From Micavibrio sp. (GTDB lineage: Bacteria; Pseudomonadota; Alphaproteobacteria; UBA9219): DNA of 64,000 bases. The stretch is taken from positions 6,124 to 70,123 of the forward strand of contig DYDA01000004.1 in NCBI GenBank assembly GCA_020718105.1, read 5' to 3'. The notes beneath the pieces were generated by a model. That model was not told the DNA's origin, searched no databases, and saw only the letters and a program-made list of their open reading frames with translations. The translations under genes were made by a program, and so were the position numbers. How positions within the stretch are numbered: position 1 is the first letter of the stretch; the number at the start of each line of letters is the position of its first letter. Below are positions 1-64,000 of this stretch, piece after piece.

Positions 1-204
1 TTTCTTGGGATTGTGAAGTGTATTCCAAGCGTCTTTAAGCGGCAGGTCTCCATCAAGGACAAGTTCGTCAAAGTACGATTGAGCAATCAAGGCAGACACA
101 TCTTCTTTCTCTAAATAATAGGTCAGAAAAGTTTTCCGAGAAAGAAGAAGGATGTCAGAAAATGTAACTGGCTTTTCCGTTTTGTGAGATTCTTGAGACA
201 TAAT
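1..204 (-). CDS. hypothetical protein, 3' end runs off window edge
   Basis: Minus-strand ATG at 204 (plus-strand CAT 202-204) opens a frame reading MSQESHKTEKPVTFSDILLLSRKTF... that stays open to position 1. No motif recognised. Confidence 0.3.
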   Translation of the reverse strand, partial: MMSQESHKTEKPVTFSDILLLSRKTFLTYYLEKEDVSALIAQSYFDELVLDGDLPLKDAWNTLHNPKK

Positions 205-269
205 ACGCCCCTGTAAAAAAGCTGGATTTACAGCTGATGTTGAAAAATAGTGGTGGTGTTAACGGTTAA

Positions 270-587
270 TCACGAAGGCTCAGATCGCCATTCTCGAAAT
301 TGTTCTTTAAAATGCTTTCTTATCGTGGTGCCTAAATTGGGATCGCCTGGGCCGCTGATAACATCCCATATGGCGCGCTCGTGCTTGTTCATACCTGCGG
401 GCGGCTGGATTGGGTTTTGTTTGCTCAGTTCAATCGCTTCTCTGGCAACCCGTTCAGCATTATCCAGATCCGCTTGGGTAAGATTGCCCAAAACGGGTTT
501 TTCATGATATTGCTGCGTTTTACGTTGATGCCGGTTGCTCATGGCGGTTCCTGTTGTTTTAATCTGTGTCGGCACATGATAGACCAT
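270..587 (-). CDS. hypothetical protein
   Basis: 105-aa ORF in the track with no recognisable motif. Same orientation as the downstream partial ORF. AT-rich putative promoter region lies upstream (600-790). Confidence 0.3.
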   Translation of the reverse strand: MVYHVPTQIKTTGTAMSNRHQRKTQQYHEKPVLGNLTQADLDNAERVAREAIELSKQNPIQPPAGMNKHERAIWDVISGPGDPNLGTTIRKHFKEQFREWRSEPS

Positions 588-790
588 TTGTCTTTCCTTT
601 CAAAAAGGTTTTCTTCTTTTGTGTTTTGAAGGTAGCAAAAAACGAAAAGAAAAATCAAGAAAAATCTTTACTTTCAATATGTTAACGGAATGTTAATTGG
701 AAAAGAAAGCGTTAAGAAAAAATGGTTTCCCTTGTTTTCTATGGCGAAAATAGATCATAGGAGAAGGCGAAAGGGTTCAGGCCTGCCCGG

Positions 791-1453
791 TTATCGCAAG
801 GAAGCGTAACTCGCTATTTTTTGGAGAACGCGGCTTGAAAAGCTTTTGGGCGACGAAGGCAGGGCGGGCAAGCTCGCGGTCGCCTTGAGGTGCTGCAAAA
901 ACGCATCGCTCGTTGATAAATGGACGCTGTTGATGGCGTCGCAGGTATGGATCAGCTTTTCTTGATGCCATTGAGGGCTTTGGCCTCTGGGTTCACAACA
1001 TTTGTCTGCCATAAGATCATAAAGAGCATAGACATCAAGCCCTACCTTACGCGCCCCAAGGATCGTATCCGCAACGCAAGCGCAAGTGTTCATGCCCGTT
1101 ATAATAACCTTCTGGCAATCTTTTTCTTGAAGCTCTTGGTAGAGAAGAGAGTTCCTTTCATAGTAAAAAGCATCATTGGCACATTTAACATAAATCGGTT
1201 CGTTTTCTTTGGGCTTCACCGCATCAAGCCCTAAGCCTTTTATAAGGGCGGGGGGTCTGATCGTCGGGGCAAAGGCAAAGGATTCTGTCTGGTTATAGGC
1301 GACCCAAATGGTGGAAATGTTATGGCGCTTTAATTTATTGGCAAAGGCGCGTTCTGCCTTGACAAAAAGGCTCCGTCGCTTCTGGGGCATGGCGTGATAA
1401 AAGCGCAATTGGACATCAATAGCCAGATGAACGGCGTTAAAGGCATTTTTCAT
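791..1453 (-). CDS. isochorismatase-family cysteine hydrolase
   Basis: Motif ITGMNTCACVADTILGARKVGLDVYALYD matches the isochorismatase/YcaC catalytic-Cys region. N-terminus NAVHLAIDVQLRF resembles the family's VIDMQNDF strand. Start moved to the internal MKNAF codon at 1453. Confidence 0.6.
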   Translation of the reverse strand: MKNAFNAVHLAIDVQLRFYHAMPQKRRSLFVKAERAFANKLKRHNISTIWVAYNQTESFAFAPTIRPPALIKGLGLDAVKPKENEPIYVKCANDAFYYERNSLLYQELQEKDCQKVIITGMNTCACVADTILGARKVGLDVYALYDLMADKCCEPRGQSPQWHQEKLIHTCDAINSVHLSTSDAFLQHLKATASLPALPSSPKSFSSRVLQKIASYASLR

Positions 1454-1617
1454 AATAACGTCCCTAAAAACAAAAGCCCCCTTTTTATACAATGGCGTTG
1501 ATGAAAGTAAAAAGGAAAAAGAGGATCCTGCGCCACCCTGTCGTTCTTGGCATAATCCTGTTTCCTTCGTCGTTAATATGGCTTATTTCTTTTGGGTGAT
1601 TCTTTTCCCATTTTACG

Positions 1618-4194
1618 GTGCGTTTTTTGACCCCCATGCCCAAGACTTTGTTCACAAAAGCTCCCCTCATCGCCGTTTTGGCGATGGTTCTGGTCTTTGC
1701 CATCGTCGCGGGGGCGGGGCTGGGGCTGGACTGGCCCCTTTTGCTTGCGGTGGCGGCCCTGGTTTTTGCCGCGGCTGAGGGTGTGGCGTTGTGGAGCCTG
1801 CGGAAAAAAGCAGGGTTGGATGCTCGGTTCCTTCGCCACCTGAAATTCGTCGCAGATCGTCTTCAAGCCACCTTGCGCCATGCACCCATGGGCTATTGCC
1901 TTTTTACGCCGCAAGGCCTTTTGCGTGAGGAGCAGGCGGTGGCCTCGCGCCTTGGTCTTGGAAAACTTACGCACATGGATGAGTTGATCGGCGCGATTAA
2001 GGACAGCGGCGCGTTTTTGGCCGCGTTTCGCAAGCTTCAAACGGCGGGCGAACCTTTTGTGCAGGACATTCATCCTGTGCACGGCGGTGGGCCTTTGCGT
2101 CTTTATGGGCAACGCTTTCGCATTGGGGTCGAGGGGCCGCATATCGATGGGCTCTGGTTTTGTGATTTAAAGGCGGACGACGCCGCTCTGCCCATGCCCG
2201 CCGTTGAGGAAACAGCAAAGAGCGCCTCGCCGCCTGCGGAAAAACCAGCGTCCTTGCTTGCGGCGGCGCCTTCCGGCGGCACAAGTTGCGCTGCGGCGCT
2301 CTCTTCCTCGTCGAAGGATGGCGTGGGCTCGTGTTTTGATGCGCTGCCGTTTCCTGTCTGGGGACGCAATGCGGCGCTTGAGCTGGTGGCGTGCAACAAG
2401 GCCTATGCCAATGTTTTGGAAAGCACGCCAGAGCGCGTTTTGGCGCATCAGCATGAATTGATGCCCCCGCCCTTTAAGGGCGGGCGCACGTTGGCCGCCG
2501 CTGTCTTGGCCAAGGGCGAGGCCATGGAAGTGCGCGATCACGCGGTAATGAGCAGCCAGCGGCGCTTGCTGCAAATTGTTGAACAGCCCTTTGTCAAAGA
2601 GAAGGATGACCCGCGCTCTGTTGTTCTTTTGGGGTTTGCCATCGATGTGACGGCGGAGGAGGAAAAAGGGGCTGAGCTTCGCCGCCATCTTGTTTTGTAT
2701 CATGAGGTGATGGAACATTTAAGCGCCGCTATTTGCGTGTACGATGCGGATAAAAGGTTGGCGTTTTATAATCGCGCCTATCAACGCCTATGGGAGGCGC
2801 AGGACGTCTTTTTGGACAGCAAGCCGATGTTCAGCGATGTTTTGGAAGATTTGCGCGCGCGTCGCCGCATCCCTGAACAAGTGGATTTTCAAAAATACAA
2901 AAAGGAGCAACTGGCGCTTTTCACCTCGCTGCTTGAGCCTCGTGAGGACGTGATCTATCTGCCCGATGAAACCAGCTTGCGCGTGATGGTCGCGCCGCAT
3001 CCGTTGGGCGGCCTTATGTATGTTTATGAAAATGTCACGGATCAATTGGCGTTGGAGACATCGTACAACACATTGATGGCGGTGCAGCGCGAGACGATTG
3101 ATAATTTGGCCGAAGGCATCGCCGTGTTTGGCCCCGACGGAAAGCTGCGCCTTTCCAACGCGGCGCTGGCGACGCTGTGGGATTTGCCAGAGGCGTTTTT
3201 AGAAACAGAGCCGCATGTTTCTGATTTCTTAGAGCAAGCCAAAACGCTTATTTCAACGGAAGATGATTGGGATGCGCGTAAGGCTGAGCTGGTGGGCAAG
3301 GCGCTTCATCGTATGCCACGGTCGGGACGCATGGGCCGAACCGATCAAAAGATTGTTGAGTTTTTGACGGTGCCGTTGCCTGATGGCTCGGTGCTGAACA
3401 GTTTCCTTGACGTTACCGATTCAGCCAAGGTGGAGCAAGCACTTCGCGCCAGCAACGCCGCGCTGGCCACGGCGGATCGTCTGAAATCCGATTTCGTCGC
3501 CAATGTGTCGTATCAGTTGCGCACGCCGCTTAACACCATTACGGGTTTTGCCGAAATTTTGGTGGAGCAGTATTTTGGCGCGCTTAATGAGCGGCAGATG
3601 GATTATACGGCGACGATCAAAACGGAAAGCGAAAAGCTTTCGCGCCTTATCAACAATGTTTTGGATTTGGCGACGATTGAAGCGGGGCGCATGACCTTAG
3701 ACCTTCAATCGGTCGGTGTGGCCGACATTTTGAACGACGCCAAAGCGATGACGGCTGAATGGGCGCGGCAGCAAGCGTTAGAAATTTTAATTGATTGCCC
3801 TTCAACGATGGGCGCGTTTGAGGTGGATGAACAGCGCGTCAAACAGGTTCTTTTCAACCTTATCAGCAACGCGATTAAATACACGCCTGCGGGTGGGCAT
3901 ATCGCGCTGGCCGCATGGCCACAGGACGAATGGGTCGTCATCAGCGTTTTGGACACGGGCGTTGGCATTCCCGAAGACGATCGCGAGCGCATCTTTGGCA
4001 AGTTTGAGCGTGCCAACGCGCATCTTCGCCAAGGCGGCGCTGGATTGGGCCTTAGCCTTGTCAAAAGCTTTGTCGAGTTACACGGTGGCCGCGTTGAGAT
4101 TTTCAGCGACGCAACGGATGGCACGCGCATCAGCTGCTTCTTTCCGCGTAAAGCGCCGAAAAAGGACGAGGCTCTCTTGATCGGTAAGGCGTAA
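1618..4194 (+). CDS. PAS-domain sensor histidine kinase
   Basis: Two N-terminal TM segments. HisKA H-box SYQLRTPLNTITGFAEIL. HATPase_c N/G boxes (LISNAIKYTPAGGHI, DTGVGIP, GGAGLGLSLVKSF). Sits before tsaE, as in many alphaproteobacteria. Confidence 0.85.
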   Translation: MRFLTPMPKTLFTKAPLIAVLAMVLVFAIVAGAGLGLDWPLLLAVAALVFAAAEGVALWSLRKKAGLDARFLRHLKFVADRLQATLRHAPMGYCLFTPQGLLREEQAVASRLGLGKLTHMDELIGAIKDSGAFLAAFRKLQTAGEPFVQDIHPVHGGGPLRLYGQRFRIGVEGPHIDGLWFCDLKADDAALPMPAVEETAKSASPPAEKPASLLAAAPSGGTSCAAALSSSSKDGVGSCFDALPFPVWGRNAALELVACNKAYANVLESTPERVLAHQHELMPPPFKGGRTLAAAVLAKGEAMEVRDHAVMSSQRRLLQIVEQPFVKEKDDPRSVVLLGFAIDVTAEEEKGAELRRHLVLYHEVMEHLSAAICVYDADKRLAFYNRAYQRLWEAQDVFLDSKPMFSDVLEDLRARRRIPEQVDFQKYKKEQLALFTSLLEPREDVIYLPDETSLRVMVAPHPLGGLMYVYENVTDQLALETSYNTLMAVQRETIDNLAEGIAVFGPDGKLRLSNAALATLWDLPEAFLETEPHVSDFLEQAKTLISTEDDWDARKAELVGKALHRMPRSGRMGRTDQKIVEFLTVPLPDGSVLNSFLDVTDSAKVEQALRASNAALATADRLKSDFVANVSYQLRTPLNTITGFAEILVEQYFGALNERQMDYTATIKTESEKLSRLINNVLDLATIEAGRMTLDLQSVGVADILNDAKAMTAEWARQQALEILIDCPSTMGAFEVDEQRVKQVLFNLISNAIKYTPAGGHIALAAWPQDEWVVISVLDTGVGIPEDDRERIFGKFERANAHLRQGGAGLGLSLVKSFVELHGGRVEIFSDATDGTRISCFFPRKAPKKDEALLIGKA

Positions 4195-4198
4195 GGCG

Positions 4199-4666
4199 AT
4201 GGCCGCGCCGCGCCTTCTTCCCCTTGCCGATTTGGCCGCGACGAAGGCTTTGGCTGTGCGCCTTGCGCCGCTTCTTCGCCGCCATGATGTCATTGCGCTG
4301 CGTGGCGCTTTAGGCGCAGGCAAAACAACCTTCGCGCAGTTTCTTTTGCAAGTGCTGGGCGTGCAAGGCGACATCACCAGTCCGACTTTTACATTGGCGC
4401 AGGTTTATGAAACGCCGCGCTTTCCCATTTATCATTTTGATTGGTATCGTTTGAAAACGCCGCAGGAGGTTGAGGAGCTTGGCTTTGATGAGGCCCTTGG
4501 CGATGGCGTTTGTGTGATCGAATGGCCAGAAAAAGCGGAAAGTTATTTGCCGCCTTCGCTTGGCGTTCTTTCTTTGCGTTTTGGCATGGACGCTGAGGCT
4601 GTGCGCTGTGTAACGATAGAGGCGGATGAGGCGTGGGCGCCGCGTCTTTTGGACGGGGGCGTGTGA
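4199..4666 (+). CDS. tsaE: tRNA threonylcarbamoyladenosine biosynthesis protein TsaE
   Basis: 155 aa with P-loop GALGAGKTTF and the conserved FDLYRL-like motif (HFDWYRL). Confidence 0.85.
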   Translation: MAAPRLLPLADLAATKALAVRLAPLLRRHDVIALRGALGAGKTTFAQFLLQVLGVQGDITSPTFTLAQVYETPRFPIYHFDWYRLKTPQEVEELGFDEALGDGVCVIEWPEKAESYLPPSLGVLSLRFGMDAEAVRCVTIEADEAWAPRLLDGGV

Positions 4667-5637
4667 TGGCGGATGAAAAAGCCCTCGACTTTTTTTTGCA
4701 AGGCGCGGGGTGGGGTGGGGCAAGGCGCTGCGCGGTCGCTGCCGATTTTTCTTCGCGCTGTTTTTATCGCCTGACCCGCGAGGGGGCAGAACCGACAAGC
4801 GCGATTTTGATGATCGCCGCGCCGGATCAGAAAACCAAAGAATTTGTTGCTCTCGCTGCTCTTTTACGCGGTCTTGGGCTTGCTGCGCCAGAGATTTATG
4901 CGGCGGACGTGGCGGCGGGCTTGGCGTTGATGCAAGATTTTGGCGAGGACAAAGTCGGGGGTCTTTTGGACGCTGGCCGCGACCCTGCGCTGTTTGATGC
5001 AGGCGCTGCGGCGTTGCTGGCACGGCTGCACAAAAACTTTTCACCAGCGCCTGTCCCTGCGGTGTCGTTCCCCCGTTTTGATGCCGCGCTGTTGGCTCAG
5101 CAAGCGGCGCTGTTTATCGATTTTGCTTTTTTGCGTGAGTCGGGGCGCTGTGCGACAGACGGTGAGCGCGAAGGTTTTATCGCGGCGTGGCAAGAGTCTC
5201 TTGCGCCGTTTGACGCGGCGCTGCCGCGCACATTGTTGCTGCGCGATTTTATGCCCGATAACGCGATGGTGTTAGAGCCTCCCGTGACAGAGCAGACCCT
5301 TGGCGTGATTGATTTTCAGGACGCAGGGATTGGCTCGCCCGCGTATGATCTTGCCTCGTGGTGCGAGGAGGTGAGGCGCGATGGCGGCCTTGCGCGGTTG
5401 CCCTCTTTTGTCGCGGCGTATCACGCGCTGCATCCTGTGGTGGATCAGCCTCTTTTGCTGCAAGCGGCGCGGGTTTATGCCGCGCAGCGTCACACGCGCA
5501 TTCTGGGGATTCTTGTTAAGGTGGGGCGCGAGGCGATGATTCCGCGCGTGACGGATGCGGTTCAATCGTTGTTGCAAGAGGAGGCTCTTGCGCCCGTGCG
5601 GCGTTGGGCAAAGGGTTGCGGGGTGATGGGGGCATGA
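4666..5637 (+). CDS. aminoglycoside phosphotransferase (APH)-family kinase
   Basis: Motif IDFQDAGIGSPAYDLASW is typical of the APH/choline-kinase fold. ATG at 4666 overlaps the tsaE stop (TGATG), so the two are translationally coupled. Confidence 0.7.
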   Translation: MADEKALDFFLQGAGWGGARRCAVAADFSSRCFYRLTREGAEPTSAILMIAAPDQKTKEFVALAALLRGLGLAAPEIYAADVAAGLALMQDFGEDKVGGLLDAGRDPALFDAGAAALLARLHKNFSPAPVPAVSFPRFDAALLAQQAALFIDFAFLRESGRCATDGEREGFIAAWQESLAPFDAALPRTLLLRDFMPDNAMVLEPPVTEQTLGVIDFQDAGIGSPAYDLASWCEEVRRDGGLARLPSFVAAYHALHPVVDQPLLLQAARVYAAQRHTRILGILVKVGREAMIPRVTDAVQSLLQEEALAPVRRWAKGCGVMGA

Positions 5638-6554
5638 CGACGGCTTTCCCTTTTCTGAGCGCTACGGGCATGGTGCTGGCGGCGGGCTTTGGTAAGCGGA
5701 TGCAGCCGTTGACTCTCACAACGCCCAAGCCGTTGCTGAAGGTAGGGGGGCGGGCGATGCTGGATCTTGCCATTGATCATTTGAAGGCGGCGGGGATCAC
5801 GCGGGTTGTCGTCAACGCGCATTATCTGGCGGATCAGGTGGCCGCGCATTGTGCTGGCATTACGGACAGCACCATCCTTTTATCGCGTGAAGATGAAATT
5901 CTAGAAACGGGCGGCGGCGTAAAAAAGGCGTTGAGGGCAGGGTTGTTTCAGTCCTCGTCATTGCGAGCGCAGCGAAGCAATCCAGCGCCGCGCGTCTGCG
6001 CGGTGTGTGAGTCTTATGCGCCGTGGACACGGCGCGGCTGGATCGCCACGCTTCGCTTTGCTTCGCTCGCGATGACGAAAATAATGAGGAAGGCTCAGAA
6101 AAAAAGTAAAATCAAAAAAGAAACAAACAAGCCCTTCTTTGTCCTTGCAGGCGATATGCCGATGACGGAGGGCGCGGCGCCTGCGCTGGCGCGGTTGGCG
6201 CAGGCGTGGAATCCCAAAACGATGGACGTTTTGCTGTTGGTGATGCCGCGTGATAAGGCGCGGGGCTTTTCCGGCAAGGGCGATTTTATGATGCGCGCCG
6301 ATGGCTCTTTGGCGCGGGCTGGTGTAGGCGGCGCGGCGCGGGATGTCGTTTTTATCTCGGCCATGATTGTGAATCCCGTCCTGTATGATGAGGTCAGTGA
6401 ACCCGCTTTTTCGAACAACGTGATTTTTGATTTAGCAGAATCGCGGGGGCGGTTGTTTGGCCTTGTCCATGACGGCGCATGCTATCACGTTGGCACGCCC
6501 GAAGATTTGGCCGAGGCGAACCGGCTTCTTGAAACGGGCGAGGGCTGGCGATGA
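5634..6554 (+). CDS. nucleotidyltransferase (MurU/NTP_transferase family) carrying an in-frame ~60-aa insertion
   Basis: N-terminus LAAGFGKRMQPLTLTTPKPLLKVGG is the classic G-x-G-x-R sugar-nucleotidyltransferase motif. A palindromic DNA element interrupts the reading frame between KKALRAGL and PFFVLAGD. ATGA overlap with the upstream gene. Confidence 0.75.
   Translation: MTTAFPFLSATGMVLAAGFGKRMQPLTLTTPKPLLKVGGRAMLDLAIDHLKAAGITRVVVNAHYLADQVAAHCAGITDSTILLSREDEILETGGGVKKALRAGLFQSSSLRAQRSNPAPRVCAVCESYAPWTRRGWIATLRFASLAMTKIMRKAQKKSKIKKETNKPFFVLAGDMPMTEGAAPALARLAQAWNPKTMDVLLLVMPRDKARGFSGKGDFMMRADGSLARAGVGGAARDVVFISAMIVNPVLYDEVSEPAFSNNVIFDLAESRGRLFGLVHDGACYHVGTPEDLAEANRLLETGEGWR
5957..6128. repeat. 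MITE/REP-like palindromic element inside the nucleotidyltransferase CDS
   Basis: Left arm GTCATTGCGAGCGCAGCGAAGCAATCCAGC (5957-5986) is the imperfect reverse complement of right arm GCTGGATCGCCACGCTTCGCTTTGCTTCGCTCGCGATGAC (6037-6076). Inner hairpin GCGCCGTGgacaCGGCGC. Followed by an A-rich tail to ~6128. Confidence 0.6.
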
Positions 6555-9466
6555 GCGGCGTTTTCACCATCTCTGCAGAGCGGTGTTTTGTAAGAACTTT
6601 GGCGCGTGGCTTGCTGATGCGTGCGGGCGGCGATCCGATGCGTCTTGCCTCTATGCAAATCTATTTGCCGACGCGCCGCGCTTGCCGCGCTTTGCGGCAA
6701 GCGTTTTTACAAGAAACAGAGGCTCGCGCTACGCTTTTGCCGCGTATGCAGCCGTTGGGCGATGTGGAAGAAGACGTGCTTGATTTTATGGACGCGGGCG
6801 CTTTGGACGACTTGCCTCCCGCCATTGAGCCGCTTCGCCGCCAAATGCTTTTAACGCAATTGATTGCGAAGAAAGATCCTGCCTTGCCCTTGGATCAGGC
6901 GGCGGCGTTGGCGCAGGCGCTGGCGGCGCTTTTGGATCAGGCGCAAACGACGGGTTGCGCCTTAACGCAGTTTGGCGCGCTGGTGGCCGACGATTATGCG
7001 CAGCATTGGCAAGAAACGCTTTCGTTTTTGGAAATCGTGACAGAGGCGTGGCCCAAGGTGTTGCTTGATGAAGGCTGTGTTGATCCAGCCTCGCGGCGCG
7101 TTGCGGTTTTGGATCGTCAAGCCAAGGCGTGGGAAGCCGCCCCACCTCTCCATCCGATTATCGTGGCGGGATCAACAGGCTCACAGCCCGCCGTTGGCCG
7201 CTTGATGAAAGTGATTGCCGCTTTGCCGCAAGGCGAGGTGATTTTGCCCGCGCTGGATTTATCGTTGGAAGAAGAGGCGTGGCAAGCGATTGGCGAGACG
7301 CATCCGCAATTCACGATGAAGGTGTGGTTGGACGAATCAGGCTTTAAGCGCGAGGTCGTGCGGGGGTGGGATGCTCTTTCTGATAAGCCTGCCGCGCCGC
7401 CACGCGTGCGCCTGTTGCAAGAGTCGCTACGTCCCGCCGAGGTCACGGAAAGCTGGCAACATCTGACACCGCATGCGATTCCGCCCGAAGCTTTTGCGGG
7501 GCTTGAGGTCTTGACATTGGATCATGCCCGCGAAGAGGCGGACGTGATCGCGCTGCGCCTTCGCGCCGCGTTGGAGGAAGACGGGAAAACGGCGGCGCTT
7601 GTCACGCCCGATCGCGCTTTGGCGGCGCGGGTTGCGGCGGCGCTCACGTGCTGGGGGTTGGAGGTCAATGATTCGGCGGGCACACTGCTGGATTTGTCGC
7701 CTGTGGGGCGTTTTTTGATCGATGCGTTTAAGGCCGCCGATGCTGGCGCTGGCGCGATAGAGTTTCTGACATTGCTTAAACACCCGCTGGCCGCGATGGG
7801 CTTGCCCTTAGCGCAAGGGCGCTCTTTGACGCAAGAGGTTGAAGTAAAACTATGGCGTGGGGTGCGCCGCGCAGATGGTTTGACAGGCCATGGCGCGTTA
7901 AGCGTGGAAGGCGATGCGTGGCTGGCGCGGCTTCATGCGCTGGTATCGCCTCTTTCGCAAAGCTGGCAGACGAAAAAGACGATTGCCGCATGGCTTGATG
8001 CGCATTTGGCGCTGGCCGAAGGGTTGGCGCAAAGCGAAAGCGACGTGGGCGCGGCACGTCTTTGGCGAGGAAGCGATGGTGAGGCAGCGGCGCTGGCGCT
8101 GGATGATTGGCGTGGCGCAAGCCATGATTTCATGGCCGTGACGGGGCGCGAGTATCTGGCGTTGTTTGAATCGCTTTTGCATCAGATAACTTTGCGCCCC
8201 ACCTATGGCCAGCACCCGCGTTTGCATATTCTGGGGCCTCTTGAGGCGCGTCTTTTACAGCATGACGTGATCATTTTAGGCGGCATGAATGAGGGCACAT
8301 GGCCCCCGCAAGCAACCCTTGATCCATGGCTCTCGCGGCCCATGAAAAAACAATTGGGCTTGCCTTTGCCGGAAAAGCGCATCGGGCTTAGCGCCCATGA
8401 CTTTGCGCAACTTGCCAGCGCCCCGCAAGTCATGATGACCCGCGCAAAGCGTGTGGGGGGCGCCCCTGCCGTTCCATCGCGTTTTTGGTTGCAGCTTGGC
8501 GCGGTCTTGCAAGCCGCAGGTTATGACAAAACGGCTTTAGCGCCTAGGCTCCCATGGCAAGCTTGGGCGCGAGGCATGGATGCGCCCACCGCGCAGCCCG
8601 CGCCTTTTGCGCCGCCGTGCCCTTGTCCTTGCCTTGCCTTGCGGCCTCAAAAACTTTCCGTTACGGAAATTGGCGTGTGGCTTAGCAACCCTTATGCGAT
8701 TTATGCCAAGCATATTTTAAAGTTGAAAAAGCTGGAGCCTATCGATGCCGACCCCGCGATGGCGGATTTTGGCACGATTGTTCACGGCGCTTTAGAGGCT
8801 TTTGTGCGGGGGGATGAGCTGACCCTTGATCGCTTGCTGACCTGTGGGCGCAAGGCGTTTGCGCCGTTTGAGGATAGGCCGCAGATTGCGGCGTTCTGGT
8901 GGCCGCGCTTTGAGCGCATAGCCGCATGGTTTGTGGCCAATGAAAAGGTGCGACGCGCCGCAGGGATCCTGCCCATGGCCGTTGAGGCGCGGGGCACCAT
9001 GGCTTTTGCGAACGGGCGGTTGACGTTGATAGGCCGCGCTGATCGGATCGATCGCCTTGCGGATGGAAGCGTTCAGATTATCGATTACAAGACGGGCACG
9101 CCGCCTTCGCGCACGAAAGTGCTGGCGGGGTATGAACCTCAATTAGCGCTGCTGGCTTTAATGGCGCAGGCGGGCGCGTTTGAGGAAGTGGCCGCTGCGT
9201 CTGTGACGTCTATGGCTTATTGGGCGCTGCAAGAAAAGGACGATAAAAAGAAAATCGTCGCTTTTGATCAAACAGCGGCGGCGCAATGCGACAAGGCGCA
9301 AGAAGGCCTTGATAATCTTATCACTGCTTTTGCCGATCCCGCCACGGCGTATGCGGCCGTGCCGCGCCCGCATGTTGCGCCCCGCTTTGACGATTACGCG
9401 CATTTGGCGCGGTTGGCCGAAGGCCTTGGGGAGCAAGGGCATGGTTCTGAAAGCGAGGGTGCATGA
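6551..9466 (+). CDS. addB: double-strand break repair protein AddB (alpha type)
   Basis: 971 aa immediately upstream of, and overlapping, addA. C-terminal RecB-family nuclease motif (IIDYKTG). No helicase Walker A, as in alphaproteobacterial AddB. Confidence 0.8.
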   Translation: MSGVFTISAERCFVRTLARGLLMRAGGDPMRLASMQIYLPTRRACRALRQAFLQETEARATLLPRMQPLGDVEEDVLDFMDAGALDDLPPAIEPLRRQMLLTQLIAKKDPALPLDQAAALAQALAALLDQAQTTGCALTQFGALVADDYAQHWQETLSFLEIVTEAWPKVLLDEGCVDPASRRVAVLDRQAKAWEAAPPLHPIIVAGSTGSQPAVGRLMKVIAALPQGEVILPALDLSLEEEAWQAIGETHPQFTMKVWLDESGFKREVVRGWDALSDKPAAPPRVRLLQESLRPAEVTESWQHLTPHAIPPEAFAGLEVLTLDHAREEADVIALRLRAALEEDGKTAALVTPDRALAARVAAALTCWGLEVNDSAGTLLDLSPVGRFLIDAFKAADAGAGAIEFLTLLKHPLAAMGLPLAQGRSLTQEVEVKLWRGVRRADGLTGHGALSVEGDAWLARLHALVSPLSQSWQTKKTIAAWLDAHLALAEGLAQSESDVGAARLWRGSDGEAAALALDDWRGASHDFMAVTGREYLALFESLLHQITLRPTYGQHPRLHILGPLEARLLQHDVIILGGMNEGTWPPQATLDPWLSRPMKKQLGLPLPEKRIGLSAHDFAQLASAPQVMMTRAKRVGGAPAVPSRFWLQLGAVLQAAGYDKTALAPRLPWQAWARGMDAPTAQPAPFAPPCPCPCLALRPQKLSVTEIGVWLSNPYAIYAKHILKLKKLEPIDADPAMADFGTIVHGALEAFVRGDELTLDRLLTCGRKAFAPFEDRPQIAAFWWPRFERIAAWFVANEKVRRAAGILPMAVEARGTMAFANGRLTLIGRADRIDRLADGSVQIIDYKTGTPPSRTKVLAGYEPQLALLALMAQAGAFEEVAAASVTSMAYWALQEKDDKKKIVAFDQTAAAQCDKAQEGLDNLITAFADPATAYAAVPRPHVAPRFDDYAHLARLAEGLGEQGHGSESEGA

Positions 9467-12400
9467 CAGAACAAAGTTTTTCTCTATCGTCCCCCGCGCC
9501 TGAAAAGGAAAAGGGTTTTTTAGGTGACGTTAATGCGGCGCAACGCGCAGCGGCGGATCCGGCCGTGTCCGCGTGGGTCGGCGCATCGGCAGGATCGGGA
9601 AAGACAAAGGTGTTGGCCGATCGTGTCACGCGCCTTTTGCTGGAGGGGGTGAGGCCAGAGAAGATTTTGTGTCTGACCTTCACCCGCGCCGCTGCGGCTG
9701 AAATGTCCATTCGCCTGACGCAGCGTCTTTCGCGTTGGGCTGTGTGCGACGATGCGGCGCTGGATCATGATTTGGATTCTCTTTTGGGACTGCCTGCGAA
9801 GGAGGGGCAGCGCCTTCGCGCAAGGCGGTTGTTCGCGGGCGTTTTAGCGTGCGCGGGCGGCATGCGCTTTGTCACGATCCATGCTTTCGCGCAGGAAATC
9901 TTGCGCCGCTTTCCTTTAGAGGCGGGCGTGTCCCCCACTTTTTCGGTGATCGAGGAAGCGGACGCGCATGCTTTGTGGCAAGAGGCGCAGGGCGCTCTCC
10001 TGCAAGAAATCGCGCAGCAAAAAGACGGCGCGGCAGCGCAAGCGTTTGCCGCGTTGATCGATGTCATGGCCGAGGAAACCATGAGCGCGTTATTGCGCGA
10101 TGCTGCGTCTCATGCCCCGCGTGTGAAGGAGGCGGCGGCCACAGCGGGCGGCTTGCCCGCTCTTCTTCAAACGATGCGCAGCGCGTTAGAGTTGGAGCCG
10201 CAGGATTCGTCCGCGCTGTTTGATGCGGTGGCGGCGCGGGAAGGTGCGTTTGATCGTGCCGCGCTGTTGGCTGTGGCAAGGGCGCTGGCGGAAAAGGCTT
10301 CACCTCAATATGCGCCTCGTGGACAGATTATTTTGGATTGGTTGGAGACGGATGAGGCGGGACGCATCGCCACGTTGAATCTTTATGCGCGGGCGTTTTT
10401 GACAGACAAAGGGGAGCCTTTTGCGAAGGTTGCCGATAAAAAATGGCTTGAGGCCAACCCTGCGTATGAAAAGCCCCTGCGGACGGAAGAAGCGCGGATC
10501 ATTCGCTTGATGGAGCGGCGCGACACCTGCCGCATCGCGCAGGAAACCGCTGCTGCGTTGACACTGTCTTGGCGAATGGTTGATCTTTATGAGGCTCAAA
10601 AAACGCGCCGCGCCGCGCTGGATTACAACGATTTAATTGAAAAGGCGGGCGATGTGTTGTCCAAGGCAGGCAGCGCCGCTTGGGTTTTGTACAAACTGGA
10701 TGGCGGCATTGACCATATCTTGTTGGACGAAGCGCAAGACACCAACCCCGCGCAGTGGCGCATCGTGCAAGCGTTGACGGATGAGTTTTTTGCCGGAGAA
10801 AGCGCCCGCAGTAACGTGGGGCGCACGGCTTTTGTCGTGGGCGATGAAAAGCAATCCATTTATAGCTTTCAGGGCGCGGACGTTGCCGTCTTTGCCAAAA
10901 TGCGCGGCGCGTTTGAAAAGCGGATCACGGAGTCGGGAAGGCCGTTTCGCTCGGTTCCGATGAACGTATCGTTTCGCTCTGCCCCTGTCGTTCTTCGCGC
11001 CGTTGATTGGGTTTTTGAGGCTGATGCGGCAAGGCAAGGCGTGTCCTTGCAGCCTGTTACGCATCAGGCCTTTCGTCAAGACGCAACAGGGCGGGTAGAG
11101 GTTTGGCCTCTGTTGGTCGCAGGCGAGGATGAAGAAAAAAAGCCAAAGGCGTTGAAAGAAGCCATTGATTGGGGAATGCCTTGGGGCTACCGCGCCGCGC
11201 CCGATCCTGCCGCGCAGTTGGCGGCGCAGATCGCGCAGCAGATTAAGGCGTGGGTGACAAGCGGGCATACCGTTTATGATCGCGACCAAAAGGGCGAGCG
11301 CCCCATGACTTATGGCGACGTGATGGTGCTGGTGCAAAAGCGCGGCACGCTGGTTCCGCACTTGGTGGCGGCTTTGAAAAAAGCGGGCGTGGCTGTGTCG
11401 GGCGTGGATCGTATGCGCTTGACCTCTCAATTGGCCGTGATGGATTTGATGGCGCTTTTGCAGTTTCTTTTATTGCCACGCGATGATTTGACTTTGGCGA
11501 CTGTTTTGCGTGGACCCCTTATGGGGATAAGCGAAGAGGCGTTGATGGCGCTGGCTATAGGGCGCGGCACGCAAAGTTTGTGGGAGCGGTTGGGGGATGC
11601 GGCAACAGAAGAAAGCGAAAGAATTGAAAAAGAAAAAAGAAAACGGGATCCCCGCTTTCGCGGGGATGACGATGGAGGACAAGGCTGCAACAAAAATGCC
11701 GTCATGCCCGTGAAAACGGGCATCCCGTTTGTTTCTTGTGACGTTTCCGGTTGTGCTCCCTTCGCTTGCGTTTATGCCTATCTTCGCGCGTTGCTGGCCA
11801 AGGCGGATGGGCTATCGCCGCTCGCGCTTTTAATGATGGTCCTAAGCGACCCTTGTCCTGCCGATGCGGTGAGCGGAAGACGGGCGATGGTATCGCGCCT
11901 TGGCATCCAAGCCGAAGACCCGATGGATGAGCTTTTGGGGGCGGCTGAAGATTTCGGGACGCGCCGCGCCCCCTCCCTTCAGGCCTTTTTACACTGGCTG
12001 ACGGAAAGCGAGGCCGAGATCAAGCGCGAGATGGAAGCCGCAGGGGGGCGCGTGCGCGTGATCACGGTCCATGGCTCTAAGGGGCTGGAGTCGCCCGTTG
12101 TGATTTTGCCCGATGCCGCCCTTGAACCAAGCCGAGGTAAGCTGCCCAAGATTTTATGGGATGAGGCGCGGCGCGTGCCGTTTTATGTGCCGCGTGAGTC
12201 TTTGAACGGGCGGCTGGCCGCGCTGCGTGGGCAGGCGCGAGAGCGGCAATTAGAGGAATATCGCCGTTTGCTTTACGTGGCGATGACTCGCGCCGCTGAT
12301 CGGCTTTATATCGGTGGTTTTGTGAAAAGCGAGCCGAAGGAACCTTCCAAAAAGAAAGAGGTGGTTGATTCGTGGTATGCTCTTGTCTCCCGCGCCCTTG

Positions 12401-13158
12401 CGCCCCATCATCAGGCCGACGTTGTGGCGGGCGCGGCGCTTTTGCCGCCAACGATTGTGCTGGCCGATTATGCGACGAGCGTGGACATACGGATAAAGGG
12501 CACAGAAGAAAAAAATAAAAAGATAGCCGCGCCTTTGCCTCCCTTGCTGCCTTCGTGGCTTTTTGCTCCGCCGCCACCAGAGCCTTTGCCGCCGCGCCCG
12601 CTTGTGCCCTCACGCCCCAGCGAGGCGGAGGAAAATGCAACCCCACCTTCTGTATCGCCACAGGATGCGCGGTTTGCGCGTGGCCGCTTGATCCATCGCC
12701 TGTTGCAAAACCTTCCCGATGTTGCGGCGGAAAAAAGAGAAGCGGCCGCAAGACGGCTGTTGGCGCGGCCAGCGCATCAGTTGACGCCTGTCGCGCAAAA
12801 AGAAATCGCCCATGAAGCTCTGCGGCTTATGGAGGATCCGCGTTTCGCGCCGTTGTTTGGGAAAGAGAGCCGCGCCGAAGTTCCTGTGATCGGCCTTGCC
12901 TCAGGGCGCTTGATTTCGGGGCAAGTGGATCGCCTTGTTTTGATGGAGGGGGAGGTTTGGATCGTGGATTACAAAACCAACCGCCCTCCGCCCGCCGATT
13001 CCGCGCTCATTCCCGCCGCTTACAGGGCGCAGATGGAGGCTTACCGCACGGTGCTGCGGGCGGTTTATCCAGACCGCTTTATCCGGTGCTTTTTGTTGTG
13101 GACATACGCGCCAAAAATGATGGAAATAACCCAACCAGCTGATATATCAAGAGAATAA
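9463..13158 (+). CDS. addA: double-strand break repair helicase AddA
   Basis: UvrD/Rep helicase motifs (GSAGSGKTKVL, LLDEAQDTNP). C-terminal RecB nuclease motif (VDYKTN). ATGA overlap with addB. Length 1231 aa includes an apparent palindromic insertion. Confidence 0.9.
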   Translation: MTEQSFSLSSPAPEKEKGFLGDVNAAQRAAADPAVSAWVGASAGSGKTKVLADRVTRLLLEGVRPEKILCLTFTRAAAAEMSIRLTQRLSRWAVCDDAALDHDLDSLLGLPAKEGQRLRARRLFAGVLACAGGMRFVTIHAFAQEILRRFPLEAGVSPTFSVIEEADAHALWQEAQGALLQEIAQQKDGAAAQAFAALIDVMAEETMSALLRDAASHAPRVKEAAATAGGLPALLQTMRSALELEPQDSSALFDAVAAREGAFDRAALLAVARALAEKASPQYAPRGQIILDWLETDEAGRIATLNLYARAFLTDKGEPFAKVADKKWLEANPAYEKPLRTEEARIIRLMERRDTCRIAQETAAALTLSWRMVDLYEAQKTRRAALDYNDLIEKAGDVLSKAGSAAWVLYKLDGGIDHILLDEAQDTNPAQWRIVQALTDEFFAGESARSNVGRTAFVVGDEKQSIYSFQGADVAVFAKMRGAFEKRITESGRPFRSVPMNVSFRSAPVVLRAVDWVFEADAARQGVSLQPVTHQAFRQDATGRVEVWPLLVAGEDEEKKPKALKEAIDWGMPWGYRAAPDPAAQLAAQIAQQIKAWVTSGHTVYDRDQKGERPMTYGDVMVLVQKRGTLVPHLVAALKKAGVAVSGVDRMRLTSQLAVMDLMALLQFLLLPRDDLTLATVLRGPLMGISEEALMALAIGRGTQSLWERLGDAATEESERIEKEKRKRDPRFRGDDDGGQGCNKNAVMPVKTGIPFVSCDVSGCAPFACVYAYLRALLAKADGLSPLALLMMVLSDPCPADAVSGRRAMVSRLGIQAEDPMDELLGAAEDFGTRRAPSLQAFLHWLTESEAEIKREMEAAGGRVRVITVHGSKGLESPVVILPDAALEPSRGKLPKILWDEARRVPFYVPRESLNGRLAALRGQARERQLEEYRRLLYVAMTRAADRLYIGGFVKSEPKEPSKKKEVVDSWYALVSRALAPHHQADVVAGAALLPPTIVLADYATSVDIRIKGTEEKNKKIAAPLPPLLPSWLFAPPPPEPLPPRPLVPSRPSEAEENATPPSVSPQDARFARGRLIHRLLQNLPDVAAEKREAAARRLLARPAHQLTPVAQKEIAHEALRLMEDPRFAPLFGKESRAEVPVIGLASGRLISGQVDRLVLMEGEVWIVDYKTNRPPPADSALIPAAYRAQMEAYRTVLRAVYPDRFIRCFLLWTYAPKMMEITQPADISRE
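11630..11740. repeat. hairpin-forming palindromic element inside addA
   Basis: CGGGATCCCCGCTTTCGCGGGGATGACG and GCCGTCATGCCCGTGAAAACGGGCATCCCG are near self-complementary. Preceded by an A-rich tract. Shares the GCGGG(G)ATGACG motif with the element at 44599-44806. Confidence 0.4.
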
Positions 13159-13573
13159 AAAGTGGTAGTTGGTGATTTTTTCCCTTGACTCGTGGGGACG
13201 TTTCTGCTATTGACATTGCTAGGCGGAGCTGTGCCTGAAGTTAGAGTTCAGGGGTCAGAGCGTAGAATTCAGAGAAAGAGGGGCTTCGTGGCGGCGCGAG
13301 GCTTTTTTTGTTGGGCAGGGTTCCCCTTTCCTTATTTTTTGTTCCAGAAAATCAACTCTTGAAGTGGAAGGATTATGGTTCTGGTTATAAGGGGGGCGTT
13401 AGTCAAATGTTCATAATCTGTTGATTAAAAAGAAAGGCGGCTTGATGGCTGTTTCTTTTTGTGCGTAACGTGGCGGGGTGGCTCCTGTCTTTGAGGAGAC
13501 TGATTCTTATGGCGTCCCCCTCCTTTCTTGTTTTGAGAAAGTCCCTTAGCAGGGGGCTAACAGAGGCATTCCT

Positions 13574-16558
13574 ATGTTAAATGTTCTTGATCATATCGTG
13601 GCGGCGGTTCTTGTCGCGGCGCGGCAACCGATTGAATCCTTCATTCGTCTTGAAACGGCGCAAGATGGCACAACGCTGGTGGCTGATGACGGCTCTTTGA
13701 TGTCGATCGTCCAGATTCATGGCTCGCGGCAAATTATCGGGGACGCCGAATACCAATGGATCGTTGAGCAGGCAACCACGAAGCTTGGCGCTCGGTTTGA
13801 TCGCCCTGGGTATGCGCTTCAGGTTTATTTTATGCGTGACCCCCATATGGCGGGAAGCGATTTGATCAACGCGATGAAAAGCAATCGTGCCGCCGCCCAA
13901 ATGGCGGGGTTGGATCTTGAGGATTTGCTTGATGAGCGGCAGCGCCACCTTTCTCAATATCTGGCGCATGAGGAGGTTTATTTCGTTTTGTGGACGCGCC
14001 CCAAAGCGGTCAGCGCGATGGAGATTAAGGAAGCTGTGCGCCTTCGGGCTGAACAAAAGTGGGTTGTTGCCGAGGATGCGCAGCATCCCTTTGCCGCGCT
14101 TGGCCCCCTTGTTTCGCGGCATAAGGGGTATGTGTCAGGGATCGTTTCGGTTCTTGAGGATCTGTCGATTAAAGCCAGCGTGGCTTCGGTCCATCAATCG
14201 CTTGCCGCGATTAGGGCGAGTTTGTATCCCACGTTGAGCCATGACGACTGGAAGGCCAATGTGCCCGGCGATGTGATCACGCCCCATACGTCAACAGAGC
14301 CCACCGATGCGTCCGAGGTTTTGTGGCCGCCTTTGCGGCGTCAGATTTGTACGGGCGACGCTGAAATTATTAAGCCCACCATCGTGCGGATTGGGGACTT
14401 ATGTTGGGGCGGCGTTGATATGACGTTGGGGCCTGCGGATCCCGCGCCTTTCCCGCAGCTGCTTGCGCGCATGATCAACGACGATATGCCTTTCCATCTT
14501 TCAATTTTGATTGAAAGCGCGGGAACGGATGGATCGGCGTTCCGTACGTTTTTGGCTGCTGTTTTGGCCTTTACGAACGAAGTCAACCGGCAGATTCGTG
14601 AATCGCTTAAAGCGCTTCAAGAATTGTCGCAAAGCGAGCCTGTTGTGCGGTTGCGCATTTCGCTTTCCACGTATGCGCCTTCGCGCGAGGTTAAATTGGT
14701 TGAAACGCGCCTTGCTTCGTTGACGCAAGCGCTAGAGGCTTGGGGCTATTGTCAGGGGTCGTCGTCGGGCGGGGATCCGTTAGAGATGACCCTTTCATCG
14801 GCGCTGGGTCTTGGGTGCGCTTCAACCGCGCCGCCCGCTCTTGCGCCGTTTCGTGATGTTCTCAAGCTGTTGCCTTGGCAGCGGGCATCCTCGCCGTTTA
14901 AAGAAGGCTCGGTTGTTTTTCGCACCTCTGATGGGCGCATTTGGCCCTATCAGACGGGCAGTTCTTTGACGACAACGTGGTTTGATTTGATTTTTGCGCA
15001 ACCTGGCTCTGGTAAGTCGGTTTTGATGAACGCGCTTAATTTGGGAACCATTTTGTCGGCGGGCATTACGCGCCTTCCCTATATTGCGATTTTGGACATC
15101 GGCCCTTCCTCGGCGGGATTGATTGCTTTGATTCGCGATGCTTTGCCGCTTGAGCGACGCCATGAGGCGATGCACTTTAAATTGAAGATGGCGCCTGAAT
15201 TTGCGGTCAATCCTTTCGATACGCAATTAGGATGTCGCTATCCTTTGCCGGAAGAGCGCTCTTATTTGACAGAGCTCCTTACGTTGCTGTGCACGGCGCC
15301 TGGACAAGTTACGCCGTATGACGGCATGGCGCAGCTTGTGGGTCTTTGCGTGGACGAGATGTATCGTTGGCGCGATGATAAGGGGGCGAACACTGAGCCT
15401 CGGCCCTATCTTTTAAATATGGAGCCGGATGTTGATGAAGCGCTTAAAAAATATAACCTTCATCTCCCTGTCGATCCTTATTGGTGGGATGTTGTTGATG
15501 CGTTGTATGAGGTGGGGGCTTATCACGAATGTATGCTGGCGCAGCGGCATGCCGTTCCGACGCTTGTGGATGCCGTGACATCAGCGCGGCGGCCACAAAT
15601 TCGCGCCCTGTTAGAGGAAACGTCGATTGGTTCTTCGGCGGAGTCTATCATTCATGCGTTTGATCGTATGATCGCATCAGCCGTTCGCGAGTTCCCGATT
15701 TTGGCCTCTATCACGCGCTTCGATATTGGCACAACGCGCATTGCGGCGGTTGACTTGCAAGACGTCGCGCCTCAAGGCGATGATGCGGCCGATCGTCAAA
15801 CGGCGGTTATGTATATGTTGGCGCGCCATGTTCTTATTCGCGCTTGGTGGTTGGGGCCGGATTCCATTCGGCTTATGCCGGAGAAATATCGCCCTTATCA
15901 TGAGGAGCGATTCCGCGATATTCGTGAATCGCCCAAGCGGCTGTGTTTTGATGAGTTCCATCGCACGAGTAAGACGGCGGCGGTTCGTGCGCAGGTCGTG
16001 CGTGATATGCGCGAAGGGCGTAAGTGGGGCGTTCAAATCGTTTTGGCCTCTCAGTTGTTGGAAGATTTCAGCAACGATATGGTCGATATGGCGACGGGCG
16101 TTTGGGTTTGCGGTACGGCCGTTTCTGAACGCGCCATTAATGAAACGGCGGAACGCTTTGGCCTTTCGGATACAGCGCGTTGGGTGATGCGTTATCGTTT
16201 GACAGGACCGCGTCCCAGTGGTGCGCCCGTTCTCCTTCTTCTTAGCACCAATGAAGGGCGGTATGAACAGCACTTGATCAACACGCTTGGCCCTATTGAG
16301 TTGTGGGCGCTTTCAACCTCGCGGGAAGACGTTGATCTTCGCACGGCACTTTATACATCCCTTGGGGGGCCTTTGGCGCGGCGCGTTTTGGCGCGGTTCT
16401 TCCCTAGCGGATCGGCAAGGCAAGAAATCCGGCGGCGGGTCGTTCAACGGACGGAGTCGGGAAAAGTCGAATCTGCCGGAACAAACGTGGTTATCGCTGA
16501 ATTGGCGGATGAGCTTATTAAAACCGTTCGGGAAACGTTGCTCAAGGAACAAGCCTAA
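13574..16558 (+). CDS. IcmB/DotO-like (TraU-like) type IVB secretion ATPase
   Basis: 994 aa, the size of Legionella IcmB (1009 aa). Central Walker A FAQPGSGKSVLMNA and Walker B LCFDEFH. The N-terminal TADDGSL-type motif is recognised from memory of IcmB/TraU proteins. Other Dot/Icm genes are present in the window. Confidence 0.6.
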   Translation: MLNVLDHIVAAVLVAARQPIESFIRLETAQDGTTLVADDGSLMSIVQIHGSRQIIGDAEYQWIVEQATTKLGARFDRPGYALQVYFMRDPHMAGSDLINAMKSNRAAAQMAGLDLEDLLDERQRHLSQYLAHEEVYFVLWTRPKAVSAMEIKEAVRLRAEQKWVVAEDAQHPFAALGPLVSRHKGYVSGIVSVLEDLSIKASVASVHQSLAAIRASLYPTLSHDDWKANVPGDVITPHTSTEPTDASEVLWPPLRRQICTGDAEIIKPTIVRIGDLCWGGVDMTLGPADPAPFPQLLARMINDDMPFHLSILIESAGTDGSAFRTFLAAVLAFTNEVNRQIRESLKALQELSQSEPVVRLRISLSTYAPSREVKLVETRLASLTQALEAWGYCQGSSSGGDPLEMTLSSALGLGCASTAPPALAPFRDVLKLLPWQRASSPFKEGSVVFRTSDGRIWPYQTGSSLTTTWFDLIFAQPGSGKSVLMNALNLGTILSAGITRLPYIAILDIGPSSAGLIALIRDALPLERRHEAMHFKLKMAPEFAVNPFDTQLGCRYPLPEERSYLTELLTLLCTAPGQVTPYDGMAQLVGLCVDEMYRWRDDKGANTEPRPYLLNMEPDVDEALKKYNLHLPVDPYWWDVVDALYEVGAYHECMLAQRHAVPTLVDAVTSARRPQIRALLEETSIGSSAESIIHAFDRMIASAVREFPILASITRFDIGTTRIAAVDLQDVAPQGDDAADRQTAVMYMLARHVLIRAWWLGPDSIRLMPEKYRPYHEERFRDIRESPKRLCFDEFHRTSKTAAVRAQVVRDMREGRKWGVQIVLASQLLEDFSNDMVDMATGVWVCGTAVSERAINETAERFGLSDTARWVMRYRLTGPRPSGAPVLLLLSTNEGRYEQHLINTLGPIELWALSTSREDVDLRTALYTSLGGPLARRVLARFFPSGSARQEIRRRVVQRTESGKVESAGTNVVIAELADELIKTVRETLLKEQA

Positions 16559-16728
16559 TAAAAACAAAGCGGTGGGGGTTGTTTCATGGGGTGTCTTTAT
16601 CGCAAGGCGGGCGGAAAAAACAGGCCAATGACAGAGCCCTTAACCAAAGAAGAGGGTTGGTTGCTTGGGGGAGATATCGTATATTCCAAGATTGGTTTGT
16701 GTTAGGATTTTAACGGGATAAAAAAGAA

Positions 16729-17955
16729 ATGGCTGCGAATAACAACGACGATCCAACATGGACCCTTGTCATCCTTGCCTCTATTTTGGGGGGCTTTGGC
16801 TGGCTCATTTGGCACTTTTTTAATCAGCCGCTTATGGAGTTTGTCCGTTACGTCAAGTTGATTGAAATGGCGCCGTTGGCGTTGGTGAATAAGCAAGCGG
16901 CCGCTTGTTTTGTGTGGTTGCGTGAGGCGCAGATAAGCGCCGCCATGCCTTCGCATGAAGCCTATCAGGCCGCGTTGGGCTGTTTTGGTGGCGCGTCGCT
17001 TGCCCGCCTGCCTGCCGCCGAGGCGTTGCAGTATTATAATGTGACGCCGACAAGTTTGGGGGCCATCAGTCGTTTCGTAGGGTCTTATGGGAAATGGCTT
17101 GTCGCAGGGTTTTGCGTCTTTGTGGCCTATTATGCGTTGTTCAAATCTGTGCGAAACGAATACAAAAAACGGCATGGCCTTGAAAGTTTTATTAAAACGC
17201 AAGCGACTGTTTGGAAGGTTATTTCTCCGATTGTTTCCTTTAATCCCTCTACGCATAGCGCACGCGTGCTTGGCGGGCGCGTTCCTAAAAAGCTTCCTCT
17301 TTTTGCCGAGGCTCTTGCGCCGGAAGAATGGCTTTCTTTTCACCAAATCCCTATCGTGAAAGGGATCCCGCGCCGTGAAGAAGTTCATCGCGCCCTTTTT
17401 TTGCAGTTGGGGCCGCGCTGGACGGAAAACTATCAAGACATGCCTTTTTATATTCAGGCTCTTTTAGCCGCCCTTGCGTTAAAGGGCGTTCAAAAGCGTG
17501 ATGAAAGCGACGCTCTTTTGGGGCGGGTTTCCGCTTGTTGGTCGCAGAGCAAGGGCATGACCTATCCATCAGAGTTGATGGCTGAGATTAAAAAAATACT
17601 GAAGGATCCCGCCATTGGAGGCGAGGCTTTGAATGTGGCCAAGAACCATGCTTTTCGGACAACGGCGGTTGTCGGGGTGTTGAAGTGGGCTCGGTTTATG
17701 GGCGGCGTTCTTGCGTCGGCTCAATTTTTGTGGCTGCGCGGCGTGGATCGTGATTTGTGGTACGCGCTGAACAATCTGGGACGGCGCTCTTTCCATACGG
17801 AAGGGGCGGGCGCGATGGCTCATTTTATGGCGGAGGATTTGGCTCATAAAGCGTTGGTTGTCCCTCGTTTTGAAACGGTTTTTATCACGCTGAACAAATA
17901 TATAGGCGACACTCAGGTGGCTATCCCGCCTTACGAAGGAACAAACCGCGCTTAA
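16729..17955 (+). CDS. DotM/IcmP-like inner-membrane protein (tentative)
   Basis: 408 aa with two or three N-terminal TM segments. Lies directly upstream of the DotL-like coupling protein, as icmP-icmO do in Legionella. Assignment by position and topology only. Confidence 0.35.
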   Translation: MAANNNDDPTWTLVILASILGGFGWLIWHFFNQPLMEFVRYVKLIEMAPLALVNKQAAACFVWLREAQISAAMPSHEAYQAALGCFGGASLARLPAAEALQYYNVTPTSLGAISRFVGSYGKWLVAGFCVFVAYYALFKSVRNEYKKRHGLESFIKTQATVWKVISPIVSFNPSTHSARVLGGRVPKKLPLFAEALAPEEWLSFHQIPIVKGIPRREEVHRALFLQLGPRWTENYQDMPFYIQALLAALALKGVQKRDESDALLGRVSACWSQSKGMTYPSELMAEIKKILKDPAIGGEALNVAKNHAFRTTAVVGVLKWARFMGGVLASAQFLWLRGVDRDLWYALNNLGRRSFHTEGAGAMAHFMAEDLAHKALVVPRFETVFITLNKYIGDTQVAIPPYEGTNRA

Positions 17956-17989
17956 GGGCGGCTCACAAAGAAGGAAGAGGAGAGAGCTT

Positions 17990-18556
17990 ATGTTTTCGGT
18001 TTTGATCAAGGATACGCCCGCCCGCGCCAAAATTGTGCGTCGGGGGCATGTGCCGTTTCTTTTGGCCGCGTTTCAATTGAGCGCGCCGCCTTTGGTGTGG
18101 CAAGCCGACCTTGAAAAAATGGCGAACACGACGATTGCCCTTCGCGAAAAAGAAGGTTCGTGGGAGTTGGGGTATACGCCTTTGGGACAGGGAGCGTTTG
18201 TGACGGTGGCTTCTTTTGATGAACGGCATGAGGCAGAAAAGGCCTATGCCGTTGTTCAACGAGCGATGGGGCATAGCAGTGGGCCTATAGCAGCAGGAAA
18301 AGGGTTCGGGTTCTTGCGCTTTTTAGTGTGGCTTATTGTGTTGGCGATGCTTCTTTTTGTTGGCGCTTCTCTTTTTGGGGAAAAGGCCGAGACTGTTTCC
18401 TCTGTTGCTTCAAGCGCGGGGCAGGGGTCTTTGCAAGAAATGGGAAATCAAGCGGTGGGCTTGCAAGCGCCTGCGTCTCAGCAAGAGCCATCGCCTAAGG
18501 AGCTTCGAACGGGCGTGCCCGCAAACGCGGATGACGTTTTACCAAACGTGCCATGA
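17990..18556 (+). CDS. hypothetical membrane protein
   Basis: 188 aa with one central TM (FLVWLIVLAMLLFVGASLF). Sits between the DotM-like and DotL-like genes. Confidence 0.3.
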   Translation: MFSVLIKDTPARAKIVRRGHVPFLLAAFQLSAPPLVWQADLEKMANTTIALREKEGSWELGYTPLGQGAFVTVASFDERHEAEKAYAVVQRAMGHSSGPIAAGKGFGFLRFLVWLIVLAMLLFVGASLFGEKAETVSSVASSAGQGSLQEMGNQAVGLQAPASQQEPSPKELRTGVPANADDVLPNVP

Positions 18557-18606
18557 AAAAAGGTTCTTCCTGATAAAGAGGGAGGGATGGGGAGAGAAAA
18601 AAGCTT

Positions 18607-21036
18607 ATGACTCTTTTTGCTAAACATAAAATCAATTACCGCGATTTTATTCGCGATGTGCGCCCCGCCTCTGTGCGGATCAAGGAGTATTGGAACAAGC
18701 CCGATATTTTTGCGGCTGTTGCGATTATGGCTGTTATTGGCGTTTTAGCATCACCGGTTACGGCGGCTTGGAGTGATGCGATCCTTATCTTTATGATTTT
18801 TTATGCGCGTTGGGTTTTGCTTAAAACGTCGTTTGAACTTCCTTTGAAGATGCCGATGCAGGCCGCGCCCTTGCCCGATCCGCATAATCCTAAACCCGGA
18901 AAAGGCGGCGCAGGTAAGTCGGAAGGTATTTTATACCTTGGTAATTTGGATGAGGAAAAGCATCCGGAAAATGGGCGCGAGCTTTGGCTCACCAACGCCG
19001 ATGCCCGCACGCATATGTTGTTTTTGGGAACGACAGGTTCGGGCAAGACAGAGGGGCTTAAGTCGCTGGTCGCCAATTCTCTGACATGGGGATCGGGCTT
19101 CGTTTATGTTGATGGTAAGGCCGATACGGATTTGTGGGCCTCGCTTTATGCTTTGGTGCGGCGGTTTGGTCGCGACGATGATATTTTGGCGCTTAACTAC
19201 ATGACCGCGAACTCGGATAGCGGCGCGGTATCGAATACGATGAATCCGTTTTCCAACGGCTCTGCGTCTTATATCACCAACATGGTTGTTAGTTTGATGC
19301 CTGACGCAGGCGGCGATAACGCCATGTGGAAAGAACGTGCCGTGGCTTTGATGGGCGCGCTTATGCCCGCGCTGACGTGGAAGCGTGATCGCGGCGATAT
19401 CTTACTCGATGTCAGCGCTTTGCGCGATTACATTGAATTGCCCGCGATCATTCGCCTTTCGCGTGATCCTGATTTGCCAGAGCGCATTTTGCGTGGCCTG
19501 CAGGGGTATTTAACGACATTGCCAGGTTATATTGATGCGGCGTTTGATGACGAAGGAAACGAGAAGCCGCCTTCGCCCGATCAGCCCATGTATGATTTGC
19601 AAGTGGCGCGGCAACAACATGGCTATTTGTCCATGCAGTTTACGCGTTCCTTGCAATCACTGGCCGATGATTATGGTTATATTTTCCGCGCTCAATTGGC
19701 CGATGTCGATGTTTTGGATGTTGTCATCAATCGCCGCGTTCTTGTCGTTTTGATCCCTTCGCTTGAGAAATCGGGCGATGAAGCGGCAAACCTTGGTAAA
19801 ATCGTTGTGGCCAGCATGAAGGGCATGATGGGCGCGACGCTGGGCAACACGGTCGAAGGCAGTTGGGAAAGTGCGATTGGCAGCAAGCAAACGCGCTCAC
19901 AATCGTCGTTCATGGCCGTGTTTGACGAGGTGGGGTATTACACCGCGCCCGGTATGGCCGTGATGGCGGCGCAAGCGCGTTCCCTTGGATTCTCGCTCAT
20001 CTTTGCGGCGCAGGATTTGCCGTCGATGGAAAAACGCGTCAAGCAAGAGGCGCAGTCTATTTTGGCGAACTGTAACTTGAAGATTTTCGGCAAGATTGAA
20101 GACCCCGGTGACACGAAAAAGTTTTTTGAGGATCATGCAGGCTCGGAGTTCGTGATGGATGCCAGCGGCATGGAGGCAAGGCACGACACCGTTTCAAGTA
20201 TGTTTTTGTCGCATGCTTTTTATGACAACCATAAATCCACAGGCTTGCAGGTTCGTCCTCGCGCTGTTTATGATCATTTGCGTGGACAGCGTGAAGGCGA
20301 AGTCCATATGCTCTTCGCGCAGTATATCGTTCGTGCCCGTATGTTTTATGCTGTTCCGGATAGGGCGGGCGCTTTGCGGGTGCATAAACTTTTGCCCGTT
20401 CCTGCAACCACGGATCTGCTTAAGAATCGCGAACGGATCATCGCTGAGGTGGCCACGCGACTCAATGATTCGTCATGGACAGCGGCCAGTGCCGCGCCTG
20501 CACAAAAAACGCCGCCTGAAATTGCTGGCCTTGTTGCGGGGCTTGAGGCCGCTAAAGCTGCGGGGAAAACCGCTGTTGAGGCGGTCGCGGCGGCGGTCGG
20601 CGGATTGCCTAAGGTGGTCACGTCGCCTCAGCGTTTGTTTGAGGGGGATGATGGGACTGCGGCGGCTCCGGCGACAAGCGCTCATCCAAAAAGCGCCTCG
20701 TCAAAGAGCGGTGGCGGTGTCGGGAGTTCTGTCGTTATGCCGTGGGAGACGCCAGCGGGCGCGCCTTCGGCGCAGACGCCAACAGATGCGCCTTCAGCGC
20801 AGGGGGCCGAAGACTTGTTGGAATCTTTTGAGGAAAGCCCTATGGACGGGGTGGATACCAGCGGATTCCTTCCTCATGATCTTGATACCAGCATCGTGCC
20901 GCGTGTCGAGGTTGAGGGAGACGGCACGGACATCACAAAGTTAAAACTGCCCGATGACATGACGGCCTATCTTGAAAACATGGCAGATAAGCTGAACAAA
21001 GGGCTTGGCAGCGATGCCGCAAAGGATACGGATTAA
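18607..21036 (+). CDS. DotL/IcmO-like type IV coupling protein (VirD4/TraG family ATPase)
   Basis: 809 aa. N-terminal TM pair. Walker A LGTTGSGKTEGLKS and Walker B-like VFDEVGY. Long acidic, disordered C-terminal tail (EDLLESFEESPMDGVDTSGF...) resembling the adaptor-binding tail of DotL. Confidence 0.65.
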   Translation: MTLFAKHKINYRDFIRDVRPASVRIKEYWNKPDIFAAVAIMAVIGVLASPVTAAWSDAILIFMIFYARWVLLKTSFELPLKMPMQAAPLPDPHNPKPGKGGAGKSEGILYLGNLDEEKHPENGRELWLTNADARTHMLFLGTTGSGKTEGLKSLVANSLTWGSGFVYVDGKADTDLWASLYALVRRFGRDDDILALNYMTANSDSGAVSNTMNPFSNGSASYITNMVVSLMPDAGGDNAMWKERAVALMGALMPALTWKRDRGDILLDVSALRDYIELPAIIRLSRDPDLPERILRGLQGYLTTLPGYIDAAFDDEGNEKPPSPDQPMYDLQVARQQHGYLSMQFTRSLQSLADDYGYIFRAQLADVDVLDVVINRRVLVVLIPSLEKSGDEAANLGKIVVASMKGMMGATLGNTVEGSWESAIGSKQTRSQSSFMAVFDEVGYYTAPGMAVMAAQARSLGFSLIFAAQDLPSMEKRVKQEAQSILANCNLKIFGKIEDPGDTKKFFEDHAGSEFVMDASGMEARHDTVSSMFLSHAFYDNHKSTGLQVRPRAVYDHLRGQREGEVHMLFAQYIVRARMFYAVPDRAGALRVHKLLPVPATTDLLKNRERIIAEVATRLNDSSWTAASAAPAQKTPPEIAGLVAGLEAAKAAGKTAVEAVAAAVGGLPKVVTSPQRLFEGDDGTAAAPATSAHPKSASSKSGGGVGSSVVMPWETPAGAPSAQTPTDAPSAQGAEDLLESFEESPMDGVDTSGFLPHDLDTSIVPRVEVEGDGTDITKLKLPDDMTAYLENMADKLNKGLGSDAAKDTD

Positions 21037-21039
21037 ACG

Positions 21040-22071
21040 GTGCGTATCCTTCATATCATGGCTGGGCGGGGGCAGGGCGGTGCCGAAACCTATTCCGTTG
21101 ATATTATGTTGAGCCTTAAGGCCAGCGGGATTGATGGCCTTGCTGTGGTGGCGGGGGATGCTCCGCGTACGGCTGAATTACGTGCGGCGGGCGTGCGGGT
21201 TGAGACTGGCGTTTTAAGCCTTCCTTTTCGTTTTATTCAAAGATGGCGGCTTAAAAAACTTATAGAAAAAGAAAAGCCTGATTTAATCCATTGCTGGATG
21301 CGCCGCGCCGCCAGTTTATTGCCGCCTGATTTGTCTTGTCCTGTCATTGGGTGGTTCGGCGGTTATTACGATCCCAAAAACTTTAAGCGTTGCAGCCATT
21401 TTGTAGGGGTCACCAAAGACATCGTTGCGCATCAGGTTGCCAAGGGCGTGGCGGCGGACAAAGCTTTTTATGTGCCAACCTTTCCCGATGTGCGCGAGGA
21501 AAGCCCTGTGGACAGGGCCAGCCTTCAAACGGCGCCTTCCGCGCCCGTCGTGTTGGCGCTCTCGCGGTTGCACAAAAAGAAAGGGTTGGACACGCTCCTT
21601 TATGCGGCCAAGTTTGTGCCCGATGCCATTTTTTGGCTGGCTGGTGAGGGGCCTTTGCGAAGCGAGTTGGAAAAATTGAGCCGCAAGTTAGGGGTGGAAG
21701 CGCGTGTGCGGTTTTTGGGCTGGCGTACGGATCGTGGCGCTCTTTTGCGGTCGGCGAATGTCTGTGTTTTGCCTTCGCGCTATGAGCCTTTCGGAACGGT
21801 TATTTTAGAGGCGTGGGCGGCGGGAACGCCTTTGGTGGCAGCCAAAAGCGCAGGCCCTGCGGCTCATATTGATGATGGGAAAAATGGCCTTTTGGTTCCC
21901 ATTGATGATCCTGAAGCGTTGGGGAAGGCTCTTGCCCAAGCCTTAAAGGATGAGCCTTTGCGGCATCGGTTGATTGCGACGGGCTTTGATACTTATAGCC
22001 GTTCTTATACGCGTAAGGCGGTGACCGAGAAAATGATCGCGCTTTATAACAGGTTGATTTTGGCGGCCTAG
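21040..22071 (+). CDS. glycosyltransferase family 4 (GT-B, retaining)
   Basis: E-x7-E motif region EPFGTVILEAWAAGTPLVA. Typical RfaG/WcaL-like C-terminal domain. GTG start 4 nt after the DotL-like stop. Confidence 0.8.
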   Translation: MRILHIMAGRGQGGAETYSVDIMLSLKASGIDGLAVVAGDAPRTAELRAAGVRVETGVLSLPFRFIQRWRLKKLIEKEKPDLIHCWMRRAASLLPPDLSCPVIGWFGGYYDPKNFKRCSHFVGVTKDIVAHQVAKGVAADKAFYVPTFPDVREESPVDRASLQTAPSAPVVLALSRLHKKKGLDTLLYAAKFVPDAIFWLAGEGPLRSELEKLSRKLGVEARVRFLGWRTDRGALLRSANVCVLPSRYEPFGTVILEAWAAGTPLVAAKSAGPAAHIDDGKNGLLVPIDDPEALGKALAQALKDEPLRHRLIATGFDTYSRSYTRKAVTEKMIALYNRLILAA

Positions 22072-22271
22072 GTAGGGCTGGGCGTGACGTTTTCGGCACA
22101 ATGGGGCTTAAAAACTTAAAATTTATTTCTCTGCGCAAGTTCAAGCTGACAAACGGTTATGGTTAATGTACAAAGGAAGCCTAGCCTTTGGCGGGCTTTC
22201 TCCTTCCGTTTTTTGGAAAAGACACCGCCCCCCTGTCGTTTTTTGTTTCTCATATTGAATGGATCCAGCCC

Positions 22272-23672
22272 ATGACTGAGACGTTTCTTGAAAACAAGAC
22301 GTTCGATGAAATCAATGTCGGCGATTTTGCCAAGATCACGCGCAAGTTGACGCGGCGCGATATTGAGCTTTTTGCCGTTGTGTCGGGGGATAACAACCCC
22401 TCGCATCTTGACGAAGACTTTTCGTTTAAGGGGCGCTTTCATGGCGTTGTTGCTCATGGCATGTTGAGCGGCGCGATGTTCTCGGCTGTTTTGGGAACCA
22501 AGCTGCCCGGCCCTGGGACGGTTTATTTAGAGCAGGGCATTAAATTCCTTAAGCCCGTTCGTCCCGATGACACGATTGAGGTGACGGTAACTGTGGCGTC
22601 AAAAGATACGGAACATAAAACCGTTACGTTGAATTGCATCGGCATCAATCAACGCGCCGAAGAGGTCATCATCGGCATCGCCACTGTTTTGGCGCCGTTA
22701 GAAAAAATACGCCATAGCTGCCAAGACCTGCCTGAGATTAACATTCTGCACCATGACCGCATGGGGCTGATGATCCAAAAGGCGCAAGGGCATGATCCTT
22801 TGCGCACAGCCGTTGTGCATCCTTGCGATGCGACGTCCTTAACGGGCATGGATGAAGCGCGCAAAGCCGGATTGATCTTTCCTGTTTTGGTGGGGCCAGA
22901 GGCGAAGATTAGGGCGGCTGCGCAAGCCGCTGGCGTTTCTCTTGAGGGCTGTGAGATTGTTAATGTCGAGCATAGCCATGAGGCGGCCATTGTGTCCGTT
23001 GCTATGGCGCGAGAAGGCAAAGTGGGCGCGTTGATGAAGGGCGCTCTTCATACGGATGAGCTGATGGGGGCGGTCGTTCATAAGGATCGCGGCCTTCGTA
23101 CTGAAAGCCGGATGAGCCATATTTTCGTGATGGACGTGCCGACGTATAAGTTCCCGCTTTTGATTTCAGACGCGGCGCTGAATATCGCCCCCGATCTTGA
23201 AAGCAAAAAGCATATCACGCAAAACGCTATTTATATGGCTCATGCGCTGGGGCTTTTGGATCCCAAGGTGGCTATTCTGGCGGCGGCAGAAACGGTCAGT
23301 TTCGGCATGCCAGCAACGATGGATGCGGCTATCCTTTGCAAGATGGCGCATCGCAAGCAGATTGTCGGTGCGACCTTGGATGGCCCCTTGGCTTTTGATA
23401 ACGCGATCAGCATGGAGGCGGTTAAGATCAAGGGCATTGAATCGCGTGTAGCGGGACAAGCTGATGTGCTTATCGTTCCCAATATCGAAGCGGGCAATAT
23501 GCTGGCCAAACAGTTGGCTTATCTTGGCGCTGCCGAGGCGGCTGGGATCGTTTTGGGGGCCAAGGTTCCCATTATGTTGACGAGCCGTGCGGATCCACCT
23601 CATGCGCGCTTAGCCTCAGCGGCTTTGGCGGTGTTGGCCAACATTGAACAAAAAAGTCGGATGGGAGAATAA
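22272..23672 (+). CDS. bifunctional MaoC-like dehydratase / phosphate acetyl(butyryl)transferase
   Basis: N-terminal hot-dog MaoC motif (SGDNNPSHLDEDF). C-terminal Pta/Ptb domain (pattern resembles the phosphotransacylase active-site region). Start placed at MTETF (22272) rather than at the ORF-track start. Confidence 0.7.
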   Translation: MTETFLENKTFDEINVGDFAKITRKLTRRDIELFAVVSGDNNPSHLDEDFSFKGRFHGVVAHGMLSGAMFSAVLGTKLPGPGTVYLEQGIKFLKPVRPDDTIEVTVTVASKDTEHKTVTLNCIGINQRAEEVIIGIATVLAPLEKIRHSCQDLPEINILHHDRMGLMIQKAQGHDPLRTAVVHPCDATSLTGMDEARKAGLIFPVLVGPEAKIRAAAQAAGVSLEGCEIVNVEHSHEAAIVSVAMAREGKVGALMKGALHTDELMGAVVHKDRGLRTESRMSHIFVMDVPTYKFPLLISDAALNIAPDLESKKHITQNAIYMAHALGLLDPKVAILAAAETVSFGMPATMDAAILCKMAHRKQIVGATLDGPLAFDNAISMEAVKIKGIESRVAGQADVLIVPNIEAGNMLAKQLAYLGAAEAAGIVLGAKVPIMLTSRADPPHARLASAALAVLANIEQKSRMGE

Positions 23673-23675
23673 AAC

Positions 23676-24881
23676 ATGGAACAGAAATCTGCCGTTCTGG
23701 TCATGAACGCTGGCTCATCGAGTCTGAAGTTTGCTTTGTTCATGGGCGCGAAGGATGACTGCATCGGGCGCGGCTCGATCACAGGCATTGGCACAAAGGC
23801 TGTTTTTGAAGCCAAGGGGCCTGGGTTTGACGGAAAAAAACAACCCGTTGTCAACGATGACCTTTGTAAATCACCGTCGGATGCAGCGCGTATTTTGCTG
23901 GACTGGCTTGATGAAATTATGCCTGAAGTTTCTTTGGTCGGCGTCGGTCATCGCGTTGTGCATGGCGGCGATTTGGCCAAGCCTTCTATCGTCAGGCCTT
24001 ATATTCTTGCGTATTTGAAGACGCTGATTCCTTTGGCTCCTTTGCACCAGCCCTTTAACTTGGACATTGTTGAGTTTATTCAGTCCATTCGCCCCAACGT
24101 GCCGCAAGTCGCTTGCTTTGATACGGCGTTTCACACGACGGTTCCTTCTTTGCAAACGCGCTATCCTATTCCGCGCATTTGGCATGAAAAGGGCGTGCGT
24201 CGTTATGGCTTCCATGGCCTGTCTTATGAATATATTGCGGGACGCATGAAAGATGTCGCGCCTGCCGCTTATGCGGGCAAGACCCTTGTCATGCATCTTG
24301 GCAACGGGGCCAGTATGTGCGCGATGGAGGGCGGCAAAAGCTTTACGACATCGATGGGCTTTTCGGTGTTGGATGGCATCATGATGGGAACGCGCCCCGG
24401 ATCGCTTGATCCCGGCGTGATTTTGTATTTCTTGCGCGAAGCCAAGTTGGATGAGCCAGCGATTGAGCGGATGCTTTATCATGATTCAGGCCTTCGTGGC
24501 GTGTCGGGGATCAGCAACGACATGGGCGTTTTGCTGAAAAGCGATTCCCCCAACGCGCGTGAAGCGGTTGATTTATTTTGTCTTCGCATCACCAAAGAAT
24601 CGGCGGGATTGATTAGCTTGTTGGGTGGCGCGGACGCGATTGTCTTTACAGGCGGCATGGGCGAAAACGCCGTGACCATTCGCGCTCAGGTTTTGGAATC
24701 GCTTGCATGGATGGGCGTTAAATATGACGCCGATAAAAATGCCAATGCGCCTCGTGGGCAAGAAGTGCTTATCTCGTCAGCCGATAGCAAGATTCAAGTT
24801 TGGCTTATCCCCACGAACGAGGAAGTCATCATCTCGCGGCACACGCGTGAGGCGATCGATCATGTTGAAGCCAAACATTGA
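23676..24881 (+). CDS. ackA: acetate/propionate-family kinase (acetate kinase)
   Basis: N-terminus VLVMNAGSSSLKFALF is the acetate-kinase phosphate-1 signature. 401 aa. Directly downstream of the Pta-like gene. Confidence 0.85.
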   Translation: MEQKSAVLVMNAGSSSLKFALFMGAKDDCIGRGSITGIGTKAVFEAKGPGFDGKKQPVVNDDLCKSPSDAARILLDWLDEIMPEVSLVGVGHRVVHGGDLAKPSIVRPYILAYLKTLIPLAPLHQPFNLDIVEFIQSIRPNVPQVACFDTAFHTTVPSLQTRYPIPRIWHEKGVRRYGFHGLSYEYIAGRMKDVAPAAYAGKTLVMHLGNGASMCAMEGGKSFTTSMGFSVLDGIMMGTRPGSLDPGVILYFLREAKLDEPAIERMLYHDSGLRGVSGISNDMGVLLKSDSPNAREAVDLFCLRITKESAGLISLLGGADAIVFTGGMGENAVTIRAQVLESLAWMGVKYDADKNANAPRGQEVLISSADSKIQVWLIPTNEEVIISRHTREAIDHVEAKH

Positions 24882-24926
24882 CCTGATGATTTAAACGGGG
24901 GCGAGGCGCTAGAAAAATGGGGGCCT

Positions 24927-25199
24927 ATGATAAGCCATTATGATCTGGCGGGCTTGGTTGGCATGAGCCTTGGGCTTTATGCCTATGCTCGCCTTCAGTG
25001 GCAGCGTGAGTATGCGAAGCGGCTGTCTTATTCGCTTCTTAATGCCATTAACGCGTCACTGATGCTTTATTCCTTATCGAACAACTGGAATCTAGCCGCT
25101 TTTGTCAGCATGAGTATTTTTGGCTTGCTCAGCCTTTATGGCGTGTATCGCTGCCTTAAATATCGCTGGAGCGAAAATCAAGCAGCCAAAAGCCCATAA
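24927..25199 (+). CDS. small membrane protein, hypothetical
   Basis: 90 aa with two predicted TM helices. No motif recognised. Confidence 0.3.
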   Translation: MISHYDLAGLVGMSLGLYAYARLQWQREYAKRLSYSLLNAINASLMLYSLSNNWNLAAFVSMSIFGLLSLYGVYRCLKYRWSENQAAKSP

Positions 25200-26650
25200 G
25201 CGTACCAGCCCACCAAGCCTCGCGCCGCAACATCCGTGATGATGTTGTGAACCATCTCATCCGTCGGGGTGGTAGTATCCATGATTTTTGCGGCGAGCGC
25301 TGGATTCTTTTGCACAAGGCGTTGGAGCTCTGGCAGAAGCGCTCCGGCGGAAAGAGAAAGCCCGACGCGATGAATGGCTTGTAGAACCAAGGCGTCGCGG
25401 GCGCTTAGCGTTAGGGATTCTCCAACAATAGAAGAGGCAAGGCGCACCGAGGGGCTGGCAATCGTTGTGTCTGTAAGATAACTGTTGAAGGCGGTCGCCC
25501 AAGCGGGCGCTCGGTGGCTGTTGTCAATTTTGCCTTCATAGTGCGTGCGCATGGGCTGGGCAATGCCACAGGCAACAAGAACATGAATGGCGGCGACGAC
25601 TTCGTCTTGATCCATGCCGTGTCCCGCCGGATGGTTTAAAAAGTCACCGATGCCGACAGGCAAGGTGCACATAAGATCGATAAGGCGCATAAAGAGGGGG
25701 GTCGCAAAGCTGATGGTTCCGCCTTGCGTGGTGTGCGTCGTGGGAACGCGATCCTTGGGTGTGGTAATGCCAAAGGTAAACCGCCCGAACAGCGCCGCCG
25801 GATCGGCGGTTTGCTCGGCGGGACGTTTGACCCAAATGTCGTTTCGGAAAAGACGCTGAAGCGCAAAATCTTTGATGGGTTCGTAAAGAAGATGCTCACG
25901 GCATTGGCTTAAGGTTTCATGCGAAGACGTGGGCGCGGCCAGCTCAAGATAGTTCGCGCCGTAATCGGCATCGCCGACAAAAGAAAAATCACGGGGCAAC
26001 AGGCCTGCCATCGTCTCTAAGGTGCCAGAGGGGCTTTCGCCAACGCTGCCGCAAAGATCAAAGAAGGAGTCTGGTGTTTGCGCGACAATGGCTTTTTCCA
26101 AAGCCGCCTGCGCGATGGGGTGATCGGTGAAATAGGAAACGCCAAGCGTTTTGATTTCGGTGAGAAATTCTTGCGCTTGCACGGCTGTCATCTCTGGCGC
26201 GTATTCCTTGATAAGGAAGCTGAGGGATTCATCGGCGTTGTTATAGGCGCGGTAGCGATAGGCCAGAAGGCCACTTGCGGCCAGATGGTTTTGGGCTAAG
26301 GCAAAAAGGGCTTCTCTCTCTTGCGCTGTAGCGACAGTTTCTGTTTGATCGCAGCATAGATAGGTGAGGCTTGTCGGGAGCTGTTCATTCTTGGCAACAA
26401 AAGTGACGTTGGTAACTTTTTTGGCAAGCGCCATAGCTTGCGCGGCATCGACTTCGTCGCCTTTTACGCCATAAAAAAGGCCTTGCGGGTTGCTGGCAGC
26501 CAAACACAAGAAGGCGTCAAGATCGAAGCCCCCCGTTTGGGCATAAAGGAAAGAGCTTTCGGGGTTGATCGGCAACACGCCCCGTAAGGCGGCGACATAA
26601 TTCAGGCGAACGGGGCTAAGGTCAAAAGCAGGCGCTGTGGCATAAAACAT
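25178..26650 (-). CDS. hypothetical protein (490 aa)
   Basis: Long clean ORF. No signal peptide and no catalytic motif recognised by eye. Possibly a methyltransferase-regulatory-like domain, unverified. Confidence 0.4.
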   Translation of the reverse strand: MFYATAPAFDLSPVRLNYVAALRGVLPINPESSFLYAQTGGFDLDAFLCLAASNPQGLFYGVKGDEVDAAQAMALAKKVTNVTFVAKNEQLPTSLTYLCCDQTETVATAQEREALFALAQNHLAASGLLAYRYRAYNNADESLSFLIKEYAPEMTAVQAQEFLTEIKTLGVSYFTDHPIAQAALEKAIVAQTPDSFFDLCGSVGESPSGTLETMAGLLPRDFSFVGDADYGANYLELAAPTSSHETLSQCREHLLYEPIKDFALQRLFRNDIWVKRPAEQTADPAALFGRFTFGITTPKDRVPTTHTTQGGTISFATPLFMRLIDLMCTLPVGIGDFLNHPAGHGMDQDEVVAAIHVLVACGIAQPMRTHYEGKIDNSHRAPAWATAFNSYLTDTTIASPSVRLASSIVGESLTLSARDALVLQAIHRVGLSLSAGALLPELQRLVQKNPALAAKIMDTTTPTDEMVHNIITDVAARGLVGWYAYGLLAA

Positions 26651-26676
26651 AAGGGGGTTATCCTTTCAAAAAGCGA

Positions 26677-27651
26677 TTAAAGATATCGAAGAATGGAAAG
26701 TTTGATCAAGTTTGACACGGCAGAATAGGACGCCTCAAGCTGAGCTTGCAGCGTTGTAATTTTAACGGCGACCTCGTTCATGTCAACACCTTCAATGGTG
26801 TCTACCTGATCTTTCAGGCTTGTTATTTTTGACGAGATGTTGGTTTTGGCTTTGGTCAGGGTTGAGGCGGCGTTGACAGAATCCGTATGTGTGGCGCGGG
26901 TGTTGGCAAGCCCCGTTGAAATAAGATTGCGCGCTGTGGTCATATAGGTTTCATAGTTGGTTGGATCCTGCGTCGCGGCATAGGCAAAACGCAGCCCCAT
27001 AATCAATTGCTGAAAGCCATCTTCATTGCTGGTCACGCCATAGGTTAGTTTTTTTGTCGTGTCGATAGAGGTTTGTTCATTAATGTTGGCCTCTGGGACA
27101 AGGGCTGTCGGAGCGAGAGGATCGTAATCTGTATCGTAGGCCGGAACGGCATCGCCTGTCGCCAAATAGGGAGTAACTTCGGTCGGTGGAACGGGAAGCG
27201 CCATGAGGTCGCCCACGGGCGCTTGGCCATAACGGCTGCCCGAAAAAATAAAACGATCCCCCACTTGTTGGTTCAAGTAATAGGACATTTGTTCCATGTA
27301 GCCCTCAATCTGACTGGCGAGGGAGGCGTTTGTCGTGCTGTTATAGGTGGAGGCGCTGGAAACAGAGGTAAACGCTTCGGAGGCTGTGTCTTCGATGGAC
27401 GTCATCGCGCTGTTATAAACTTCCATGCGCGGCGAAATAGACTCGATGACGTTGAGAAAGCCTTTTTGCTGTACAACCTCGCTGTTGAAATTAAGCAGTT
27501 TTTGCGCGCTGGCAGAGGAATAGTCCGTTAGGTTGGAAGAATACTTGCCCGTCGTCAATTGCTCTGACAATTTCGAGAGCAAGGTTTGCCCCGACGTCAG
27601 ATTTTTCGTGCTTGAAAGATTAAGGCCCATTGTGCTGATGGAATCGACCAT
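26677..27651 (-). CDS. flgL: flagellar hook-associated protein 3 FlgL (flagellin-fold)
   Basis: Immediately downstream of flgK on the same strand. Flagellin-like N- and C-terminal helical segments (C-terminus LQAQLEASYSAVSNLIKLSIL). Ser/Thr-rich variable middle. Confidence 0.5.
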   Translation of the reverse strand: MVDSISTMGLNLSSTKNLTSGQTLLSKLSEQLTTGKYSSNLTDYSSASAQKLLNFNSEVVQQKGFLNVIESISPRMEVYNSAMTSIEDTASEAFTSVSSASTYNSTTNASLASQIEGYMEQMSYYLNQQVGDRFIFSGSRYGQAPVGDLMALPVPPTEVTPYLATGDAVPAYDTDYDPLAPTALVPEANINEQTSIDTTKKLTYGVTSNEDGFQQLIMGLRFAYAATQDPTNYETYMTTARNLISTGLANTRATHTDSVNAASTLTKAKTNISSKITSLKDQVDTIEGVDMNEVAVKITTLQAQLEASYSAVSNLIKLSILRYL

Positions 27652-27664
27652 GCGGAAGCGTCCT

Positions 27665-29425
27665 TTATAAAAGCTGCTCTAGCGTTGTGAAAAGTTCTTT
27701 GACAACGGACATAACGTGCGCCGATGCCGCATAAGCATTTTGAAGCGTGGTGAGATTGACAAGCTCGTTATCGACGTTAACGCCTGTCTCGTTGGTGTAG
27801 CGTTCCTCAAGATAGGCTCGCGCATCTTCGGCTGTCGTGTTGAGGGTTGAAATATTGTTGGCGGCCTGTTGAAACGATGTGAGGCTGGATGTTGCCAAGG
27901 ATGTATAGTTTGAATTGGCGACACTAAGACCATCGGTGGTAAAGGCTCGCGTTGAATCCAGAAGCGCATCTGTCACAAGAGACGCTGCGGCGGCTTTGGC
28001 GGTTGCTGTGCCATTAAGGAGGGAGGCGTTGACGGCAAAGGTTGTGCGATCCGTTCCCGTGAAGAAATCCGTGGAAAGCTCGCCCGCTTGAACGGGAACG
28101 ATAATGCTATGCCCGCCGGACAGCTGATAGGCAGGCACAGAGGGAAGCGTCAGCGTTGTTGGATCGAGATTACCGGTTCCATTGATGGCCGATGTTACAA
28201 GCGTGGAGGGCGCGGCAGTGATGGCGGCGGCCAGATTGGTCCAAAGATCGTGCGTTCCCGGCACGGCGCCGTCAGAGAGATTGTCGTAAACTTCTGTTGT
28301 GGTTCCATCGGTAATCGTCGCCATATAGTTGCCGATGTTTATGGGATCGTCAGCCAGCGTGATGGTAATGCTGTTTCCTGACGAGCCGGAATTAACGGCG
28401 GTAAAGGCCAACGCGTTCGTCAACGTCGTCGTCGCAAAGGTCACATCGGGAAGAGAATTGTAGGCCGTTGCAAAAGTAACCTCGCCTGACGTGGCTGACG
28501 TTGTCAGAGTCGTAAAGGCTGAGACGATGGTGTCAAGCTGGCTGCGCATTTTTTGGATGACGTTTGTCGCAGGATCGGTGCTGACGGTCACGGTGGTGGC
28601 GCGAAAATTGACCAACGCGTCAAGCGTGCCGCCGCTGAGCGCGCTGTTGAGGGAAAGGGTTGTGTTGGCCGTTGAGGTGATGTTCGTTCCGTCATAGGTA
28701 AACGTGCGAGCTGAGGATCCATCAACAAGCTGATAGCCTGTGGCGGTATAAAGCGCGATTTGGCCAAAATCTCTGTCCAGAACGGTGACGCCCGTTAGTT
28801 CAGAAACCTTGAGGATCAACTGATCGCGTTGATCTTGAAGGTCGCCAGAGGAAAGGTTAGAGGTTGTCGCTTGCGCGATTTTTTGGTTGATGTCTTTGAT
28901 TTGGTCAAGATATGCGTTGAGGTCAGAAACGGTGCTGCTGATATCGTTAGAGCATTGACGATCAAGCGATTCTATTTCCGATGCGATACGCTGAACCTCA
29001 TCCGCAAAGGTTGAGGCATCTTGCACGACTTGACGCTTGGCCACCAAGCTTTCCGGAGAGGCGGCCAAATCTTTCCATGCGTTGATAAAGTTTGACATCG
29101 CCGTTGTCAGGGTTGGCGAGTCGCTGGCGCTTGTGCCAAGGATGTCTTGGATTTGTTGAAGATAGTCGTTTTGTGTTGAGCGCAAGGAGGCGCTGGAGGT
29201 TGCTCTTGTGAGTGTCGTATAGAGGGCGCTGTTTTCTGCGCGCGTGAATCCCGCCACGCTAACGCCGCCACCAACGGCGCCAAGCGTTGCCGGTGACAGT
29301 GTGGCTTTTTTGGTCGTATAGCCTGTCGTGGCCGCGTTCGAGATGTTGCTGGCCGTCAACTCAAGCTGCGTTGACGTCGCTTGAATCCCTGAAAGCGAAA
29401 TGGTGAGGGCTGAGGCGAGAGACAT
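27665..29425 (-). CDS. flgK: flagellar hook-associated protein 1 FlgK
   Basis: N-terminus MSLASALTISLSGIQATSTQLELTASNISNAATTGYT and C-terminus LTTLQNAYAASAHVMSVVKELFTTL match the FlgK rod/hook-family termini. Confidence 0.8.
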   Translation of the reverse strand: MSLASALTISLSGIQATSTQLELTASNISNAATTGYTTKKATLSPATLGAVGGGVSVAGFTRAENSALYTTLTRATSSASLRSTQNDYLQQIQDILGTSASDSPTLTTAMSNFINAWKDLAASPESLVAKRQVVQDASTFADEVQRIASEIESLDRQCSNDISSTVSDLNAYLDQIKDINQKIAQATTSNLSSGDLQDQRDQLILKVSELTGVTVLDRDFGQIALYTATGYQLVDGSSARTFTYDGTNITSTANTTLSLNSALSGGTLDALVNFRATTVTVSTDPATNVIQKMRSQLDTIVSAFTTLTTSATSGEVTFATAYNSLPDVTFATTTLTNALAFTAVNSGSSGNSITITLADDPINIGNYMATITDGTTTEVYDNLSDGAVPGTHDLWTNLAAAITAAPSTLVTSAINGTGNLDPTTLTLPSVPAYQLSGGHSIIVPVQAGELSTDFFTGTDRTTFAVNASLLNGTATAKAAAASLVTDALLDSTRAFTTDGLSVANSNYTSLATSSLTSFQQAANNISTLNTTAEDARAYLEERYTNETGVNVDNELVNLTTLQNAYAASAHVMSVVKELFTTLEQLL

Positions 29426-29459
29426 GCTCCTTCTATCCTTTGTAAGAGGACATCATCCG

Positions 29460-31115
29460 TTACCGGATGATGTTGATCGCTTCTTGCATCATGTTGTTGG
29501 TTGTCGTGATCGTTTTGGCGTTGGCCGAATAGACTTGCTGCGCTTGGATGAGTTTTGTGAACTCGTCCGCGATATCGACGTTCGAGCCTTCCAGCGCGTT
29601 GCCGACAATCGTGCCCGCGCCGTTGGTTCCCGGAGAGCTGTAACGCGCTGAACCGGAGGCTAGCGTTTGTTCATACGCGCCGCCCGTGACGCGTTGCAGC
29701 TTATCTTGAGCGAAAAACTGAACAACAGGGATTTGCGCGATCGTGCGCGTGCGCCCGTTATCGTAGTTCAGCGCGACATACCCGTTTGCATCGATCGAAA
29801 GACTTTGGAACGAACCGCGAGGGATACCGTTTTGATCAAAGGTTGTCACCGACACGGTTGTGTCGTCAAACTGCGTCACGCCTTTGGACATATCATAGGT
29901 GCCAAAATCGACGGTGACCGTTTGGGATCCTGCGCCTGCAAAATCAAGACTAAAGCTAACCTCGGCTTTGTTTTCAACGGCGGCTGTATTATCGACAACC
30001 GTATATGATTCAGCGGCTGCGCCTCCGGCAAGGTTATAGGTGGCGGGAAGCGTTAAGGTTGAGGGGGCAAGATTGCCCGTTCCGTTGGTGGTTGCGCCAA
30101 CAAGCGTGGACGGGAGCGCCGCAATCGCGGCGTCCAAGTTTGTCCAAAGGGCGTTGGCTGGTAGGTTTGTGACATCGGTATAGGTTTCCGTCGTCGTGCC
30201 GTTTGTGATGGTGACGGTATAGAGATTGGCTGCAGAACCTGCCGCAATGGTGACATCGATATTGTTGCCCGCGACCCCTGTCGCAAGCGCCGTAAAGTCA
30301 AGACCGTTGGTGATGGCTACCGTGGACGCTACCGCTGCCGAAGCTGCGCCGATAGAATCGATCGTACCGGCGTTGGTTGTGTCGTTAAAGGAAAAGGGCA
30401 TCGTGACGTCATAATCCGTATAGGTCGGTGGCGTGCCGCCGTCCGAGATAGCGTCTGGAACAACAACGTGAAGGCTCCATTCGCTCGTTGCTGTTTTCGT
30501 CCAAGCAAAGGTCATGTCGTGCGCGCCGCCCAGCGAATCATAAACTTGAATGGTGGAGGGAGAGGAAACGAAATTAACGTCCTCGCTTGATGGAAGGTTG
30601 GCAGCATAATCGACAGCCGATGTTCCAACGGGATTGTCCAACAAATCGGACAAACGAATAGGATCGGCAGAGGATGTGTCAACAACGCCATTAAGATCGA
30701 CGGTATAGCCTGTTAAATAGTATCCGCCGCCGTTGACGAGAAAGCCGCTTTTATCAAGATTAAAATCGCCGGAGCGGGTGAAGTAGGTGGTGTTGCCGAA
30801 CGTCGTCGTACCATCCGCGCCGACAACGGCTGGACGAACGGGGAAGAACCCTTGACCTGAAATGGCCAGCGCCGTCGCGTTGGAGGACTGAACAAGGTTG
30901 CCTTGCTCACTGTTCGTGTAATAAGGCGTGGCGCGCACGCCGCCCGGATCGTTGGCGAACTGGTTGGATTGGGTGACCAGCGATTCAAAACGCGTTTCAA
31001 TGGCCTTGAACCCTGTTGTTTGTGAGTTGGCCAAATTATCGGAAATGTTGCCGATAGATGCCGATTGGGCCGTAAGGCCGCCGACGGCGACCTGCATAGC
31101 TGCGTAGAGAGACAT
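29460..31115 (-). CDS. flgE: flagellar hook protein FlgE
   Basis: Start moved to MSLYAAMQVAVGGLTAQSASIGNISDNLANSQTTGFK (ATG at 31115), which matches the FlgE N-terminal consensus. C-terminus LIQAQQVYSANAKTITT is the hook-family C-terminal motif. Confidence 0.85.
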   Translation of the reverse strand: MSLYAAMQVAVGGLTAQSASIGNISDNLANSQTTGFKAIETRFESLVTQSNQFANDPGGVRATPYYTNSEQGNLVQSSNATALAISGQGFFPVRPAVVGADGTTTFGNTTYFTRSGDFNLDKSGFLVNGGGYYLTGYTVDLNGVVDTSSADPIRLSDLLDNPVGTSAVDYAANLPSSEDVNFVSSPSTIQVYDSLGGAHDMTFAWTKTATSEWSLHVVVPDAISDGGTPPTYTDYDVTMPFSFNDTTNAGTIDSIGAASAAVASTVAITNGLDFTALATGVAGNNIDVTIAAGSAANLYTVTITNGTTTETYTDVTNLPANALWTNLDAAIAALPSTLVGATTNGTGNLAPSTLTLPATYNLAGGAAAESYTVVDNTAAVENKAEVSFSLDFAGAGSQTVTVDFGTYDMSKGVTQFDDTTVSVTTFDQNGIPRGSFQSLSIDANGYVALNYDNGRTRTIAQIPVVQFFAQDKLQRVTGGAYEQTLASGSARYSSPGTNGAGTIVGNALEGSNVDIADEFTKLIQAQQVYSANAKTITTTNNMMQEAINIIR

Positions 31116-31294
31116 GAAACACCTCAGTCGTTGGATAAAACTCATAAGGGTATCAGCAAGAGATGTGCCAAAGTGCAAGCTGTTGAAAACAATTAAAATT
31201 AAGGAGAGATAAGGAGGGGTTTCTTGCCGAGCCTCGGCACTTCTTGCCTTATGCGTAGGGCTGGGCAAAAAACGAAGGCATTGACAAGAAGGGG

Positions 31295-31339
31295 GAACCA
31301 AAGTAGAACAAAAAACCCCCTTTTGTTCTACTTTGGCTC
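31295..31339. promoter_or_regulatory. LexA operator(s), alphaproteobacterial GTTC-N7-GTTC type, upstream of lexA
   Basis: GAACcaaagtaGAAC at 31295-31309 is a perfect direct-repeat box. GTTCtactttgGCTC at 31325-31339 is an imperfect inverted copy 15 nt downstream. Both lie ~35-75 nt upstream of the lexA ATG. Confidence 0.6.
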
Positions 31340-31369
31340 TGGGGGAGAGTCAGGCAAGGAGAGCCCATC

Positions 31370-32071
31370 ATGTTGACCCGTAAGCAAAAAGAAATCCTCC
31401 TTCTAATCCGTGACCGTTTGGCCAGCGATGGCGTTCCCCCTTCGTTTGATGAAATGAAGGAAGCTTTGGGCTTGCGCTCAAAATCAGGCATTCACCGATT
31501 GATTTCGGGGCTGGAGGAGCGGGGCTTTATCCGTCGCTTGCCGCATCGGGCGCGGGCGTTGGAAATCATCAAGCTTCCCGAAGGCAGCGAAGCTAAGGGA
31601 GTCAAAGGGGTTCGCAAAGCTCGCGCTGTGGCGGGGGCTTTGGTTGAACAAGCCGCACAGGTGGCCTCTACTCTTCTCAGTCTGCCGCTTTATGGGCGCA
31701 TCGCGGCGGGCACGCCAATTGAGGCGATCAGCGACGTGCAAAACCATCTTGAAATCCCCCCCTCGCTTCTCTCCAACATCAAGGGCAATGTGGCGGGCGA
31801 GCATTACGCGCTGGAAGTCGCGGGCGATTCAATGATCGAGGCGGGCATCATGGATGGCGATCATGTCATCATTCGTCGCGCCGATACGGCCCACAATGGT
31901 GCGATCGTTGTGGCGCTGGTTGATGAGAATGAAGCGACGCTCAAGTATTTTGAAAAGCGCAAAGAGGGCATAGCCCTTATCCCCGCGAATGAGCGGTATG
32001 AAACGCGCCTCCTCAACCCCTCGCGGATTAAGGTGCAGGGGACGTTGGTGGGGTTGGTGCGGAAGTATTAG
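31370..32071 (+). CDS. lexA: LexA repressor
   Basis: N-terminal winged HTH ([17 protein letters not shown]...[30 protein letters not shown]). C-terminal S24 peptidase with GDSM Ser and the downstream catalytic Lys. Confidence 0.9.
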
Positions 32072-34248
32072 AGACTCTCTGCTCCAGCGTTGGCTTTTGG
32101 GTTCTTTTCTGCGGGATTCCACCCCACGGACCAAGGGCGAAGGTGGCCTTTCGTGCGGACGGTATCGATGCGAACCGTGTCGTTTTTCTCAAAGGTCAGC
32201 GTGTGAGCGCCACCTTTGGCTAACGCGGCTTGATCGATCATAATCGTCTGGGGGCATGGCGGCATCGGCACAAAGGCAACCGTCACGGTCGTTGTGGGGC
32301 AGGCAGGCGGCGTGGCGGATGTTGTTTCCTGACCCTTGGGCGGGGGCATTAGAAACATGATGGACAGGTTGCCCTTTTCATAAAGGCAATGTGTTTCATC
32401 ACAAAAAAGGTCTTTGTCGAATTCGGGAAGATGTTTGGCCGAGAAATAGGCAATATCGGGATTGCCGCCGTGTTGCCTCCACTGCGCAATGGTGAAATTT
32501 TCCTCGCGCTTACCAAAGGCGGCCATGGTGCCATCGCTCAGGCGCACCGCCCAAACAGGGGCGTCGGCAGCGATAAAAACATCGGGCTGCGTGACGGTGA
32601 GTGGATAGAAGAAAACGGCGGCGATGGGCAGAAGCCCCGCATAGCGCCAGCGCTTTCGCCACAGGCAAAGCCACAGCCCGCCCGCGAGAAAAGAAAAAAG
32701 CGCCCATGGTGGCATAGGGGGCAAATAGATTTGAGCCAAGGGCCATGAGGCTACTTGTTCAGCCAGCACAATGATTCCTTTGACCCCCCATCCTGCCGCG
32801 TCGATGAACCAGCCGCTCGCGCCAAAGGGGGCTGTGATATAGGTCAAGAGCAAGAAAGGCATCACCCACAGCGTTGTCAGCGGAATGGCGATGATGTTGG
32901 CAATCACGCCGTAAAAATTAAAGGACTGAAAATGAAAAAGCGTGAAAGGCGTCGTGGCTGCCGTGGCAATGAGTGAGGTAAGAACGATATCCTTTAAGTG
33001 CCGCCATAAGGGGGCAAGCCGATGATGTGGCGTTGGTACGTTTTTCTTTTCTGTAAGGCTCCATCCGTCTTTAAGAAGAACGTCCAGTTGTTTTTCATAA
33101 ACGGCGACCATGGCCAGCACCGCCGCGAAGGACATTTGAAAGCTTGCCCCCATCGCGGCGCTGGGGGTTATCAGCATAATGGCGATGGCCGCCAAAGCGA
33201 CAAGGCGAAGGCTAAGCGCTTTGCGATCCATGATAACGGCCAGCATGATGAGCGCGGTCATAAGGGCTGAGCGCACCGTGGGCGCGTCTGCGCCTACCAA
33301 AAGCGTGTAGAGGCTTGTTGCGATGATGGCCGCGCTTGCCGCTCCTTTTTTGATGGAAAAGCGTAGGGCAATCCATGGAAAGAGCGCCAACAAAAAGCGC
33401 AAGGGGACATAAACCAACAGGGCCATCATGCTAACATGCACGCCGGAAATGGAAAGCAGGTGGGAGAGGCCAGAGGCACGCATGGCTTGCATAGAGTCTT
33501 GATCGATGGCGGTTTGACTGCCTGATAGCAGGGCGGCGGTCATGGCTTTTTCTTTGATTTGCTCCGGTGAGCTCAGGCGATCAAAGGTCATGAGGATCAA
33601 GGCGCGACGCGCCTTTTCGAACATCAAATAGAAGCCGTCCCAAAAGAAGCGAAGAGGGTAAAGCGACTCTCTTTCGCGTAACTCAACATAGGATAACCCC
33701 GTCGCTCCAATTTGCTTGAAAAAGGCTTGCCGCCGGAAATCATAGCCGTCCGGAAGCGCGGGGTCGGCGGGGGGCCAAAGGGGGCCCCACAGATTAACGC
33801 GGCTTCCGACTTCGGGCAGGTCGGTAAAAGGCGTTCTGACTTTTACGCGCAGGAGGCGGGGACGATCCTCTTTGGGCACGTTTTTGATGGACGGGGATTT
33901 AAGCGTTAGGCGTGATCCTTCGGGCAGCGCTTCAGCTCGGATCAAGGTTCCCGTTATGGATGTCGGCTCTAGCTTCGTATCGAGAAGCGGTTTTTTGATC
34001 TGGGCAGTTTCAAACTGCGCCGCATTAAAGCCTAAGGAAAAGGCAAGCAAGCAGGCTAAAACGGGGGACAGAATGGCGTTGTGGCGCAGCAACAGAAAGC
34101 CTGTCAGAAAAAAGGGGGCAGCAAGGCAGACGGAAAAGGGAGGCTCAAAAGGCAGGGCAAAATAGACGATAATTCCGCAGACCATAAAGACAGGAGTCCA
34201 TAAGAACCAGCGTTCGCGTTCGTCTAAAAGGGATTGAAATGGGTTCAC
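32068..34248 (-). CDS. comEC: ComEC/Rec2-family DNA internalization competence protein
   Basis: 726-aa polytopic membrane protein. N-terminal DUF4131-like region and central competence-domain TM bundle. Conserved lexA-comEC-gltX neighbourhood of alphaproteobacteria. Confidence 0.7.
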
Positions 34249-34307
34249 AAGGAGACTCAGATAAGGTATAGGACATTGGAAATATAAACAATTTTTGTGC
34301 GGTTGTC

Positions 34308-35732
34308 TTGCTCATGTCTGTCGTTGTTCGCTTTGCCCCGTCGCCTACCGGATTCCTTCATATTGGGGGGGCGCGTACCGCGCTTTTTAATTGGCTTTAT
34401 GCCCGTCATACGGGTGGCCAATTCTTGATGCGGGTGGAGGATACGGATCGCCAGCGGTCAACACCGGAATCGGTTCAAACGATTTTGGACGGCATGACGT
34501 GGCTGGGCATGGATTGGGACAACAATGATCCCGCGCTCAATCATGGGAAGCATTATTATTCTCAGTTTGATATGGCTTCTCGCCATCGGGAGGTTGCGCA
34601 GAAGATGGTGGCGAATGGGACGGCTTATTATTGTTATGCCTCGCCGCAAGAGTTGGACGCCATGCGCTGTGAGCAAAAGGAAAAGGGGCTGCCGCAAAAA
34701 TATGATGGTCGGTGGCGTGATCGTCCCGCCCATGAGGCTCCCGAAGGCGTGAAGCCTGTGGTTCGCTTAAAGGCTCCGCAGACGGGGGAGACAGTTGTCG
34801 AGGATAAGGTTCTTGGGCGCGTTACTGTTCAAAACGCACAGCTTGATGACATGATCCTTCTTCGTGCGGATGGCACGCCCACTTATATGTTGGCCGTTGT
34901 CGTGGACGATCATGATATGGGCATCACGCATGTTGTTCGCGGTGACGATCATTTTACCAACACGTTCCGGCAGGTTCAGATTTATAAGGCGATGGGGTGG
35001 GACGTCCCGACCTTTGCCCATTTACCCATGATTTTGGGGCCGGATGGGGCCAAGCTTTCCAAGCGGCATGGTGCGCCCGCCGTGTCGGACTATCGCGATC
35101 GTGGCTATTTGCCAGAGGCGATTCGCAATTATCTTCTTCGCCTTTGCTGGGGGCATGGTGATGATGAAATTATTTCAACCGATCAAGCGATTGAATGGTT
35201 TGATTTTGATGGTGTTGGGCGTTCCCCTGCGCGGTTTGATTTTGCCAAGCTGAACCACCTCAATGCGCATTATATTGGATTAATGGAAAACGACAAACTG
35301 GCGCTGGCAACGCTGCCTTTCTTAGAAAAAAGGCTGGGACGCGCTGTTGGCGCGGCAGAGCAAGCCTTGCTTGAAAAAGCCTTACCTGACATCAAGCCTC
35401 GCGTTCAGCTTTTGACCGAAATTGCCGAGGCGGCGCAGTTTTATTTTGATGTGTTAGAACCTGATGAAAAAGCTCAAAAAATCCTGACGCCGGAGGCTAA
35501 GGGTCATTTAGCGGCGCTTTTAAAGCGGATCGATGCCCTTGATGCCTTCACGCACGATGTTCTTGAAGGGCTGTTCCGCTCTTATGCCGAAGAAAACGGC
35601 CTGAAGCTTGGTTCTGTGGCACAGCCCTTGCGGGCGGCGCTGACAGGGCGCGGCGTCTCCCCCCCCATTTTTACGGCGGCGGCTCTGTTGGGGAAGGGCG
35701 AGGTTTTAAGGCGGCTTGGGGGCGTGCTATAA
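34308..35732 (+). CDS. gltX: glutamate--tRNA ligase
   Basis: Class I HIGH motif (RFAPSPTGFLHIGGARTAL) and KMSKS motif (KLSKRHG). 474 aa. Confidence 0.9.
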   Translation: MLMSVVVRFAPSPTGFLHIGGARTALFNWLYARHTGGQFLMRVEDTDRQRSTPESVQTILDGMTWLGMDWDNNDPALNHGKHYYSQFDMASRHREVAQKMVANGTAYYCYASPQELDAMRCEQKEKGLPQKYDGRWRDRPAHEAPEGVKPVVRLKAPQTGETVVEDKVLGRVTVQNAQLDDMILLRADGTPTYMLAVVVDDHDMGITHVVRGDDHFTNTFRQVQIYKAMGWDVPTFAHLPMILGPDGAKLSKRHGAPAVSDYRDRGYLPEAIRNYLLRLCWGHGDDEIISTDQAIEWFDFDGVGRSPARFDFAKLNHLNAHYIGLMENDKLALATLPFLEKRLGRAVGAAEQALLEKALPDIKPRVQLLTEIAEAAQFYFDVLEPDEKAQKILTPEAKGHLAALLKRIDALDAFTHDVLEGLFRSYAEENGLKLGSVAQPLRAALTGRGVSPPIFTAAALLGKGEVLRRLGGVL

Positions 35733-35861
35733 CTTGATGATGGCTTCTTAATAAAAATTTGAGGAATGAGGCATTATTTCATAAAATACTTTCATAAGGT
35801 ATGCTATTGGTTTCTTCGGGATTTTACCCTTATCGGAAAATAGGCAAGCAGGAAAGTTGAA

Positions 35862-36362
35862 ATGACCACTGATTCATCGTCACAGACGCTTGTAGAAACA
35901 AAGTCCCAAGATAAAGGCGGCGATGGGCAAAGCGTTCAGGCCTCTTCCCCCCCTTCGTGGCTTGATCAAGATGTTGCGCTTCGCCGTTTGTGGGAAGAAA
36001 ACAAAACACCAGAAGCTATTGCAGAAGAATTAGGCCGTTCTATTGCCGCGATCATGACGCGGGCGGCGCGGCTTGGGTTGCCGCGACGTTCGGCGCCTGG
36101 GCGCAAGCGTGGGTATAAAAGAACGGATGCGCCGCGTCGCGTGACGAAGAAGGTTCAATGTATTAAGGCTGCTGTTCCAACGGAATTGGGCGGGGGTGAC
36201 ACTTATGCACCACCTCAAGTCTCGATGCGAATTTGTTTGATGTGTTTAAACAAGTTTCAATCATTGGGGCGGTTTAATCGCATTTGTCCGAGCTGTAAGG
36301 GCTCGGCGGAATATGCCACGGGAAGCAGCACACCAGACTTCACGTTTCGTGTGACAAGCTAA
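35862..36362 (+). CDS. GcrA-like cell-cycle regulator domain protein with C-terminal Cys4 ribbon
   Basis: SWLDQDVALRRLWEENKTPEAIAEELGRSIAAIMTRAARLGLPRR resembles the GcrA N-terminal DNA-binding domain. C-terminus CLMCLNK...ICPSCK is a CxxC...CxxC motif. AT-rich promoter region upstream. Confidence 0.45.
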   Translation: MTTDSSSQTLVETKSQDKGGDGQSVQASSPPSWLDQDVALRRLWEENKTPEAIAEELGRSIAAIMTRAARLGLPRRSAPGRKRGYKRTDAPRRVTKKVQCIKAAVPTELGGGDTYAPPQVSMRICLMCLNKFQSLGRFNRICPSCKGSAEYATGSSTPDFTFRVTS

Positions 36363-36428
36363 AAAAGCGGTTTTGAAGGCTCGTTGATGGCGATGCCTTT
36401 TGTTTTAGAAGAAGGTTAAGGGGGTCCA

Positions 36429-37061
36429 ATGTCGTTATCGGATGCGGTTTCAACGGTTTTATCGCGCAATGTGTTTTATCGTGATGGCTATAGGCTTCTT
36501 GTCCGCATCAGCCTTGTTCAAAGTCTCTCCATTGTTCTGTTGATTGCGGCGATTATCGCCATGCTTCTTTCCATGGAAACGCGGCGCGTTTATTTTGCGA
36601 CAACATCCGATGGGCGTATCATTAACATTGTTCCGCTTAATGAGCCTTATCGTTCACGCGGCGATGTTGTTGCGTGGGCGGCTGGGCGCGCCCAAGAGGT
36701 CATGCGTTTTGGATATAACGACTTTCGTCAAAGACTTCAGGCCTCTTCTGTCAATTTTACGGCGACGGGATGGGAAAGCTTCACAAAGGCTATGCGCGAG
36801 GCGCGTATTCTTGAGGCTATTGAGGCGCGCAAGCTAACGGTTTCCATGCAAATTGAAGCCGCGCCCGAAGTTAAAAAGGCGATGGACAATCAAGGCGTTT
36901 ACACATGGTATCTCCAGTTTCCTGTCTCGATCAAGTTTGATGGCCAAGAAGTCCTCGCGCCTATTCAAGCTACGCTGGTTCTTCAGGTTGTGCGCGTTTC
37001 TACGCTGCAAAGTCCCGAAGGCATCAGTATTGAGCAGTGGATTGCTGTTCCAAGGAGTTAA
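36429..37061 (+). CDS. DotI/IcmL-like (VirB8-fold) T4BSS inner-membrane protein
   Basis: 210 aa (Legionella IcmL is 212 aa). Single N-terminal TM followed by a periplasmic domain. First gene of a cluster collinear with icmL-K-E-G-C-D-J. Confidence 0.5.
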   Translation: MSLSDAVSTVLSRNVFYRDGYRLLVRISLVQSLSIVLLIAAIIAMLLSMETRRVYFATTSDGRIINIVPLNEPYRSRGDVVAWAAGRAQEVMRFGYNDFRQRLQASSVNFTATGWESFTKAMREARILEAIEARKLTVSMQIEAAPEVKKAMDNQGVYTWYLQFPVSIKFDGQEVLAPIQATLVLQVVRVSTLQSPEGISIEQWIAVPRS

Positions 37062-37063
37062 GC

Positions 37064-37834
37064 GTGGGCGATTCATTCTCCAAGACTTCACCAGACGCGG
37101 CTTCTGAGCAGACAGCTTCCCCAAAGGAACCCGTCGCTCTTGGCGTTAAGCGGGATTCATGGCTGTCGGGGTTGACCCATTTTTTTCGGGATGATCCTCT
37201 TGTTGAAACAACACCATCAAATCCAAAAGCAGAAAGACTGCGATTCAAAAAGACGGCAGCAGGCGTACAAAGACGCATGTATATTGTCTTGGGGCTTGTC
37301 TTTCTTAATGTTCTTTTGGCTCCCCTTTTGCGGCCGACTTATCAGCACATAGCCTTTTCTGACGATAAAAAAACAAAGCCTTTGTTTTCGTTGTCAGAGC
37401 CCAATCAAACCGATCAAGCCGTGTTATCATGGGCGGCGACGAGCATTACGGAAATCATGACGTTTGGGTTCGGTGATTTTGATCAACGTATCTTGGCACA
37501 GCGTGCGCGTTTTACGGATGTGGGGTGGCAAAGTTTTCTTGATGCCTTGATAGAACAAAAGCTGCGCGAGGGCTTCAAAATGCGGCAGCTTGTCTTGACA
37601 ACGGTTCCAACGGATTCGCCCGTTATCGTTTCCAAGGGCGAGGCCGTGGATGAAGAATATGATGGAGAGGGGAAGATGTACCAATGGGTCGTTGAAATGC
37701 CCGTTATTATGACCTATACGACGAATAATAATGTTTCCTCGGCCAGCAAGGGCATTGTTCGGCTAACGATTGTCAGGGTGTCTGGGAAAAAAAATCCGAC
37801 AGGGATTGGCATAAAAACGTGGCGATTTGTGTGA
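37064..37834 (+). CDS. DotI/DotJ-family paralog
   Basis: Clear paralogy to the preceding gene (VVAWAAGRAQEVMRFGYNDFRQRL vs VLSWAATSITEIMTFGFGDFDQRI). GTG start at 37064 with AAGGAG RBS 6 nt upstream. The ORF track's earlier ATG at 37037 overlaps the upstream gene. Confidence 0.45.
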   Translation: MGDSFSKTSPDAASEQTASPKEPVALGVKRDSWLSGLTHFFRDDPLVETTPSNPKAERLRFKKTAAGVQRRMYIVLGLVFLNVLLAPLLRPTYQHIAFSDDKKTKPLFSLSEPNQTDQAVLSWAATSITEIMTFGFGDFDQRILAQRARFTDVGWQSFLDALIEQKLREGFKMRQLVLTTVPTDSPVIVSKGEAVDEEYDGEGKMYQWVVEMPVIMTYTTNNNVSSASKGIVRLTIVRVSGKKNPTGIGIKTWRFV

Positions 37835-37996
37835 TAAGAGCAGGGAAAGTGGCGGCGGCTTTTTGTTTTTCTGTGCGGGGAAGGCACGCCTTATTGGAAG
37901 AGAGAATAAAAAAAACATAAACTTTATATTAACACTGATTTGGTGAGAATGGGATAAGGAGCGGTAGAATGATTTACACTGATTCGGGGATGTCCT

Positions 37997-39142
37997 TTGT
38001 TTCGTAAAAACGAACGTATTTCGCTGGCCTCAACCACGCAAAGCGTGGTCGGGGGGCTTGTTTTCGTTGTTGCTTTAAGCGCTTCATCATTGTGGGCGCA
38101 AGATAAGGCCCCCCCTTCTTTGACGATGTCTGTGCGCGCCGCTTTGGCTTCAGCGCAAAAAAGCAGTGGTGAGCCCTCAATTGATGCTGCCTCTAAGGGT
38201 TCAGAAAAAGCGGCGCCTACAACGGGGGGCATTGATTTGCCCGGAGCGCCTCCTTTAAGTGAATCTGTGGCAGATCAGCTCAATCTTGAACAACAGGCCG
38301 AAGAAGCCGCAGCGCGTGCAGCAGAAGAACAGCTTCAAAGAGAAGAAGATCATAATCGTAAATCGTATAAGCGTGCTTCGCAGGGGCTTTTGCCTTTATC
38401 GCCGGATCAAGTTCGTGATTTTATGCGAAAGCTGGAAACAACACAGGAATCGGCTATTCCACCTCATACAGGATCGCCCAAGGGCGAGGTTAAGGTTGTT
38501 GGCGTTTCGTTGGATCCTGGTGGTGAGCCTGCGCAAATTAATTTAGCGGCAGGCTACATTACGACAATTGACATCATTGATATAACAGGAGAGCCGTGGC
38601 CCATTCTTGATGTTGGTGTGGGGGGCAATTTTGAAGTGACCCCGACGCAAGCTGGTTCCCATGTTGTTCGCGTTGTTCCTTTGACGCGTTTTGGAACGGG
38701 CAATTTGTCCATCTTGCTTAAAGGCCTGTCAACGCCGATCATTTTCCGTCTGTCGTCTGGCGGGCCAACTTTTCATATGCGCTTTGATGCGCGTGTGCCC
38801 AGCCTTGGCCCCAACGCCAAGACCCCATTGATCGATCATCGTCGCAAAGGGCCTGTGGCGGGTGACGCTGTGCTTTCTATGATCCTTGAAAATGCGCCAC
38901 CGCCCGATGCCAAAAGACTTAAGGTTGGTGGTGTGGATGCAAGAACGATGGCGTGGCAAATTGGGGAGAGCGTTTATGTTCGTACGCCTCTGGCGCTTTT
39001 ATCACCGGCGTGGAATGCCAGTGCGTCATCGGCGGATGGAATGACGGCTTATGAAATTGGGAACGCTCCTGTTCTCTTAATGTCAGATAATGGCGCCATG
39101 ATACGCGCGCGCCTCATGCGGGAAGACGGCCATGACAAATAA
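37997..39142 (+). CDS. DotH/IcmK-like outer-membrane/periplasmic T4BSS core protein
   Basis: 381 aa (IcmK is 360 aa). Signal peptide ending SLWAQD. Position between DotI-like and DotG-like genes. TTG start in the ORF track. Confidence 0.5.
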   Translation: MFRKNERISLASTTQSVVGGLVFVVALSASSLWAQDKAPPSLTMSVRAALASAQKSSGEPSIDAASKGSEKAAPTTGGIDLPGAPPLSESVADQLNLEQQAEEAAARAAEEQLQREEDHNRKSYKRASQGLLPLSPDQVRDFMRKLETTQESAIPPHTGSPKGEVKVVGVSLDPGGEPAQINLAAGYITTIDIIDITGEPWPILDVGVGGNFEVTPTQAGSHVVRVVPLTRFGTGNLSILLKGLSTPIIFRLSSGGPTFHMRFDARVPSLGPNAKTPLIDHRRKGPVAGDAVLSMILENAPPPDAKRLKVGGVDARTMAWQIGESVYVRTPLALLSPAWNASASSADGMTAYEIGNAPVLLMSDNGAMIRARLMREDGHDK

Positions 39143-40631
39143 TACGGACGAGTTTGATCAGGATCAATTTGACTCCATGGATTCTCGCGAATCCTTTGGG
39201 GAGCCTGCGGAGGCTAAAAAGGGTTTTTTTGAAACGCTTAAGAATAAGCCTATTGTCAAATTGCTTATCATTATGGGTTTCGTCGGCGTTGCCTTGGCGG
39301 GGGCTTTAGGCTCTTTTACCAGCGCACCAGAAGCCCCTGCCTCTAATTTGGCAAAAGCGCCTGCCCTTAATGAGCCGCCGGGTGGATCGGCAACGCCGTT
39401 CTTTAATGAACAAAACGATAAAGCCAATGCGCAACGGGTTGGACAAGCTTTGACGGAAGGTGGAAGCGCGATACCAACGCCGAGCGGGCACGATGTTACC
39501 GATCTGACGGACAAAAGAAAGGATCCTTTGGTCGAGTTTAGGGCTGAGACTGAGCGCCTTAAGCAAGAGATGGCTGCGCAACAAAAACAAAACAACCAAC
39601 AACTTCAGCTTATGCAGCAGCAAATGCAAGTCAGTCAGCGCGGCGGCGGGGCTGAGGATGATTCTTTGGCAAAAGCTATGCAAAAACAAATGCAGCAATT
39701 GATGGAAGGATGGACTCCTGCGCGCGCAAAATTTGTTACAGGAACAACGCCCCCAGTCACAGAAACGCGTTTGCAACAAGAGGCCGCCCTGCAACAAAAG
39801 AACATGACTTCTGCGGGAGAAGTGGCGCCTGTGGCGAAAAAGGCCATCGTGCCAGCGGGAACGGTTAACTATGCCCAGCTTTTAACCGAAGCGAATTCGG
39901 ATGTTCCGGGGCCTATTTTGGCGCAGATATTGTCTGGCCCTCTTTCTGGGGGAAGGGCTATCGGTCAATTTAAGGTTATGAGTGACTATTTGGTTTTGAC
40001 CTTTAGCACGGTGACCCATAAGGGCAAAGAATATGCGATCAATGCCTTGGCTTTAGATCCCGATACGACTTTAGGCGGGATGGCAACAGAGGTTGATCAT
40101 CGCTACTTTACGCGTGTCCTTCTTCCTGCGGCGGGAGCGTTTGCTTCGGCTTTTGGTAAGGCTTTGAGCGAGACGGAGACCGAAACGACGGTTGTTGATG
40201 GAACCGTTATATCGGATCAAGCCAAAAAGGGAACCAAGGAGGCGTTGTACGCGGGGCTTGGCGAGGTCGGCGATACGGTGGCCGAGTTCCTTAAGAACGA
40301 AGCCAACAACACTAAAACGCTGGTTCGCGTTGCGGTTGGCACGCCGATGGGGATCTTTTTCTTGAGCTCTGTTACAGAATCAGGACAAAATCAACAAGGG
40401 GGCTATGGCGATAATTCTGGGGCGCTTAATGGAGCACAGCTGTTAAAGGGCTATCAACAAATGGGAGTCATGGGCGGAACCTCTTCAGGGGGCAACGGGT
40501 CTTATTATCCTTCCCAAGGCTACTCTTCTAATGGGCAATCTTACAGTCAAAGTCAGAAAAACCCCGTCATGAACAGCAAGTTGACGCCAGCCCAGATTCA
40601 AATGCTCAATTCTTTTTCAAGTGGGTATTGA
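39132..40631 (+). CDS. DotG/IcmE-like (VirB10/TrbI-domain) T4BSS core protein
   Basis: N-terminal cytoplasmic tail plus one TM. Gln-rich linker. C-terminal region with VirB10-like beta-barrel pattern (LVRVAVGTPMGIFF). Start overlaps the DotH-like stop. Confidence 0.5.
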   Translation: MTNNTDEFDQDQFDSMDSRESFGEPAEAKKGFFETLKNKPIVKLLIIMGFVGVALAGALGSFTSAPEAPASNLAKAPALNEPPGGSATPFFNEQNDKANAQRVGQALTEGGSAIPTPSGHDVTDLTDKRKDPLVEFRAETERLKQEMAAQQKQNNQQLQLMQQQMQVSQRGGGAEDDSLAKAMQKQMQQLMEGWTPARAKFVTGTTPPVTETRLQQEAALQQKNMTSAGEVAPVAKKAIVPAGTVNYAQLLTEANSDVPGPILAQILSGPLSGGRAIGQFKVMSDYLVLTFSTVTHKGKEYAINALALDPDTTLGGMATEVDHRYFTRVLLPAAGAFASAFGKALSETETETTVVDGTVISDQAKKGTKEALYAGLGEVGDTVAEFLKNEANNTKTLVRVAVGTPMGIFFLSSVTESGQNQQGGYGDNSGALNGAQLLKGYQQMGVMGGTSSGGNGSYYPSQGYSSNGQSYSQSQKNPVMNSKLTPAQIQMLNSFSSGY

Positions 40632-40825
40632 TTTGTGGCAGGGGGCTGTTTTGTTCGTGGTGCGAAACATAAAATAGCTTCAATCTGACCCTAAGATGGT
40701 TTATCGTGAGCTCCTGTTTTTGAAGGGGTCTTCCTTGCTTGCCTGTGTGGGGCGAGGAGGGGGTATCTTAAAGAGTTGGGAAAGCTCTGCGGACTTGCTT
40801 AAGTAGTGTATGAAAGGGATCTGTT

Positions 40826-42103
40826 ATGACGGATAAACCAACAGAAACAGGGGAAGACCTGTCTCTTCAAGATGACTTTTCTCCAAGCGATTCATCAACG
40901 GAAGCATGGCAAGATGCCCTTCCCCCTGAAGATGATTTTCATGATCAGGACGAGGGAGCCGAAGAAATTCTTGATGAAATGGTAGAAGAGGCCACCAAGC
41001 AAGAGGGCGGTGACCCGCCCAAACGTGGACGCGGCGTTTTGATGGGAGCCTTGGGCGTTGGGGCTCTTCTTATCGGAGGCTTGGCTTATCTTCAGTTTGG
41101 CTCTTCGACAAAAGACGACGGGCTAAAGGTGATGCCCGTTTCGAATGTCATGAATATAAAAGAAATTAAGAGCGCCCCTGGTCCTAAAGAGGATCCTTTG
41201 GCTAAAAAAGAGCAACCGCTTGATGCCACAGGCAAGGTTGATATGACCGCTATTTTTCATCAGGCACAAAAGAAGGTGACGACGGGCGGAACGATGGCTC
41301 TTCCCATTAAAGAGGGGGAAAAGCTTCCAACGGAACGCCCAGAGTCCGTTGAGAAAAACACTGAGATTTTATCGTCAAGCGATAATGGGGGCTTGCCGTC
41401 TTTGCCTCCAACGCCTGCTCCCCTTTCTGGGACACAGGCTGTTCAAGAGCTTAAAGTTGAAACGCTTCCTGTCAAAAAAGAGGAAATTAAAGCGCTTTCT
41501 ACGGGGGCGCCGCAAGTCGCTTGGGAAGAACGCATAAACGAAATGACGGCCAAGGTCGAAACCTTAAAAGGAGAACTGGATCGTTCTTTGCAACAGAATG
41601 CACAACTTGTATCGCAAGTGGAAACATTGAAAAAAGCAACGGCTTTGTCACAAGAGGCGGCTTTGCGAGAACAGGTTGCTCAGCTTGAGCAAAAACTGGC
41701 CGCAAAAGACAAAAAACAAGAAAACGCCTCTCTTCTTTTAGAAGGGAAGGGCGAGAATGCCGTTGGTCAGGCCGATGTTGTTTCGGGGGATGAATCTTCC
41801 CCTCCTGCGCCCATGATTGCCTTAGATGGGGTAAAGAAAAAGGAAAAGGCCTCTTCTCAAAAAACACGCACCAAGACGTCAGCAAAAAAAGCAACCAAGA
41901 AAAAAGCGCCACCCGCCCCCTCCTCTTCTTGGGTGCTTCGTGCGGCGACGCCTGATGCGGCTTGGGTTTCTTCTGGTTCAGAAAGCCAAGAATTGCGCCG
42001 TGTCGCTGTAGGGGAAACGCTGCAGGGGCTTGGGAAAGTAAAAGAAATTCGTCAAAATGGTGAAAAGTGGGAGGTTGTCGGAGAAAAAGGAACGCTTCGC
42101 TAG
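40826..42103 (+). CDS. DotF/IcmG-like bitopic coiled-coil protein (tentative)
   Basis: Acidic N-terminus, single TM (GVLMGALGVGALLIGGLAYL), long coiled-coil and Lys-rich region. Occupies the icmG position of the cluster. Confidence 0.35.
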   Translation: MTDKPTETGEDLSLQDDFSPSDSSTEAWQDALPPEDDFHDQDEGAEEILDEMVEEATKQEGGDPPKRGRGVLMGALGVGALLIGGLAYLQFGSSTKDDGLKVMPVSNVMNIKEIKSAPGPKEDPLAKKEQPLDATGKVDMTAIFHQAQKKVTTGGTMALPIKEGEKLPTERPESVEKNTEILSSSDNGGLPSLPPTPAPLSGTQAVQELKVETLPVKKEEIKALSTGAPQVAWEERINEMTAKVETLKGELDRSLQQNAQLVSQVETLKKATALSQEAALREQVAQLEQKLAAKDKKQENASLLLEGKGENAVGQADVVSGDESSPPAPMIALDGVKKKEKASSQKTRTKTSAKKATKKKAPPAPSSSWVLRAATPDAAWVSSGSESQELRRVAVGETLQGLGKVKEIRQNGEKWEVVGEKGTLR

Positions 42104-42132
42104 TCCCTATTCATTGGGCGAATGAGAAAAAA

Positions 42133-42157
42133 GAGGGGGCTTGCGCCCTCTTTTTTT
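42133..42157 (+). terminator. rho-independent terminator candidate after the DotF-like gene
   Basis: GAGGGGGCttgcGCCCTC stem followed by TTTTTTT. Confidence 0.4.
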
Positions 42158-42290
42158 GTCTCGAAATTAAACAGGTTTTTAATTGTTTAAGGCACAATGG
42201 ATATGAGAGAATGCGCTATAAGGCGCTGTTTTTTGAAAAGGTGAAGCGGAAGATGTGGTGTCTCCCCCCCTTTTGTCGCGGAGCAAGAAC

Positions 42291-43235
42291 ATGGGTTTGA
42301 AAATGGATAAAAAATATTCAAAAGGAACTTATTTCTTTCCTTTTTTTGTCGCGCTCTTTTTTCATCCCAGCAGTGTTTGGGCACAAAACACTTTGGGAAC
42401 CCTTCTTTGTAATGCAAAGGATGCGGGGACATCCTATCCCCTCATTCTTAATGCCATCGCCTATATTGCGGGCGCTTTTTTGACGGTGCGTGCCGTTCTT
42501 TTATTTAAAAGACATGCCGAAAATCCAAACCAATCTCAAATCGTTGCGGGGGTGGCGCATGCTGTCGGCGCGGCTTTTCTTCTTTCCTTGCCTCTCTTTG
42601 CGGGCGTTATTCAGGAATCTATTTTAGGAAGTGTTACGGGCACATGGGATGGCGCCTGTACGGAAGGCGGTGTTGTCAGCGCAAGCGCCCTTGATGTCAT
42701 GATGCAAAACCTTGTGACGAATATTCATGGGCCGATGTTTAAATTGCTGTCGATGCTCAGCGTGATCATCGGCCTGACGTTTATTGTAAAGGGATTGTTT
42801 GCCGGTGTTAAAACGGGCACGGACCCGCGCGCCTCTAGCCCCAAGACCATCATTGTCAATTTGGTTATTGGGGCGGTTCTGATTTCAATAGGGGGCGTGC
42901 TGAATGACCTTCTCCTAACGATTTTTGGCGGAACAACGGCTTCTCCCAGCAATATGAGAAACTTTTCTGGCATTGCCTGGTCCACTTTTGTTGGATCGGG
43001 CGTTGATACCATCGCTGCCGATAATACGGTGAAGGCGATTTTGGCCTTTATTCAAATTATTGGGGGCATTGCTTTTCTTCGGGGCTGGCTGATTGTTAAA
43101 GCTGCGGTTGAAGGCGGGGGGCAGGCGACGATCCCTCAAGGTGTTACCCATATCGTTGGGGGCGCGATGGCTGTTAATATCGATGTCATGCTTAAAATCA
43201 TCGATAATACGTTTGGAACGGGGATCATTAATTAG
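42291..43235 (+). CDS. DotE/IcmC-family polytopic membrane protein (tentative)
   Basis: Signal peptide plus at least four TM helices. Shares the YxLILNAIxYIxGAFxxVxAxLxxKRHAENP motif with the next gene, as the IcmC/IcmD paralogs do. Much longer than Legionella IcmC. Confidence 0.35.
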   Translation: MGLKMDKKYSKGTYFFPFFVALFFHPSSVWAQNTLGTLLCNAKDAGTSYPLILNAIAYIAGAFLTVRAVLLFKRHAENPNQSQIVAGVAHAVGAAFLLSLPLFAGVIQESILGSVTGTWDGACTEGGVVSASALDVMMQNLVTNIHGPMFKLLSMLSVIIGLTFIVKGLFAGVKTGTDPRASSPKTIIVNLVIGAVLISIGGVLNDLLLTIFGGTTASPSNMRNFSGIAWSTFVGSGVDTIAADNTVKAILAFIQIIGGIAFLRGWLIVKAAVEGGGQATIPQGVTHIVGGAMAVNIDVMLKIIDNTFGTGIIN

Positions 43236-43440
43236 GGCGTTAATTAAATCCTTGTTAAGAAATACATAGGACAATAAGGGAAAGGACAAGCTTCTAAAAA
43301 CATTGAAAGTAATCAGGAGGCTGTTGATACCGAAAGAAAGTTGATGTAGCCTTACCTTTATGGCAAAGGCAGAATTCAACAAGAACGCAAGACCCTTTTA
43401 CCAAAGGGATAAGGCAACTTTTTATAACCAGGAGGAAACG

Positions 43441-43827
43441 ATGAAAAAAAGCGTATTGATGGGCGAAATGTTCAAGTGGGGCGTTCTTACGGCGATCATT
43501 GCCGTGGCTATGCCAGAGCTGGTGTCGGCACAAACGGGGGTTAATGCTTTGCTCACTGATGTGACCCAAGAGCAGCTGCCTGTGTTCCCCTATATTTTGA
43601 ATGCCGTTTGTTATGTCGGCGGTGCCTTTATGATGGTTTCGGGTGCTTTGAGCCTTAAGAAACATGCGGAAAACCCAACCAGTGAGCCTATGTCTAAGGG
43701 CATTGCGCGTCTTCTTACGGGTGGCGCTATTACGGCCGTTCCGACGCTAACAAAAGTTTTACAAGAAACTGTTTTTACGGCAACCTCTGGGCCTGCCGAC
43801 TACACAGGGTTTACGCCATCTTTTTAA
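43441..43827 (+). CDS. DotP/IcmD-like small membrane protein
   Basis: 128 aa from ATG 43441 with an AGGAGG RBS (IcmD is 132 aa). Signal peptide. Paralogous core PYILNAVCYVGGAFMMVSGALSLKKHAENP. Confidence 0.4.
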   Translation: MKKSVLMGEMFKWGVLTAIIAVAMPELVSAQTGVNALLTDVTQEQLPVFPYILNAVCYVGGAFMMVSGALSLKKHAENPTSEPMSKGIARLLTGGAITAVPTLTKVLQETVFTATSGPADYTGFTPSF

Positions 43828-43839
43828 CAAGAGGGTTTC

Positions 43840-44538
43840 TTGACCTTTCTATCCCTTTCTCTTGGCGTCGGGCAGCGGCTTGACGCCAAGGGGACGGTTT
43901 CAAAGAATAGTGTTCCGTCCAAGGGCCAGTTTGAAAAAACGCTTGGACGCGATTCTTTTTCTTGCCGTTGCTGCGGGTTCACTTCCCCAAAATACCAACG
44001 CGTTCTTTCCGTGAGCGCCCTTTCTTCGGGAAAGGGTGGCGGGGAGGATTTTGTGGCGGTCTGTTCCTTTTGTGAGCTGACGGCAACGCTTGACCGTGCG
44101 GGCCAGACAGCGGCGGGTTATGTGATCTGGTTGCCTGAGCTATCGCAAGGCGATCTCAACCACGTTATGCACGCGCTTTATATTGCGCGCGAAAGCGCCC
44201 ATGCTGAATTATCCAAAGCGGCCTCTCGCACCTTGGATGTTTTGACGGCAAGGCGGGCTGAGGCCAAGAAGCGGCTGGGCACGGATGATCCTTTGATTTT
44301 TGCCACGGCTCTTTTAGAGCAGGTGGAGCCAGCCCATGATGCCGCACGAGCGGCGCGGTTAGAGGGGCTTCGTTTTTTGCCGCTTGATCGTTACTTTGTT
44401 CCCGTTCGCGGCAAAGAAACCAACGTATTTCCGCAAATGCTGGCCTATTGGGCCTCTGCCGAAGGCCCTTACGGAAAGCTGCCTGTTGAGCAGTGGACGG
44501 CGCTGTTTGATGATGTGACCGCAAAAGCTGGCGCGTAA
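43840..44538 (+). CDS. DotN/IcmJ-like Cys-rich cytoplasmic protein (tentative)
   Basis: 232 aa (IcmJ is 208 aa). Cys clusters CRCCGF and CSFCEL. Occupies the icmJ position after the icmC/icmD-like genes. TTG start with AAGAGGG RBS. Confidence 0.35.
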   Translation: MTFLSLSLGVGQRLDAKGTVSKNSVPSKGQFEKTLGRDSFSCRCCGFTSPKYQRVLSVSALSSGKGGGEDFVAVCSFCELTATLDRAGQTAAGYVIWLPELSQGDLNHVMHALYIARESAHAELSKAASRTLDVLTARRAEAKKRLGTDDPLIFATALLEQVEPAHDAARAARLEGLRFLPLDRYFVPVRGKETNVFPQMLAYWASAEGPYGKLPVEQWTALFDDVTAKAGA

Positions 44539-44598
44539 TGCCAACGGCCATAATGATTGCCCTATGGGCGACAAACACTCAACGTCAGCCTTCCTTCT

Positions 44599-44806
44599 TT
44601 CGTCATCCCGCACGAAGCCTTGCGCGAAGCGCGCTAGGCGAAGATGCGGGACCCAGGGGGCTGGGGACGATGCCGTGGTTATTGCGGCAAGAAAAAAGCT
44701 TTTCAGCTGGGTCCCGCATCTTCGTCCCGCTATAGCTGATCCCACTGCTGTCCGGCATAGTCCGAAGGACGAAGACGGAAGGGCGTAGAGGGGTGCGGGA
44801 TGACGA
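44599..44806. repeat. MITE-like element with 15-bp terminal inverted repeats
   Basis: TTCGTCATCCCGCAC (44599-44613) is the reverse complement of GTGCGGGATGACGAA (44792-44806). Internal inverted pair GAAGATGCGGGACCCA / TGGGTCCCGCATCTTC. A-rich centre. Confidence 0.6.
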
Positions 44807-44832
44807 AGCATGGGGGAGGAGGCATTTCCCAT

Positions 44833-44866
44833 AAAAAACCCCTCGGATTTCTCCAAGGGGTTTTTC
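44833..44866 (-). terminator. rho-independent terminator downstream of groEL (bidirectional hairpin)
   Basis: AAAAAACCCCTCGGAtttctCCAAGGGGTTTTT. Read on the minus strand it is a stem followed by TTTTTTAT, ~35 nt after the groEL stop. Confidence 0.5.
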
Positions 44867-44898
44867 TTTGCCTTAGGGGCAATGCGTGGAACGGGGGA

Positions 44899-46664
<1,766 letters not shown>

Positions 46665-46985
46665 TTATTTCTTGCAGCCGCACTTGCCGGATGCGCACTT
46701 ATCAATCACGCCCATAATGTCGGACTCTTTCATGATAAGCAGGTCTTGGCCGTCAATCTTGACTTCTGTGCCAGACCATTTGCCAAACAGAATGCAGTCG
46801 CCAGCCTTAACGTCCAAGGCCACGATCTTGCCTTGCTCATCCCGCGCACCGGGGCCAACGGCGACGACTTCGCCTTCCATGGGCTTTTCTTTGGCTGTGT
46901 CGGGGATAATAATGCCGCCAGCGGTCTTGGCTTCGCTTTCAAGGCGGCGAACCACGACGCGGTCATGCAGAGGACGAAATTTCAT
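46665..46985 (-). CDS. groES: co-chaperonin GroES with Cys-rich C-terminal extension
   Basis: [29 protein letters not shown] is the canonical GroES sequence. The extra C-terminal tail [12 protein letters not shown] is absent from typical ~95-aa GroES. Confidence 0.9.
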
Positions 46986-47011
46986 CGGTCTTGCTCCTTA
47001 CTAAGTTGTTG

Positions 47012-47029
47012 GCTGAGGCTAAAGCCTCA
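47012..47029 (-). promoter_or_regulatory. perfect hairpin in the groES 5' UTR (not a CIRCE match)
   Basis: CTGAGGCTaaAGCCTCAG lies ~27 nt upstream of the groES ATG, just 5' of the AAGGAG RBS. Confidence 0.3.
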
Positions 47030-47396
47030 GGATGCTCAATCGCTTTTATTTCTTTTTCCGTTTCATATCCGAAATGGAAAAAGAGGGACAGAAGGCAGGC
47101 CTAGGCTTAGCCTTGTTTCTGACTGGACTCATGTAAGCGCTTTGAAGGGCTGTTTCAAGGCTTGTTAATAAATAATTTACGGTTTGCCATCGTGTCCCTA
47201 TTGCCTCCTTCTTTGTTATAAAAAAGAGCGCATCAAGCGAGGCATGTTAACCATGCTGCGGGATCATTCCGTCTATATGGGGGACAGGTCACACGTAGAA
47301 GGCCTCTCCTTTGCGTTAGGATGAGGCTGGGTGCGTTATTTTGAGGGCTCGGCTGGGGTAGTAGCGCAGGAACTTTCCAAGCGCTCTGGGACGCTT

Positions 47397-47858
47397 CTAT
47401 GAGGTCACCTCTGTTTGCCTGATCGCTTCTCCCAAAACCATGGCAGCGGCAAGGGCGACGTTAAGGGATCGAAGCCCTTTGGCCATGGGGATGGTGACGC
47501 GGGCGCTTACGGCATCATGGACGGCATCGGGGACTCCCGCACTTTCTCTACCCACCATCAGGATATCATCGGGGCGATATGAAAAGGAGGTGTAGGGAAC
47601 GGCGGCTTTGGTGGTGAGCAAGACGATGCGCCGCTCTGTGCTTGCCGCTTGAAACGTCGCCCAATCCCTGTGGCGCGTGTAGTCGATATGGTCGATATAA
47701 TCCATAGCGACGCGGTGCAGACGTTTATCGTCCCAGATAAAGCCGCAGGGCTCGATGATATCAAGGCTGATGCCAAGGCACGCGCCAAGGCGCATCATAG
47801 AGCCTGTGTTGGTCGGCATGTCAGGCTGGTAAAGGGCAAGGCGAAGAGAGGTGGACAT
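47397..47858 (-). CDS. trmL: tRNA (cytidine/uridine-2'-O)-methyltransferase TrmL (SpoU family)
   Basis: LRLALYQPDMPTNTGSMMRLGACLG matches the TrmL N-terminus (SPOUT knot, NTG motif). 153 aa. Confidence 0.8.
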   Translation of the reverse strand: MSTSLRLALYQPDMPTNTGSMMRLGACLGISLDIIEPCGFIWDDKRLHRVAMDYIDHIDYTRHRDWATFQAASTERRIVLLTTKAAVPYTSFSYRPDDILMVGRESAGVPDAVHDAVSARVTIPMAKGLRSLNVALAAAMVLGEAIRQTEVTS

Positions 47859-47933
47859 AAGTTTTTAATCCGGTAAAGTTGAAGGAGTATACCTAAAACA
47901 GTTCAAAAGGTGGAAAAGGCAAGCACACTCAAT

Positions 47934-48074
47934 CACCCTCCCCTTGCGGGAGGGTCGGAAAACGCGTGAGCGTTTTTCGGGGAGGGGTCGTTTTTCATTG
48001 TGTTTTGACCCCTCCCCAAGATTTTTTCTCCCTACGGGATCAAAAATCTTGTGCCCTCCCGCAAGGGGAGGGCG
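47934..48074. repeat. compound palindromic element (five hairpins) with terminal inverted repeats
   Basis: Terminal hairpins CCCTCCCcttgcGGGAGGG (47936-) and CCCTCCCgcaagGGGAGGG (-48072) are mutually inverted. Internal stems GGGGAGGGGTC...GACCCCTCCCC (11 bp) and AAGATTTTT...AAAAATCTT (9 bp). Confidence 0.6.
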
Positions 48075-48132
48075 ATTTTAGTGCCAACTCTTCATTCACG
48101 ATGGGTCTATAGCTTAACGGACAGGACAAGCG

Positions 48133-49356
48133 ATGAAAACGAAAGATTTTCAGGAAAAAGGCGCAGCGCTTTTCTTGACCAGCTTGCCGCTTGTCACGTT
48201 GGTTCTTTATGGTCTGATCACTACCGTGGGGCTTCTTTCCGGCGGCGCATGGGGCGGCATCGGGATCGGCGGCTCGTTGTTGCTGGTGCTTCTTTATGGC
48301 GTAGGGCACAAGCGTTTTCCCACGCCCGATAGGTTTGTTGCGCTCTTTGTTTTTTTTATGCTATCGGCGGCGCTTGTATCGTGTTTTCACTCTTTGGTGC
48401 CTCAGGCATCATGGCGGGAAACGCTGAAGTTGGCGACGATCCTTATCCCCTTGCTTGTTCTGTTTGCGCCGCCTTTGCAAGAAGCTTGTCTTTTGCCAGA
48501 GCGCTGGCTGTTTCTTTTGGCGCTGTTGCTGCTGCTGGGGTTAGGGACGCACAATGGATTGCTGTTCTATCTTATTCAAGAAGGGGGCGACGCGTCGGTT
48601 TATGTGACCAAGCTTAACCGAGGCCTTTCTTATGGGCTTTTGTTGCTATGGCCCCTTGTGGCGGCTTTGTGGGGCGCGCGGGATCCGCAAAAGAAGAAAG
48701 GGATTCTTTTGTGGGCGCTTTTTCTGTCCGTGGCCCTTGCTTTGGCGTTGACGCGCTCTCGCGCCTCGCAGGTGGGCGCGGTTCTGGCTGTGGGCACGTT
48801 CGTCGCAGCGTGGGCGTTGCCTAAAGTAACGATGGGGTTGTTGGGGCTGGTTGGTGTTGGCTCGCTCGCTTGGCCGATAGGGGCGCAGTATGCCTTTGCG
48901 CATTGGCAGGCCATGGTGCTGAAAATCCCAGCCTCATGGGGGCATCGCGTTGAAATATGGGATTATTTATCTTATCGAATCTTTGAAAAGCCTTTTTTCG
49001 GATGGGGCATCGGGCAAGCCGGACGGCTGGATTGGCGCATTCCTCATGAAAACCTATACGTTTATACAACACAACCTGCGGCGCATCCCCATAACGCGGT
49101 TATGCAGCTTTGGGTTGAGCTTGGCATAGGGGGGCTTGGACTTTATCTTTTCCTGTTTTTCTTGGCTCTTTATGGCGCTTCCCGCTTGCGGTTGCCCCTT
49201 CGCCCCTTTGCCTTGGCGGCGATGGCCTTTGCTTATGCTCTTTTGATGTCGGCTTATAACGTTTGGACGGATTCCTTGTGGGCGGCGATGGCTTTAACGG
49301 CATTTGCTTTTGTCGTCTTGCCTTTCGAAAAGAATGGGAAATTAAGGGATCATTAA
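48133..49356 (+). CDS. O-antigen ligase (Wzy_C)-like polytopic membrane protein
   Basis: 407 aa with ~10-12 TM helices. Has the periplasmic loop with conserved Arg/His pattern (ALTRSRASQVG...H) typical of WaaL/O-antigen-ligase-like proteins. Confidence 0.5.
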   Translation: MKTKDFQEKGAALFLTSLPLVTLVLYGLITTVGLLSGGAWGGIGIGGSLLLVLLYGVGHKRFPTPDRFVALFVFFMLSAALVSCFHSLVPQASWRETLKLATILIPLLVLFAPPLQEACLLPERWLFLLALLLLLGLGTHNGLLFYLIQEGGDASVYVTKLNRGLSYGLLLLWPLVAALWGARDPQKKKGILLWALFLSVALALALTRSRASQVGAVLAVGTFVAAWALPKVTMGLLGLVGVGSLAWPIGAQYAFAHWQAMVLKIPASWGHRVEIWDYLSYRIFEKPFFGWGIGQAGRLDWRIPHENLYVYTTQPAAHPHNAVMQLWVELGIGGLGLYLFLFFLALYGASRLRLPLRPFALAAMAFAYALLMSAYNVWTDSLWAAMALTAFAFVVLPFEKNGKLRDH

Positions 49357-49466
49357 GTCAAAAACGCGATGATAGAAGGAAGGAAACTGTAAAAATTTCT
49401 AGCCAAAGCCCTTAGGGGCGGCGTAGCTTCCTGTTGAAGCTTTTGGATTGAAGGTAGGATGGGTTC

Positions 49467-49946
49467 ATGTACCGTATTGTGACGCTGTTATGCTTGATGG
49501 TCATGGGATGTGGCGCGGCCTCTTTTGCTGCGGAGGAAGCCATGTCTTTGGCCCCTTTAAAAGAATGGGTTGGCGTTTTTTCTTTTGAGTCCAAGGACGG
49601 CAAAAGCTTTTGGACAGCCCCCCTTTTGCAAAAAGAAGCGCACAAGGCGCTGGATCAAGCACACTTTGATGGCCTGTTTAACGGCTATGCGAAACAAATC
49701 ACAACGCCCCTTGAGCAAAAGGGCGACATCCTTTTCGCCTTTGCCTGCAAAGAACATGCGTGCAGCAGCGATAATGCGCGCCTTTATATCAATCTTAAGA
49801 AAAACACGATTTCGGCCTGTTGGCATGGCGAAAAACTGCCCAGCGATTTATGGTTCTCTTTTGATAAGAAGCCAGAAGAGATTGGCAAAGACGGTTGCCT
49901 TAAAGCCAGCGATTTTGATCTTTACGGACTTTATGAGAAAGAATAG
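49467..49946 (+). CDS. small secreted protein / lipoprotein, hypothetical
   Basis: Signal peptide MYRIVTLLCLMVMGCGAASFAA with a possible lipobox VMGC. 159 aa. Confidence 0.35.
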   Translation: MYRIVTLLCLMVMGCGAASFAAEEAMSLAPLKEWVGVFSFESKDGKSFWTAPLLQKEAHKALDQAHFDGLFNGYAKQITTPLEQKGDILFAFACKEHACSSDNARLYINLKKNTISACWHGEKLPSDLWFSFDKKPEEIGKDGCLKASDFDLYGLYEKE

Positions 49947-49952
49947 CGGGCA

Positions 49953-51245
49953 ATGATAAAAGTCTCCTTTTATCACAGGATTTTTTCAGGCGCGGCGGCT
50001 CTTATGGTCGCGAGCGTCCTTGCCTTTGGCGCGATGCTTTTGGGACACATGACAACAGCTGAGGCTTATAATGACACGCAAAGCCGTTGGAGTGAGGTTA
50101 CTAAAAGCAAAAAAACAGTGGATCAAGCAGAAGATTTGATGGGAAAGAACGGCCTTATGGCGGCGATTGAAGCCAATGGCGGCGGCTATACGAATGAGTT
50201 AAAGGCCATGGCGATCCATGAGGCTGATGGGCGTTTGGGCGCCGTTAATGAAGGCTCTTTGGCTTATTGCGCTTTTCAGATTTATCACACCAATATCCCT
50301 GCGTTTGCATCGAGAAAGGGAATGTCGGAAAAGGCTTATATTCAAGCGCTTCTTACGGATCCTGCCACTTGCGCCGAAGCGGGTGGGTGGGTTTTGAGTG
50401 ATATGATTTCTAGGCATGGCTATGACAAAGGGATTTGTTATTATGGCGGGCAGATTACAGAGTATAAAGAAACCGGCAGCTGTTCGATGTTGCGTGAGAT
50501 AAAAATCATCATCGGCTTGATCGACGGCACGCTTAAGCAAGAAGTTGTGACGGATAAGGACTCGCCTGATTATGGCAATGTCATTATCAAGGATAACAGC
50601 GGCGAAATTGTGACAACGCTTAATTGCCAAGACCGTTCAAAGAAGCTGGCGCTTGCTTTGCGTAAGGCGAACGATGCGTATATGACGACGGCCTTCGAGG
50701 CGGGCGAGAGAGAGTCTGTCAGTCTTACCGAGCGCGATAGCGGACGCGCTGGCATAAAGTATGAGGGGGTTCCTGAGGATGATTGGCGTTATGAAAAGGG
50801 AACGCCGCTTAAAGAGGTGCGCGGTAAGATTGCTGATACATATTGTTTGAAGGTGTATTTTGATTATTTTAATTTTCTACGAGGGCTTATGTCAACGGGT
50901 CAACTGATTGAGGCCGCCATTATGGCCGTTGTTGAGCAAATTCTGGACTATGCTTGCGAATATGCGACCGAAGTGGCTACGCAGTTTATTGATAGCACGC
51001 TCAATAAGTTTTGTTTATCGATCCCCACCCTTCATGTTGGGTTGAACTTTTCCCACGGTAGCGCGACTTCTTGCAGCGGGTTTTCTTTGGCGGATGTTTT
51101 GGCGGTTGGGTATGGCCAGATTGATGCCGAAGATTTTGAAAATGGTGTTTCATGGCCGTCGGATGGTGGCATGCCTCCCGTCGCTGGAATGCCCACGGGG
51201 CGGCCTGATGTGCCCCACTTACTGTTGGATTTAAGACGTCAATGA
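49953..51245 (+). CDS. secreted Cys-rich protein, family A (paralog 1)
   Basis: Signal peptide. C-terminal region VRGKIADTYCLKVYFDYFNFLRGLMSTGQLIEAAIMAVVEQILDYACEYA is shared with the next gene. Confidence 0.45.
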   Translation: MIKVSFYHRIFSGAAALMVASVLAFGAMLLGHMTTAEAYNDTQSRWSEVTKSKKTVDQAEDLMGKNGLMAAIEANGGGYTNELKAMAIHEADGRLGAVNEGSLAYCAFQIYHTNIPAFASRKGMSEKAYIQALLTDPATCAEAGGWVLSDMISRHGYDKGICYYGGQITEYKETGSCSMLREIKIIIGLIDGTLKQEVVTDKDSPDYGNVIIKDNSGEIVTTLNCQDRSKKLALALRKANDAYMTTAFEAGERESVSLTERDSGRAGIKYEGVPEDDWRYEKGTPLKEVRGKIADTYCLKVYFDYFNFLRGLMSTGQLIEAAIMAVVEQILDYACEYATEVATQFIDSTLNKFCLSIPTLHVGLNFSHGSATSCSGFSLADVLAVGYGQIDAEDFENGVSWPSDGGMPPVAGMPTGRPDVPHLLLDLRRQ

Positions 51246-51270
51246 TGAAAACGAGAGAAAGAGGTGTCCT

Positions 51271-51948
51271 ATGACCCAGTCCTACATCAAACAAGCTTTG
51301 CTTCTGCCTTTTATGGCGTTTCTCTTTGTTCTGGCCAGCGCGGATCTTTCGCCGACAGCCGCACTGAATTTTGATGTGAGCGCGTGGGAGGCTAGAGAAA
51401 AGCTTTCTGATGACCTGCCCCCCTGTCCCGATGAACAGATGGCGGGACGGTTGACGCGAGCCAACAAGGCTCGTTTCGCGACAACGCAGTCGGCGATGCA
51501 GGATGTTTTTAAGGATTCGATTGAAAACGATAAAACAACGCCTAAAAAATATGTGCGCGGCAAGATTTTGGATACCTATTGCCTGAGCGTCTATCTGGAT
51601 TATTTTGGCGCTATTAGTGGCATGCTGTCTGGGTTTTCGGTGATAGAGGCGGCGGTTTCCGCGTTGATTGCGAATATTATTGAGGCAGCGGGGGAATATG
51701 CCTGTAATTATGTTCGAAATGCTGCCAATGAGTTTCTGAATTCTTTTTGTGTCCCGCTTCCGTACCTTAGCTTTTCGGCAAGCTTGCCTACGACGTCTTC
51801 TCATTCGACATGCACTGGGCTGTCCTTAGCCGATGCCATTAAGGTTGAGCCGAGCACGCCCTTGCAAACGACGTATCCCTTGAATGAAGTTTATCAATCA
51901 AGGCCTATGTCTCGTTGGTTGGGGACGGGCAGTACGGGACGCTTTTAA
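51271..51948 (+). CDS. secreted Cys-rich protein, family A (paralog 2, shorter)
   Basis: Signal peptide (MAFLFVLASA). Region VRGKILDTYCLSVYLDYFGAISGMLSGFSVIEAAVSALIANIIEAAGEYACNYV is paralogous to the 49953 gene. Confidence 0.45.
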   Translation: MTQSYIKQALLLPFMAFLFVLASADLSPTAALNFDVSAWEAREKLSDDLPPCPDEQMAGRLTRANKARFATTQSAMQDVFKDSIENDKTTPKKYVRGKILDTYCLSVYLDYFGAISGMLSGFSVIEAAVSALIANIIEAAGEYACNYVRNAANEFLNSFCVPLPYLSFSASLPTTSSHSTCTGLSLADAIKVEPSTPLQTTYPLNEVYQSRPMSRWLGTGSTGRF

Positions 51949-51965
51949 TCAGGGATGGTTTTGAT

Positions 51966-53537
51966 ATGAGCAAGCACAGAACATTGTGGGGCTTTATGAA
52001 GCGGTGGCTTCTGTGCTTGCTTGCCCTTTTTATGTTGGGGACGGCGGTGGCGCCCGCCCCTGTTCACGCGGGGACGTATGTTACTTTTGTGGTGGGTGTA
52101 AGTGAACTTATTACAACCGCGTGGTCTTATATCAAACTGGCGGCGGAATGGGCCAGCAACCTAACGGTTGTTAAAGATGTTATTACTGTGCTGTCGGCTA
52201 TGTACGACTTGTGGACTGAGCTTTTCAAAAATTCGCAGAAAAGGCTTGGGTACGATATTCGTGCCATTTTATATGGGGATATGGTCGCCGCTAAGGTTGA
52301 GGAAAAAATTGCGCAAGCACGCGTTGATGCAGGCGTCCTTAATGCGTTTAAAGGGGTGGCCGTTGGGCAGGCGATGAAAAACGCTGTGCCTAAACATGAA
52401 TATTTATGTAAAAAGATGTTGACTGGTGGAATGAGCGTTTCGACGCAGGATTTTGAAAAAGAGGTTTCGCGCATGGCGGCGGAAGCGATCAATGATCGCT
52501 ATCGTTGCCCTACCTGTGATGGCCGTGGGCCTGACTATATAGGCCTAGAATCAGCGCGGCGTTGTACGCAAGGCTATGGCAACACGCTGGTTGATGGCGC
52601 CAAAACAACCTGTGAAAAGACTTTGGATAATAACGCAAGCTTGGCGGATGCCGATATTTCGCCCATCGATGGCGGGCAGGTTTATGAAATGCCCGCGATG
52701 AGTAGACAGTATTATGACAGTGGTAGCGAGACGGAATGGTGGTGGTATATTTTTGATGATTCTTCTTCTTTTCTTGTTCCTAACCCCAGCACGGATCGAC
52801 AAAAGTTATGGGTGGCGGCATGGGATAATATCTTTTTGCTGGCAGGGCCGCGCCCAACGCCAAAGCACGGTGCAGGTATGAACACCCCCGTTGGCAAAGT
52901 GCAACGTGCCATGTTTAATCATTGTGCGGCCAGTCAAAACGCGCTTGTGAAACAGTGCACGGATTTATTGGCTTATTATACGCGCCCCAATTGCAATCAA
53001 ATAGAAACGTCGGAAACGTCTTGGCTTTGGATGAAAGAGCCGAACTTGTGCAAAGGGCAACAAGAAAAGTGTCTGGCGGCTAAGGATATGATTGATATTG
53101 CGCCATTTAGTGATTGTAAAGAAGGGCTCAGCCCGTATGAGGAGGATCAGATTGACCAACTCCTTTGCAAAAGCTCACAACATTACGTCGATATGGTTCA
53201 GGCGGGCGCGACTTATGAAAAGCTGGAGGAGTCCAGTGATTTATGTGAGTCGTCTTGGATAAAGTGGCGCGCTGCTGTTGATAAAAAACACGCCAACTGT
53301 ACGGCGGCCGTTAATGGCATGCAGTCCTTGGAATCCTGTTGGGCGGCTGTTGATTCAATCGGTGGCGGGCAAGCAGCTCTTAAAGAGGATGGTATGGGAT
53401 TGGTTTCTGATACCTCTCGTGCCCCTAAGGCGGCGCATAGAGAAAAGCTGCACAAAGCGAACTGGCAAAAACCGCGTGAGCAAAGAAAAGCGATTGAATC
53501 ACGGGAAGACGCTTTAAATTATGCGGTGGCTCCATGA
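51966..53537 (+). CDS. secreted Cys-rich protein, family B (paralog 1)
   Basis: Signal peptide MKRWLLCLLALFMLGTAVAPAPVHA. Conserved blocks PKHEYLCKK, DRYRCPTCDGRGPDY, LWVAAWDNIFLLAGPRPTP and NHCAASQNALVKQCTDLLAYYTRPNC. Confidence 0.5.
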   Translation: MSKHRTLWGFMKRWLLCLLALFMLGTAVAPAPVHAGTYVTFVVGVSELITTAWSYIKLAAEWASNLTVVKDVITVLSAMYDLWTELFKNSQKRLGYDIRAILYGDMVAAKVEEKIAQARVDAGVLNAFKGVAVGQAMKNAVPKHEYLCKKMLTGGMSVSTQDFEKEVSRMAAEAINDRYRCPTCDGRGPDYIGLESARRCTQGYGNTLVDGAKTTCEKTLDNNASLADADISPIDGGQVYEMPAMSRQYYDSGSETEWWWYIFDDSSSFLVPNPSTDRQKLWVAAWDNIFLLAGPRPTPKHGAGMNTPVGKVQRAMFNHCAASQNALVKQCTDLLAYYTRPNCNQIETSETSWLWMKEPNLCKGQQEKCLAAKDMIDIAPFSDCKEGLSPYEEDQIDQLLCKSSQHYVDMVQAGATYEKLEESSDLCESSWIKWRAAVDKKHANCTAAVNGMQSLESCWAAVDSIGGGQAALKEDGMGLVSDTSRAPKAAHREKLHKANWQKPREQRKAIESREDALNYAVAP

Positions 53538-54922
53538 AAAAGCTGCAAACCGTTTTTTTAGGGTTTCTTTTCATCTGGTTTCTTGCCGCATGGCCTTCCA
53601 ATGCGCAGGCCGAATGGATTAATCCTGATACGGGAACCACGGAGCTTCAGGGTTCCGCGCCTGAAGGAGAGTCGGCGGGGGAATTTGTAATAAACCCGCT
53701 AAAACTTATCATGAATTTAATTCAGGCGGCGATAGAGCGAGGAAAGGAGGCCTTGGAGATAAGCGGGCTGAAGGGAATCCTTGATGGCGTTGTGACCCTT
53801 TATAAGGGGTTCAACCAAAGGTTTATGGAAATGTACGAAGCTTTTACTGTCAATATGGCTAAAAAAAGCGCAGCGCAGCATCTTTATGCGGCGACGGAAA
53901 TAGAAATAACGCAGGCGGAAGTGGATGCGGCCACAAGCAATGTTTTTTGGAAGGAGGGGATGAATATGGTTCCCCAAGTCCTTTCGCCCAAGAATGAGTA
54001 TTTGTGTAAGAAAGTTTTAGCGCATCAAGCCACGACAACAACGCAGGCCTTTGAAAGAGAAGTGTCGCGTATGGCGGCTGAAGCGATCAGTGATCGCTAT
54101 CGTTGCCCGACTTGCGATGGCCGTGGCCCCGATTATGTCGGCAAGGAACAGGCGCGCCGTTGCAAGCAGGGCTATGGAAACGCCATTGATGGCGCATCGC
54201 TGGGATGCAAAGCCAGTACGGCCAGTGGAAAAAGTTTGGCGGATGCTGACATTGCGCCGATCGATGGTGGGCAGATGTATCAGATGCCTAAAATGGAAAC
54301 CAAAGCTTATGTTGATTCTGTTACGGGCGCGAGCATGACGGTCAGTGTTCCCGCGCCCATCAATGAACAACAGACATTATGGGTTGCGGCTTGGGATAAC
54401 ATCTTTCTTCTTGCGGGGCCGCGTCCGACGCCGTCCCATGGCAAGGGGATGAAAACCCCCGCAGGCAAAGTGCAACGCGCCATGTTTAATCACTGCGTCG
54501 CCAGTGAAAATGCGTTGATCAAACAATGCACGGACTTGTTGGCCTATTACACGCGCCCCAATTGCGCCGAGTCGGGCGATTTATGCGCAGCGCAGCAAAA
54601 GGAATGTTTGGCCGCCACGGGATTTGTTGATCTTGAGCCCTATCAAAACTGTGGGAAAAACGGAAATGTTTCTGACTGGCAGGGATTAAGCCCCTATGAA
54701 ACACAAAAGATCAATCAAGATTTATGTAAAAGCGAACAAAGCAGCAGCAATCTTCTGCATGGCGGGGCAAAATACAAGGATGTGCTTTTAGATACGGTGG
54801 CTCTTTGCGATTTATCGGATCAGGCGTTAAAAGAGTTTGTCGCGCGTAAGCATGAAAATTGTCGCTCAGCAACACAGGGATTGCAAACGCTTCGGTCCTG
54901 TTGGGGTGCTGTTGGGCAATGA
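53534..54922 (+). CDS. secreted Cys-rich protein, family B (paralog 2)
   Basis: ATGA overlap with paralog 1. Signal peptide. Same conserved blocks (PKNEYLCKK, DRYRCPTCDGRGPDY, LWVAAWDNIFLLAGPRPTP). About 17 Cys. Confidence 0.5.
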   Translation: MKKLQTVFLGFLFIWFLAAWPSNAQAEWINPDTGTTELQGSAPEGESAGEFVINPLKLIMNLIQAAIERGKEALEISGLKGILDGVVTLYKGFNQRFMEMYEAFTVNMAKKSAAQHLYAATEIEITQAEVDAATSNVFWKEGMNMVPQVLSPKNEYLCKKVLAHQATTTTQAFEREVSRMAAEAISDRYRCPTCDGRGPDYVGKEQARRCKQGYGNAIDGASLGCKASTASGKSLADADIAPIDGGQMYQMPKMETKAYVDSVTGASMTVSVPAPINEQQTLWVAAWDNIFLLAGPRPTPSHGKGMKTPAGKVQRAMFNHCVASENALIKQCTDLLAYYTRPNCAESGDLCAAQQKECLAATGFVDLEPYQNCGKNGNVSDWQGLSPYETQKINQDLCKSEQSSSNLLHGGAKYKDVLLDTVALCDLSDQALKEFVARKHENCRSATQGLQTLRSCWGAVGQ

Positions 54923-55005
54923 GTGCGGGGATAACACTGGTTGATGGGGGTGGCGACACAAAACGTCGTTCACCACAGAGCCCCTAAAAGGGCAGGAGGA
55001 ATAAA

Positions 55006-56559
55006 ATGATGCGGATCATTAAAAAAACAATGCTGGTGCTTTCTCTGGCCTTTTGTTTGTTAACGGGGGGAAGCCTTGTGGCCCCCGCACCTGTTTATGC
55101 TGGAAGTCCTGTTATTATTGATCCGGCCAATCTTATTGCGACCCTTGCCGAATGGGGTGCGCGCTTTGCCGCCATGGCCAAAAAGCTTGCCGTGATTGGA
55201 GAAATTATATCCGTCATTTCCAACATTTATGAATTGATCATTGAGGGCTTTGGAAAGATGATCAATTTGGTCGATGATGACGCTAAGCTTAATGTGTTGG
55301 GACAAGAAGGGCTTGCTCTAACCAAACAACAATTAGCACAGGTTTGGATCGATAATGATACGTTGAATGCTAAACTTGCGGCAGATATGAAGCTTGCGGC
55401 CGATCATGCTGCCCCTAAAAATGAGTATTTGTGTAAAGCGACCTTAGTTCATCAATTGGCGACGACGACAGAAGACTTTGAACGGGGCGGCTCACGGCTG
55501 GCGCTTAAGGCCATTGAAAGCATGGGGCGTGGCCCGCTTGATGACACCAGTGGCGTGCAATATGCCTTTGATGAAGAAAAATTGAGGTGTGCGGCAGGAT
55601 TCGGGAATGTTCTTGTGGATGGGTATGACGCTTCTTGTGGGGACAGCACAACGGTTGGGGAAGACGCCAAAAGAACCTTTATCGATGCTGATTTAACGCC
55701 GTTTTCGATGGATGGTGCGGTTCCCCTTGAGATGCCGCAGTTTACATCTAAGGTCGTGACGCTTCCTGATGGAAAGGAAGTAACCGTGAGCGTTCCTATC
55801 ATCTCGGCTGACAAACCAAATCAAAAAATGTGGCTTGCTGGGCTTTATCATTGTTTCCAACTGGCTGGGCCTCGCCCGACCCCCGCTTGGGGTGAGGATA
55901 AGATGACGCGTCCCACAGGCCTTGTTGAGCGGGCTCGCTTCGATCATGCCCTTGCCATGCAAAGCGCGATGGTCAAGCCCTGCACCGATTTGTTGGCTTA
56001 TTATACGCGGCCTAATGTGGACGATCCTTCGACGGCATCGCTTATTGGTGAACAACATAAACGCTGTGTTTCGGCAAAGGGTTATGTTCATGAAGATGAC
56101 CTTAAGGAAAAGTTTAGCGATTGCCTATCTCCCAACTTTCGAGGGTTAAGCCCTTATCAAGTGGATTTTTTAAGCCATTTGATGTGTAAAACCGAACAAC
56201 ATCATATCTCTTTGATTCAGGCGGGGGCAACGCAGCCTGAACTTATCAATGATACGATCAAATGTTCTGCGGCATGGAATACGTGGCAGGCCAAAGTGGC
56301 CGCCAAGCAAGGCGCTTTGGCTGATGTGGTGACGGGGATTCAGGGAACGAAAAACAATTGGATGGGCGTTGGCGGCACTATGGCGGGATTGACGCGGCAA
56401 GAGGACAGCGGTGCACATCGTGTTGTTAAAGCGATGAAGCCAAAGGTTCAGCCTATCGTGCCGCAAGAAATCAAAGCTGAGCGAGGTTTGCCTCTTCCTC
56501 AGGCAGGAATCCCTTTTGCGCCGGATGAGGTGGCGTGGCCCATGGCTGTGTCGCAATAA
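55006..56559 (+). CDS. secreted Cys-rich protein, family B (paralog 3, divergent)
   Basis: Signal peptide ending APAPVYAG. Blocks PKNEYLCKATL and MWLAGLYHCFQLAGPRPTP. The zinc-ribbon-like CPTCDG block is degenerate. Confidence 0.45.
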   Translation: MMRIIKKTMLVLSLAFCLLTGGSLVAPAPVYAGSPVIIDPANLIATLAEWGARFAAMAKKLAVIGEIISVISNIYELIIEGFGKMINLVDDDAKLNVLGQEGLALTKQQLAQVWIDNDTLNAKLAADMKLAADHAAPKNEYLCKATLVHQLATTTEDFERGGSRLALKAIESMGRGPLDDTSGVQYAFDEEKLRCAAGFGNVLVDGYDASCGDSTTVGEDAKRTFIDADLTPFSMDGAVPLEMPQFTSKVVTLPDGKEVTVSVPIISADKPNQKMWLAGLYHCFQLAGPRPTPAWGEDKMTRPTGLVERARFDHALAMQSAMVKPCTDLLAYYTRPNVDDPSTASLIGEQHKRCVSAKGYVHEDDLKEKFSDCLSPNFRGLSPYQVDFLSHLMCKTEQHHISLIQAGATQPELINDTIKCSAAWNTWQAKVAAKQGALADVVTGIQGTKNNWMGVGGTMAGLTRQEDSGAHRVVKAMKPKVQPIVPQEIKAERGLPLPQAGIPFAPDEVAWPMAVSQ

Positions 56560-56571
56560 AGGAAAACAGAA

Positions 56572-57990
56572 ATGCTTTTTTGGTGTAAAACAACGCCCTT
56601 GATGCAAGAGGGGGATAAGAAAGCAGGGGGGCTACGAAAAGGCTCTCTTCGTTTTCTCATCGTTTTGACAACGCTGCTTTTCGTTTTTGCCGCCGTGTGG
56701 AATCCACCTTGCGCTTATGCCGTTGATGACGGTGATACGACGAATAGTTCCATTGAAAACGCCATTACAAAATGGGGTGTTTTGCAAGAGATTGCTGCTT
56801 TTCTAGAGGAAAATGAAGCTTGGATATCTATGACAAACGGTCTTACGAACGTCATGAATCTTTTTAAAGATAAGATGCGGGCACTTCGCGCTGCGCGTGG
56901 GCAGGGTGTGATTAAACAATTAACGGCGCAAAGAGTTCAGGCGACGATGACAACGGAGGCATGGAATGCCGTTATTGACCAAAGCGCTAGCAATGCGGAT
57001 TTAGAACAAAAAATGAAGCATGCGGCCGAGCATGTTCTGCCTCCGGCTTCAGAACAATTCCTTTGCAATCTTATTCTGGCGCGGCAAGGCGTGCCCGTTA
57101 TGACCGAGTTTGCGCGCATTATCTCCAAGATGGTGGCCAAGGGCATTGATACCCGTTACCGCAGTAAGGGGAGCGATGGAAACGGTCCTCAATACGCCAT
57201 GGATGCGTGGCAGATTAAATGCGGCAAGTATGGCGAGGATAGGCCGAAAACAGGCAACGCTATTGATGGCGTCCCAGAAGAATGCCGTGCGGAAACAACC
57301 GCGCCCACGATAGGATATGCCGATGGCGATGTGAGTGTGGCCACGTTGAGCCGAGAAAAGGTTTATACTGTGCCGCCTGTTAAAGAAGAGGCAAAAGTGA
57401 TTAATGGAACGGTGGAAACGGTTGCAGACTTTGTTCTCGACAAAGAGAGTGGCTCTTATGAAGCGCATAGGCAGTGGCTTATGGCGCGGCAATACTGTTA
57501 TAATCTGGCGGGGCCACGGCTGACCCCTCCGCGTGACGAAGATTTGGACAGACCCGCTGGAAAGGCCAAGTTTGTTCAGTTTACAAGCTGTCTGTCCCGC
57601 CAAAGCGCCTTTGTAAAACTTTGTGCGGATCGTTTAGGCAAATTAACGCGCCCCGATTGCTCTAATGATGATTTTAAGGAGTTTTGTGACGCTTCTATTC
57701 AGGCGTGTGATGCGGCGCGTGAAGCCCAGATCGTTTTGCCTCCTGAATTTAACAACTGTAAGGATGGGCTAAGCCTTTATCAGGCGGAATATCTTTCAAG
57801 CGCTCTTTGTGGTTCAACGCGTCGCATTCAGGCGGATACCAATGGCGGGGTTCAAGATCACAAAAAAGTCAGCACGCTGCTTATGTGCCAAATCATGCGA
57901 GAATCGTTAGCAAAACAACAGCAGGAAGAAGACAGAACCTTTATAAAAGCTTTACAGGGCATGCAGAATATGAAGGGATGCTGGGAATAA
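56572..57990 (+). CDS. secreted Cys-rich protein, family B (paralog 4, most divergent)
   Basis: Signal peptide (LIVLTTLLFVFAAVWNPPCAYA). Blocks EQFLCNLILARQ, QWLMARQYCYNLAGPRLTP and FVKLCADRLGKLTRPDC. Confidence 0.4.
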   Translation: MLFWCKTTPLMQEGDKKAGGLRKGSLRFLIVLTTLLFVFAAVWNPPCAYAVDDGDTTNSSIENAITKWGVLQEIAAFLEENEAWISMTNGLTNVMNLFKDKMRALRAARGQGVIKQLTAQRVQATMTTEAWNAVIDQSASNADLEQKMKHAAEHVLPPASEQFLCNLILARQGVPVMTEFARIISKMVAKGIDTRYRSKGSDGNGPQYAMDAWQIKCGKYGEDRPKTGNAIDGVPEECRAETTAPTIGYADGDVSVATLSREKVYTVPPVKEEAKVINGTVETVADFVLDKESGSYEAHRQWLMARQYCYNLAGPRLTPPRDEDLDRPAGKAKFVQFTSCLSRQSAFVKLCADRLGKLTRPDCSNDDFKEFCDASIQACDAAREAQIVLPPEFNNCKDGLSLYQAEYLSSALCGSTRRIQADTNGGVQDHKKVSTLLMCQIMRESLAKQQQEEDRTFIKALQGMQNMKGCWE

Positions 57991-58162
57991 CGAGAAAAAA
58001 CAAGAAGAATCCGATCTTTTTTTAGGCACGCTTCGTTAACCAAATAAACGGTATAATGGCCGCCTTGAGTGAACGGGGGCTGTTCCGGTGCGCGGGATTC
58101 GTGTATAAAGCGGGGATGGCAACGCAGGCCTCAACATAAAAACATTTTCAAGTGGAAGAGTC

Positions 58163-64000: not shown

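Follow-up and report, generated by a model that had tools for sequence, protein, structure and literature searches.

A CGTC-tagged REP-like palindrome in frame within a MurU-like nucleotidyltransferase gene, probably a tolerated translated passenger

Within the analysed stretch of DNA (64,000 nt, in the following the window), a MurU-like nucleotidyltransferase gene contains a palindromic repeat that keeps the reading frame open. According to the reading we prefer, with a rough probability of 0.8, a dispersed, non-autonomous CGTC REP-like palindrome landed in a surface loop of MurU and was kept as a tolerated, translated passenger. In this view, two CGTC-tagged REP-like units, pointing heads outward on either side of a structured 52-nt spacer in a REPIN-like layout, would have entered the loop that links the GGGxKKAL helix to the strand with the conserved xGD motif, leaving no target-site duplication. 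The insert would have survived because its net length is a multiple of three, its sole open frame is that of murU and the site lies in a surface loop; given this location, the enzyme core is modelled to fold still. The extra ~60 residues would be disordered at first and then form a Lys-rich helix; they are most likely a passenger rather than a new functional domain. Mobility may have proceeded via a single-stranded hairpin intermediate and an enzyme acting in trans.

A palindromic repeat in frame inside a MurU-like nucleotidyltransferase gene was already proposed by a sequence-only reading of the window, and window sequence, Pfam and open frame agree on it. The host gene is part of the following operon.

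4199-4666: tsaE, first gene of the murU operon
4633-5637: APH/AmgK-like kinase gene, directly upstream of murU with stop/start overlap
5634..6554, + strand: murU-like host gene, encoding a MurU-like N-acetylmuramate-1-phosphate uridylyltransferase of 306 aa (Pfam, PDB relatives, AF2)
6551-9466: addB, directly downstream of murU
9463-13158: addA, last of the murU operon genes listed

Pfam reports the domains NTP_transf_3 (6e-14) and NTP_transferase (3e-13) for the host ORF. Among solved structures, those of MurU, 4Y7T (2.5e-21) and 8HHD, are most closely related to it. The alignment to solved MurU breaks exactly past residue 100 (...GGGVKKAL). Nucleotidyltransferase fold and motifs together with the adjacent AmgK-like kinase gene point to MurU, with the respective activity being predicted. 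The AmgK/MurU salvage route bypasses MurA. The gene order tsaE, APH-type kinase, murU, addB, addA is identical in the two related loci L001 and L123. At their junction, murU and addB still overlap by stop and start codon, so that the operon architecture is preserved.

We identified the limits of the insert from protein and DNA comparisons. In the protein alignment, positions 5934-6128 provide 65 codons (RAGLFQSS...KKETN) where the ortholog has 5 (AYFSG). On the DNA level, blastn yields two collinear blocks (window 1549-5933 = L001 5918-10300; window 6128-8814 = L001 10315-13001). The respective breakpoints (window 5933/6128 vs. L001 10300/10315) place 194 nt in the window against 14 nt in L001, i.e., a net gain of 60 codons, which is in accordance with the about 60 extra codons estimated from the sequence alone. 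Breakpoints were taken from blastn, as a MAFFT alignment of window and L001 DNA misplaced the gap and was set aside. The reading frame is kept, and among the three sense frames the segment is open in frame 0 only.

Orthologs of 246-251 aa lack the segment, among them P0002 (83% identical) and P0003 (82%). In total, 0/15 aligned homologs carry it, including those that are 82-83% identical, and among 3941 homologs at E <= 1e-10 a length of 306 aa is found only for the identical protein P0001 (a single protein cluster). The alignment with orthologs that the sequence-only reading had suggested as a check thus delimits the insert to 5934-6128, i.e., the segment first placed at 5941-6130 is present but starts at 5934; orthologs with the same 60-aa segment, which that reading had named as counter-evidence, were not encountered. 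The segment and its parts are as follows.

5934..6128, + strand: whole lineage-specific segment (alignment, blastn breakpoints, open frame)
5934..5955, + strand: left junction AGGGCAGGGTTGTTTCAGTCCT, where the ortholog has GCATATTTTTCGGGC (manual comparison with L001)
5956..5985, + strand: left arm, REP-like unit CGTC-ATTGC-GAGCGCAGCGAA-GCAAT-CCAG (family consensus, exact pattern match)
5986..6037, + strand: structured spacer of 52 nt with two local hairpins at 5985-6006 and 6018-6035 (inverted-repeat and folding analysis)
6038..6077, - strand: right arm, CGTC-ATCGC-GAGCGAAGCAAAGCGAAGCGTG-GCGAT-CCAG (inverted repeat, covariation)
6078..6128, + strand: A-rich tail, 26% GC, encoding KIMRKAQKKSKIKKETN (GC content, comparison with other copies)

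The core (5956-6077) is an imperfect palindrome of about 120 bases whose arms follow the scheme CGTC-AT..GC...GC..AT-CCAG with tags pointing outward. Of the two arms, the right one is the longer variant, and its stem is compensated (ATCGC/GCGAT). GC content is 66% for the palindrome and 26% for the tail (6078-6128), compared to 52.7% for the window. The first 16-22 nt, i.e., the left junction, are probably partly diverged host sequence, judged from the comparison with L001. They end in a pyrimidine-rich run, as is usual 5' of the CGTC tag: in 174 arms, the 10 nt before the tag are depleted of G and enriched in C/T. Further out, an inverted repeat (5934-5949 / 6120-6135) matches at 13/16 positions. 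We rejected it as the true element ends, given that one arm overlaps conserved host codons and that about 0.15 such repeats are expected in the region (a rough estimate), so that chance is possible.

Next, we studied the inverted repeats and their folding. The outer arms (5955-5978 / 6055-6078; 24 nt) are 88% complementary and a second tier (5966-5991 / 6032-6057; 26 nt) 77%, which agrees with the long imperfect inverted repeat noticed beforehand. An internal perfect hairpin had also been noted; we find a perfect 8-bp stem (6018-6025 / 6028-6035) that encloses a 2-nt GA loop (GCGCCGTG-GA-CACGGCGC), which corrects the earlier wording. The predicted RNA fold of 5941-6135 reaches -86.5 kcal/mol, compared to -61.9 +/- 4.4 for 200 dinucleotide shuffles (z = -5.65), none of which is as stable. 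The 30-nt arm occurs once within the 64-kb window, where its chance expectation is nil.

Folded alone as DNA, the arms of the murU copy show -2.7 to -4.6 kcal/mol (z = 0 to +0.65), compared to -9.8 kcal/mol (z = -4.1) for a canonical CGTC-1 unit from the window. The arms show T:A to C:G covariation, i.e., GCGAT is found in 5/8 ATCGC arms vs. 3/156 ATTGC arms. This pattern suggests that the 5-bp unit stem matters despite the lack of predicted self-folding.

Other structured elements were considered as well. Terminator prediction reports none inside the insert on either strand, which rules out an intrinsic terminator, and an intron or intein was ruled out given no matching Rfam intron model. Rfam searches of the region (at permissive threshold), the whole window and eight family loci returned only chance miRNA matches and one tRNA.

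To place the palindrome in a family, we scanned one genome per species with the query GTCATYGCGAGCGMAGCRAAGC, which resulted in at least 120 loci (L003-L122). The murU arms match, almost base for base, a repeat present in at least 120 species genomes from many phyla. Hosts listed comprise Bradyrhizobium, Sphingomonadales, Acetobacteraceae, Micavibrio, Legionellales and Coxiellaceae as well as Planctomycetota, Chitinophagales, Chloroflexota, Acidobacteriota and Omnitrophota. From the 120 listed loci, 88 complete dimers were extracted (67-121 nt, mostly 73-120 nt), which are usually intergenic. Both murU arms fit the consensus of these 88 copies, CGTCATTGCGAGCG.AGCGAAGCAATCCAG. Its plan reads c-CGTC-ATTGCGAG-[CGAAGC, GAGCGAAGCGAC or larger hairpin]-GAAGCAAT-CCAG, followed by a variable spacer and the inverse. 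Among the 174 arms from other genomes, 82% have C directly 5' of GTCAT; the GTC was imposed by the search pattern.

The closest copy is found in L001, the locus with the uninterrupted murU. This sibling (20459-20577) is located in the rplT-pheS spacer and is 77.6% identical over 125 nt, including the palindrome's spacer. The expectation that an inserted element should have palindromic relatives is thus borne out by the sibling as well as by the copies in at least 120 species genomes. The spacer type of the murU copy recurs within the sibling (L001 20489-20548) and also at L001 293-352 (83% over 60 nt), where it is flanked by canonical CGTC-1 arms; that is, L001 270-378 holds a murU-type spacer between ATTCCCGC-GAAA-GCGGGAAT arms. 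One spacer can therefore be combined with either CGTC-1 or ATTGCGAG-type arms, and such hybrids tie the palindrome to the CGTC REP superfamily.

The 29-nt arms of the ATTGCGAG type are near-identical from Bradyrhizobium to Chloroflexota, Planctomycetota and Omnitrophota, and respective copies are also present on Novosphingobium and Methylobacterium plasmids and on more than 120 IMG/VR contigs. Some elements in GC-rich genomes seem to lie inside a long ORF. We rejected these cases since they represent spurious antisense ORFs, intergenic read-through or positions upstream of the true start; among the long ORFs spanning elements in the listed loci, no genuine gene interrupted by an element was found. 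A literature search with the element sequence and peptide strings matched only unrelated primers, and both the exact arm sequence and the typical peptides (..LAMT, ..RNDG, ..RSNP) are absent from the text and the accessible supplement files of PMC3733652. As far as could be found, the very widespread ATTGCGAG-type palindrome has no published name.

CGTC-tagged REPs (CGTC-1 to CGTC-4) were described by Di Nocera, De Gregorio & Rocco 2013 (BMC Genomics 14:522; PMC3733652). They are defined by a CGTC tag, a stem opening with AT and a CCA tail, and they form heads-outward dimers with spacers of 20-100 nt that are often structured (PMC3733652). A unit has a stem of 8-9 bp and a loop of 4-5 nt, with atypical loops for Bradyrhizobium CGTC-1 (PMC3733652). 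These REPs are commonest in Alphaproteobacteria, including Micavibrio, Bradyrhizobium and sphingomonads, and no dedicated transposase is known for them (PMC3733652). Y1 transposase homologs are few or absent in Alphaproteobacteria (PMC6006769).

We compared the murU copy with this definition feature by feature. It carries terminal CGTC tags at 5956-5959 (+) and 6077-6074 (-), where TGTC/CCTC would be tolerated, and the A-T stem start and CCA(G) tail are present in both arms and in the family consensus. It is a heads-outward inverted dimer with a spacer within the published range, and the family is dispersed and mainly intergenic with occasional in-frame copies, notably in DNA-repair genes, as known for CGTC REPs. 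In contrast, a murU-type unit has a 5-bp stem (ATTGC/GCAAT) around a GCGAAGC-rich interior of 12-22 nt, and the murU copy has an extra A-rich tail. For d(GCGAAGC), a very stable mini-hairpin has been described. With no predicted self-folding, the arms of the murU copy differ from the published unit in stem and loop (8-9 bp and 4-5 nt, respectively). Judged from sequence, the murU palindrome would thus be a CGTC-tagged REP-like dimer from the superfamily that includes RPE-4 and RPE-6, with the stem definition only partly matched.

The sequence-only reading had called the element MITE-like. A classical MITE would be a deletion derivative of an IS, mobilised by a DDE transposase that recognises GTCATTGCGAG... 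terminal inverted repeats. Long terminal inverted repeats, the small size (73-120 nt) and the dispersal of copies over many genomes, plasmids and more than 120 IMG/VR contigs would fit such an origin. However, target-site duplications (k >= 3) were observed for 0/87 copies at the palindrome edge, edge offsets of 0-5 give exact direct repeats of that length in 0-1 of the 87 copies (chance level), and none is seen at the murU junctions.

Furthermore, no recurrent transposase was found within ~4 kb on each side of the 120 loci. An all-against-all clustering of the 2128 ORFs from these flanks provides no protein family that is present beside the elements in more than 11/120 loci. The top clusters are ABC-F ATPase, histidine kinase, SDR (dehydrogenase), GGDEF-EAL and acyl-CoA ligase. 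The lack of target-site duplication and of a linked transposase in these data argues against a classical MITE, and the termini bear the CGTC/CCA signature of REPs. We thus replace the MITE label by that of a REP-type element and consider a MITE origin very unlikely.

REPINs, which RAYT tyrosine (Y1 HUH) transposases mobilise, are the next candidate for comparison (bioRxiv 10.1101/2021.07.10.451892 and 10.1101/2022.05.22.493013, attributed to Bertels & Rainey in a reference list). As for REPINs, two inverted REP-like units form one long hairpin, the whole dimer with its spacer is the copied unit (the L001 sibling shares the spacer) and no target duplication is seen. A REPIN-RAYT system is characterised by a single-copy RAYT gene flanked by REPs and a GTAG tag, whereas the element here has a CGTC tag, no recurrent neighbour gene and no RAYT near any copy (~4 kb flanks, 120 loci). 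In addition, murU-type arms are near-identical across phyla, while REPIN-RAYT systems are mostly inherited vertically within lineages according to the abstract of 10.1101/2022.05.22.493013.

A further comparison is with the Rickettsia palindromic elements (RPEs; PMC10969869), the behaviour of which the sequence-only reading had recognised in the murU insert. This likeness holds: RPEs are palindromes in frame in conserved housekeeping genes that add tens of residues with an apparently compatible fold, and several inserts are found in one small region here (murU and addA, as well as addB in L001). Sequence and base composition differ, with 66% GC for the murU core. The host, too, is probably no Rickettsia but a Micavibrio-like alphaproteobacterium with a free-living or predatory lifestyle, as suggested by the 'Bdellovibrionales' labels of the nearest homologs and by where NCBI places Micavibrio. 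Rickettsia RPE-4 and RPE-6 are equated with CGTC-4 and CGTC-1 REPs, respectively (PMC3733652). On this basis, the resemblance would follow from relatedness within the described CGTC REP superfamily and not from rare convergence. On the other hand, the assumption that such behaviour is unusual outside these lineages does not stand, as in-frame intragenic GTAG and CGTC REPs are listed for many free-living species (PMC3733652) and a 2024 review calls in-frame MITE fusions 'not unusual'.

The sequence-only reading had counted the A-rich tail with the element. Neither the L001 sibling nor any of the 88 other palindrome copies carries it, such that by sequence it would not belong to the palindrome family itself. 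The window has two exact occurrences of its final 11 nt, AAGAAACAAAC, the second of which abuts the addA CGTC-1 unit. A similar sequence, GAAAAAAGAAAAC, adjoins CGTC-1 units at three places, namely addA, L001 addB and the unrelated intergenic locus L125. A metagenome scan for the A-rich tail found no match, and one for the A-rich motif combined with a CGTC-1 unit found one intergenic locus only. The tail may be what remains of a composite element, or it may stem from a neighbouring unit that has been lost. Likewise, as the palindrome family does not account for the 51-nt tail and the 22-nt left junction, this may be a composite or reworked insertion.

Next, we evaluated the state of the host protein. 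The window MurU keeps every invariant column of a 16-sequence alignment, in which it is itself one of the 16. Compared to L001, dN/dS is 0.136 for the 100 codons upstream of the insert and 0.105 for the 141 codons downstream (dS ~0.58). Purifying selection thus acts on both gene halves that flank the insert; as dN/dS is blind to the insertion date, these values remain compatible with a very recent inactivating event.

Such an event is what a recent pseudogene would require, i.e., the open frame would be luck, the insertion neutral and AmgK/MurU recycling dispensable. For a piece of this kind, an intact frame arises by luck in about 1 of 3 cases, such that the open frame by itself is weak evidence, and the -86 kcal/mol mRNA hairpin could hamper translation. 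Against this, dN/dS is equally low on both sides of the insert, no frameshift or stop is present, the stop codon still overlaps the addB start, all 3/3 REP indels of the operon are in frame and the core fold is modelled confidently. We consider a pseudogene highly improbable.

The AF2 model of the window MurU has a mean pLDDT of 86, with values below 50 only for residues 116-129. Its core superimposes on the MurU crystal structures 4Y7T/4Y7V with target-normalised TM scores of 0.88-0.90 and an rmsd of 2.2-2.7 A (Foldseek). Within the Lys-rich tail part, residues 133-157 are modelled as a helix with block-mean pLDDT of ~62-80. On the protein level, the insert thus seems to be a tolerated loop insertion in this model.

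The same helix could also be taken as a sign of exaptation, i.e., of a functional, selected loop extension such as a Lys-rich interaction helix, and the tail, being foreign to the generic repeat, could have been shaped after insertion. However, the segment is found in a single protein cluster among the 3941 homologs (E <= 1e-10), residues 116-129 stay below a pLDDT of 50 and the helix is modelled with moderate confidence only. Furthermore, the palindrome is still 77-88% self-complementary, which implies little reshaping at the DNA level. Exaptation is thus an extremely unlikely reading.

Other in-frame inserts are found nearby. The window addA (1231 aa) has 49 extra residues compared to L001 AddA, which are encoded by two canonical CGTC-1 units.

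11648-11671, - strand, and 11700-11727, + strand: CGTC-1 units of the addA insert, heads inward, flanked by A-rich and T-rich arms

Conversely, a heads-outward CGTC-1 dimer adds 50 residues (VIPAKAGIPCVEKRKRDSRLRGSD...) to L001 addB and is missing from the window addB. That is, 3/3 indels within 11.7 kb of window/L001 synteny are in-frame, open REP inserts (murU and addA in the window, addB in L001). The more distant murU P0021 carries another ATTGCGAG-type copy, again in frame, at a different site (L123 6251-6352). The selection filter for in-frame inserts thus acts repeatedly, as observed for the three operon indels and P0021. This contrasts with the broad sample of other genomes, where no element within a long ORF proved to interrupt a real gene.

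A broader reading would treat the Micavibrio-like lineage as a second, GC-richer 'Rickettsia-type' case and the ATTGCGAG-type element as a horizontal hairpin that is copied by a widely conserved enzyme instead of a lineage-bound RAYT. The first part draws on three in-frame inserts from one five-gene operon in two genomes, and the second on near-identical 29-nt arms across phyla and viral contigs. We regard this combination as doubtful.

Given that in-frame intragenic REPs are already documented outside Rickettsia, the murU insert is a further example of a described behaviour. The empty site in the relative L001 makes it a clean case for REP-type palindromes that are absorbed into proteins outside Rickettsia. 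With AddA and AddB, neighbouring recombination and repair genes are hit again, a bias noted in 2013: replication and repair genes, among them those of recBCD-type nucleases and UvrD/Rep helicases, are over-represented among the genes with intragenic REPs (PMC3733652). For annotation, a conserved enzyme is 60 residues longer owing to the repeat, the recognition of which averts mis-annotation; elsewhere, the repeat yields spurious ORF peptides such as RHCERSEAIQ...LLRRFAPRNDG, SLRGAKRRSNP...DCFASLAMT and VIASEAKQS. The murU case is also of some value in that it ties a very widespread palindrome to the CGTC REP superfamily.

The second in-frame palindromic insert of the window, besides the one in murU, is found in addA. 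We list it together with its units, which belong to the canonical CGTC-tagged REP family CGTC-1 (PMC3733652), and with another insert from L001, the related-genome locus that is syntenic with the window operon.

Window 11604-11769: palindromic insert, in frame within the addA ORF (9463-13158)
Window 11648-11671 (-) and 11700-11727 (+): CGTC-1 units of the addA insert
L001 13002-13181: CGTC-1 REP dimer, in frame within addB (10738-13803)

Compared with L001, the window AddA is longer by 49 residues (..EKRKRDPRFRGDD..AVMPVKTGIP..), which are encoded by the two canonical CGTC-1 units with their heads (CGTC-tag ends) facing inward. An A-rich arm (GAAAAAGAAAAAAGAAAAC) adjoins the pair on one side and a T-rich arm (TTTGTTTCTT) on the other. 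Vice versa, the dimer adds 50 aa (VIPAKAGIPCVEKRKRDSRLRGSD) to the AddB of L001 that are missing from the window AddB, and the murU of this dimer carrier is uninterrupted. Thus, REP inserts make up 3/3 indels across the 11.7 kb of synteny between window and L001.

Elements within open frames are also observed at two further loci.

L123 6251-6352: ATTGCGAG-type palindrome, in frame within the more distant murU homolog P0021 (284 aa)
L067 4545-7142: element-containing open frame of an Omnitrophota MAG

The P0021 insert, whose peptide reads ..PSLQDAESAVAIQ...GLLHCARNEG, is of the same ATTGCGAG-type as the palindrome of the window murU and occupies a different site; it is an independent insertion. 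In L067, the element separates two tandem GT4 glycosyltransferase modules within a stop-to-stop ORF of 866 aa. Either the frame simply reads through an intergenic spacer, or the repeat has mediated a fusion of genes.

The window holds three additional palindromes or hairpins.

Window 44600-44730: intergenic palindromic element, another CGTC variant (CGTC-ATCCCGCA...ATGCGGGA-CCCAG)
Window 47931-48077: intergenic 147-nt palindrome of CCCTCCCCTTGCGGGAGGG-type hairpins between divergent ORFs
Window 31295-31339: AT-rich hairpin (GAACCAAAGTAGAACAAAA / TTTTGTTCTACTTTGGCTC)

The first has perfect inner arms of 18 nt, is flanked by converging long ORFs (43840-44538 (+), 44899-46548 (-)) and has a homologous copy at a non-syntenic position of L001 (4537-4668; 73% over 136 nt). 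The second (24-nt arms, 96% complementary) looks like a different repeat family. In the AT-rich hairpin, a 7-nt loop connects arms of 19 nt that are 95% complementary.

The 22-nt arm motif occurs in >120 viral-classified IMG/VR contigs (L126-L205), which may represent true phage DNA or host flanks. Numerous matches are also present on (mega)plasmids of Novosphingobium and Methylobacterium (NZ_CP017076.1, NZ_CP039697.1, NC_010510.1), none of them coinciding with an annotated feature.

Finally, L001 provides a hybrid element.

L001 270-378: canonical CGTC-1 arms, one degenerate, around a spacer shared with the murU palindrome

Since CGTC-1 arms here enclose the spacer of the murU palindrome, arms and spacers look like exchangeable modules.

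Follow-up and report, generated by a model that had tools for sequence, protein, structure and literature searches.

The window, that is, the whole 64-kb stretch of DNA analysed, carries addB and addA on its + strand, and addA contains a 147-nt palindromic segment. The main features, by position in the window, are:

6551-9466 (+): addB (971 aa), empty where addB of the nearest relative, L001, has its own dimer of SRM hairpins
9463-13158 (+): addA, coding for a 1231-aa AddA (ORF list, translation and Pfam)
11605-11751 (+): inserted palindromic element within addA, 147 nt or 49 codons (residues about 715-763), boundaries accurate to about 6 nt either way

AddA has the Pfam domains UvrD-helicase, UvrD_C and PDDEXK_1. 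Its helicase and nuclease motifs are intact, and the invariant motif residues are present (comparison with 120 orthologs). The 1231-aa translation includes EKEKRKRDPRFRGDDDGGQGCNKNAVMPVKTGIPF. A sequence-only reading of the window had quoted a peptide from this protein together with two strong hairpins; both are there, and the stems are perfect. The same reading described addA as essential, which the gene normally is not, and called the element the second of its kind in addA. No other in-frame element was seen in the ortholog alignment of AddA, where the remaining AddA-specific insertions are at most 5 aa long, so that the element has no 'first' partner there. An inverted repeat at 11955-11977/12158-12180, in conserved addA sequence, was tried as this partner and rejected, as the orthologs have no gap at that position.

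Structure of the element within addA

The element resolves into two hairpin units, a spacer and two tails:

11606-11643 (-): T-rich tail of unit 1, A-rich on the + strand, where it encodes EESERIEKEKRKR
11644-11671 (-): SRM hairpin unit 1, CGTCATCCCCGCGAAAGCGGGGATCCCG, with stem 11648-11655/11660-11667 and loop 11656-11659
11672-11699: spacer of 28 nt between the hairpin heads, from the sequence
11700-11727 (+): SRM hairpin unit 2, CGTCATGCCCGTGAAAACGGGCATCCCG, with stem 11704-11711/11716-11723 and loop 11712-11715
11728-11751 (+): T-rich tail of unit 2 (TTTGTTTCTTGTG...), from the sequence

The element is thus a head-to-head dimer of SRM hairpins whose T-rich tails point outward, and the A-rich tract previously noted before the hairpins is real, being the complement of the tail of the minus-strand unit. 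Each unit has an 8-bp stem that is 100% complementary, closed by the loop TTTC in unit 1 and GAAA in unit 2, and the units differ from each other at two stem pairs, both of them compensated. Unit 1 is read in AddA as DPRFRGDD and unit 2 as VMPVKTGIP. Both hairpins lie inside a 38-nt inverted repeat (11634-11671/11700-11737, 82% complementary) that ranks first among all inverted repeats of the window. The region has a fold energy of -37 kcal/mol as single-stranded DNA; shuffled sequence averages -24.4 +/- 3.3 (z = -3.8), and none of 200 shuffles equals it. A degenerate pattern made from the hairpins has four matches (two sites, each on both strands) where 0.05 are expected. The insert has a GC content of 48%, compared with 58% for the addA gene, and is free of stops in three of its six frames.

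Absence from orthologs and position in the protein

None of the 28 aligned AddA orthologs has the segment, and the sequence on either side of it is conserved; this is the outcome of the multiple alignment that had been suggested as a check. The alignment columns in which at least 80% of AddA orthologs have a gap coincide exactly with residues 720-766 (11620-11760), and the site holds at most about 6 extra residues in any ortholog. In the nearest ortholog, L001 addA (79% nucleotide identity), the insert corresponds to the only large gap specific to the window. Codon-wise reading and global nucleotide alignment with this ortholog (about 11604-11757) were used to set the boundaries, and 11605-11751 was adopted. 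Against the empty site of L001, with boundaries placed to within about 6 nt, any target-site repeat is at most 2-3 nt long (GC/TGC), which is not above chance. On the evidence of these alignments, the element is shown to have entered addA after the lineage split from its sampled relatives. It is not an assembly artefact, because the identical 1231-aa protein (P0001) is recorded on three contigs. A protein database search with the 48-aa insert gave no candidate, Rfam has no family for the element, its matches being to generic long hairpins and below threshold, and a literature search on repeat-derived peptides found none.

The insert aligns directly after residue 676 of Bacillus subtilis AddA, upstream of helicase motifs V and VI. 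By this alignment its location is the 2B subdomain of SF1A helicases, and not the linker between helicase and nuclease where it had been placed before. In SF1A helicases the 2B domains are regulatory. An AlphaFold2 model of the segment around the insert (mean pLDDT 85.5) matches the AddA structure 4cej_A with E = 1e-21. In this model the insert forms a helix extension (pLDDT >90) followed by a loop (pLDDT 44-63) between two confident helices, most of it falling in the range 44-63. The expectation that the insert maps to a loop is borne out by the model, where it is a low-confidence one.

Assignment to the SRM class

The Ssn-related motif (SRM), of the class of the Neisseria Transformation Sequence (NTS) and dRS3, serves small GIY-YIG nucleases termed Ssn as a sequence-specific substrate in single-stranded DNA, and its critical features are a 5' flank that defines orientation and a C after the palindrome (Nat Commun 2025, PMC11893778). 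Both hairpins of addA, 11644-11671 (-) and 11700-11727 (+), match exactly the published degenerate motif HGTCWYN(0-2)YYVSBRHN(0-5)WNVSBRGN(0-2)RNCYNB (PMC11893778). They have in common the head CGTCAT, the stem CCCGYG...CRCGGG, a 4-nt loop and a C straight after the palindrome (...AT-C). The window has three matches to this motif against a mean of 0.27 in shuffles, and the third, at 35654-35686, was rejected as it forms no hairpin, which leaves one canonical SRM pair in 64 kb.

Compared with the repeats of Neisseria, the addA hairpins do not match the NTS consensus CGTCATTCCCGCGMAVGCGGGAATCYRG at up to one mismatch, each differing from it at three positions. They also depart from the dRS3 core ATTCCC-N8-GGGAAT, with cores ATCCCC-N8-GGGGAT and ATGCCC-N8-GGGCAT, and their tail is ATCCCGT plus a T-run rather than ATCYRG, a tail that 1 of 146 generic hairpins in viral contigs has. 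By their motif, the addA hairpins are members of the SRM class and not NTS proper. We found no ssnA-like GIY-YIG gene in the 64-kb window or in 23.5 kb of L001 by regular expression and tblastn.

Copies in other genomes and genes

A scan of genome contigs found the lineage-specific form of the SRM in at least 117 stretches from many phyla. Among the matches listed, the stem positions that the pattern leaves free are complementary in 122/128, 125/128 and 124/128 units, and T-A, C-G and G-C pairs are all used there. The SRM-ssnA-SRM layout of the published systems, in which the ssnA gene (cd10448 GIY-YIG) typically has SRMs on either side, also occurs in related genomes. L200 is a Rhodospirillales MAG that has at least eight SRM-bearing stretches; in it, a 96-aa gene with a Pfam GIY-YIG domain lies between an SRM on the + strand and one on the - strand, and L032 has a GIY-YIG gene flanked by SRMs in the same arrangement. 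Many copies occur in related MAGs, JAATFY01 with at least eight SRM stretches being an example. L200 and further alphaproteobacterial MAGs have the tail TTTTCTTTTTTC, as in addA unit 1, behind their SRMs, and tails like that of addA unit 2 follow SRMs in L167, L217, L202 and L253.

Adjacent SRMs among the matches listed are arranged tail to tail in 41 of 57 pairs and head to head in six. With head-to-head pairs in the minority, the addA element is not simply an ssnA cassette without its gene. Other head-to-head pairs, with gaps of 28-29 nt, occur in L006, L032, L042 and L189, and the sequence of their spacer is not conserved.

In the nearest relative, addB contains an SRM dimer by motif match:

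L001 addB 9245-9272 (+): SRM
L001 addB 9291-9318 (-): SRM

BLASTP of AddB from the window against AddB of L001 leaves a 50-aa gap opposite ...VIPAKAGIPCVEKRKRDSRLRGSDGG.... A 31-mer hairpin is identical between addA unit 1 of the window and the L001 addB copy, as is the 17-mer GAAAAAAGAAAACGGGA from the tail of unit 1. Independent in-frame SRM insertions were also found in further related genomes, in AddA of L240 (P0028, residues 267-301) and of L241 (P0029, residues 939-972), in an APH-family (kinase-family) gene of L241 and in the CysRS gene of L182. The four insertions in addA or addB, two of which were found through a peptide search, occupy four different sites in different orientations. 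Among the matches listed, 26 of 201 SRMs lie within long stop-free frames; most of those flagged as coding in GC-rich genomes proved on inspection to be spurious antisense ORFs, and only cases verified by Pfam were counted. These observations uphold the earlier proposal of a palindromic repeat family found both between genes and in frame within them: the insert is foreign and absent from orthologs, and copies exist elsewhere.

A long-loop palindrome between genes

The sequence-only reading had joined the addA element to an intergenic one of 208 bp, which we delimit at 206 bp:

44601-44806 (no strand): composite palindrome of 206 bp, from inverted repeat I6 and fold energy
44601-44656 (+): left long-loop SRM-like unit, head outward
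44707-44806 (-): right long-loop SRM-like unit, head outward

This element lies between the convergent ORFs 43840-44538 (+) and 44899-46548 (-), folds at -65.8 kcal/mol (z = -7.9) and has a perfect 18-nt inner repeat (44639-44656/44707-44724). Its units have structured loops of 32 nt and 79 nt and the tail GATGCGGGACCCAG, and its halves fail the SRM pattern. A half-unit recurs at 13 metagenome loci, six of which are full palindromes of 154-179 bp, and this long-loop family (155-206 bp) also adjoins GIY-YIG genes. The motif GCGGG(G)ATGACG that had been taken as common to both elements is present in each when a 1-nt indel is allowed; the exact overlap is GGGATGACG, of 9 nt. With up to two mismatches, the 12-mer of this motif occurs 19 times in the window against 7.2 +/- 2.9, which is not clearly above chance. 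The two elements do share the CGTCAT-CCCGC head, a similar 3' flank, a paired inverted layout and a GIY-YIG neighbourhood, with the CGTCAT-CCCGC motif facing inward in addA and outward in the 206-bp element. From these sequence features, the 206-bp element is a cousin of the addA element at the superfamily level and belongs to a separate family.

Origin of the insertion

Taken together, we consider that the 147-bp segment is very probably a non-autonomous palindromic repeat, made of two head-to-head 28-nt SRM hairpins with T-rich tails, that was inserted into addA. SRM elements would spread in single-stranded hairpin form, with SRM-ssnA-SRM cassettes as the source, or as derivatives of these that lack the gene. 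An enzyme that recognises the hairpins would move them in trans, by analogy with REP/BIME and RAYT, and Ssn is the obvious candidate; the published work on Ssn goes no further than showing that it cuts single-stranded DNA and affects transformation (PMC11893778). The mode of movement of the addA element is in this sense an inference. Copies that break genes would then be purged by selection. The copy in addA may have persisted through its length, a multiple of three, its stop-free frame and its landing in the accessory 2B region between two helices; there it would lengthen a helix by a charged stretch, add a flexible loop and leave the catalytic motifs untouched. At the protein level the insert is most likely neutral. 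As DNA, the two hairpins would make single-stranded addA a potential site of Ssn cleavage.

In an alternative origin, the element would be a classic MITE, an internally deleted IS with terminal inverted repeats that was moved by a DDE transposase and belongs to one family with the 208-bp element. The addA element is indeed small, AT-richer than its host gene and built on a long inverted repeat, and the CGTCAT-CCCGC motif recurs at the ends of the 208-bp element. The inverted repeat in addA, however, is internal and made up of two hairpins, each complete in itself and fitting the SRM pattern, rather than of ends that a transposase would bind. The shared motif has the opposite orientation in the 208-bp element, whose halves fail the SRM pattern and form a long-loop family of their own. 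We found no clear target-site duplication at the addA insert and no IS or transposase, and the gene between such repeats elsewhere codes for a GIY-YIG nuclease. A MITE origin thus appears very unlikely, and the terminal inverted repeats are better described as a dimer of 28-nt SRM hairpins with T-rich tails. Still less credible is a native, fast-evolving loop of AddA with hairpins arisen by chance, or an artefact of assembly. The loop does vary among orthologs by a few residues, but in none is the addition above about 6; the hairpin pattern is found far above expectation (4 vs 0.05), a repeat copy in another gene elsewhere, addB of L001, has the identical 31-mer, the protein is the same on three contigs and its flanks join in frame. 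Within the sequences compared, the ortholog alignment and the family matches have already refuted this reading.

The insertion reading leaves room for a function acquired afterwards, which we judge unlikely. The charged peptide (EKEKRKRDPRFRGDDD...) in the 2B subdomain could alter how AddAB handles DNA or partners, or the hairpins, as mRNA or DNA, could form a site, regulatory or sensitive to Ssn, through which expression of addA or recombination at the locus is tuned. The regulatory character of 2B domains, the confidently modelled helix extension, the perfect stems with compensated unit differences and the four SRM dimers that have struck addA or addB in this clade are all compatible with this, as is the modulation of transforming-DNA integration by NTS repeats in Neisseria (PMC11893778). 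Four insertions at different sites and in different orientations are nevertheless more easily explained by chance tolerance than by a common function. A count of three in 120 AddA orthologs could plausibly be background for a gene of 3.5 kb, and two of the four addAB cases came from a peptide search. Most of the insert is modelled at pLDDT 44-63, and it has no conservation across species that would point to selection on the peptide.

Comparison with known repeat systems

Among the closest counterparts are the palindromic elements of Rickettsia (RPE) and Wolbachia (WPE), repeats of 100-150 bp found as in-frame insertions in housekeeping genes that are unrelated to one another, where they encode solvent-exposed stretches of the protein, and for which no mobilising enzyme is known (Ogata et al. 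in PMC10969869; PMC3767692). RPE-4, RPE-6, RPE-7 and WPE are characterised by an ATGAC motif (PMC10969869, PMC3767692); on the complementary strand the SRM head GTCAT reads ATGAC. The addA insert falls in the same size class at 147 nt, is in frame with the host motifs intact and encodes a peptide in a predicted loop region that is compatible with the fold (AlphaFold2 segment model of AddA alone). In contrast to RPE and WPE, its host is a free-standing alphaproteobacterial MAG lineage of about 52-58% GC, and not Rickettsia or Wolbachia. RPE insertions are also mostly common to all Rickettsia orthologs, whereas the addA insert is unique to one lineage. Likened by architecture and description, the addA element is an analogue of the Rickettsia palindromic elements, of the SRM class.

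The REP/BIME-RAYT system likewise has short oriented hairpins in inverted pairs, with many scattered copies, and hairpins that flank the gene of an enzyme recognising them as single-stranded DNA. That enzyme is of the IS200/IS605-like Y1 type, whereas the SRM-associated enzyme is GIY-YIG and not HUH-Y1. The addA head is CGTCAT with no GTAG-type head, and the addA copy is coding while REPs are extragenic by definition; the resemblance is an analogy only. Similarly, the Coxiella QMITE and other MITEs that form in-frame fusions are small non-autonomous repeats read through in host ORFs (PMC10969869), and differ in the terminal inverted repeats, target-site duplications and parent IS that are not evident for the addA element.

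The report on Ssn nucleases does not mention RPEs or in-frame or intragenic SRM copies (PMC11893778). Our comparison indicates that hairpin repeats linked to Ssn are not solely intergenic and have repeatedly come to lie in frame in housekeeping genes of one alphaproteobacterial clade, in addA three times at different sites, in addB, in CysRS and in a kinase-family gene. This brings RPE-like behaviour outside the Rickettsiales and gives coding palindromes a plausible enzyme partner. That SRM-class hairpin repeats might be a general source of bacterial 'protein-coding palindromes' is a tentative and rather doubtful extension; if the SRM origin is true, the mobility of RPEs, a puzzle for 25 years, would have a concrete enzyme that can be tested. 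The effect of the insert on AddAB is probably neutral. In annotation, odd peptides of the VIPAKAGI or DxRFRGxD type are to be read as repeat-derived inserts and not as functional motifs.

The addA element is an in-frame insertion

The addA gene carries a 147-nt palindromic insert made of two hairpins, each lying within an exact match to the Ssn-related motif (SRM), the single-stranded DNA hairpin target of small GIY-YIG Ssn nucleases.

Features of addA (window positions)
9463-13158, + strand: addA ORF, 1231-aa AddA with UvrD-helicase, UvrD_C and PD-(D/E)XK domains
11605-11751: addA element, 147 nt = 49 codons, placed by comparison with orthologs
11644-11671, - strand: SRM unit 1, exact match to the SRM pattern
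11648-11667: hairpin 1, ATCCCCGC-TTTC-GCGGGGAT, perfect 8-bp stem
11700-11727, + strand: SRM unit 2, exact match to the SRM pattern
11704-11723: hairpin 2, ATGCCCGT-GAAA-ACGGGCAT, perfect 8-bp stem

AddA homologs number in the thousands, and a protein identical to this AddA (P0001) is on record for three contigs. When 28 AddA orthologs (48-79% identity) are aligned, the stretch of residues 720-766 is a gap in 80% or more of the sequences and is represented by a few residues at most in any ortholog, with conserved flanks on either side (…SLWERLG… and …YLRALL…PCPA). The site is empty in the addA of the nearest relative (P0002 on contig L001; 79% nucleotide identity), where ~11604-11757 is the sole large window-specific gap. 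The element has a GC content of 48% versus 58% for the gene, and three of its six frames are free of stops. The in-frame repeat, peptide and hairpins reported by the sequence-only reading are thus all present in addA, within a segment that orthologs lack. No first such element, to which this one would be the second, was found in addA, all other AddA-specific insertions being of 5 aa or less.

Both hairpins are enclosed by a 38-nt inverted repeat (11634-11671 / 11700-11737; 82% complementary) that ranks top among the inverted repeats of the entire window. As single-stranded DNA the region folds at -37 kcal/mol, compared with -24.4 ± 3.3 in shuffles (z = -3.8), and the degenerate hairpin pattern is found at two sites, on both strands of each, making four occurrences where 0.05 would be expected. 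We also note a 23-nt inverted repeat (11955-11977 / 12158-12180; 87% complementary) within a conserved part of addA; since orthologs show no gap there, it probably reflects coincidence in GC-rich coding DNA.

Position in the protein

AddA residues 662-712 align to B. subtilis AddA 626-676, and residues 862-963 (TVHGSKGLE…YVAMTRA, helicase motifs V and VI) to 786-893 (HMMER), which places the insert between them and therefore within the helicase. The linker between helicase and nuclease, where the insert had been located earlier, comes later, at ~residues 955-1060. In SF1A helicases the corresponding stretch makes up the 2B subdomain. An AlphaFold2 model of residues 480-1000 (mean pLDDT 85.5) matches the AddA of AddAB-DNA structures (4cej_A, E = 1e-21). 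In this model EESERIEKEKRKR lengthens a confident helix, residues 729-765 form a loop (pLDDT 44-63), and helix of high confidence returns at residue 766. The predicted placement fits the exposed-loop sites described for Rickettsia palindromic elements (PMC10969869, PMC3767692). AddA retains every invariant residue of the helicase and the nuclease, and the position is tolerant of insertion.

The element belongs to the SRM family

A full-text search with the hairpin core led to the Ssn nuclease family, described in 2025 (PMC11893778). The same work gives the Neisseria Transformation Sequence, CGTCATTCCCGCGMAVGCGGGAATCYRG, within which the older dRS3 repeat lies, defines the degenerate SRM, and reports that small GIY-YIG SsnA proteins bind such hairpins solely as ssDNA and cut a few nucleotides upstream (PMC11893778). 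The addA element is a member of the SRM family. Its exact SRM matches lie on opposite strands as a head-to-head pair, with CGTCAT heads facing inward 28 nt apart; shuffled windows yield a mean of 0.27 matches. Behind each unit, on the strand of that unit, comes a T-rich tail, and the A-rich tract noted previously is that of the minus-strand unit. The units differ at two stem pairs, both compensated. A third match to the degenerate pattern, at 35654-35686, has no hairpin potential and was rejected as a chance match.

The generic hairpin is extremely widespread (at least 120 stretches in viral contigs). The ATCCCGT-tailed form, to which the addA hairpins belong, is rare among the viral-contig matches listed (1/146), and a scan with a single genome for each species finds it in at least 117 stretches from many phyla, with repeated matches in several alphaproteobacterial MAGs among those listed. 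At the three stem positions that the search pattern does not fix, 122, 125 and 124 of the 128 units among the matches listed are complementary, with T-A, C-G and G-C pairs alike in use, which indicates that the stem itself is maintained. Rhodospirillales and 'Micavibrio'-labelled MAGs also have T-rich tails resembling the addA ones, an identical TTTTCTTTTTTC among them; NCBI places Micavibrio under Bdellovibrionales, hence that label on several AddA orthologs. Adjacent SRMs among the matches listed are mostly tail to tail (41/57 pairs). The head-to-head layout of the addA element is a minority (6/57) yet recurrent, with gaps of 28-29 nt.

In-frame copies recur in relatives

In-frame SRM copies have arisen repeatedly and independently in related genomes. 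SRM-derived peptides occupy other positions in two further AddA of 120 orthologs (P0028, P0029).

In-frame SRM copies at other loci (L) and in AddA orthologs (P)
L001, 9245-9318: addB, 50-aa insert (…VIPAKAGIPCVEKRKRDSRLRGSDGG…), two SRMs tail to tail
P0028, residues 267-301 (L240, 10798-10904): AddA insert at another site, SRM pair confirmed in DNA
P0029, residues 939-972 (L241, 12813-12917): AddA insert at another site, SRM pair confirmed in DNA
L241, 3227-3254: APH-family phosphotransferase gene, host protein Pfam-verified
L182, 4695-4722: cysteinyl-tRNA synthetase gene, between catalytic and DALR domains, Pfam-verified

The ~50-aa addB insert of L001 is missing from the window's addB. One of its hairpins shares an identical 31-mer with hairpin 1 of the window, although the two run in opposite directions with respect to their host genes, and a 17-mer tail is also common to the two elements. 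Many other apparent intragenic matches were left uncounted as spurious antisense ORFs.

Association with Ssn genes and proposed origin of the insert

SRM-flanked GIY-YIG genes are present in other genomes. A Rhodospirillales MAG with many SRM copies (L200) encodes a 96-aa Pfam GIY-YIG protein between SRM(+) and SRM(-), tails inward, the same SRM-ssnA-SRM layout as in published Ssn systems, and L032 is arranged likewise. Given this arrangement, tail-to-tail dimers such as that in L001 addB look like cassettes minus their gene, a picture that does not fit the window's head-to-head dimer. No GIY-YIG gene was found within the 64-kb window or L001.

We suggest that SRM elements may move as hairpins of single-stranded DNA, driven by Ssn or a different trans-acting enzyme, that only in-frame copies leaving the host protein working would be retained, and that the inserted peptide is likely neutral. 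A rival reading is a classic MITE, but the element shows no IS-type ends, no clear target-site duplication and no transposase. Co-option as a regulatory insert is countered by the four addAB insertions, which occupy four different sites and so speak for tolerance rather than function. Three findings refute a native AddA loop or an artefact: the alignment of orthologs, the 31-mer shared exactly with L001 addB, and the identical protein on three contigs.

The addA element, composed of SRM hairpins, works like the Rickettsia and Wolbachia palindromic elements (RPE and WPE). The R. japonica genome paper gives ATGAC as the signature of RPE-4, RPE-6, RPE-7 and WPE (PMC3767692); the SRM head, GTCAT, is complementary to it. 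Rickettsia and Wolbachia are among the SRM-rich taxa in the Ssn paper, in which RPEs and intragenic copies go unmentioned (PMC11893778). A putative connection between SRM and RPE/WPE is plausible. Modest in itself, the addA element is evidence for SRM repeats acting as coding palindromes outside Rickettsiales.

The 208-bp element and other intergenic palindromes

Intergenic palindromes (window positions)
44601-44806: 208-bp element, strong palindrome between convergent ORFs
47931-48077: third composite palindrome, 24-nt arms, 96% complementary, 99 nt between

The 208-bp element folds at -65.8 kcal/mol (z = -7.9), and its halves consist of CGTCATCCCGCAC, 32 or 79 nt, and GATGCGGGACCCAG. A metagenome scan for the half-unit recovers 13 loci, six of them complete 154-179-bp palindromes, whose inner hairpins vary in sequence and keep their pairing. 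The SRM pattern matches neither half. From these loci and the pattern's failure, we conclude that this is a real and separate family, of a class related to the addA element. The proposal of one family for both elements does not hold; what they have in common is the SRM head, 3' flanks of the same general form, an arrangement as inverted pairs and a GIY-YIG neighbourhood. The shared 11-12-mer that suggested kinship is by itself not significant within the window. A GIY-YIG (ssnA-like) gene adjoins a long-loop unit of the 208-bp family in L244 (1118-1730). In L247 (~1286-1900, - strand) another GIY-YIG ORF borders directly on such a unit, and its reading frame apparently runs into the unit and is shortened by it.

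A GC hairpin plus T-run resembling a terminator (aaaaaacccctcggatttctccaaggggttttt, 44838-44866) directly follows the 208-bp element in the gap that separates the two convergent genes. Each arm of the 47931-48077 palindrome contains a CCCTCCC-CTTGC-GGGAGGG hairpin, and its repeat family differs from SRM elements. GC skew is positive (0.09-0.19) throughout the window except at 44-48 kb (44001-48000), where it falls to 0.00-0.04; both intergenic palindromes lie in this stretch, as does a long ORF on the minus strand.

Follow-up and report, generated by a model that had tools for sequence, protein, structure and literature searches.

A contractile-tail sheath-type domain inserted in the hook and hook-filament junction proteins of a Micavibrio-like bacterium

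The flgE-flgK-flgL locus and a segment common to FlgE and FlgK

The window, the analysed 64-kb stretch of DNA from a predatory, Micavibrio-like bacterium, contains the flagellar genes flgE, flgK and flgL, which adjoin one another on the minus strand. They belong to the locus lexA-flgE-flgK-flgL-PF10119, which is conserved across relatives. No phage tail genes are found in the neighbourhood of flgE and flgK, and no flagellar glycosylation gene was identified beside the locus. The genes and the inserted segments discussed below are:

29460..31115, minus strand: flgE, flagellar hook protein, 551 aa, start codon ATG at 31115
30021..30326, minus strand: sheath-type module in FlgE, aa 264-365, inserted in domain D2
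27665..29425, minus strand: flgK, hook-associated protein 1 (hook-filament junction), 586 aa, assigned from Pfam and NCBIfam
28112..28429, minus strand: sheath-type module in FlgK, aa 333-438, delimited by BLASTP and by an indel relative to the FlgK of locus L006
26677..27651, minus strand: flgL, hook-associated protein 3, 324 aa, directly after flgK, with Pfam Flagellin_C

FlgE is 100% identical to a database protein of 551 aa (P0020) and contains the Pfam domains Flg_bb_rod, LlgE_F_G_D1, FlgE_D2 and Flg_bbr_C (PF00460, PF22692, PF07559 and PF06429). It passes the NCBIfam model TIGR03506 with 265 bits (cut-off 70.25), while its score against the FlgE equivalog NF004242 (345 bits) lies slightly below the cut-off of 365, the match being split by the insertion. 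Its sequence, with a rod motif, D1, D2, a C-terminal rod domain and agreement with the FlgE/F/G subfamily model, identifies it as FlgE. A mechanical list of open reading frames stretches the start of this gene to a TTG at 31301. FlgK matches FlgK_D1 (PF22638, 1.8e-40) as well as Flg_bb_rod (PF00460) and Flg_bbr_C (PF06429), and passes TIGR02492 (252 bits, cut-off 170.75); the helical D1, the axial-protein termini and the equivalog model mark it as FlgK. FlgL scores under the cut-offs of both the FlgL and the flagellin models of NCBIfam.

Comparison of FlgE with FlgK by BLASTP returned a single significant segment, FlgE 263-364 and FlgK 331-438, in which 55 of 109 positions are identical (50%; 84 bits, E 2e-21 with composition-based statistics). 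The preliminary description of this DNA had proposed that the central segments of the two proteins are homologous, and the alignment bears this out; the module is ~102-106 aa long, not ~80 aa as was then estimated. The segments missing from module-less homologues are aa 259-364 in FlgE (window 30024-30341; P0031 is a natural allele of this kind) and, relative to the 468-aa FlgK of L006, aa 325-446 in FlgK (window 28088-28453).

Both modules are compositionally biased, with 19-22% Thr, 12-18% Ala and neither Lys nor Arg, which could favour a chance likeness between two Thr/Ala/Ser-rich low-complexity variable regions. The similarity nevertheless survives SEG masking (tblastn, E 2e-14), as the preliminary description had demanded of a true homology. 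The Smith-Waterman score between the modules is 230, as against 47 +/- 8 (maximum 82, z = 22) for 2000 composition-preserving shuffles of the FlgK module, and the top non-module 105-aa window among FlgE, FlgK and FlgL reaches 60. A confident globular fold is predicted for the segment, and an exhaustive HMM search recovered it from dozens of proteins, each time as a separate unit. Shuffling and masking thus rule out chance similarity, to which we attach practically no probability. The window contains no third copy of the module in a SEG-masked tblastn search of its 64 kb, and in the same stretch flgL is without it.

Relationship to the outer domain of contractile-tail sheaths

The module is predicted to be a compact, autonomously folding domain of ~100 residues, consisting of a beta-sandwich and one long helix. 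The model reproduces the three-dimensional fold of the peripheral 'additional' domain of contractile-tail sheaths, represented in Pfam by PF17481 (Phage_sheath_domII). At the level of profiles, the FlgE module of the window scores 14.5 bits against PF17481 (E 0.05), less than the gathering score of 31.4 bits, and the FlgK module gave no match at the reporting limit of E<=1. Scores of relatives extend to the threshold: 32.2 for the FlgL P0007, 31.1 for the sheath protein P0017, 27.9 for P0014 and 26.7 for the FlgK P0002. A profile built from 43 module sequences matches the sheath of phage 812 in the PDB (E 3e-4); the search from the two window sequences alone gave no match there.

Intermediate sequences connect the two groups. 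The domain occurs in PHROG-23 tail sheath proteins of eleven IMG/VR contigs (L013-L023) and of contig L005; the PHROG-23 assignment was checked for three of the IMG/VR open reading frames (E down to 1.8e-49) and for P0012 on L005 (E 4e-23). The IMG/VR contigs were matched by a scan with the module of the phage protein P0012, and a viral-contig scan with the two window modules matched none. Domain II of the phage sheaths scores 65-105 bits against the HMM of flagellar modules (L005, 105.6), where the FlgK module of the window scores 98-104 bits. Identity between sheath domains and flagellar modules reaches 54%; between the FlgE module of the window and the L016 domain it is 47%. Judged from these sequences, the module is in direct continuity with a bona fide tail sheath domain, and fold, profile and intermediate sequences together assign it, by both sequence and fold, to the family of the PF17481 additional domain, with the outer domains of phage tail sheaths as its nearest kin.

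The domain is a member of this family, yet its hosts are not sheaths. PF17481 additional domains are known from phiCD508 gp55, the H. borinquense CIS sheath, DSY3957/Lin1278 and the protease-resistant fragment of T4 gp18. In contrast to these sheath domains, the window copies score below the Pfam threshold, and rather than in a sheath subunit encoded beside tube, baseplate and tape-measure genes they reside in FlgE and FlgK, type-III-secreted axial proteins of the hook and junction whose assembly is non-contractile. In the searchable literature on PF17481, and on tail sheaths together with FlgE or FlgK, we found no description of this arrangement. In a neighbour-joining tree of the modules, drawn without support values, the phage sequences form a clade nested among the flagellar ones; by parsimony, the transfer may have run from phage to flagellum.

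Distribution, divergence and selection

Homologues were gathered by exhaustive HMM search and by a search with full-length FlgE. A word-indexed search gave no match for a two-module alignment and one fragment for a 34-module alignment, the biased composition defeating the word index. Two apparent members, the invasin P0019 with its Big_1 repeats and the short-repeat protein P0013, were dismissed as spurious matches to a two-sequence profile. The number of copies in related genomes ranges from 0 to 2 in FlgE, 0 to 3 in FlgK and 0 to 4 in FlgL, distributed as follows (FlgE/FlgK/FlgL):

Window, L001 and L002: 1/1/0
L003: 1/2/2
L004: 1/3/0
L006 and L012: 0/0/0
L009: 1/0/0
L010: 2/2/4
L011: 2/3/0

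Orthologues of flgL carry one to four modules in L003 (2), L010 (4) and the proteins P0001, P0005, P0007, P0009, P0010 and P0015, and at least six insertion sites are used across the flagellar genes of relatives. Modules also travel in pairs: the FlgK and FlgL of L003 have a common two-module cassette (66% and 68% identity in register), as do the FlgE P0008 and the FlgK P0002. Three copies of the domain occur in P0014, a surface-type protein of 2612 aa that contains Big_2. The sheath outer domain identity (PF17481-type fold), the occurrence in FlgL and the tandem arrays of relatives had escaped the preliminary description.

The earlier supposition that FlgE and FlgK do not normally contain the module holds up well. 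It is missing from about three-quarters of the closest FlgE homologues; FlgE proteins with a core ~88% identical to that of the window lack exactly these 106 residues, and in the syntenic locus L006 both FlgE and FlgK are devoid of it. Among homologues, presence and absence of the module show as clean indels in FlgE and in FlgK. Its frequent absence from close relatives indicates that the module is dispensable for basic hook function. On the tree of FlgE cores its distribution is patchy and requires at least 12 changes of state. In relatives the three neighbouring flagellar genes have gained, multiplied and lost it time and again. A generic flagellin D2/D3-like domain in all hook-family proteins of the clade had been named as a finding that would undo the proposal, and a rival reading is an ancestral flagellar outer domain, flagellin D2/D3-like or FlgE D2-like, that descended vertically in all axial proteins of the clade. 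The module does not resemble flagellin and is missing from part of the clade, which leaves this explanation very improbable.

The preliminary description further held that the likeness is visible in the DNA and reflects exchange or duplication between the hook and junction genes. At the nucleotide level it is marginal: 59% of aligned codon positions and 37% of third positions are identical, the same codon is used at 18 of 54 identical residues, dS is ~3 (saturated) with a dN of 0.36, and a repeat finder returned one 18-nt fragment. With so few third positions conserved and a lone short repeat, the DNA resemblance is a by-product of amino-acid conservation and not of recent exchange. Within the Micavibrio clade, the module tree joins FlgE and FlgK copies as mutual closest relatives, in keeping with a duplication inside the genome or a transfer from one flagellar gene to another; over the window, L001 and L002, FlgE copies cluster with FlgE and FlgK copies with FlgK. 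The homology and kinship of the copies therefore stand, and a recent date does not: the dS and the orthology of each copy across three genomes argue for an ancient duplication.

Recent or ongoing gene conversion, homogenizing flgE and flgK in concerted evolution, would draw on the adjacency and common orientation of the genes. It would also be in keeping with a C-terminal half that is 67-73% identical between FlgE and FlgK, compared with 27-50% for the N-terminal part, and with the clade-specific motif NGTGNL(D/A)P(S/T)TLTLP, common to both copies and to the FlgL copies of P0001. We reject this explanation as highly unlikely on account of the codon divergence, the grouping of copies by gene and the lack of any long DNA repeat joining the two modules in the repeat search; selection on the protein accounts better for the conservation of the C-terminal patch. 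A self-mobile element (IS/MITE, intein or homing cassette) was likewise discarded, as the repeat search revealed no flanking repeats at either module and the insert consists entirely of a structural domain. Among orthologues, omega is 0.08-0.13 for the modules compared with 0.025-0.044 for the FlgE core, and the nonsynonymous rate of the modules is 3-4 times that of the core. On this sequence evidence, both window copies are held by purifying selection.

Placement on the flagellum and possible history and role

Sheath subunits and the axial proteins of the flagellum both build the inner core of the polymer from their N- and C-terminal parts, with inserted domains turned outward; the radial order of the hook is D0, D1, D2. 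The FlgE module interrupts a loop of domain D2 in frame, and that of FlgK is placed in the corresponding non-helical middle region. By analogy with the hook order, the module most likely occupies an outward position, and since inserted domains of both protein classes face outward, it is likely displayed outside the hook and the first junction ring. The flagellum of Micavibrio is single, polar and sheathless (PMC3189940). The additional domains of sheaths sit away from the tube and are dispensable for assembly and contraction (PMC9230969).

The best functional analogy is offered by the D3/D4 domains of Campylobacter and Helicobacter FlgE, which are lineage-specific insertions like the module and lie beyond D2 on the hook exterior, where the module too would be displayed; in Campylobacter these extra domains add strength to the hook (PMC5097172). 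The module resembles the epsilonproteobacterial D3/D4 insertions in neither fold nor sequence. The hypervariable outer domains of flagellin and FliD offer a further parallel, being surface-exposed and fast-evolving and coming and going as insertions flanked by conserved terminal helices; no fold similarity was found between the module and solved outer (D2/D3) domains of flagellin or cap proteins.

We consider it probable that the hook and junction have taken up a sheath outer domain as an outward-facing decoration that they can do without. The domain would have come from a phage sheath gene and entered a flagellar gene in a Micavibrio-like alphaproteobacterial lineage. Illegitimate recombination may then have copied it between the neighbouring flgE, flgK and flgL in cassettes of one or two modules, with whole alleles passing between strains by homologous recombination. 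The window copies would then be products of an old duplication, both kept by purifying selection. As an outer structural or protective layer, the module could supply extra contacts between subunits and make the structure more robust, as D3/D4 do for the Campylobacter hook, and/or hide the conserved surface of the hook. Its role may lie in stiffening, shielding or adhesion, and a near-neutral decoration is possible.

Instead of a passive layer, the module could be a specific binding module. It might act as an adhesin towards prey or surfaces, serve as a glycosylation target or carrier, or be contacted by phages with the same sheath domain; the preliminary description had suggested that it could create a shared surface epitope or a glycosylation domain. 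Surface display is likely, the sequence is Thr-rich, the domain occurs in triplicate in the surface-type P0014, and adsorption roles have been proposed for additional domains of sheaths (PMC9230969). Rapid changes in copy number and the raised nonsynonymous rate are also expected of an interface that faces antagonists. Against this, no ligand and, in the conserved locus, no glycosyltransferase is found, the omega of about 0.1 gives no overall sign of positive selection, and the hook and junction make up a tiny share of the flagellar surface and thus a poor site for an adhesin. On balance, we regard a dedicated binding function as unlikely.

The recruited decoration might, somewhat speculatively, form a continuous outer sleeve, a protein coat made from a part of the contractile-tail sheath. 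Carrying the same phage-derived domain, FlgE and FlgK (and FlgL in relatives) could be covered from the hook through the hook-filament junction by homotypically interacting modules, with the copy number tuned in each lineage by the mechanical load of predatory attack or by phages; related myophages, which display the domain on their own sheaths, could take part in the same arms race as donors or hook binders. Such a sleeve is conceivable, although we would not expect it.

Contractile phage tails and the bacterial flagellum, two unrelated helical nanomachines, appear to have an exchangeable outer building block in common. The locus offers a natural example of how outer domains may enter flagellar axial proteins: an insertion domain that coats a phage tube appears to have been grafted into surface loops and then copied between neighbouring hook and junction genes. 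The module may also lend itself to use as a portable scaffold with which other domains could be displayed on the hook. Natural alleles with 0-4 copies at six sites provide a ready system for studying the effects of outer domains on hook and junction mechanics, and the same series could reveal how much decoration flagellar export and assembly tolerate.

The shared module of FlgE and FlgK

FlgE and FlgK are encoded in the window by genes that are co-oriented with flgL, with lexA and comEC upstream and a PF10119 gene downstream.

Genes of the flagellar locus and its flanks
25178–26650, minus strand: PF10119 gene (490 aa), directly after flgL
26677–27651, minus strand: flgL, by position and sub-threshold FlgL/flagellin models
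27665–29425, minus strand: flgK, with FlgK_D1 (Pfam, 1.8e-40) and TIGR02492 (NCBIfam)
29460–31115, minus strand: flgE, with rod, D1, D2 and C-terminal domains (Pfam) and TIGR03506 (NCBIfam)
31370–32071, plus strand: lexA
32068–34248, minus strand: comEC

Both FlgE (TIGR03506, 265 bits) and FlgK (TIGR02492, 252 bits) score above the NCBIfam cut-offs, giving a solid sequence-based family assignment; that of FlgL, made from its position and sub-threshold models, is weaker. The start of flgE is the ATG at 31115 (551 aa, MSLYAAMQ...) in all homologues, including the 100% identical database protein P0020. The mechanical open reading frame (613 aa) begins at a TTG at 31301, adding the stretch 31116–31301. 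The organism is Micavibrio-like: its best genomic match is a Micavibrio aeruginosavorus MAG, whose FlgE is 96% identical. Micavibrio, an obligate epibiotic predator, expresses its one polar, sheathless flagellum in the attack phase (PMC3189940).

Residues ~263–364 of FlgE align with residues ~331–438 of FlgK over 109 columns at ~50% identity (84 bits, E 2e-21 with compositional adjustment). This match establishes the homology proposed in the preliminary description, as it withstands both SEG masking (E 2e-14, tblastn) and shuffling: the Smith–Waterman score of the module pair is 230, compared with 47 ± 8 (maximum 82) for 2000 shuffles of the FlgK segment (z = 22). Other 105-residue windows of FlgE, FlgK and FlgL reach at most 60, and tblastn found no third copy in the 64-kb window. 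The unit comprises 102–106 residues, somewhat more than the ~80 originally suggested. It is most conserved in its C-terminal half (67–73% between the two copies), which consists of a helix, LWTNLxAAI, and a clade-specific loop, NGTGNLxPxTLTLP. The similarity noted earlier at the DNA level is present but modest, with 59% identity over aligned codons (63%, 77% and 37% at positions 1, 2 and 3) and the same codon at 18 of the 54 identical residues; dN is 0.36 and dS ~3 (NG86). A repeat finder detected one 18-nt fragment as the only repeat between the two module DNAs, and no direct or inverted repeats flanking them.

Lysine and arginine are absent from all 102 residues of the FlgE module (30021–30326) and all 106 of the FlgK module (28112–28429), and threonine makes up 19–22%. 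Each basic residue accounts for 2–3% of the rest of FlgE and FlgK, and both occur in the related phage sheath domains.

A dispensable insertion in three flagellar genes

The module is a discrete and dispensable accessory insertion. Only 27 of 118 close FlgE homologues carry it, in one to three copies; the others measure 429–476 aa. Two 445-residue homologues, P0031 and P0036, are 88% and 85% identical to the window FlgE in the common parts and lack exactly residues 259–364. At the syntenic locus L006, FlgE has 445, FlgK 468 and FlgL 324 aa, and its FlgK aligns to the window FlgK with one clean gap, corresponding to window residues 325–446. Copy numbers at this and other flagellar loci of relatives reveal that the module was inserted and multiplied repeatedly in three adjacent genes.

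Module copies per flagellar locus
Window, L001, L002: FlgE 1, FlgK 1, FlgL 0
L003: FlgE 1, FlgK 2, FlgL 2
L004: FlgE 1, FlgK 3, FlgL 0
L009: FlgE 1, FlgK 0, FlgL 0
L010: FlgE 2, FlgK 2, FlgL 4
L011: FlgE 2, FlgK 3, FlgL 0
L006, L012: FlgE 0, FlgK 0, FlgL 0

Mapped onto module-less references, the insertions fall at two points per protein: ~244 and ~296 in FlgE, ~332 and ~383 in FlgK, and ~160 and ~185 in FlgL. On a neighbour-joining tree of the FlgE core, computed like the module tree without support values, at least 12 changes are required among the states none, site A and site B, and module-less alleles stand directly beside the window clade. The module tree unites the window, L001 and L002 copies from FlgE and FlgK in a single clade that also holds the FlgL copies of P0001. 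Within it, FlgE copies group with FlgE and FlgK copies with FlgK; the E/K split therefore predates these genomes, in agreement with the saturated dS, and the duplication is old. Larger units recur as well. The two FlgK modules of L003 match its two FlgL modules in register (66% and 68%), a two-module cassette is common to FlgE P0008 and FlgK P0002, again in register, and FlgL P0007 has an ABAB arrangement. Between orthologues, omega is 0.08–0.13 for the module (purifying) versus 0.025–0.044 for the FlgE core, with nonsynonymous change 3–4 times faster in the module. Both copies are kept by selection.

A different insertion of ~80–170 aa, not matched by the module HMM, occupies the same D2 region in the FlgE proteins P0111, P0113 (526 aa) and P0124 (610 aa). 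In this clade, the D2 loop seems to act as a general hot spot for the entry of foreign domains.

Kinship with phage tail sheaths

The window copies match sheath families weakly (PF17481 Phage_sheath_domII, E 0.05; tail sheath PHROG 279, E 0.02), and precomputed annotations give PF17481 only as 'faint', on two relatives. Several other module-bearing proteins lie near or above the PF17481 threshold (P0007, 32.2 bits; cut-off 31.4). A 43-module profile run against the PDB found the phage 812 tail sheath (E 3e-4) and, more weakly, other sheaths. From a 34-sequence alignment, AF2 gave a confident model of the FlgE module (pLDDT 93.8, pTM 0.85) with seven strands and a single long helix, and sheath proteins ranked top in Foldseek searches of both the PDB and predicted viral structures. 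The predicted fold is thus of the sheath type.

An exhaustive HMM search over 1.84 billion representative proteins returned 19, two of which were spurious and were removed from the family. The flagellar matches were FlgL-like proteins with 1–4 copies, FlgK with 2–3 and FlgE with 1–2; the phage matches were two tail sheaths, P0012 and P0017 (three copies). A 2612-aa Big_2 protein (P0014) has three tandem copies and a 385-aa DUF1217 protein (P0018; PF06748, 2.2e-38) has one, indicating that the module has also been grafted beyond sheath subunits and FlgE, FlgK and FlgL.

The relationship to domain II of real phage sheaths is close and extends beyond a common fold. P0012 (tail sheath PHROG 23, 4e-23) adjoins a tape-measure gene on a phage-like contig, and scanning viral contigs with its module recovered eleven IMG/VR contigs that carry the module in tail sheaths of 512–756 aa; the three checked belong to PHROG 23 (E down to 1.8e-49). 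Domain II of these sheaths scores 65–104 bits against the flagellar-module HMM, which is the range of the flagellar modules themselves. Phage and flagellar modules are up to 54% identical (median 40%, versus 42% among flagellar modules); sheath P0017 and P0014, which are more distant, stand at 30%. Compared with the sheath domain of the IMG/VR contig L016, the window FlgE module shows 47% identity, not far below the ~50–51% to its own FlgK paralogue. On L005, the contig of P0012, a phage sheath gene (1371–2939) is apparently split by a frameshift or an assembly error.

Possible role and neighbouring genes

D2 is the outermost FlgE domain in solved hooks. Because the insertions lie in D2 and the additional domains of sheaths are situated away from the tube (PMC9230969), the module is probably displayed outward. 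Transfer probably ran from phage to flagellum, since the sheath domain is widespread, from T4 to archaeal systems, and is confined in flagella to one narrow bacterial clade. The architecture accounts for the success of the graft: in both sheath and flagellar polymers, the inner core is formed by the chain termini, so a surface loop can accept a domain with an evolutionary past as an insert, and assembly is left undisturbed. For the role, the Campylobacter hook offers the best analogy: its extra domains D3 and D4 add robustness (PMC5097172). Although these are unrelated to the module, both are extra hook domains, and the module may likewise contribute structural robustness; a shielding or adhesive role is the alternative.

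Lineage-specific outer domains of flagellar proteins and the sheath domain family were already known. We found no description of a sheath domain in hook or junction proteins in the searchable literature; the combination of a domain common to these and contractile-tail sheaths with its shuffling among flgE, flgK and flgL appears to be new.

In some relatives, the downstream side of the flagellar locus is closely followed by Wzy_C (O-antigen ligase/O-oligosaccharyltransferase-like) and metallophosphoesterase genes (L009 13474–14883; L011 8651–9621), which are absent from this place in the window. Dot/Icm-type T4SS genes (DotH/IcmK, DotI/IcmL) occur near the same locus on L008 and L009. At a distance of ~5 kb from its flagellar genes, the window encodes a TraG/TrwB-like type IV secretion coupling protein (18607–21036) and a GT4 glycosyltransferase (21040–22071), and then pta and ackA. 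The order lexA–flgE–flgK–flgL–PF10119 is the same in relatives with flanking sequence available. PF10119, a 'methyltransferase regulatory domain', follows flgL in every relative locus that is long enough (L006, L007, L009–L012), with or without modules, and its protein may be a modifier of flagellar proteins.

Follow-up and report, generated by a model that had tools for sequence, protein, structure and literature searches.

A candidate regulator with a GcrA-type DNA-binding domain and a different zinc module is encoded upstream of dotI in Micavibrio-like Alphaproteobacteria

What does the small gene that precedes the type IVB secretion system (T4BSS) genes of a Micavibrio genome encode, and does its product read DNA methylation, as a likeness to GcrA would suggest? 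We analysed a 64,000-nucleotide window (Micavibrio sp., GCA_020718105.1 DYDA01000004.1:6124-70123; "the window" denotes this whole stretch), in which a first-pass annotation had placed a GcrA-like regulator at 35733-36362. The span does contain a real open reading frame, but 35733 is the first base after the upstream neighbour gltX (34308-35732), so that the promoter had been included; the 166-residue reading frame itself starts at 35862. Further 5' in the window lie comEC, lexA and flagellar hook genes. Sequence conservation marks the gene as genuine and strongly selected: 290 homologues share 48-78% identity with it and about 40 positions are invariant. The features discussed below are as follows.

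35748-35762, plus strand: conserved element TTAATAAAAATTTGA (TTAA-N7-TTGA), whose 3' TTGA starts the -35 hexamer
35759-35787, plus strand: sigma-70-like promoter TTGAGG - 17 nt - TAAAAT, from a consensus scan and base composition
35787-35794, plus strand: TACTTTCA, the most conserved promoter block (TTA[CG]TTTCAyaAG), abutting the -10 hexamer
35850-35856, plus strand: ribosome-binding site AGGAAAG of the candidate regulator gene
35862-36362, plus strand: candidate regulator gene, 166-aa reading frame with ATG start
35952-36116, plus strand: GcrA-type three-helix DNA-binding domain (residues 31-85)
36222-36314, plus strand: Cys4 zinc module (residues 121-151)
36315-36359, plus strand: C-terminal tail xTGSSxPDFxF(K/R)V, from column conservation
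36363-36428, plus strand: 66-nt spacer between the candidate regulator gene and dotI

The protein starts with a disordered N-terminus (residues 1-30), followed by a GcrA-type helix-turn-helix (HTH), a linker, the Cys4 zinc module and a conserved tail. Homologues differ in the N-terminal 30 residues and in the linker, which is basic first and acidic after, and disorder is predicted for both. An AlphaFold2 model calculated from a family alignment of 28 members (A1) contains helices at residues 33-45, 50-57 and 61-71 (pLDDT >90). The A1 family profile matched C. crescentus GcrA in the PDB (7ye1_G, E 3.6e-4), and hhalign aligned residues 32-86 with GcrA residues 2-60 (94% probability, E 1e-7), which bears out the GcrA-like N-terminal DNA-binding domain (DBD) that had been proposed. 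The GcrA Pfam model, named at the time as a check, gave a divided answer: PF07750 does match, with residues 33-97 on profile positions 3-64 of 155, but at 19.7 bits the hit remains under the cut-off of 26.9. The NCBIfam GcrA equivalog (NF050816) scores 22.4 bits against a cut-off of 280, and its alignment ends at profile position 70. Judged by profile comparison and the model, the N-terminal domain is homologous to the GcrA DBD and is predicted to have the same fold. The DBD contains a recognition helix, RS(V/I)AAIMTRAARLGLPRR, common to the family, and ends in a basic arm, PGRK(R/P)G (residues 79-84), that is invariant among 120 homologues. In the alignment of these 120 sequences, in which overall identity goes down to 48%, the stretch R59-S-(V/I)-A-A-I-M-T-R-A-A-R-L-G-L-P-R-R-x-A-P-G-R-K-(R/P)-G is kept throughout, apart from the residue counts given below for positions 61, 62 and 69.

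In GcrA, residues R33, N34, I37 and G38 form two shallow N6-methyl pockets, N34, I37, H41 and R42 read bases of YGAKTCG, and K39, W3 and W15 contact the DNA backbone (PMC5887438). We took the residue mapping from the hhalign alignment and applied it to the 120 sequences. GcrA W3 and W15 are kept as W33 and W44, K39 has a conserved equivalent in R67, R42 is kept as R70, and the hydrophobic position of I37 is kept as M65. The remaining residues are replaced: R33 corresponds to V/I61 (V or I in 117/120), N34 to A62 (A in 102/120, P in 16), G38 to T66 (T in 120/120) and H41 to A69 (A in 118/120). Among the six residues that line the m6A pockets or read bases in GcrA (R33, N34, I37, G38, H41 and R42), only the I37 position and R42 are kept. 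The alignment indicates that the fold and the DNA-binding face are kept, with the methyl- and GANTC-reading residues replaced.

The C-terminus had been described as carrying CxxC-x16-CxxC instead of the canonical GcrA sigma-70-interacting domain (SID). The four cysteines and the absence of SID homology stand, but the spacer is 13 residues and x16 was a miscount: the motif reads C125-x2-C128-x13-C142-x2-C145, with all four cysteines invariant in the 120 homologues. The module consensus, R-x-C-L-M-C-L-x-x-F-x-S-x-G-x-x-N-R-I-C-x-x-C-K-G-S-x-E-Y, is unvaried through its first K in the same sequences. In the AlphaFold2 model the first Cys pair is located on a beta-hairpin and the second at the N-terminus of a helix (pLDDT 78-86), and this combination of beta-hairpin knuckle and helix N-terminus suggests a treble-clef-like module. 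The canonical SID, in which W120, F130, F132, Y142 and Y151 face sigma region 2, is itself a CCCH zinc finger (C-x14-C-x9-C-x2-H; PMC5887438), so zinc binding alone does not separate the two C-termini. What tells them apart at the level of sequence is the absence of homology: hhalign gave a probability of 0.24% when 24 zinc modules of near and remote relatives (A4) were compared with five canonical GcrA SIDs (A5), which show the expected pattern CxWPxGxP...FxFCG...YCxxH. By this comparison and by its CxxC-x13-CxxC motif, the protein lacks a GcrA SID. Two local resemblances, of the tail GSSTPDFTF to the sigma-binding GFTF/DFxF of GcrA and of C-x2-C-K-x4-Y to C-x2-H-x4-Y of the SID, were ruled out by profile-profile alignment. 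A PDB profile search and per-member Pfam scans returned no significant PDB chain or Pfam family for the zinc module; antibody light chains, zf-RING_4 and DZR_2 matched at chance level only, and no known zinc-finger family can therefore be assigned. The tail, modelled with lower confidence (pLDDT 64-69), is specific to the clade with chromosomal T4BSS linkage and may be a protein-contact motif.

The same domain combination defines a wider superfamily, whose members have the signature R.CL.C...F.S.G..NRIC..CK....[YW] C-terminal to one or two GcrA-like HTH domains; the window protein has both domains in this order as well as the signature. An exhaustive HMMER search returned 3251 representatives at E <=1e-3, 213 at 1e-10 and 23 at 1e-30, and the 25 distant members whose sequences we inspected carry the same zinc-module signature.

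Caulobacter crescentus GcrA (PF07750; PDB 5YIU/5YIV/5YIX, 7YE1) and the present protein are alike in being small, in joining a DBD to a zinc-stabilised C-terminal module through a long disordered linker, and in being restricted to Alphaproteobacteria. They differ by two one-residue deletions in the present DBD, by the PGRK(R/P)G arm added in the present family, and by a C-terminal Cys4 module in place of the CCCH SID, to which it has no detectable homology. The present gene is tied to one operon, whereas GcrA controls a global cell-cycle regulon, and the present loci lack a GANTC signal. Compared with the curated GcrA family, the protein has the N-terminal HTH and lacks four of the five defining features tested. 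Since homology to the SID and a family-level zinc match are both absent, we classify it from its sequence as a GcrA-DBD protein outside the GcrA family as curated. Some members are now annotated 'GcrA family cell cycle regulator'; the evidence here speaks against that label and calls for a correction of the annotation.

In a collection of 5.8 billion proteins we found the 290 homologues at E <=0.01, all named ones being from metagenome-assembled genomes (MAGs). With each GTDB species represented by one genome, a scan located the family in 63 genomes, all from uncultured Alphaproteobacteria labelled Micavibrio, 'Bdellovibrionales', Rhodospirillaceae or Rickettsiales, the second label arising because the NCBI taxonomy puts Micavibrio in that order. 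When mapped by tblastn, the homologue lies upstream of dotI and on the same strand in 60/60 species-level loci with downstream DNA. From its stop codon to the dotI start the median distance is 26 nt, with <=30 nt in 31/60 loci; L038 and L047 have an insertion of about 2.3 kb at this point, which in L038 consists of one co-oriented M3-peptidase gene. The upstream neighbour varies, with gltX in 14/60 loci (the closer relatives), type IVb pilus genes in L003 and others elsewhere. More distant relatives (27-40% identity) precede dotI-dotH-dotG on five further contigs and on a Thalassospira plasmid. A sister clade of about 40% identity (P0144, P0145, P0148) is found upstream of dotI-dotH-trbI, adjoining dotI in L070 and L076 and separated from it by one small ORF in L074; in L076 a Fic module separates dotI from dotH. 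Among 72,556 plasmids the sole match is the Thalassospira xiamenensis plasmid, whose homologue of 136 aa matches across both domains with 36% identity; downstream of it come a CHC2/DnaG-type primase, DotI, DotH and a gene the size of DotG. P0121 and P0256 share this gene order; in the plasmid-type clusters, L068, L069 and L073, a primase lies between the relative and the T4BSS genes. The T. xiamenensis homologue used as a search seed returned just two relatives. The link to dotI is thus obligatory in the main clade and extends to distant clades and a plasmid. The sister-clade members P0280 and P0283 (L075, L077) have carB-greA downstream and no T4BSS, and the function of the protein need not be restricted to secretion.

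The T4BSS genes downstream were assigned by Pfam and NCBIfam matches, and their order is conserved in the orthologous loci. The DotI-to-DotN cluster reported directly downstream of the gene holds up in these matches, as does the gap of 66 bp, which is exactly 66 nt to the dotI ATG at 36429. The window contains two further T4BSS clusters.

16729-21036: DotM/DotL cluster
36429-44538, plus strand: downstream T4BSS operon
36429-37061, plus strand: DotI
37037-37834, plus strand: DotI paralogue
37997-39142, plus strand: DotH
39132-40631, plus strand: DotG/TraO
40826-42103, plus strand: unknown ORF
42255-43235, plus strand: TraQ/DotE-like
43360-43827, plus strand: unknown ORF
43840-44538, plus strand: IcmJ/DotN-like
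60941-63538: DotD/DotC/DotB cluster

GroEL follows the IcmJ/DotN-like ORF on the opposite strand. The three clusters are parted by housekeeping genes, which implies a chromosomal, Legionella-style arrangement. The candidate regulator itself belongs to no named Dot/Icm or IncI Tra/Trb family in Pfam, NCBIfam or PHROG, and is co-located and co-oriented with core T4BSS genes across genomes. Within 35500-38200 the only terminator call falls inside dotI and none in the 66-nt spacer, where the ribosome-binding site AAGGGGG (36418-36424) is the sole part conserved across orthologous spacers; a terminator-free spacer with only this site conserved implies co-transcription of the gene with dotI. The RNA fold of the spacer is not significant (z-score +0.56), and an attenuator was sought by scan, fold and spacer alignment and discarded.

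The gene had been credited with an AT-rich promoter of its own, and the sequence agrees: the upstream DNA has about 34% GC (35720-35839; 129-nt intergenic region) compared with 52.7% for the window, and contains TTGAGG-17-TAAAAT. A -35 TTGA and an A/T-rich -10 occur in the same register at about 20 orthologous loci. When the orthologous upstream regions were aligned at the word most frequent in them, an architecture shared over about 55 bp emerged, with GTTAAyAnAAATTTGA(g/t), a TGCrTTAT-like stretch, the A/T-rich -10 and TTA[CG]TTTCAyaAG, to which closer genomes add TGTGCTATnGG; the flanking DNA is otherwise unalignable across these distances. TTAA-N7-TT[GA]A is present in 26/62 orthologous upstream regions (1.9 expected, max 6 in 200 shuffles), A[CG]TTTCA on the coding strand in 33/62 (2.0 expected, max 6 in 200 shuffles), and the composite TTAA-N7-TT[GA]A...A[CG]TTTCA at fixed spacing in 16/62 (0 expected, max 0 in 200 shuffles), although these shuffle controls overstate independence, the promoters being related by descent. 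By its sequence TTAATAAAAATTTGA suggests a CtrA box or UP element, and TACTTTCA, or TTA[CG]TTTCA, is a candidate operator for the encoded protein. The sister clade has the upstream words TTACTTCA, TTACTGTCA and AAAATTTTATTGAC, which are similar to the main-clade blocks, and L075 and L077 keep the promoter blocks common to the T4BSS-linked L070 and L076, as would fit autoregulation given that no T4BSS genes follow. A TTA[CG]TTTCA position weight matrix, applied to the window and 60 loci, showed no systematic recurrence before dotH, before the post-dotG ORF or before the two other T4BSS clusters, which gives no support for a regulon that extends beyond the dotI-dotN operon; extra matches to the TACTTTCA word in the window are scattered (4 vs 2.1 expected). 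A palindromic operator, TGAAA-N3-TTTCA, occurs in a few loci such as L001 and is not general, and the number of CtrA boxes in the window (8 vs 4.3 +/- 2.4) is no significant excess.

From these results we favour, with a probability of about 55%, a dedicated T4BSS transcription factor encoded by the first cistron of the dotI-dotN operon and acting back on the shared promoter. This rests on the homology of the DBD, its invariance, the synteny, the terminator-free spacer and the conserved promoter; the GcrA-type DBD with its kept DNA-contact residues W33, W44, R67 and R70 counts for a DNA-binding role. The gene would be transcribed from its own sigma-70-type promoter as first cistron, and the encoded protein probably binds there and in this way controls both its own expression and that of the secretion genes. 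The three-helix HTH, with its remodelled recognition surface, would read a target other than m6A-GANTC, and TTA[CG]TTTCA next to the -10 is the candidate operator; we infer binding there, and with it autoregulation, the direction of control and the function of the zinc domain. On the opposite strand this block reads TGAAAsT and begins with the same TGA as the GcrA site TGATTCG; in GcrA the conserved Arg reads that part, and a similar reading is conceivable here. An A/T-rich minor groove next to the site is probably contacted by the invariant PGRK(R/P)G arm, and the Cys4 module and tail probably serve as a protein-contact domain in place of the GcrA SID; candidate partners are RNA polymerase, a second copy of the protein and a component of the secretion system. 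By analogy to GcrA, a tether to RNA polymerase would be attractive. The promoter blocks could also be sites for other factors, TTAA-N7-TTGA being CtrA-box-like.

A more specific version, which we regard as unlikely, has the HTH at the dotI promoter and the Cys4 module and tail docked on RNA polymerase or on DotL-DotM-DotN. Docking on the polymerase would make the protein a second, independently evolved 'pre-recruited' polymerase cofactor, and if it docked on the coupling complex, sequestration or even export of the regulator would relay the assembly or activity state of the T4BSS to the transcription of its genes. Feedback by export of a regulator is established for FlgM in flagella; we know of no such circuit in any type IV secretion system.

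The first-pass annotation had taken another view, namely that the protein may couple the T4BSS to the cell cycle or to methylation state, as a GcrA-type activator would if it acted at hemi- or fully methylated GANTC sites in T4BSS promoters and so linked them to CcrM. A search for GANTC motifs in the two intergenic regions had been suggested; 35733-35861 and 36363-36428 contain none. In the window as a whole we count 173 GANTC sites, within the range of other palindromic pentamers, at 3.2 per kb in intergenic and 2.6 per kb in coding DNA, and T4BSS-associated intergenic regions (about 3.1 per kb) show no enrichment over intergenic DNA in general (about 3.2). The 62 orthologous upstream regions hold 38 sites compared with 48 +/- 7 expected, with no position conserved, so that a GANTC signal in target promoters, as known for the GcrA family, is lacking at this locus and at its orthologues. 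No DNA methyltransferase was found among the window ORFs scanned. That the DBD is truly of GcrA type would suit methylation coupling, and so would the nearest GANTC, at 35871 and 10 nt into the ORF; a passage in PMC9976885 describes GcrA as able to work when its site lies 3' of the transcription start. GANTC is also mildly under-represented overall (observed/expected 0.68-0.71), as expected with a CcrM-like enzyme. Against these points stand the counts above, the replacement of N34, G38, R33 and H41 throughout the family and the missing SID; three GANTC sites at the start of dotG (39171-39193, 9-nt spacing) are a coding coincidence of Asp/Glu-Ser codons found in the closest relatives only. Lack of GANTC enrichment had been named beforehand as refuting the coupling, and because the signal is absent and the methyl-pocket residues are changed, the idea fails that test and we hold it to be highly improbable. 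Most likely, the protein switches the operon either on or off and does so without a reading of DNA methylation.

Two further readings do without a role in transcription. The protein could be a DNA-processing or transfer accessory from I-type conjugation that binds an oriT-like or primase-associated site, as the plasmid-type relatives followed by a DnaG-type primase and dotI-dotH-dotG, a nearby RecD2-like helicase, and the resemblance of the T4BSS genes to IncI TraO and TraQ might indicate. We doubt this, since neither the window nor 60 related genomes have an adjacent primase or relaxase, the T4BSS genes form three chromosomal clusters with housekeeping genes between them and no relaxase identified in the window, and a gene at the head of an operon behind a conserved promoter is in a typical place for a regulator. 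The invariance of the recognition helix over 60 species moreover suggests that each genome has a single conserved site, and apart from the promoter no DNA nearby is conserved. It is equally improbable, in our estimate, that the protein is a cytoplasmic component or adaptor of the machine (a DotL-DotM-DotN partner) or one of its substrates, with an HTH that is vestigial or used for protein contacts. The linkage is as tight as that of a structural gene (2-30 nt gaps in half of the genomes), the conserved tail is flexible, Ser/Thr-rich and hydrophobic near its end, and IcmJ/DotN, encoded in the same operon, is also a zinc-binding protein. However, the protein retains the residues with which the GcrA fold contacts DNA and has a basic arm in addition, the same two-domain architecture occurs without a T4BSS in phage-like contexts and next to carB, and Pfam and NCBIfam revealed no similarity to named Dot/Icm proteins.

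A dedicated T4BSS transcription factor would have functional counterparts. TraB/TraC of the IncI plasmid R64 are operon-head regulators, and dot/icm in Legionella is controlled by PmrA, CpxR and LetA, which belong to two-component systems encoded elsewhere in the genome. These proteins resemble ours in the proposed role, DNA-binding control of type IVB (I-type) machine genes, but share no sequence relationship with it. To our knowledge, nearly all that is understood of type IVB regulation comes from Legionella and Coxiella, where it depends on such unlinked two-component systems. Among the papers we retrieved (GcrA with type IV secretion, GcrA-like, Micavibrio/IcmL), none describes a regulator of GcrA-type fold for any type IV secretion system, nor this protein and domain combination. 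New are the GcrA-type DBD with changed specificity residues, the different zinc module and the operon-specific genomic role. For a large and wholly uncultured alphaproteobacterial radiation (Micavibrio-like MAGs) and some plasmids, the gene provides a candidate cis-encoded regulator as conserved as the machine itself and a marker for these T4BSS loci; one protein, one promoter and one candidate operator offer a simple, testable handle on when predatory or host-associated Alphaproteobacteria use their T4BSS. It may also represent a natural experiment in which the GcrA fold was retargeted away from methylated GANTC and sigma-70 region 2 by exchange of recognition residues and of the C-terminal module. 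The strict synteny and the domain swap should be of note to specialists in the alphaproteobacterial cell cycle or in T4BSSs, for a protein of uncultured hosts whose function we infer.

Both domains have phage relatives. A tblastn search of 50,697 phage genomes gave no match at E <0.01; at the profile level the DBD matches phrog_323 (transcriptional regulator, E 4e-8) and the zinc module phrog_13335 (unknown function, E 3e-6). In contrast to such phage GcrA-like proteins, the window gene is chromosomal, leads an operon and is linked to a T4BSS. Some distant superfamily members are found in phage-like or prophage-like contexts, and one two-domain relative lies beside an N6/N4 DNA methyltransferase on a phage-like contig.

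The T4BSS genes in the window fall into three chromosomal clusters separated by housekeeping genes (addAB-like genes, tsaE, flagellar genes, lexA, comEC, gltX, and groEL), and the system looks like an effector-type Dot/Icm system rather than a mobile element.

T4BSS clusters (window coordinates)
13574-21036, DotM/DotL cluster
35862-44538, DotI-DotN cluster
58163-63538, SLT/DotD/DotC/DotB cluster

The regulator gene (35862-36362, forward strand) is followed by two consecutive DotI/IcmL-family genes (36429-37061 and 37037-37834), which overlap by 25 nt and of which the second carries a long N-terminal extension. This tandem pair is kept in all related loci and may be the counterpart of Legionella DotI-DotJ. 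Further downstream, the start of DotG (39132-39180) encodes an acidic motif, MTNNxDEFDQ(D/E)QFD, which makes up the first ∼15 residues of the protein and is strongly conserved in ∼30 genomes. Conservation to this degree is unusual for an N-terminus.

Three copies of GANTC, the methylated GcrA target through which the first-pass annotation had proposed a coupling to methylation, are found just inside dotG (GACTC, GATTC, and GAATC; 39171-39193) with a spacing of 9 nt. The triplet is probably a coding coincidence, because it codes for Asp/Glu-Ser dipeptides and is found only in the closest relatives. A conserved element is located in the promoter of the regulator gene, where the sequence TTAA-N7-TTGA (35748-35762) overlaps the −35 hexamer and occupies the same position in ∼25 orthologous loci. 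It differs from the CtrA box, TTAA-N7-TTAA, by a single base. Should this element prove genuine, the T4BSS could be coupled to the cell cycle via CtrA and not via the GcrA-like protein. Counted over the window alone, CtrA-box-like sites are not significantly enriched (8 versus 4.3). At two further sites in the window, TACTTTCA and a perfect TTAA-N7-TTAA lie no more than 60 nt apart, with an orientation and spacing unlike those in the main promoter.

Paired occurrences of TACTTTCA and TTAA-N7-TTAA (window coordinates)
669-696, close to the window's left end
43244-43311, intergenic, between the TraQ-like ORF and the T4BSS ORF that follows it

Comparison of loci carrying homologues of the regulator revealed insertions and changed neighbors. 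In one of them (L038), an M3-family oligopeptidase gene (6511-8637 of that locus) separates the regulator gene from dotI; this inserted gene is co-oriented with its neighbors and so closely spaced that it looks like part of the operon. A second locus (L047) contains an insertion of ∼2.3 kb in the same place. A locus from the sister clade (∼40% identity) harbors a Fic-domain gene, accompanied by a small partner gene, inserted on the opposite strand between dotI and dotH of the T4BSS operon (L076, 4570-5190). Two other sister-clade homologues are not followed by dotI-dotH-dotG.

Sister-clade homologues with no dotI-dotH-dotG after them (locus coordinates)
L075, 6001-6471
L077, 5001-5465

At both loci the upstream neighbors (flagellin and two unknown genes) and the promoter words are unchanged, and carB and greA are found 3′ of the homologue in place of dotI-dotH-dotG. 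This leaves two readings: the regulator stayed behind when the T4BSS was lost or relocated, or it has another target.

Several family members carry the automatic name 'GcrA family cell cycle regulator', which says more than is known. Many of the MAGs that encode the family are labeled 'Bdellovibrionales bacterium', their gene content is alphaproteobacterial, and NCBI taxonomy assigns Micavibrio to Bdellovibrionales.

Our exhaustive HMMER search also returned many proteins of 200–800 amino acids in which the GcrA-like HTH occurs 4 to 11 times in tandem (including P0151, P0153, and P0157-P0164), a repeat architecture for which there is apparently no annotation. On a phage-like contig (L071), a distant HTH+Cys4 relative occurs together with an N6/N4 DNA methyltransferase (3258-3755 and 6872-7681), a combination that resembles the pairs of GcrA-like and CcrM-like genes in Caulobacter phages.

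Follow-up and report, generated by a model that had tools for sequence, protein, structure and literature searches.

The co-chaperonin GroES that is encoded in the window (the whole stretch of Micavibrio sp. DNA that we analysed, 64,000 nucleotides long) has a short tail at its C-terminus that contains three cysteines and closes with two lysines. Related tails are present in a family of 63 distinct GroES proteins, all of them from uncultured alphaproteobacteria that are labelled Micavibrio, Bdellovibrionales, Rhodospirillaceae, or Alphaproteobacteria. Among GroES proteins whose tails are rich in ligands, this lineage-wide cysteine tail is a real variant, and one that has not been described before. 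An earlier note on this DNA, which drew attention to the tail, had allowed that it might prove to be widespread and already annotated. It is widespread (63 proteins in two subclades), but it is not annotated: the databases name the proteins solely "co-chaperone GroES." Also, in the literature on GroES, on its tails, or on this lineage, we found no paper that describes GroES tails whose ligands are cysteines only.

The GroES protein and its tail

The groES gene lies on the minus strand at 46665..46985 and comprises 106 codons and a TAA stop, according to the list of open reading frames, Pfam, NCBIfam, and an AlphaFold2 model. Its product is a GroES (Cpn10) protein, as the earlier note had proposed, and it showed every feature of the family that we tested (domain, fold, and operon position). 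In Pfam, it matched Cpn10 (PF00166) with E = 9e-37 over residues 2-94, which covers the entire profile (positions 1-93 of 93). In NCBIfam, it scored 177 bits against the co-chaperone GroES model NF001529, for which the cutoff is 133, and it exceeded the cutoffs of several GroES models. The AlphaFold2 model, for which 33 family members were the input, has strands with pLDDT values of 70-86, while residues 18-31 are below 50, as expected because they form the mobile loop. A Foldseek search with this model returned GroES chains from crystal or cryo-EM structures (1wnr, 1p3h, and 1aon) with TM scores of about 0.7.

The Cpn10 core comprises residues 1-94, including the mobile loop at about residues 18-31, and is encoded by 46704..46985 on the minus strand (Pfam, structure alignments, and AlphaFold2). 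The Pfam match ends at residue 94 and the alignments to solved GroES structures run out at residues 94-96, so the fold does end near residue 95, and the 10-12 residues that extend past it agree with the earlier estimate of about 12.

The tail itself (D95-K106) is encoded by 46668..46703 on the minus strand, as established by reading the sequence directly, by the AlphaFold2 model, and by comparison to the 63 homologues. The 3' end of the gene reads GAT AAG TGC GCA TCC GGC AAG TGC GGC TGC AAG AAA TAA, or D95 K96 C97 A98 S99 G100 K101 C102 G103 C104 K105 K106, and this codon-by-codon reading reproduced both the coordinates and the tail sequence of the earlier note. The tail contains three cysteines with the spacing C-x4-C-x-C, no vicinal pair of cysteines, and no histidine. 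The codon for Cys97 (TGC, 46695..46697, minus strand) is at least 90% conserved in a 33-sequence alignment of subclade A, to which the window belongs, and in the closest relative (L001) it is replaced by a glycine codon (GGC). Cys102 (TGC) is at 46680..46682 and Cys104 (TGC) is at 46674..46676, both on the minus strand. Cys104 is followed by the terminal Lys105-Lys106 (AAG AAA, 46668..46673, minus strand).

The earlier note had counted four cysteines in the tail. The protein does have a fourth cysteine, but it is Cys64, which lies outside the tail in a core strand (GDCILF; codon at 46794..46796, minus strand). In the subclade A alignment, Cys64 is confined to the nearest relatives, and the core lacks cysteine in 56 of the 63 proteins with cysteine tails.

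Residues 97-106 were modeled with pLDDT values below 50 and without secondary structure, so we expect the tail to be unstructured and flexible. Its composition is also unusual for the window: as cysteine makes up just 1.1% of the residues in the products of the window's open reading frames, three cysteines within ten residues are improbable by chance (by our own arithmetic, the binomial probability of exactly three is about 1.6e-4). A scan of all of the open reading frames in the window did not find another one with a comparable cysteine- and lysine-rich end, and across 223 kb of DNA from the clade, such ends occurred elsewhere only in spurious antisense reading frames. Thus, the cysteine/lysine tail is specific to GroES.

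We considered whether the tail might be an artefact, produced by a frameshift, by a stop codon in the wrong place, or by a mistake in sequencing or assembly. Errors of a related kind do occur in the databases, as some entries named GroES or GroEL are chimeras (P0001-P0006, P0122, and P0123), but all of these lie outside of the set with cysteine tails. The protein of the window is on record, without any difference, in two NCBI assemblies as well as in a sequencing run that was independent. Furthermore, 17 independent DNA versions of the gene's end maintain both the reading frame and the position of the stop, and the ASGK at the core of the tail shares the reading frame of the EGAASGKKAA tails from which it seems to descend. 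The TAA stop (46667-46665, minus strand) is therefore genuine and does not lie ahead of the tail, and we regard an artefact, including one by read-through, as effectively refuted.

A family of cysteine tails and its origin

To assemble the family, we combined protein searches that were seeded with the window's GroES and with a divergent relative and two scans of DNA for the pattern of the tail. Together, these yielded the 63 distinct proteins, with 57 distinct tails that contain 2-4 cysteines and extend 9-17 residues beyond the core; a search for other cysteine-rich GroES tails had been suggested in the earlier note. In the strict DNA scan, which covered one genome from each of 185,579 species, GroES proteins ending in ...CKK occurred in only five species, all of which are represented by metagenome-assembled genomes (MAGs) that are labelled Micavibrio aeruginosavorus, a Bdellovibrionales bacterium, two uncultured Rhodospirillaceae, and an Alphaproteobacteria bacterium. 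The mixed labels probably arise because the NCBI taxonomy places Micavibrio within the Bdellovibrionales. The chaperonins themselves are alphaproteobacterial by sequence, which agrees with the host that the earlier note had assumed. In the second and looser DNA scan, whose pattern could extend beyond the stop codon, only about 12 of 120 loci had cysteine tails, and the remaining loci served as a control sample. The best 120 GroEL relatives (at least 81% identical) were all proteins from MAGs. When 1.84 billion cluster representatives were searched, most of the hits were GroES proteins that were chimeric or mis-called, and none had a cysteine tail; this search is uninformative about other phyla.

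Most tails have three cysteines (33 of 57), with two or four in 12 tails each. A CC motif is present in 29 of the 57 tails and CxC in 25, while CxxC is present in just four, and the span from the first to the last cysteine varies from 2 to 10 residues. Tails with four cysteines are arranged as CC-x5-7-CC (for example, DCCGGKGKSCCKK). The most conserved feature is the KK at the end, which is found in 53 of the 57 distinct tails. Overall, the tails are composed of lysine (31%), cysteine (24%), glycine (18%), alanine (8%), and serine (7%), with little histidine (0.6%); aromatic and aliphatic residues are absent. For half of the cysteines, a neighboring residue is lysine. The last cysteine is followed by two residues in 27 tails, by four residues in 18 tails, and by five to nine residues in 12 tails, and these residues are mostly lysine.

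The tail had been described as an addition to the canonical protein. Its cysteines are indeed unusual, but its length is not: the alphaproteobacterial-type GroES proteins in our searches mostly have 103-105 residues and end in tails such as EQSAAAQKAA, EGAASGKKAA, or EGAAKGKKK. These ordinary tails resemble the window's tail in their position, in their length (8-12 residues), and in their background of glycine, serine, alanine, and lysine. However, they lack cysteine and mostly end in AA instead of KK. We did not find cysteine in any of 186 GroES tails of the other types, nor any short cysteine-containing tail among 148 distant representatives. As the ASGK core is common to the window's tail and to the EGAASGKKAA tails, it seems evident from the alignments that the cysteine tail derives from the alanine/lysine tail of alphaproteobacterial GroES. 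By the same comparison, what is novel is not the appendage itself but the substitution of cysteines into an existing tail, together with the KK at its end. We know of no function that has been assigned to the ordinary alanine/lysine tails.

To reconstruct the history of the tail, we used a tree of the GroEL proteins that are encoded next to groES at 73 loci, limited to their first 400 residues. All 10 of the loci with cysteine tails fell into one clade, and two parsimony steps (one gain, and one loss at L047) account for their distribution. (A GroES tree was rejected for this purpose: the 95-residue core is too conserved, and 13 parsimony steps were required.) This deep clade splits into two subclades, and cysteine was lost secondarily at least twice within it. 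As the identity of GroEL in the clade falls to 76%, the cysteine tail is old. Tails in subclade A, which includes the window, are like the window's tail or like DCCGGKGKSCCKK, and tails in subclade B are like GCCGTCKTKK or CSCGGACKTKK. The tail of L047 is EVSKKK, without cysteine. Nested within subclade B are three more proteins without cysteine (P0254, P0257, and P0259) whose tail, SAGGSSKPKK, preserves the scaffold. Their absence of cysteine is also a secondary loss, since members with cysteine tails have a GroEL that is 93-94% identical to theirs. As cysteine was lost in members of both subclades while the scaffold was kept, whatever the cysteines do is apparently dispensable. Separately, P0033, which has a core that is 92% identical and an alanine/lysine tail, was considered as a possible second copy of GroES. 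It was rejected because its surroundings in the genome are different and its GroEL is no more than 78% identical, which places it in another organism.

Among the 17 distinct DNA versions of the tail, cysteine is encoded by TGC (44 codons) or TGT (7), lysine by AAG (39) or AAA (26), and the stop is TAA (14) or TAG (3). Because the codons for cysteine, for lysine, and for the stop vary synonymously, selection acts at the level of amino acids. Consistent with this, the first 95 codons of the window's gene and of L001 differ by 18 synonymous changes and by no non-synonymous changes. By these codon comparisons, the tails are kept across the clade by selection on the protein.

These patterns of conservation and loss also bear on which part of the tail matters. 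The functional element could be the polybasic end, which might contact the acidic outer surface of GroEL, membranes, or nucleic acids, with the cysteines being tolerated as small residues that do little by themselves. The KK end is the most conserved feature of the family, and lysine-rich tails without cysteine (EGAAKGKKK and EGRKAAKK) are common in neighboring lineages. Moreover, the nested members have serine or alanine in place of cysteine with the length and the KK preserved, and L001 has glycine in place of Cys97. On the other hand, a residue that is so scarce in the window's proteins, and that is absent from both the 186 other tails and the distant representatives, would not be expected in these tails by default. 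Two to four cysteines persist out to 76% identity of GroEL, despite synonymous turnover, and drift would not hold the cysteine content at 24%. We consider this explanation improbable.

Proposed metal binding and thiol chemistry of the tail

The explanation that we find most plausible, if still tentatively, is that soft metals (Zn and Cu(I)) are bound by the exposed thiolates of the seven tails. In GroES structures, as in the SAXS data for HspA (below), the C-terminus of each subunit extends radially away from the ring. The seven tails would thereby place 21 thiolates (14-28 in other members of the family) around the heptamer, exposed to solvent. The tails would be accessible in free GroES, and probably also in GroES that is bound to GroEL. 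The thiolates could then bind Zn(II) or Cu(I), and possibly Cd, Hg, or As, with ligands shared between adjacent tails. As an abundant and stress-induced protein, GroES would double as a cytosolic buffer or donor of metal. We favor soft metals and thiolate ligands because the composition of the tail resembles that of metallothioneins (cysteine next to lysine, no histidine in the window's tail, and no aromatic residues). Also, the predominance of tails with three cysteines would fit metal ligands better than it fits paired disulfides.

The numbers are less favorable to any fixed site within a single tail: the cysteines vary from two to four, their spacing is variable, and Cys97 is lost in L001. 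If ligands can be shared among neighboring tails, however, then the number and the spacing of the cysteines would be free to vary.

In metallothioneins, and in the KPCCxC motif of Cox17, we find the same combination as in the family tails: a high content of cysteine, CC and CxC motifs, lysine beside cysteine, and filler of glycine, serine, and alanine. By composition, the family tails are of the metallothionein type, and the window's tail, with three cysteines in ten residues, fits as well. The tails differ from metallothioneins in being an appendage of 10-12 residues, with 2-4 cysteines per chain, instead of an independent protein, so a metal cluster would need to draw on several tails.

The nearest known precedent for a GroES tail that binds metal is HspA of Helicobacter, as the earlier note had recognized, and the tail that we describe might be its convergent counterpart, with ligands that are thiolates only instead of the histidines and cysteines of the nickel-binding tail. 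HspA has a tail of 27 residues with eight histidines and the motifs HX4DH and HDHKKH, it binds two Ni per monomer, and by SAXS its tails appear as seven radial extensions from the heptamer (PMC5116745). It sequesters nickel and serves the maturation of hydrogenase (PMC4671568), and its extension has been called absent outside of Helicobacter (PMC4671568; PMC5116745). Both HspA and the window's protein are housekeeping GroES proteins with a flexible C-terminal peptide that bears potential metal ligands. There is also some likeness in layout: the order in HspA is CC-x15-CC-HDHKKH (reconstructed from the residue numbers in PMC5116745), and in this family it can be CC-x6-CC-KK, so that in both cases pairs of cysteines surround a loop and the end is basic.

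In other respects the two tails are quite different. The family tails are shorter (9-17 residues, and 12 in the window's protein) and nearly or entirely without histidine. HspA has two vicinal pairs of cysteines whereas the window's tail has none, and only 12 of the 57 family tails have four cysteines. HspA is also from a different phylum. The window's GroES scored just 83.4 bits against NF001535 (NCBIfam; cutoff 215) and matched only positions 1-95 of the 118 in that equivalog model, which, from its length, we take to be the model for HspA-type GroES. On this assumption the window's protein falls outside of the HspA type, and by sequence its tail is not homologous to that of HspA. Still, by analogy, it may work like HspA in outline but with different chemistry.

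Other proteins offer more distant parallels. According to two reports (bioRxiv 10.1101/766162; PMC10170517), the histidine-rich C-terminal tail of GroEL1 from M. tuberculosis binds copper. This would be another case of the C-terminal tail of a chaperonin having been turned to metal binding, but there the tail is on GroEL, it relies on histidine, and it belongs to a non-essential paralogue, while the cysteine tail is on GroES and is encoded in the main operon. The plant zinc pump HMA4 has a disordered extension at its C-terminus in which repeated di-cysteine (CC) motifs reportedly bind Zn with nanomolar affinity (PMC6255694). HMA4 is, however, a eukaryotic membrane ATPase, with a far longer extension whose sequence is unrelated to that of the GroES tail.

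An alternative use for the exposed cysteines is as a thiol redox sensor, a switch, or a sacrificial buffer. Oxidative or chlorine stress would lead to disulfides within or between tails, either as a lasso like that of HspA or as cross-links within the heptamer, and these might stabilize the ring or alter its cycling with GroEL. When reduced, the tails might hold Zn, as in Hsp33. Chaperones with cysteine-based redox switches do exist: Hsp33 is one, and Ruc of M. tuberculosis reportedly is another (PMC7448276). Lysine beside cysteine lowers the pKa of the thiol and makes it reactive, which is established chemistry. The gene is also predicted to be induced by stress, by way of a candidate sigma-32-type promoter (below). 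Finally, a dozen of the 57 tails have the two cysteine pairs needed for an arrangement like that in HspA, whose four cysteines form the disulfides C94-C111 and C95-C112 that shape its tail (PMC5116745).

The cysteine patterns do not fit a redox role well, though. With the commonest number of cysteines being odd, one thiol would be left unpaired, and the bacterial cytosol is reducing. The motif that is classically associated with redox activity, CxxC, is present in few of the tails (4 of 57), and the spacing is not conserved. In Hsp33, four invariant cysteines are arranged as CxC...CxxC, and the family tails, with their 2-4 cysteines and variable span, do not have this pattern. A redox role seems rather unlikely to us. 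The tails could nevertheless take part in both metal binding and redox sensing, as neither precludes the other.

Helicobacter HspA is the only GroES with a ligand-rich tail that has been characterised. Its tail has been described as unique in several papers, and it is of medical relevance because of nickel supply, the action of bismuth, and immune signaling. The cysteine tail is a second such tail, unrelated and chemically different, that has long been kept in an uncultured lineage that is predatory or host-associated. If it does bind metal or is redox-active, then placing such a peptide on the co-chaperonin would be a repeatable evolutionary solution that extends beyond Helicobacter. A protein of 106 residues that is easily expressed would then also provide a simple model for how the abundance of chaperonins can serve metal or thiol homeostasis. 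Whatever its function, the tail can serve to recognise members of a group that is poorly classified and in which the MAGs bear inconsistent names (Micavibrio, Bdellovibrionales, Rhodospirillaceae, and Alphaproteobacteria).

The groESL operon and its surroundings

The partner gene groEL (44899..46548, minus strand; 549 amino acids, from the list of open reading frames and Pfam) follows groES on the same strand after a spacer of 116 nt. A Shine-Dalgarno sequence (AAGGAG, 46994..46999, minus strand) lies 8 nt 5' of the groES start codon, and the sequence ...TAAGGAGCAAGACCG-ATG is also present in L001, L003, L005, and L126. Farther upstream is a candidate promoter of the sigma-32 (RpoH) type, CTTGAAA-N15-CTTACAT (47131..47159, minus strand), which we identified from the conservation of its pattern: CTTGAAA followed, after a gap of 14-20 nt, by CYYAY is found upstream of groES at 16 of the 19 clade loci with enough upstream sequence. 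We take this motif to be a putative RpoH promoter as it fits the alphaproteobacterial consensus. We did not find a CIRCE element in the window, although several relatives carry one, nor a sigma-70-like promoter near groESL, nor a match to an Rfam family anywhere in the window. Because groEL follows groES, the sigma-32-type motif upstream is conserved, and CIRCE is added in relatives, we predict that this is the canonical groESL operon of the heat-shock response; nothing marks it clearly as a specialised paralogue.

Upstream of groESL, the neighbors are TrmL and a gene that is similar to O-antigen ligases. Downstream are genes for type IVB secretion of the Dot/Icm type (DotH/IcmK, TrbI/DotG-like, and IcmJ/DotN-like), and the neighbors also include genes of no known function. 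We found no gene for metal homeostasis among the neighbors of groESL, which counts against metal binding by the tail.

The presence of a secretion system raises the possibility that GroES is exported or moonlights, with the tail as a signal for translocation by the adjacent type IVB system or as a site of S-acylation, and hence a membrane anchor, in a eukaryotic host. The secretion genes flank groESL in the close relative L126 as well as in the window. The signals for type IV secretion lie at the C-terminus, and some of them carry positive charge; clusters of cysteines beside basic residues are typical of palmitoylation sites in eukaryotes. However, this synteny is missing from L128 and L134, which also have cysteine tails, and the tail does not have the glutamate-rich and hydrophobic features of Dot/Icm signals. 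Nor does it resemble a signal for another lipid modification. Prenylation requires a cysteine at position -4 that is followed by aliphatic residues, or else a cysteine at the very C-terminus. None of the 57 tails terminates in cysteine or has a CaaX box, so the eukaryotic prenylation signals (CaaX, or the CC or CXC end of Rab proteins) are absent from the family. Instead, the last cysteine is usually at -3 or -5, with lysine after it. Furthermore, we saw no sign that the bacteria with cysteine tails dwell in eukaryotes, and GroES is needed in the cytosol. We view export or moonlighting as very improbable.

Returning to metal binding, two other features of the operon may be related to it. First, GroEL in the clade has gained histidine just ahead of its GGM repeats (GGHDHGD in the window), which recalls the tail of GroEL1 from M. 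tuberculosis. Histidine at this place was found at 8 of 12 loci with cysteine tails and at 1 of 54 others, and the lone exception among the others is L047, which has lost the cysteines. This association between cysteine in GroES and histidine in GroEL is suggestive, with counts that are not phylogenetically independent. (Another residue of GroEL, Cys29, is also specific to the clade: it is present in 7 of 11 sequences as compared to 0 of 62. By comparison to E. coli, we take it to lie in the equatorial segment that binds nucleotide. We considered Cys29 as a partner for the cysteines of the tail and rejected it because it is out of their reach.)

Second, directly after the groES stop, the spacer contains a hairpin followed by a run of T (46579..46664, minus strand), which is similar to a terminator and might raise the output of GroES over that of GroEL. 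A broader proposal would be that the clade has independently turned its main co-chaperonin, through tails with thiolates only, into a heat-shock-inducible cytosolic metal buffer or metallochaperone for Cu(I) or Zn, and that the histidines of GroEL and the hairpin are parts of the same adaptation. We offer this as a possibility that goes beyond metal binding by the tail and is correspondingly more doubtful.

The arms of the hairpin are made of 7-nt repeats, and TRF reported arrays of period 7 within the spacer at 46584-46606 and 46631-46663. The predicted RNA fold has an energy of -34.7 kcal/mol (z = -3.5). The orthologous spacers between groES and groEL have the same architecture with different sequences.

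The spacer between groES and groEL

In ten groESL loci (the window, its closest relative L001, and the relatives L002, L003, L004, L005, L043, L102, L117, and L126), groES and groEL are separated by an unusually long spacer of 98-139 nt; across 85 other alpha-type loci, the median length is about 25 nt. Most loci of subclade B have short spacers, with L004 as the exception. The window's spacer (46549-46664, minus strand) contains a strong hairpin followed by a T-run. RNA folding gave −34.7 kcal/mol (z = −3.5) for this hairpin and −51 kcal/mol (z = −10) for that of L001. The arms are built from tandem 7-nt units, for example GATCAGG/AATCAGA (window) and GCATTTA (L001). The architecture of the spacer is preserved between species while the sequence of the unit changes. 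The hairpin had no match in Rfam. Because of the T-run that follows it, the hairpin resembles a leaky terminator or 3' stabilizer, and it could be a means of uncoupling the levels of groES and groEL.

A second run of similar 7-nt units (GTTAGA GTTCAGG GGTCAGA GCGTAGA ATTCAGA) lies at 13236-13275 on the plus strand. It is intergenic, between an ORF that ends at 13158 and one that starts at 13574, and has no obvious inverted partner there. Rather than being specific to groESL, the heptads may form a small family of dispersed elements.

The heat-shock operator upstream of groES

Several relatives (L002, L049/L104, L066/L128, and L102) have a near-perfect CIRCE (TTAGCACTC-N9-GAGTGCTAA), the heat-shock operator, directly after the sigma-32-type promoter. 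CIRCE is absent upstream of groES in the window (46986-47200 was compared) and in its closest relatives, L001 and L126; the groES leaders of these three retain only a different small hairpin, CTGAGGCTTTAGCCTCAG. CIRCE has been lost in these three loci, and heat-shock control appears to have been rewired inside the clade.

Histidine and cysteine residues of GroEL

Sequence comparison of the GroEL C-terminus (44899-44985 in the window) identified one to three histidines directly ahead of the GGM repeats in clade members (the window, L043, L126, L001, L003, L005, L104, and L129). The tails of relatives include HGGHGD, HAHGG, and GGHGG. As raw counts that ignore kinship, histidine is present in the GroEL tail at 8 of 12 Cys-tail loci versus 1 of 54 other loci. 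Of the 120 closest GroEL relatives (P0121-P0240), 56 also have it. These tails bring to mind mycobacterial GroEL1, whose His-rich tail binds copper.

GroEL of the clade also has a cysteine at position 29 (codon at about 46462-46464 of the window, minus strand) in 7 of 11 members, versus none of 62 other GroELs. We take this position to correspond to V29 of E. coli GroEL, beside the nucleotide-binding TLGP loop. Cys29 is therefore probably buried and unconnected with the GroES tail.

The top-scoring database matches to "GroES" (138-160 amino acids) and "GroEL" (about 710 amino acids) contain internal duplications (P0001-P0006, P0008, P0122, P0123, and P0241-P0243, all from outside the window). 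These proteins look like chimeras of metagenome assembly, in which related genes were joined at conserved stretches. They score above the true self-match and could misdirect automated analyses.

Other genes in the window

A set of type IVB secretion genes of the Dot/Icm type adjoins groESL (36429-44538). It includes two DotI/IcmL genes (36429-37834, assigned by synteny with L126), DotH/IcmK (37997-39142), a TrbI/DotG-like gene (39132-40631), and candidates for TraQ (42255-43235) and IcmJ/DotN (43840-44538) that are weak matches below the cutoff. A TraG/TrwB-like coupling protein is encoded at 18607-21036. Since the lineage carries the label of Micavibrio-like bacterial predators, these genes were unexpected, and they hint at injection into a host or prey.

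Four tandem genes at 51915-57990 (plus strand), also found in L126 and L130, encode Cys-rich proteins of 462-540 residues with 10-16 cysteines apiece. Two of the proteins were scanned, one against Pfam and NCBIfam and the other against Pfam only, with no matches. Pairwise comparison identified the proteins of this tandem group as paralogs (35% and 28% identity, E = 3e-82 and 4e-42), and the motifs they share include RYRCPTCDGRGPDY and LAGPRPTP. The N-termini of the first two compared resemble signal peptides.
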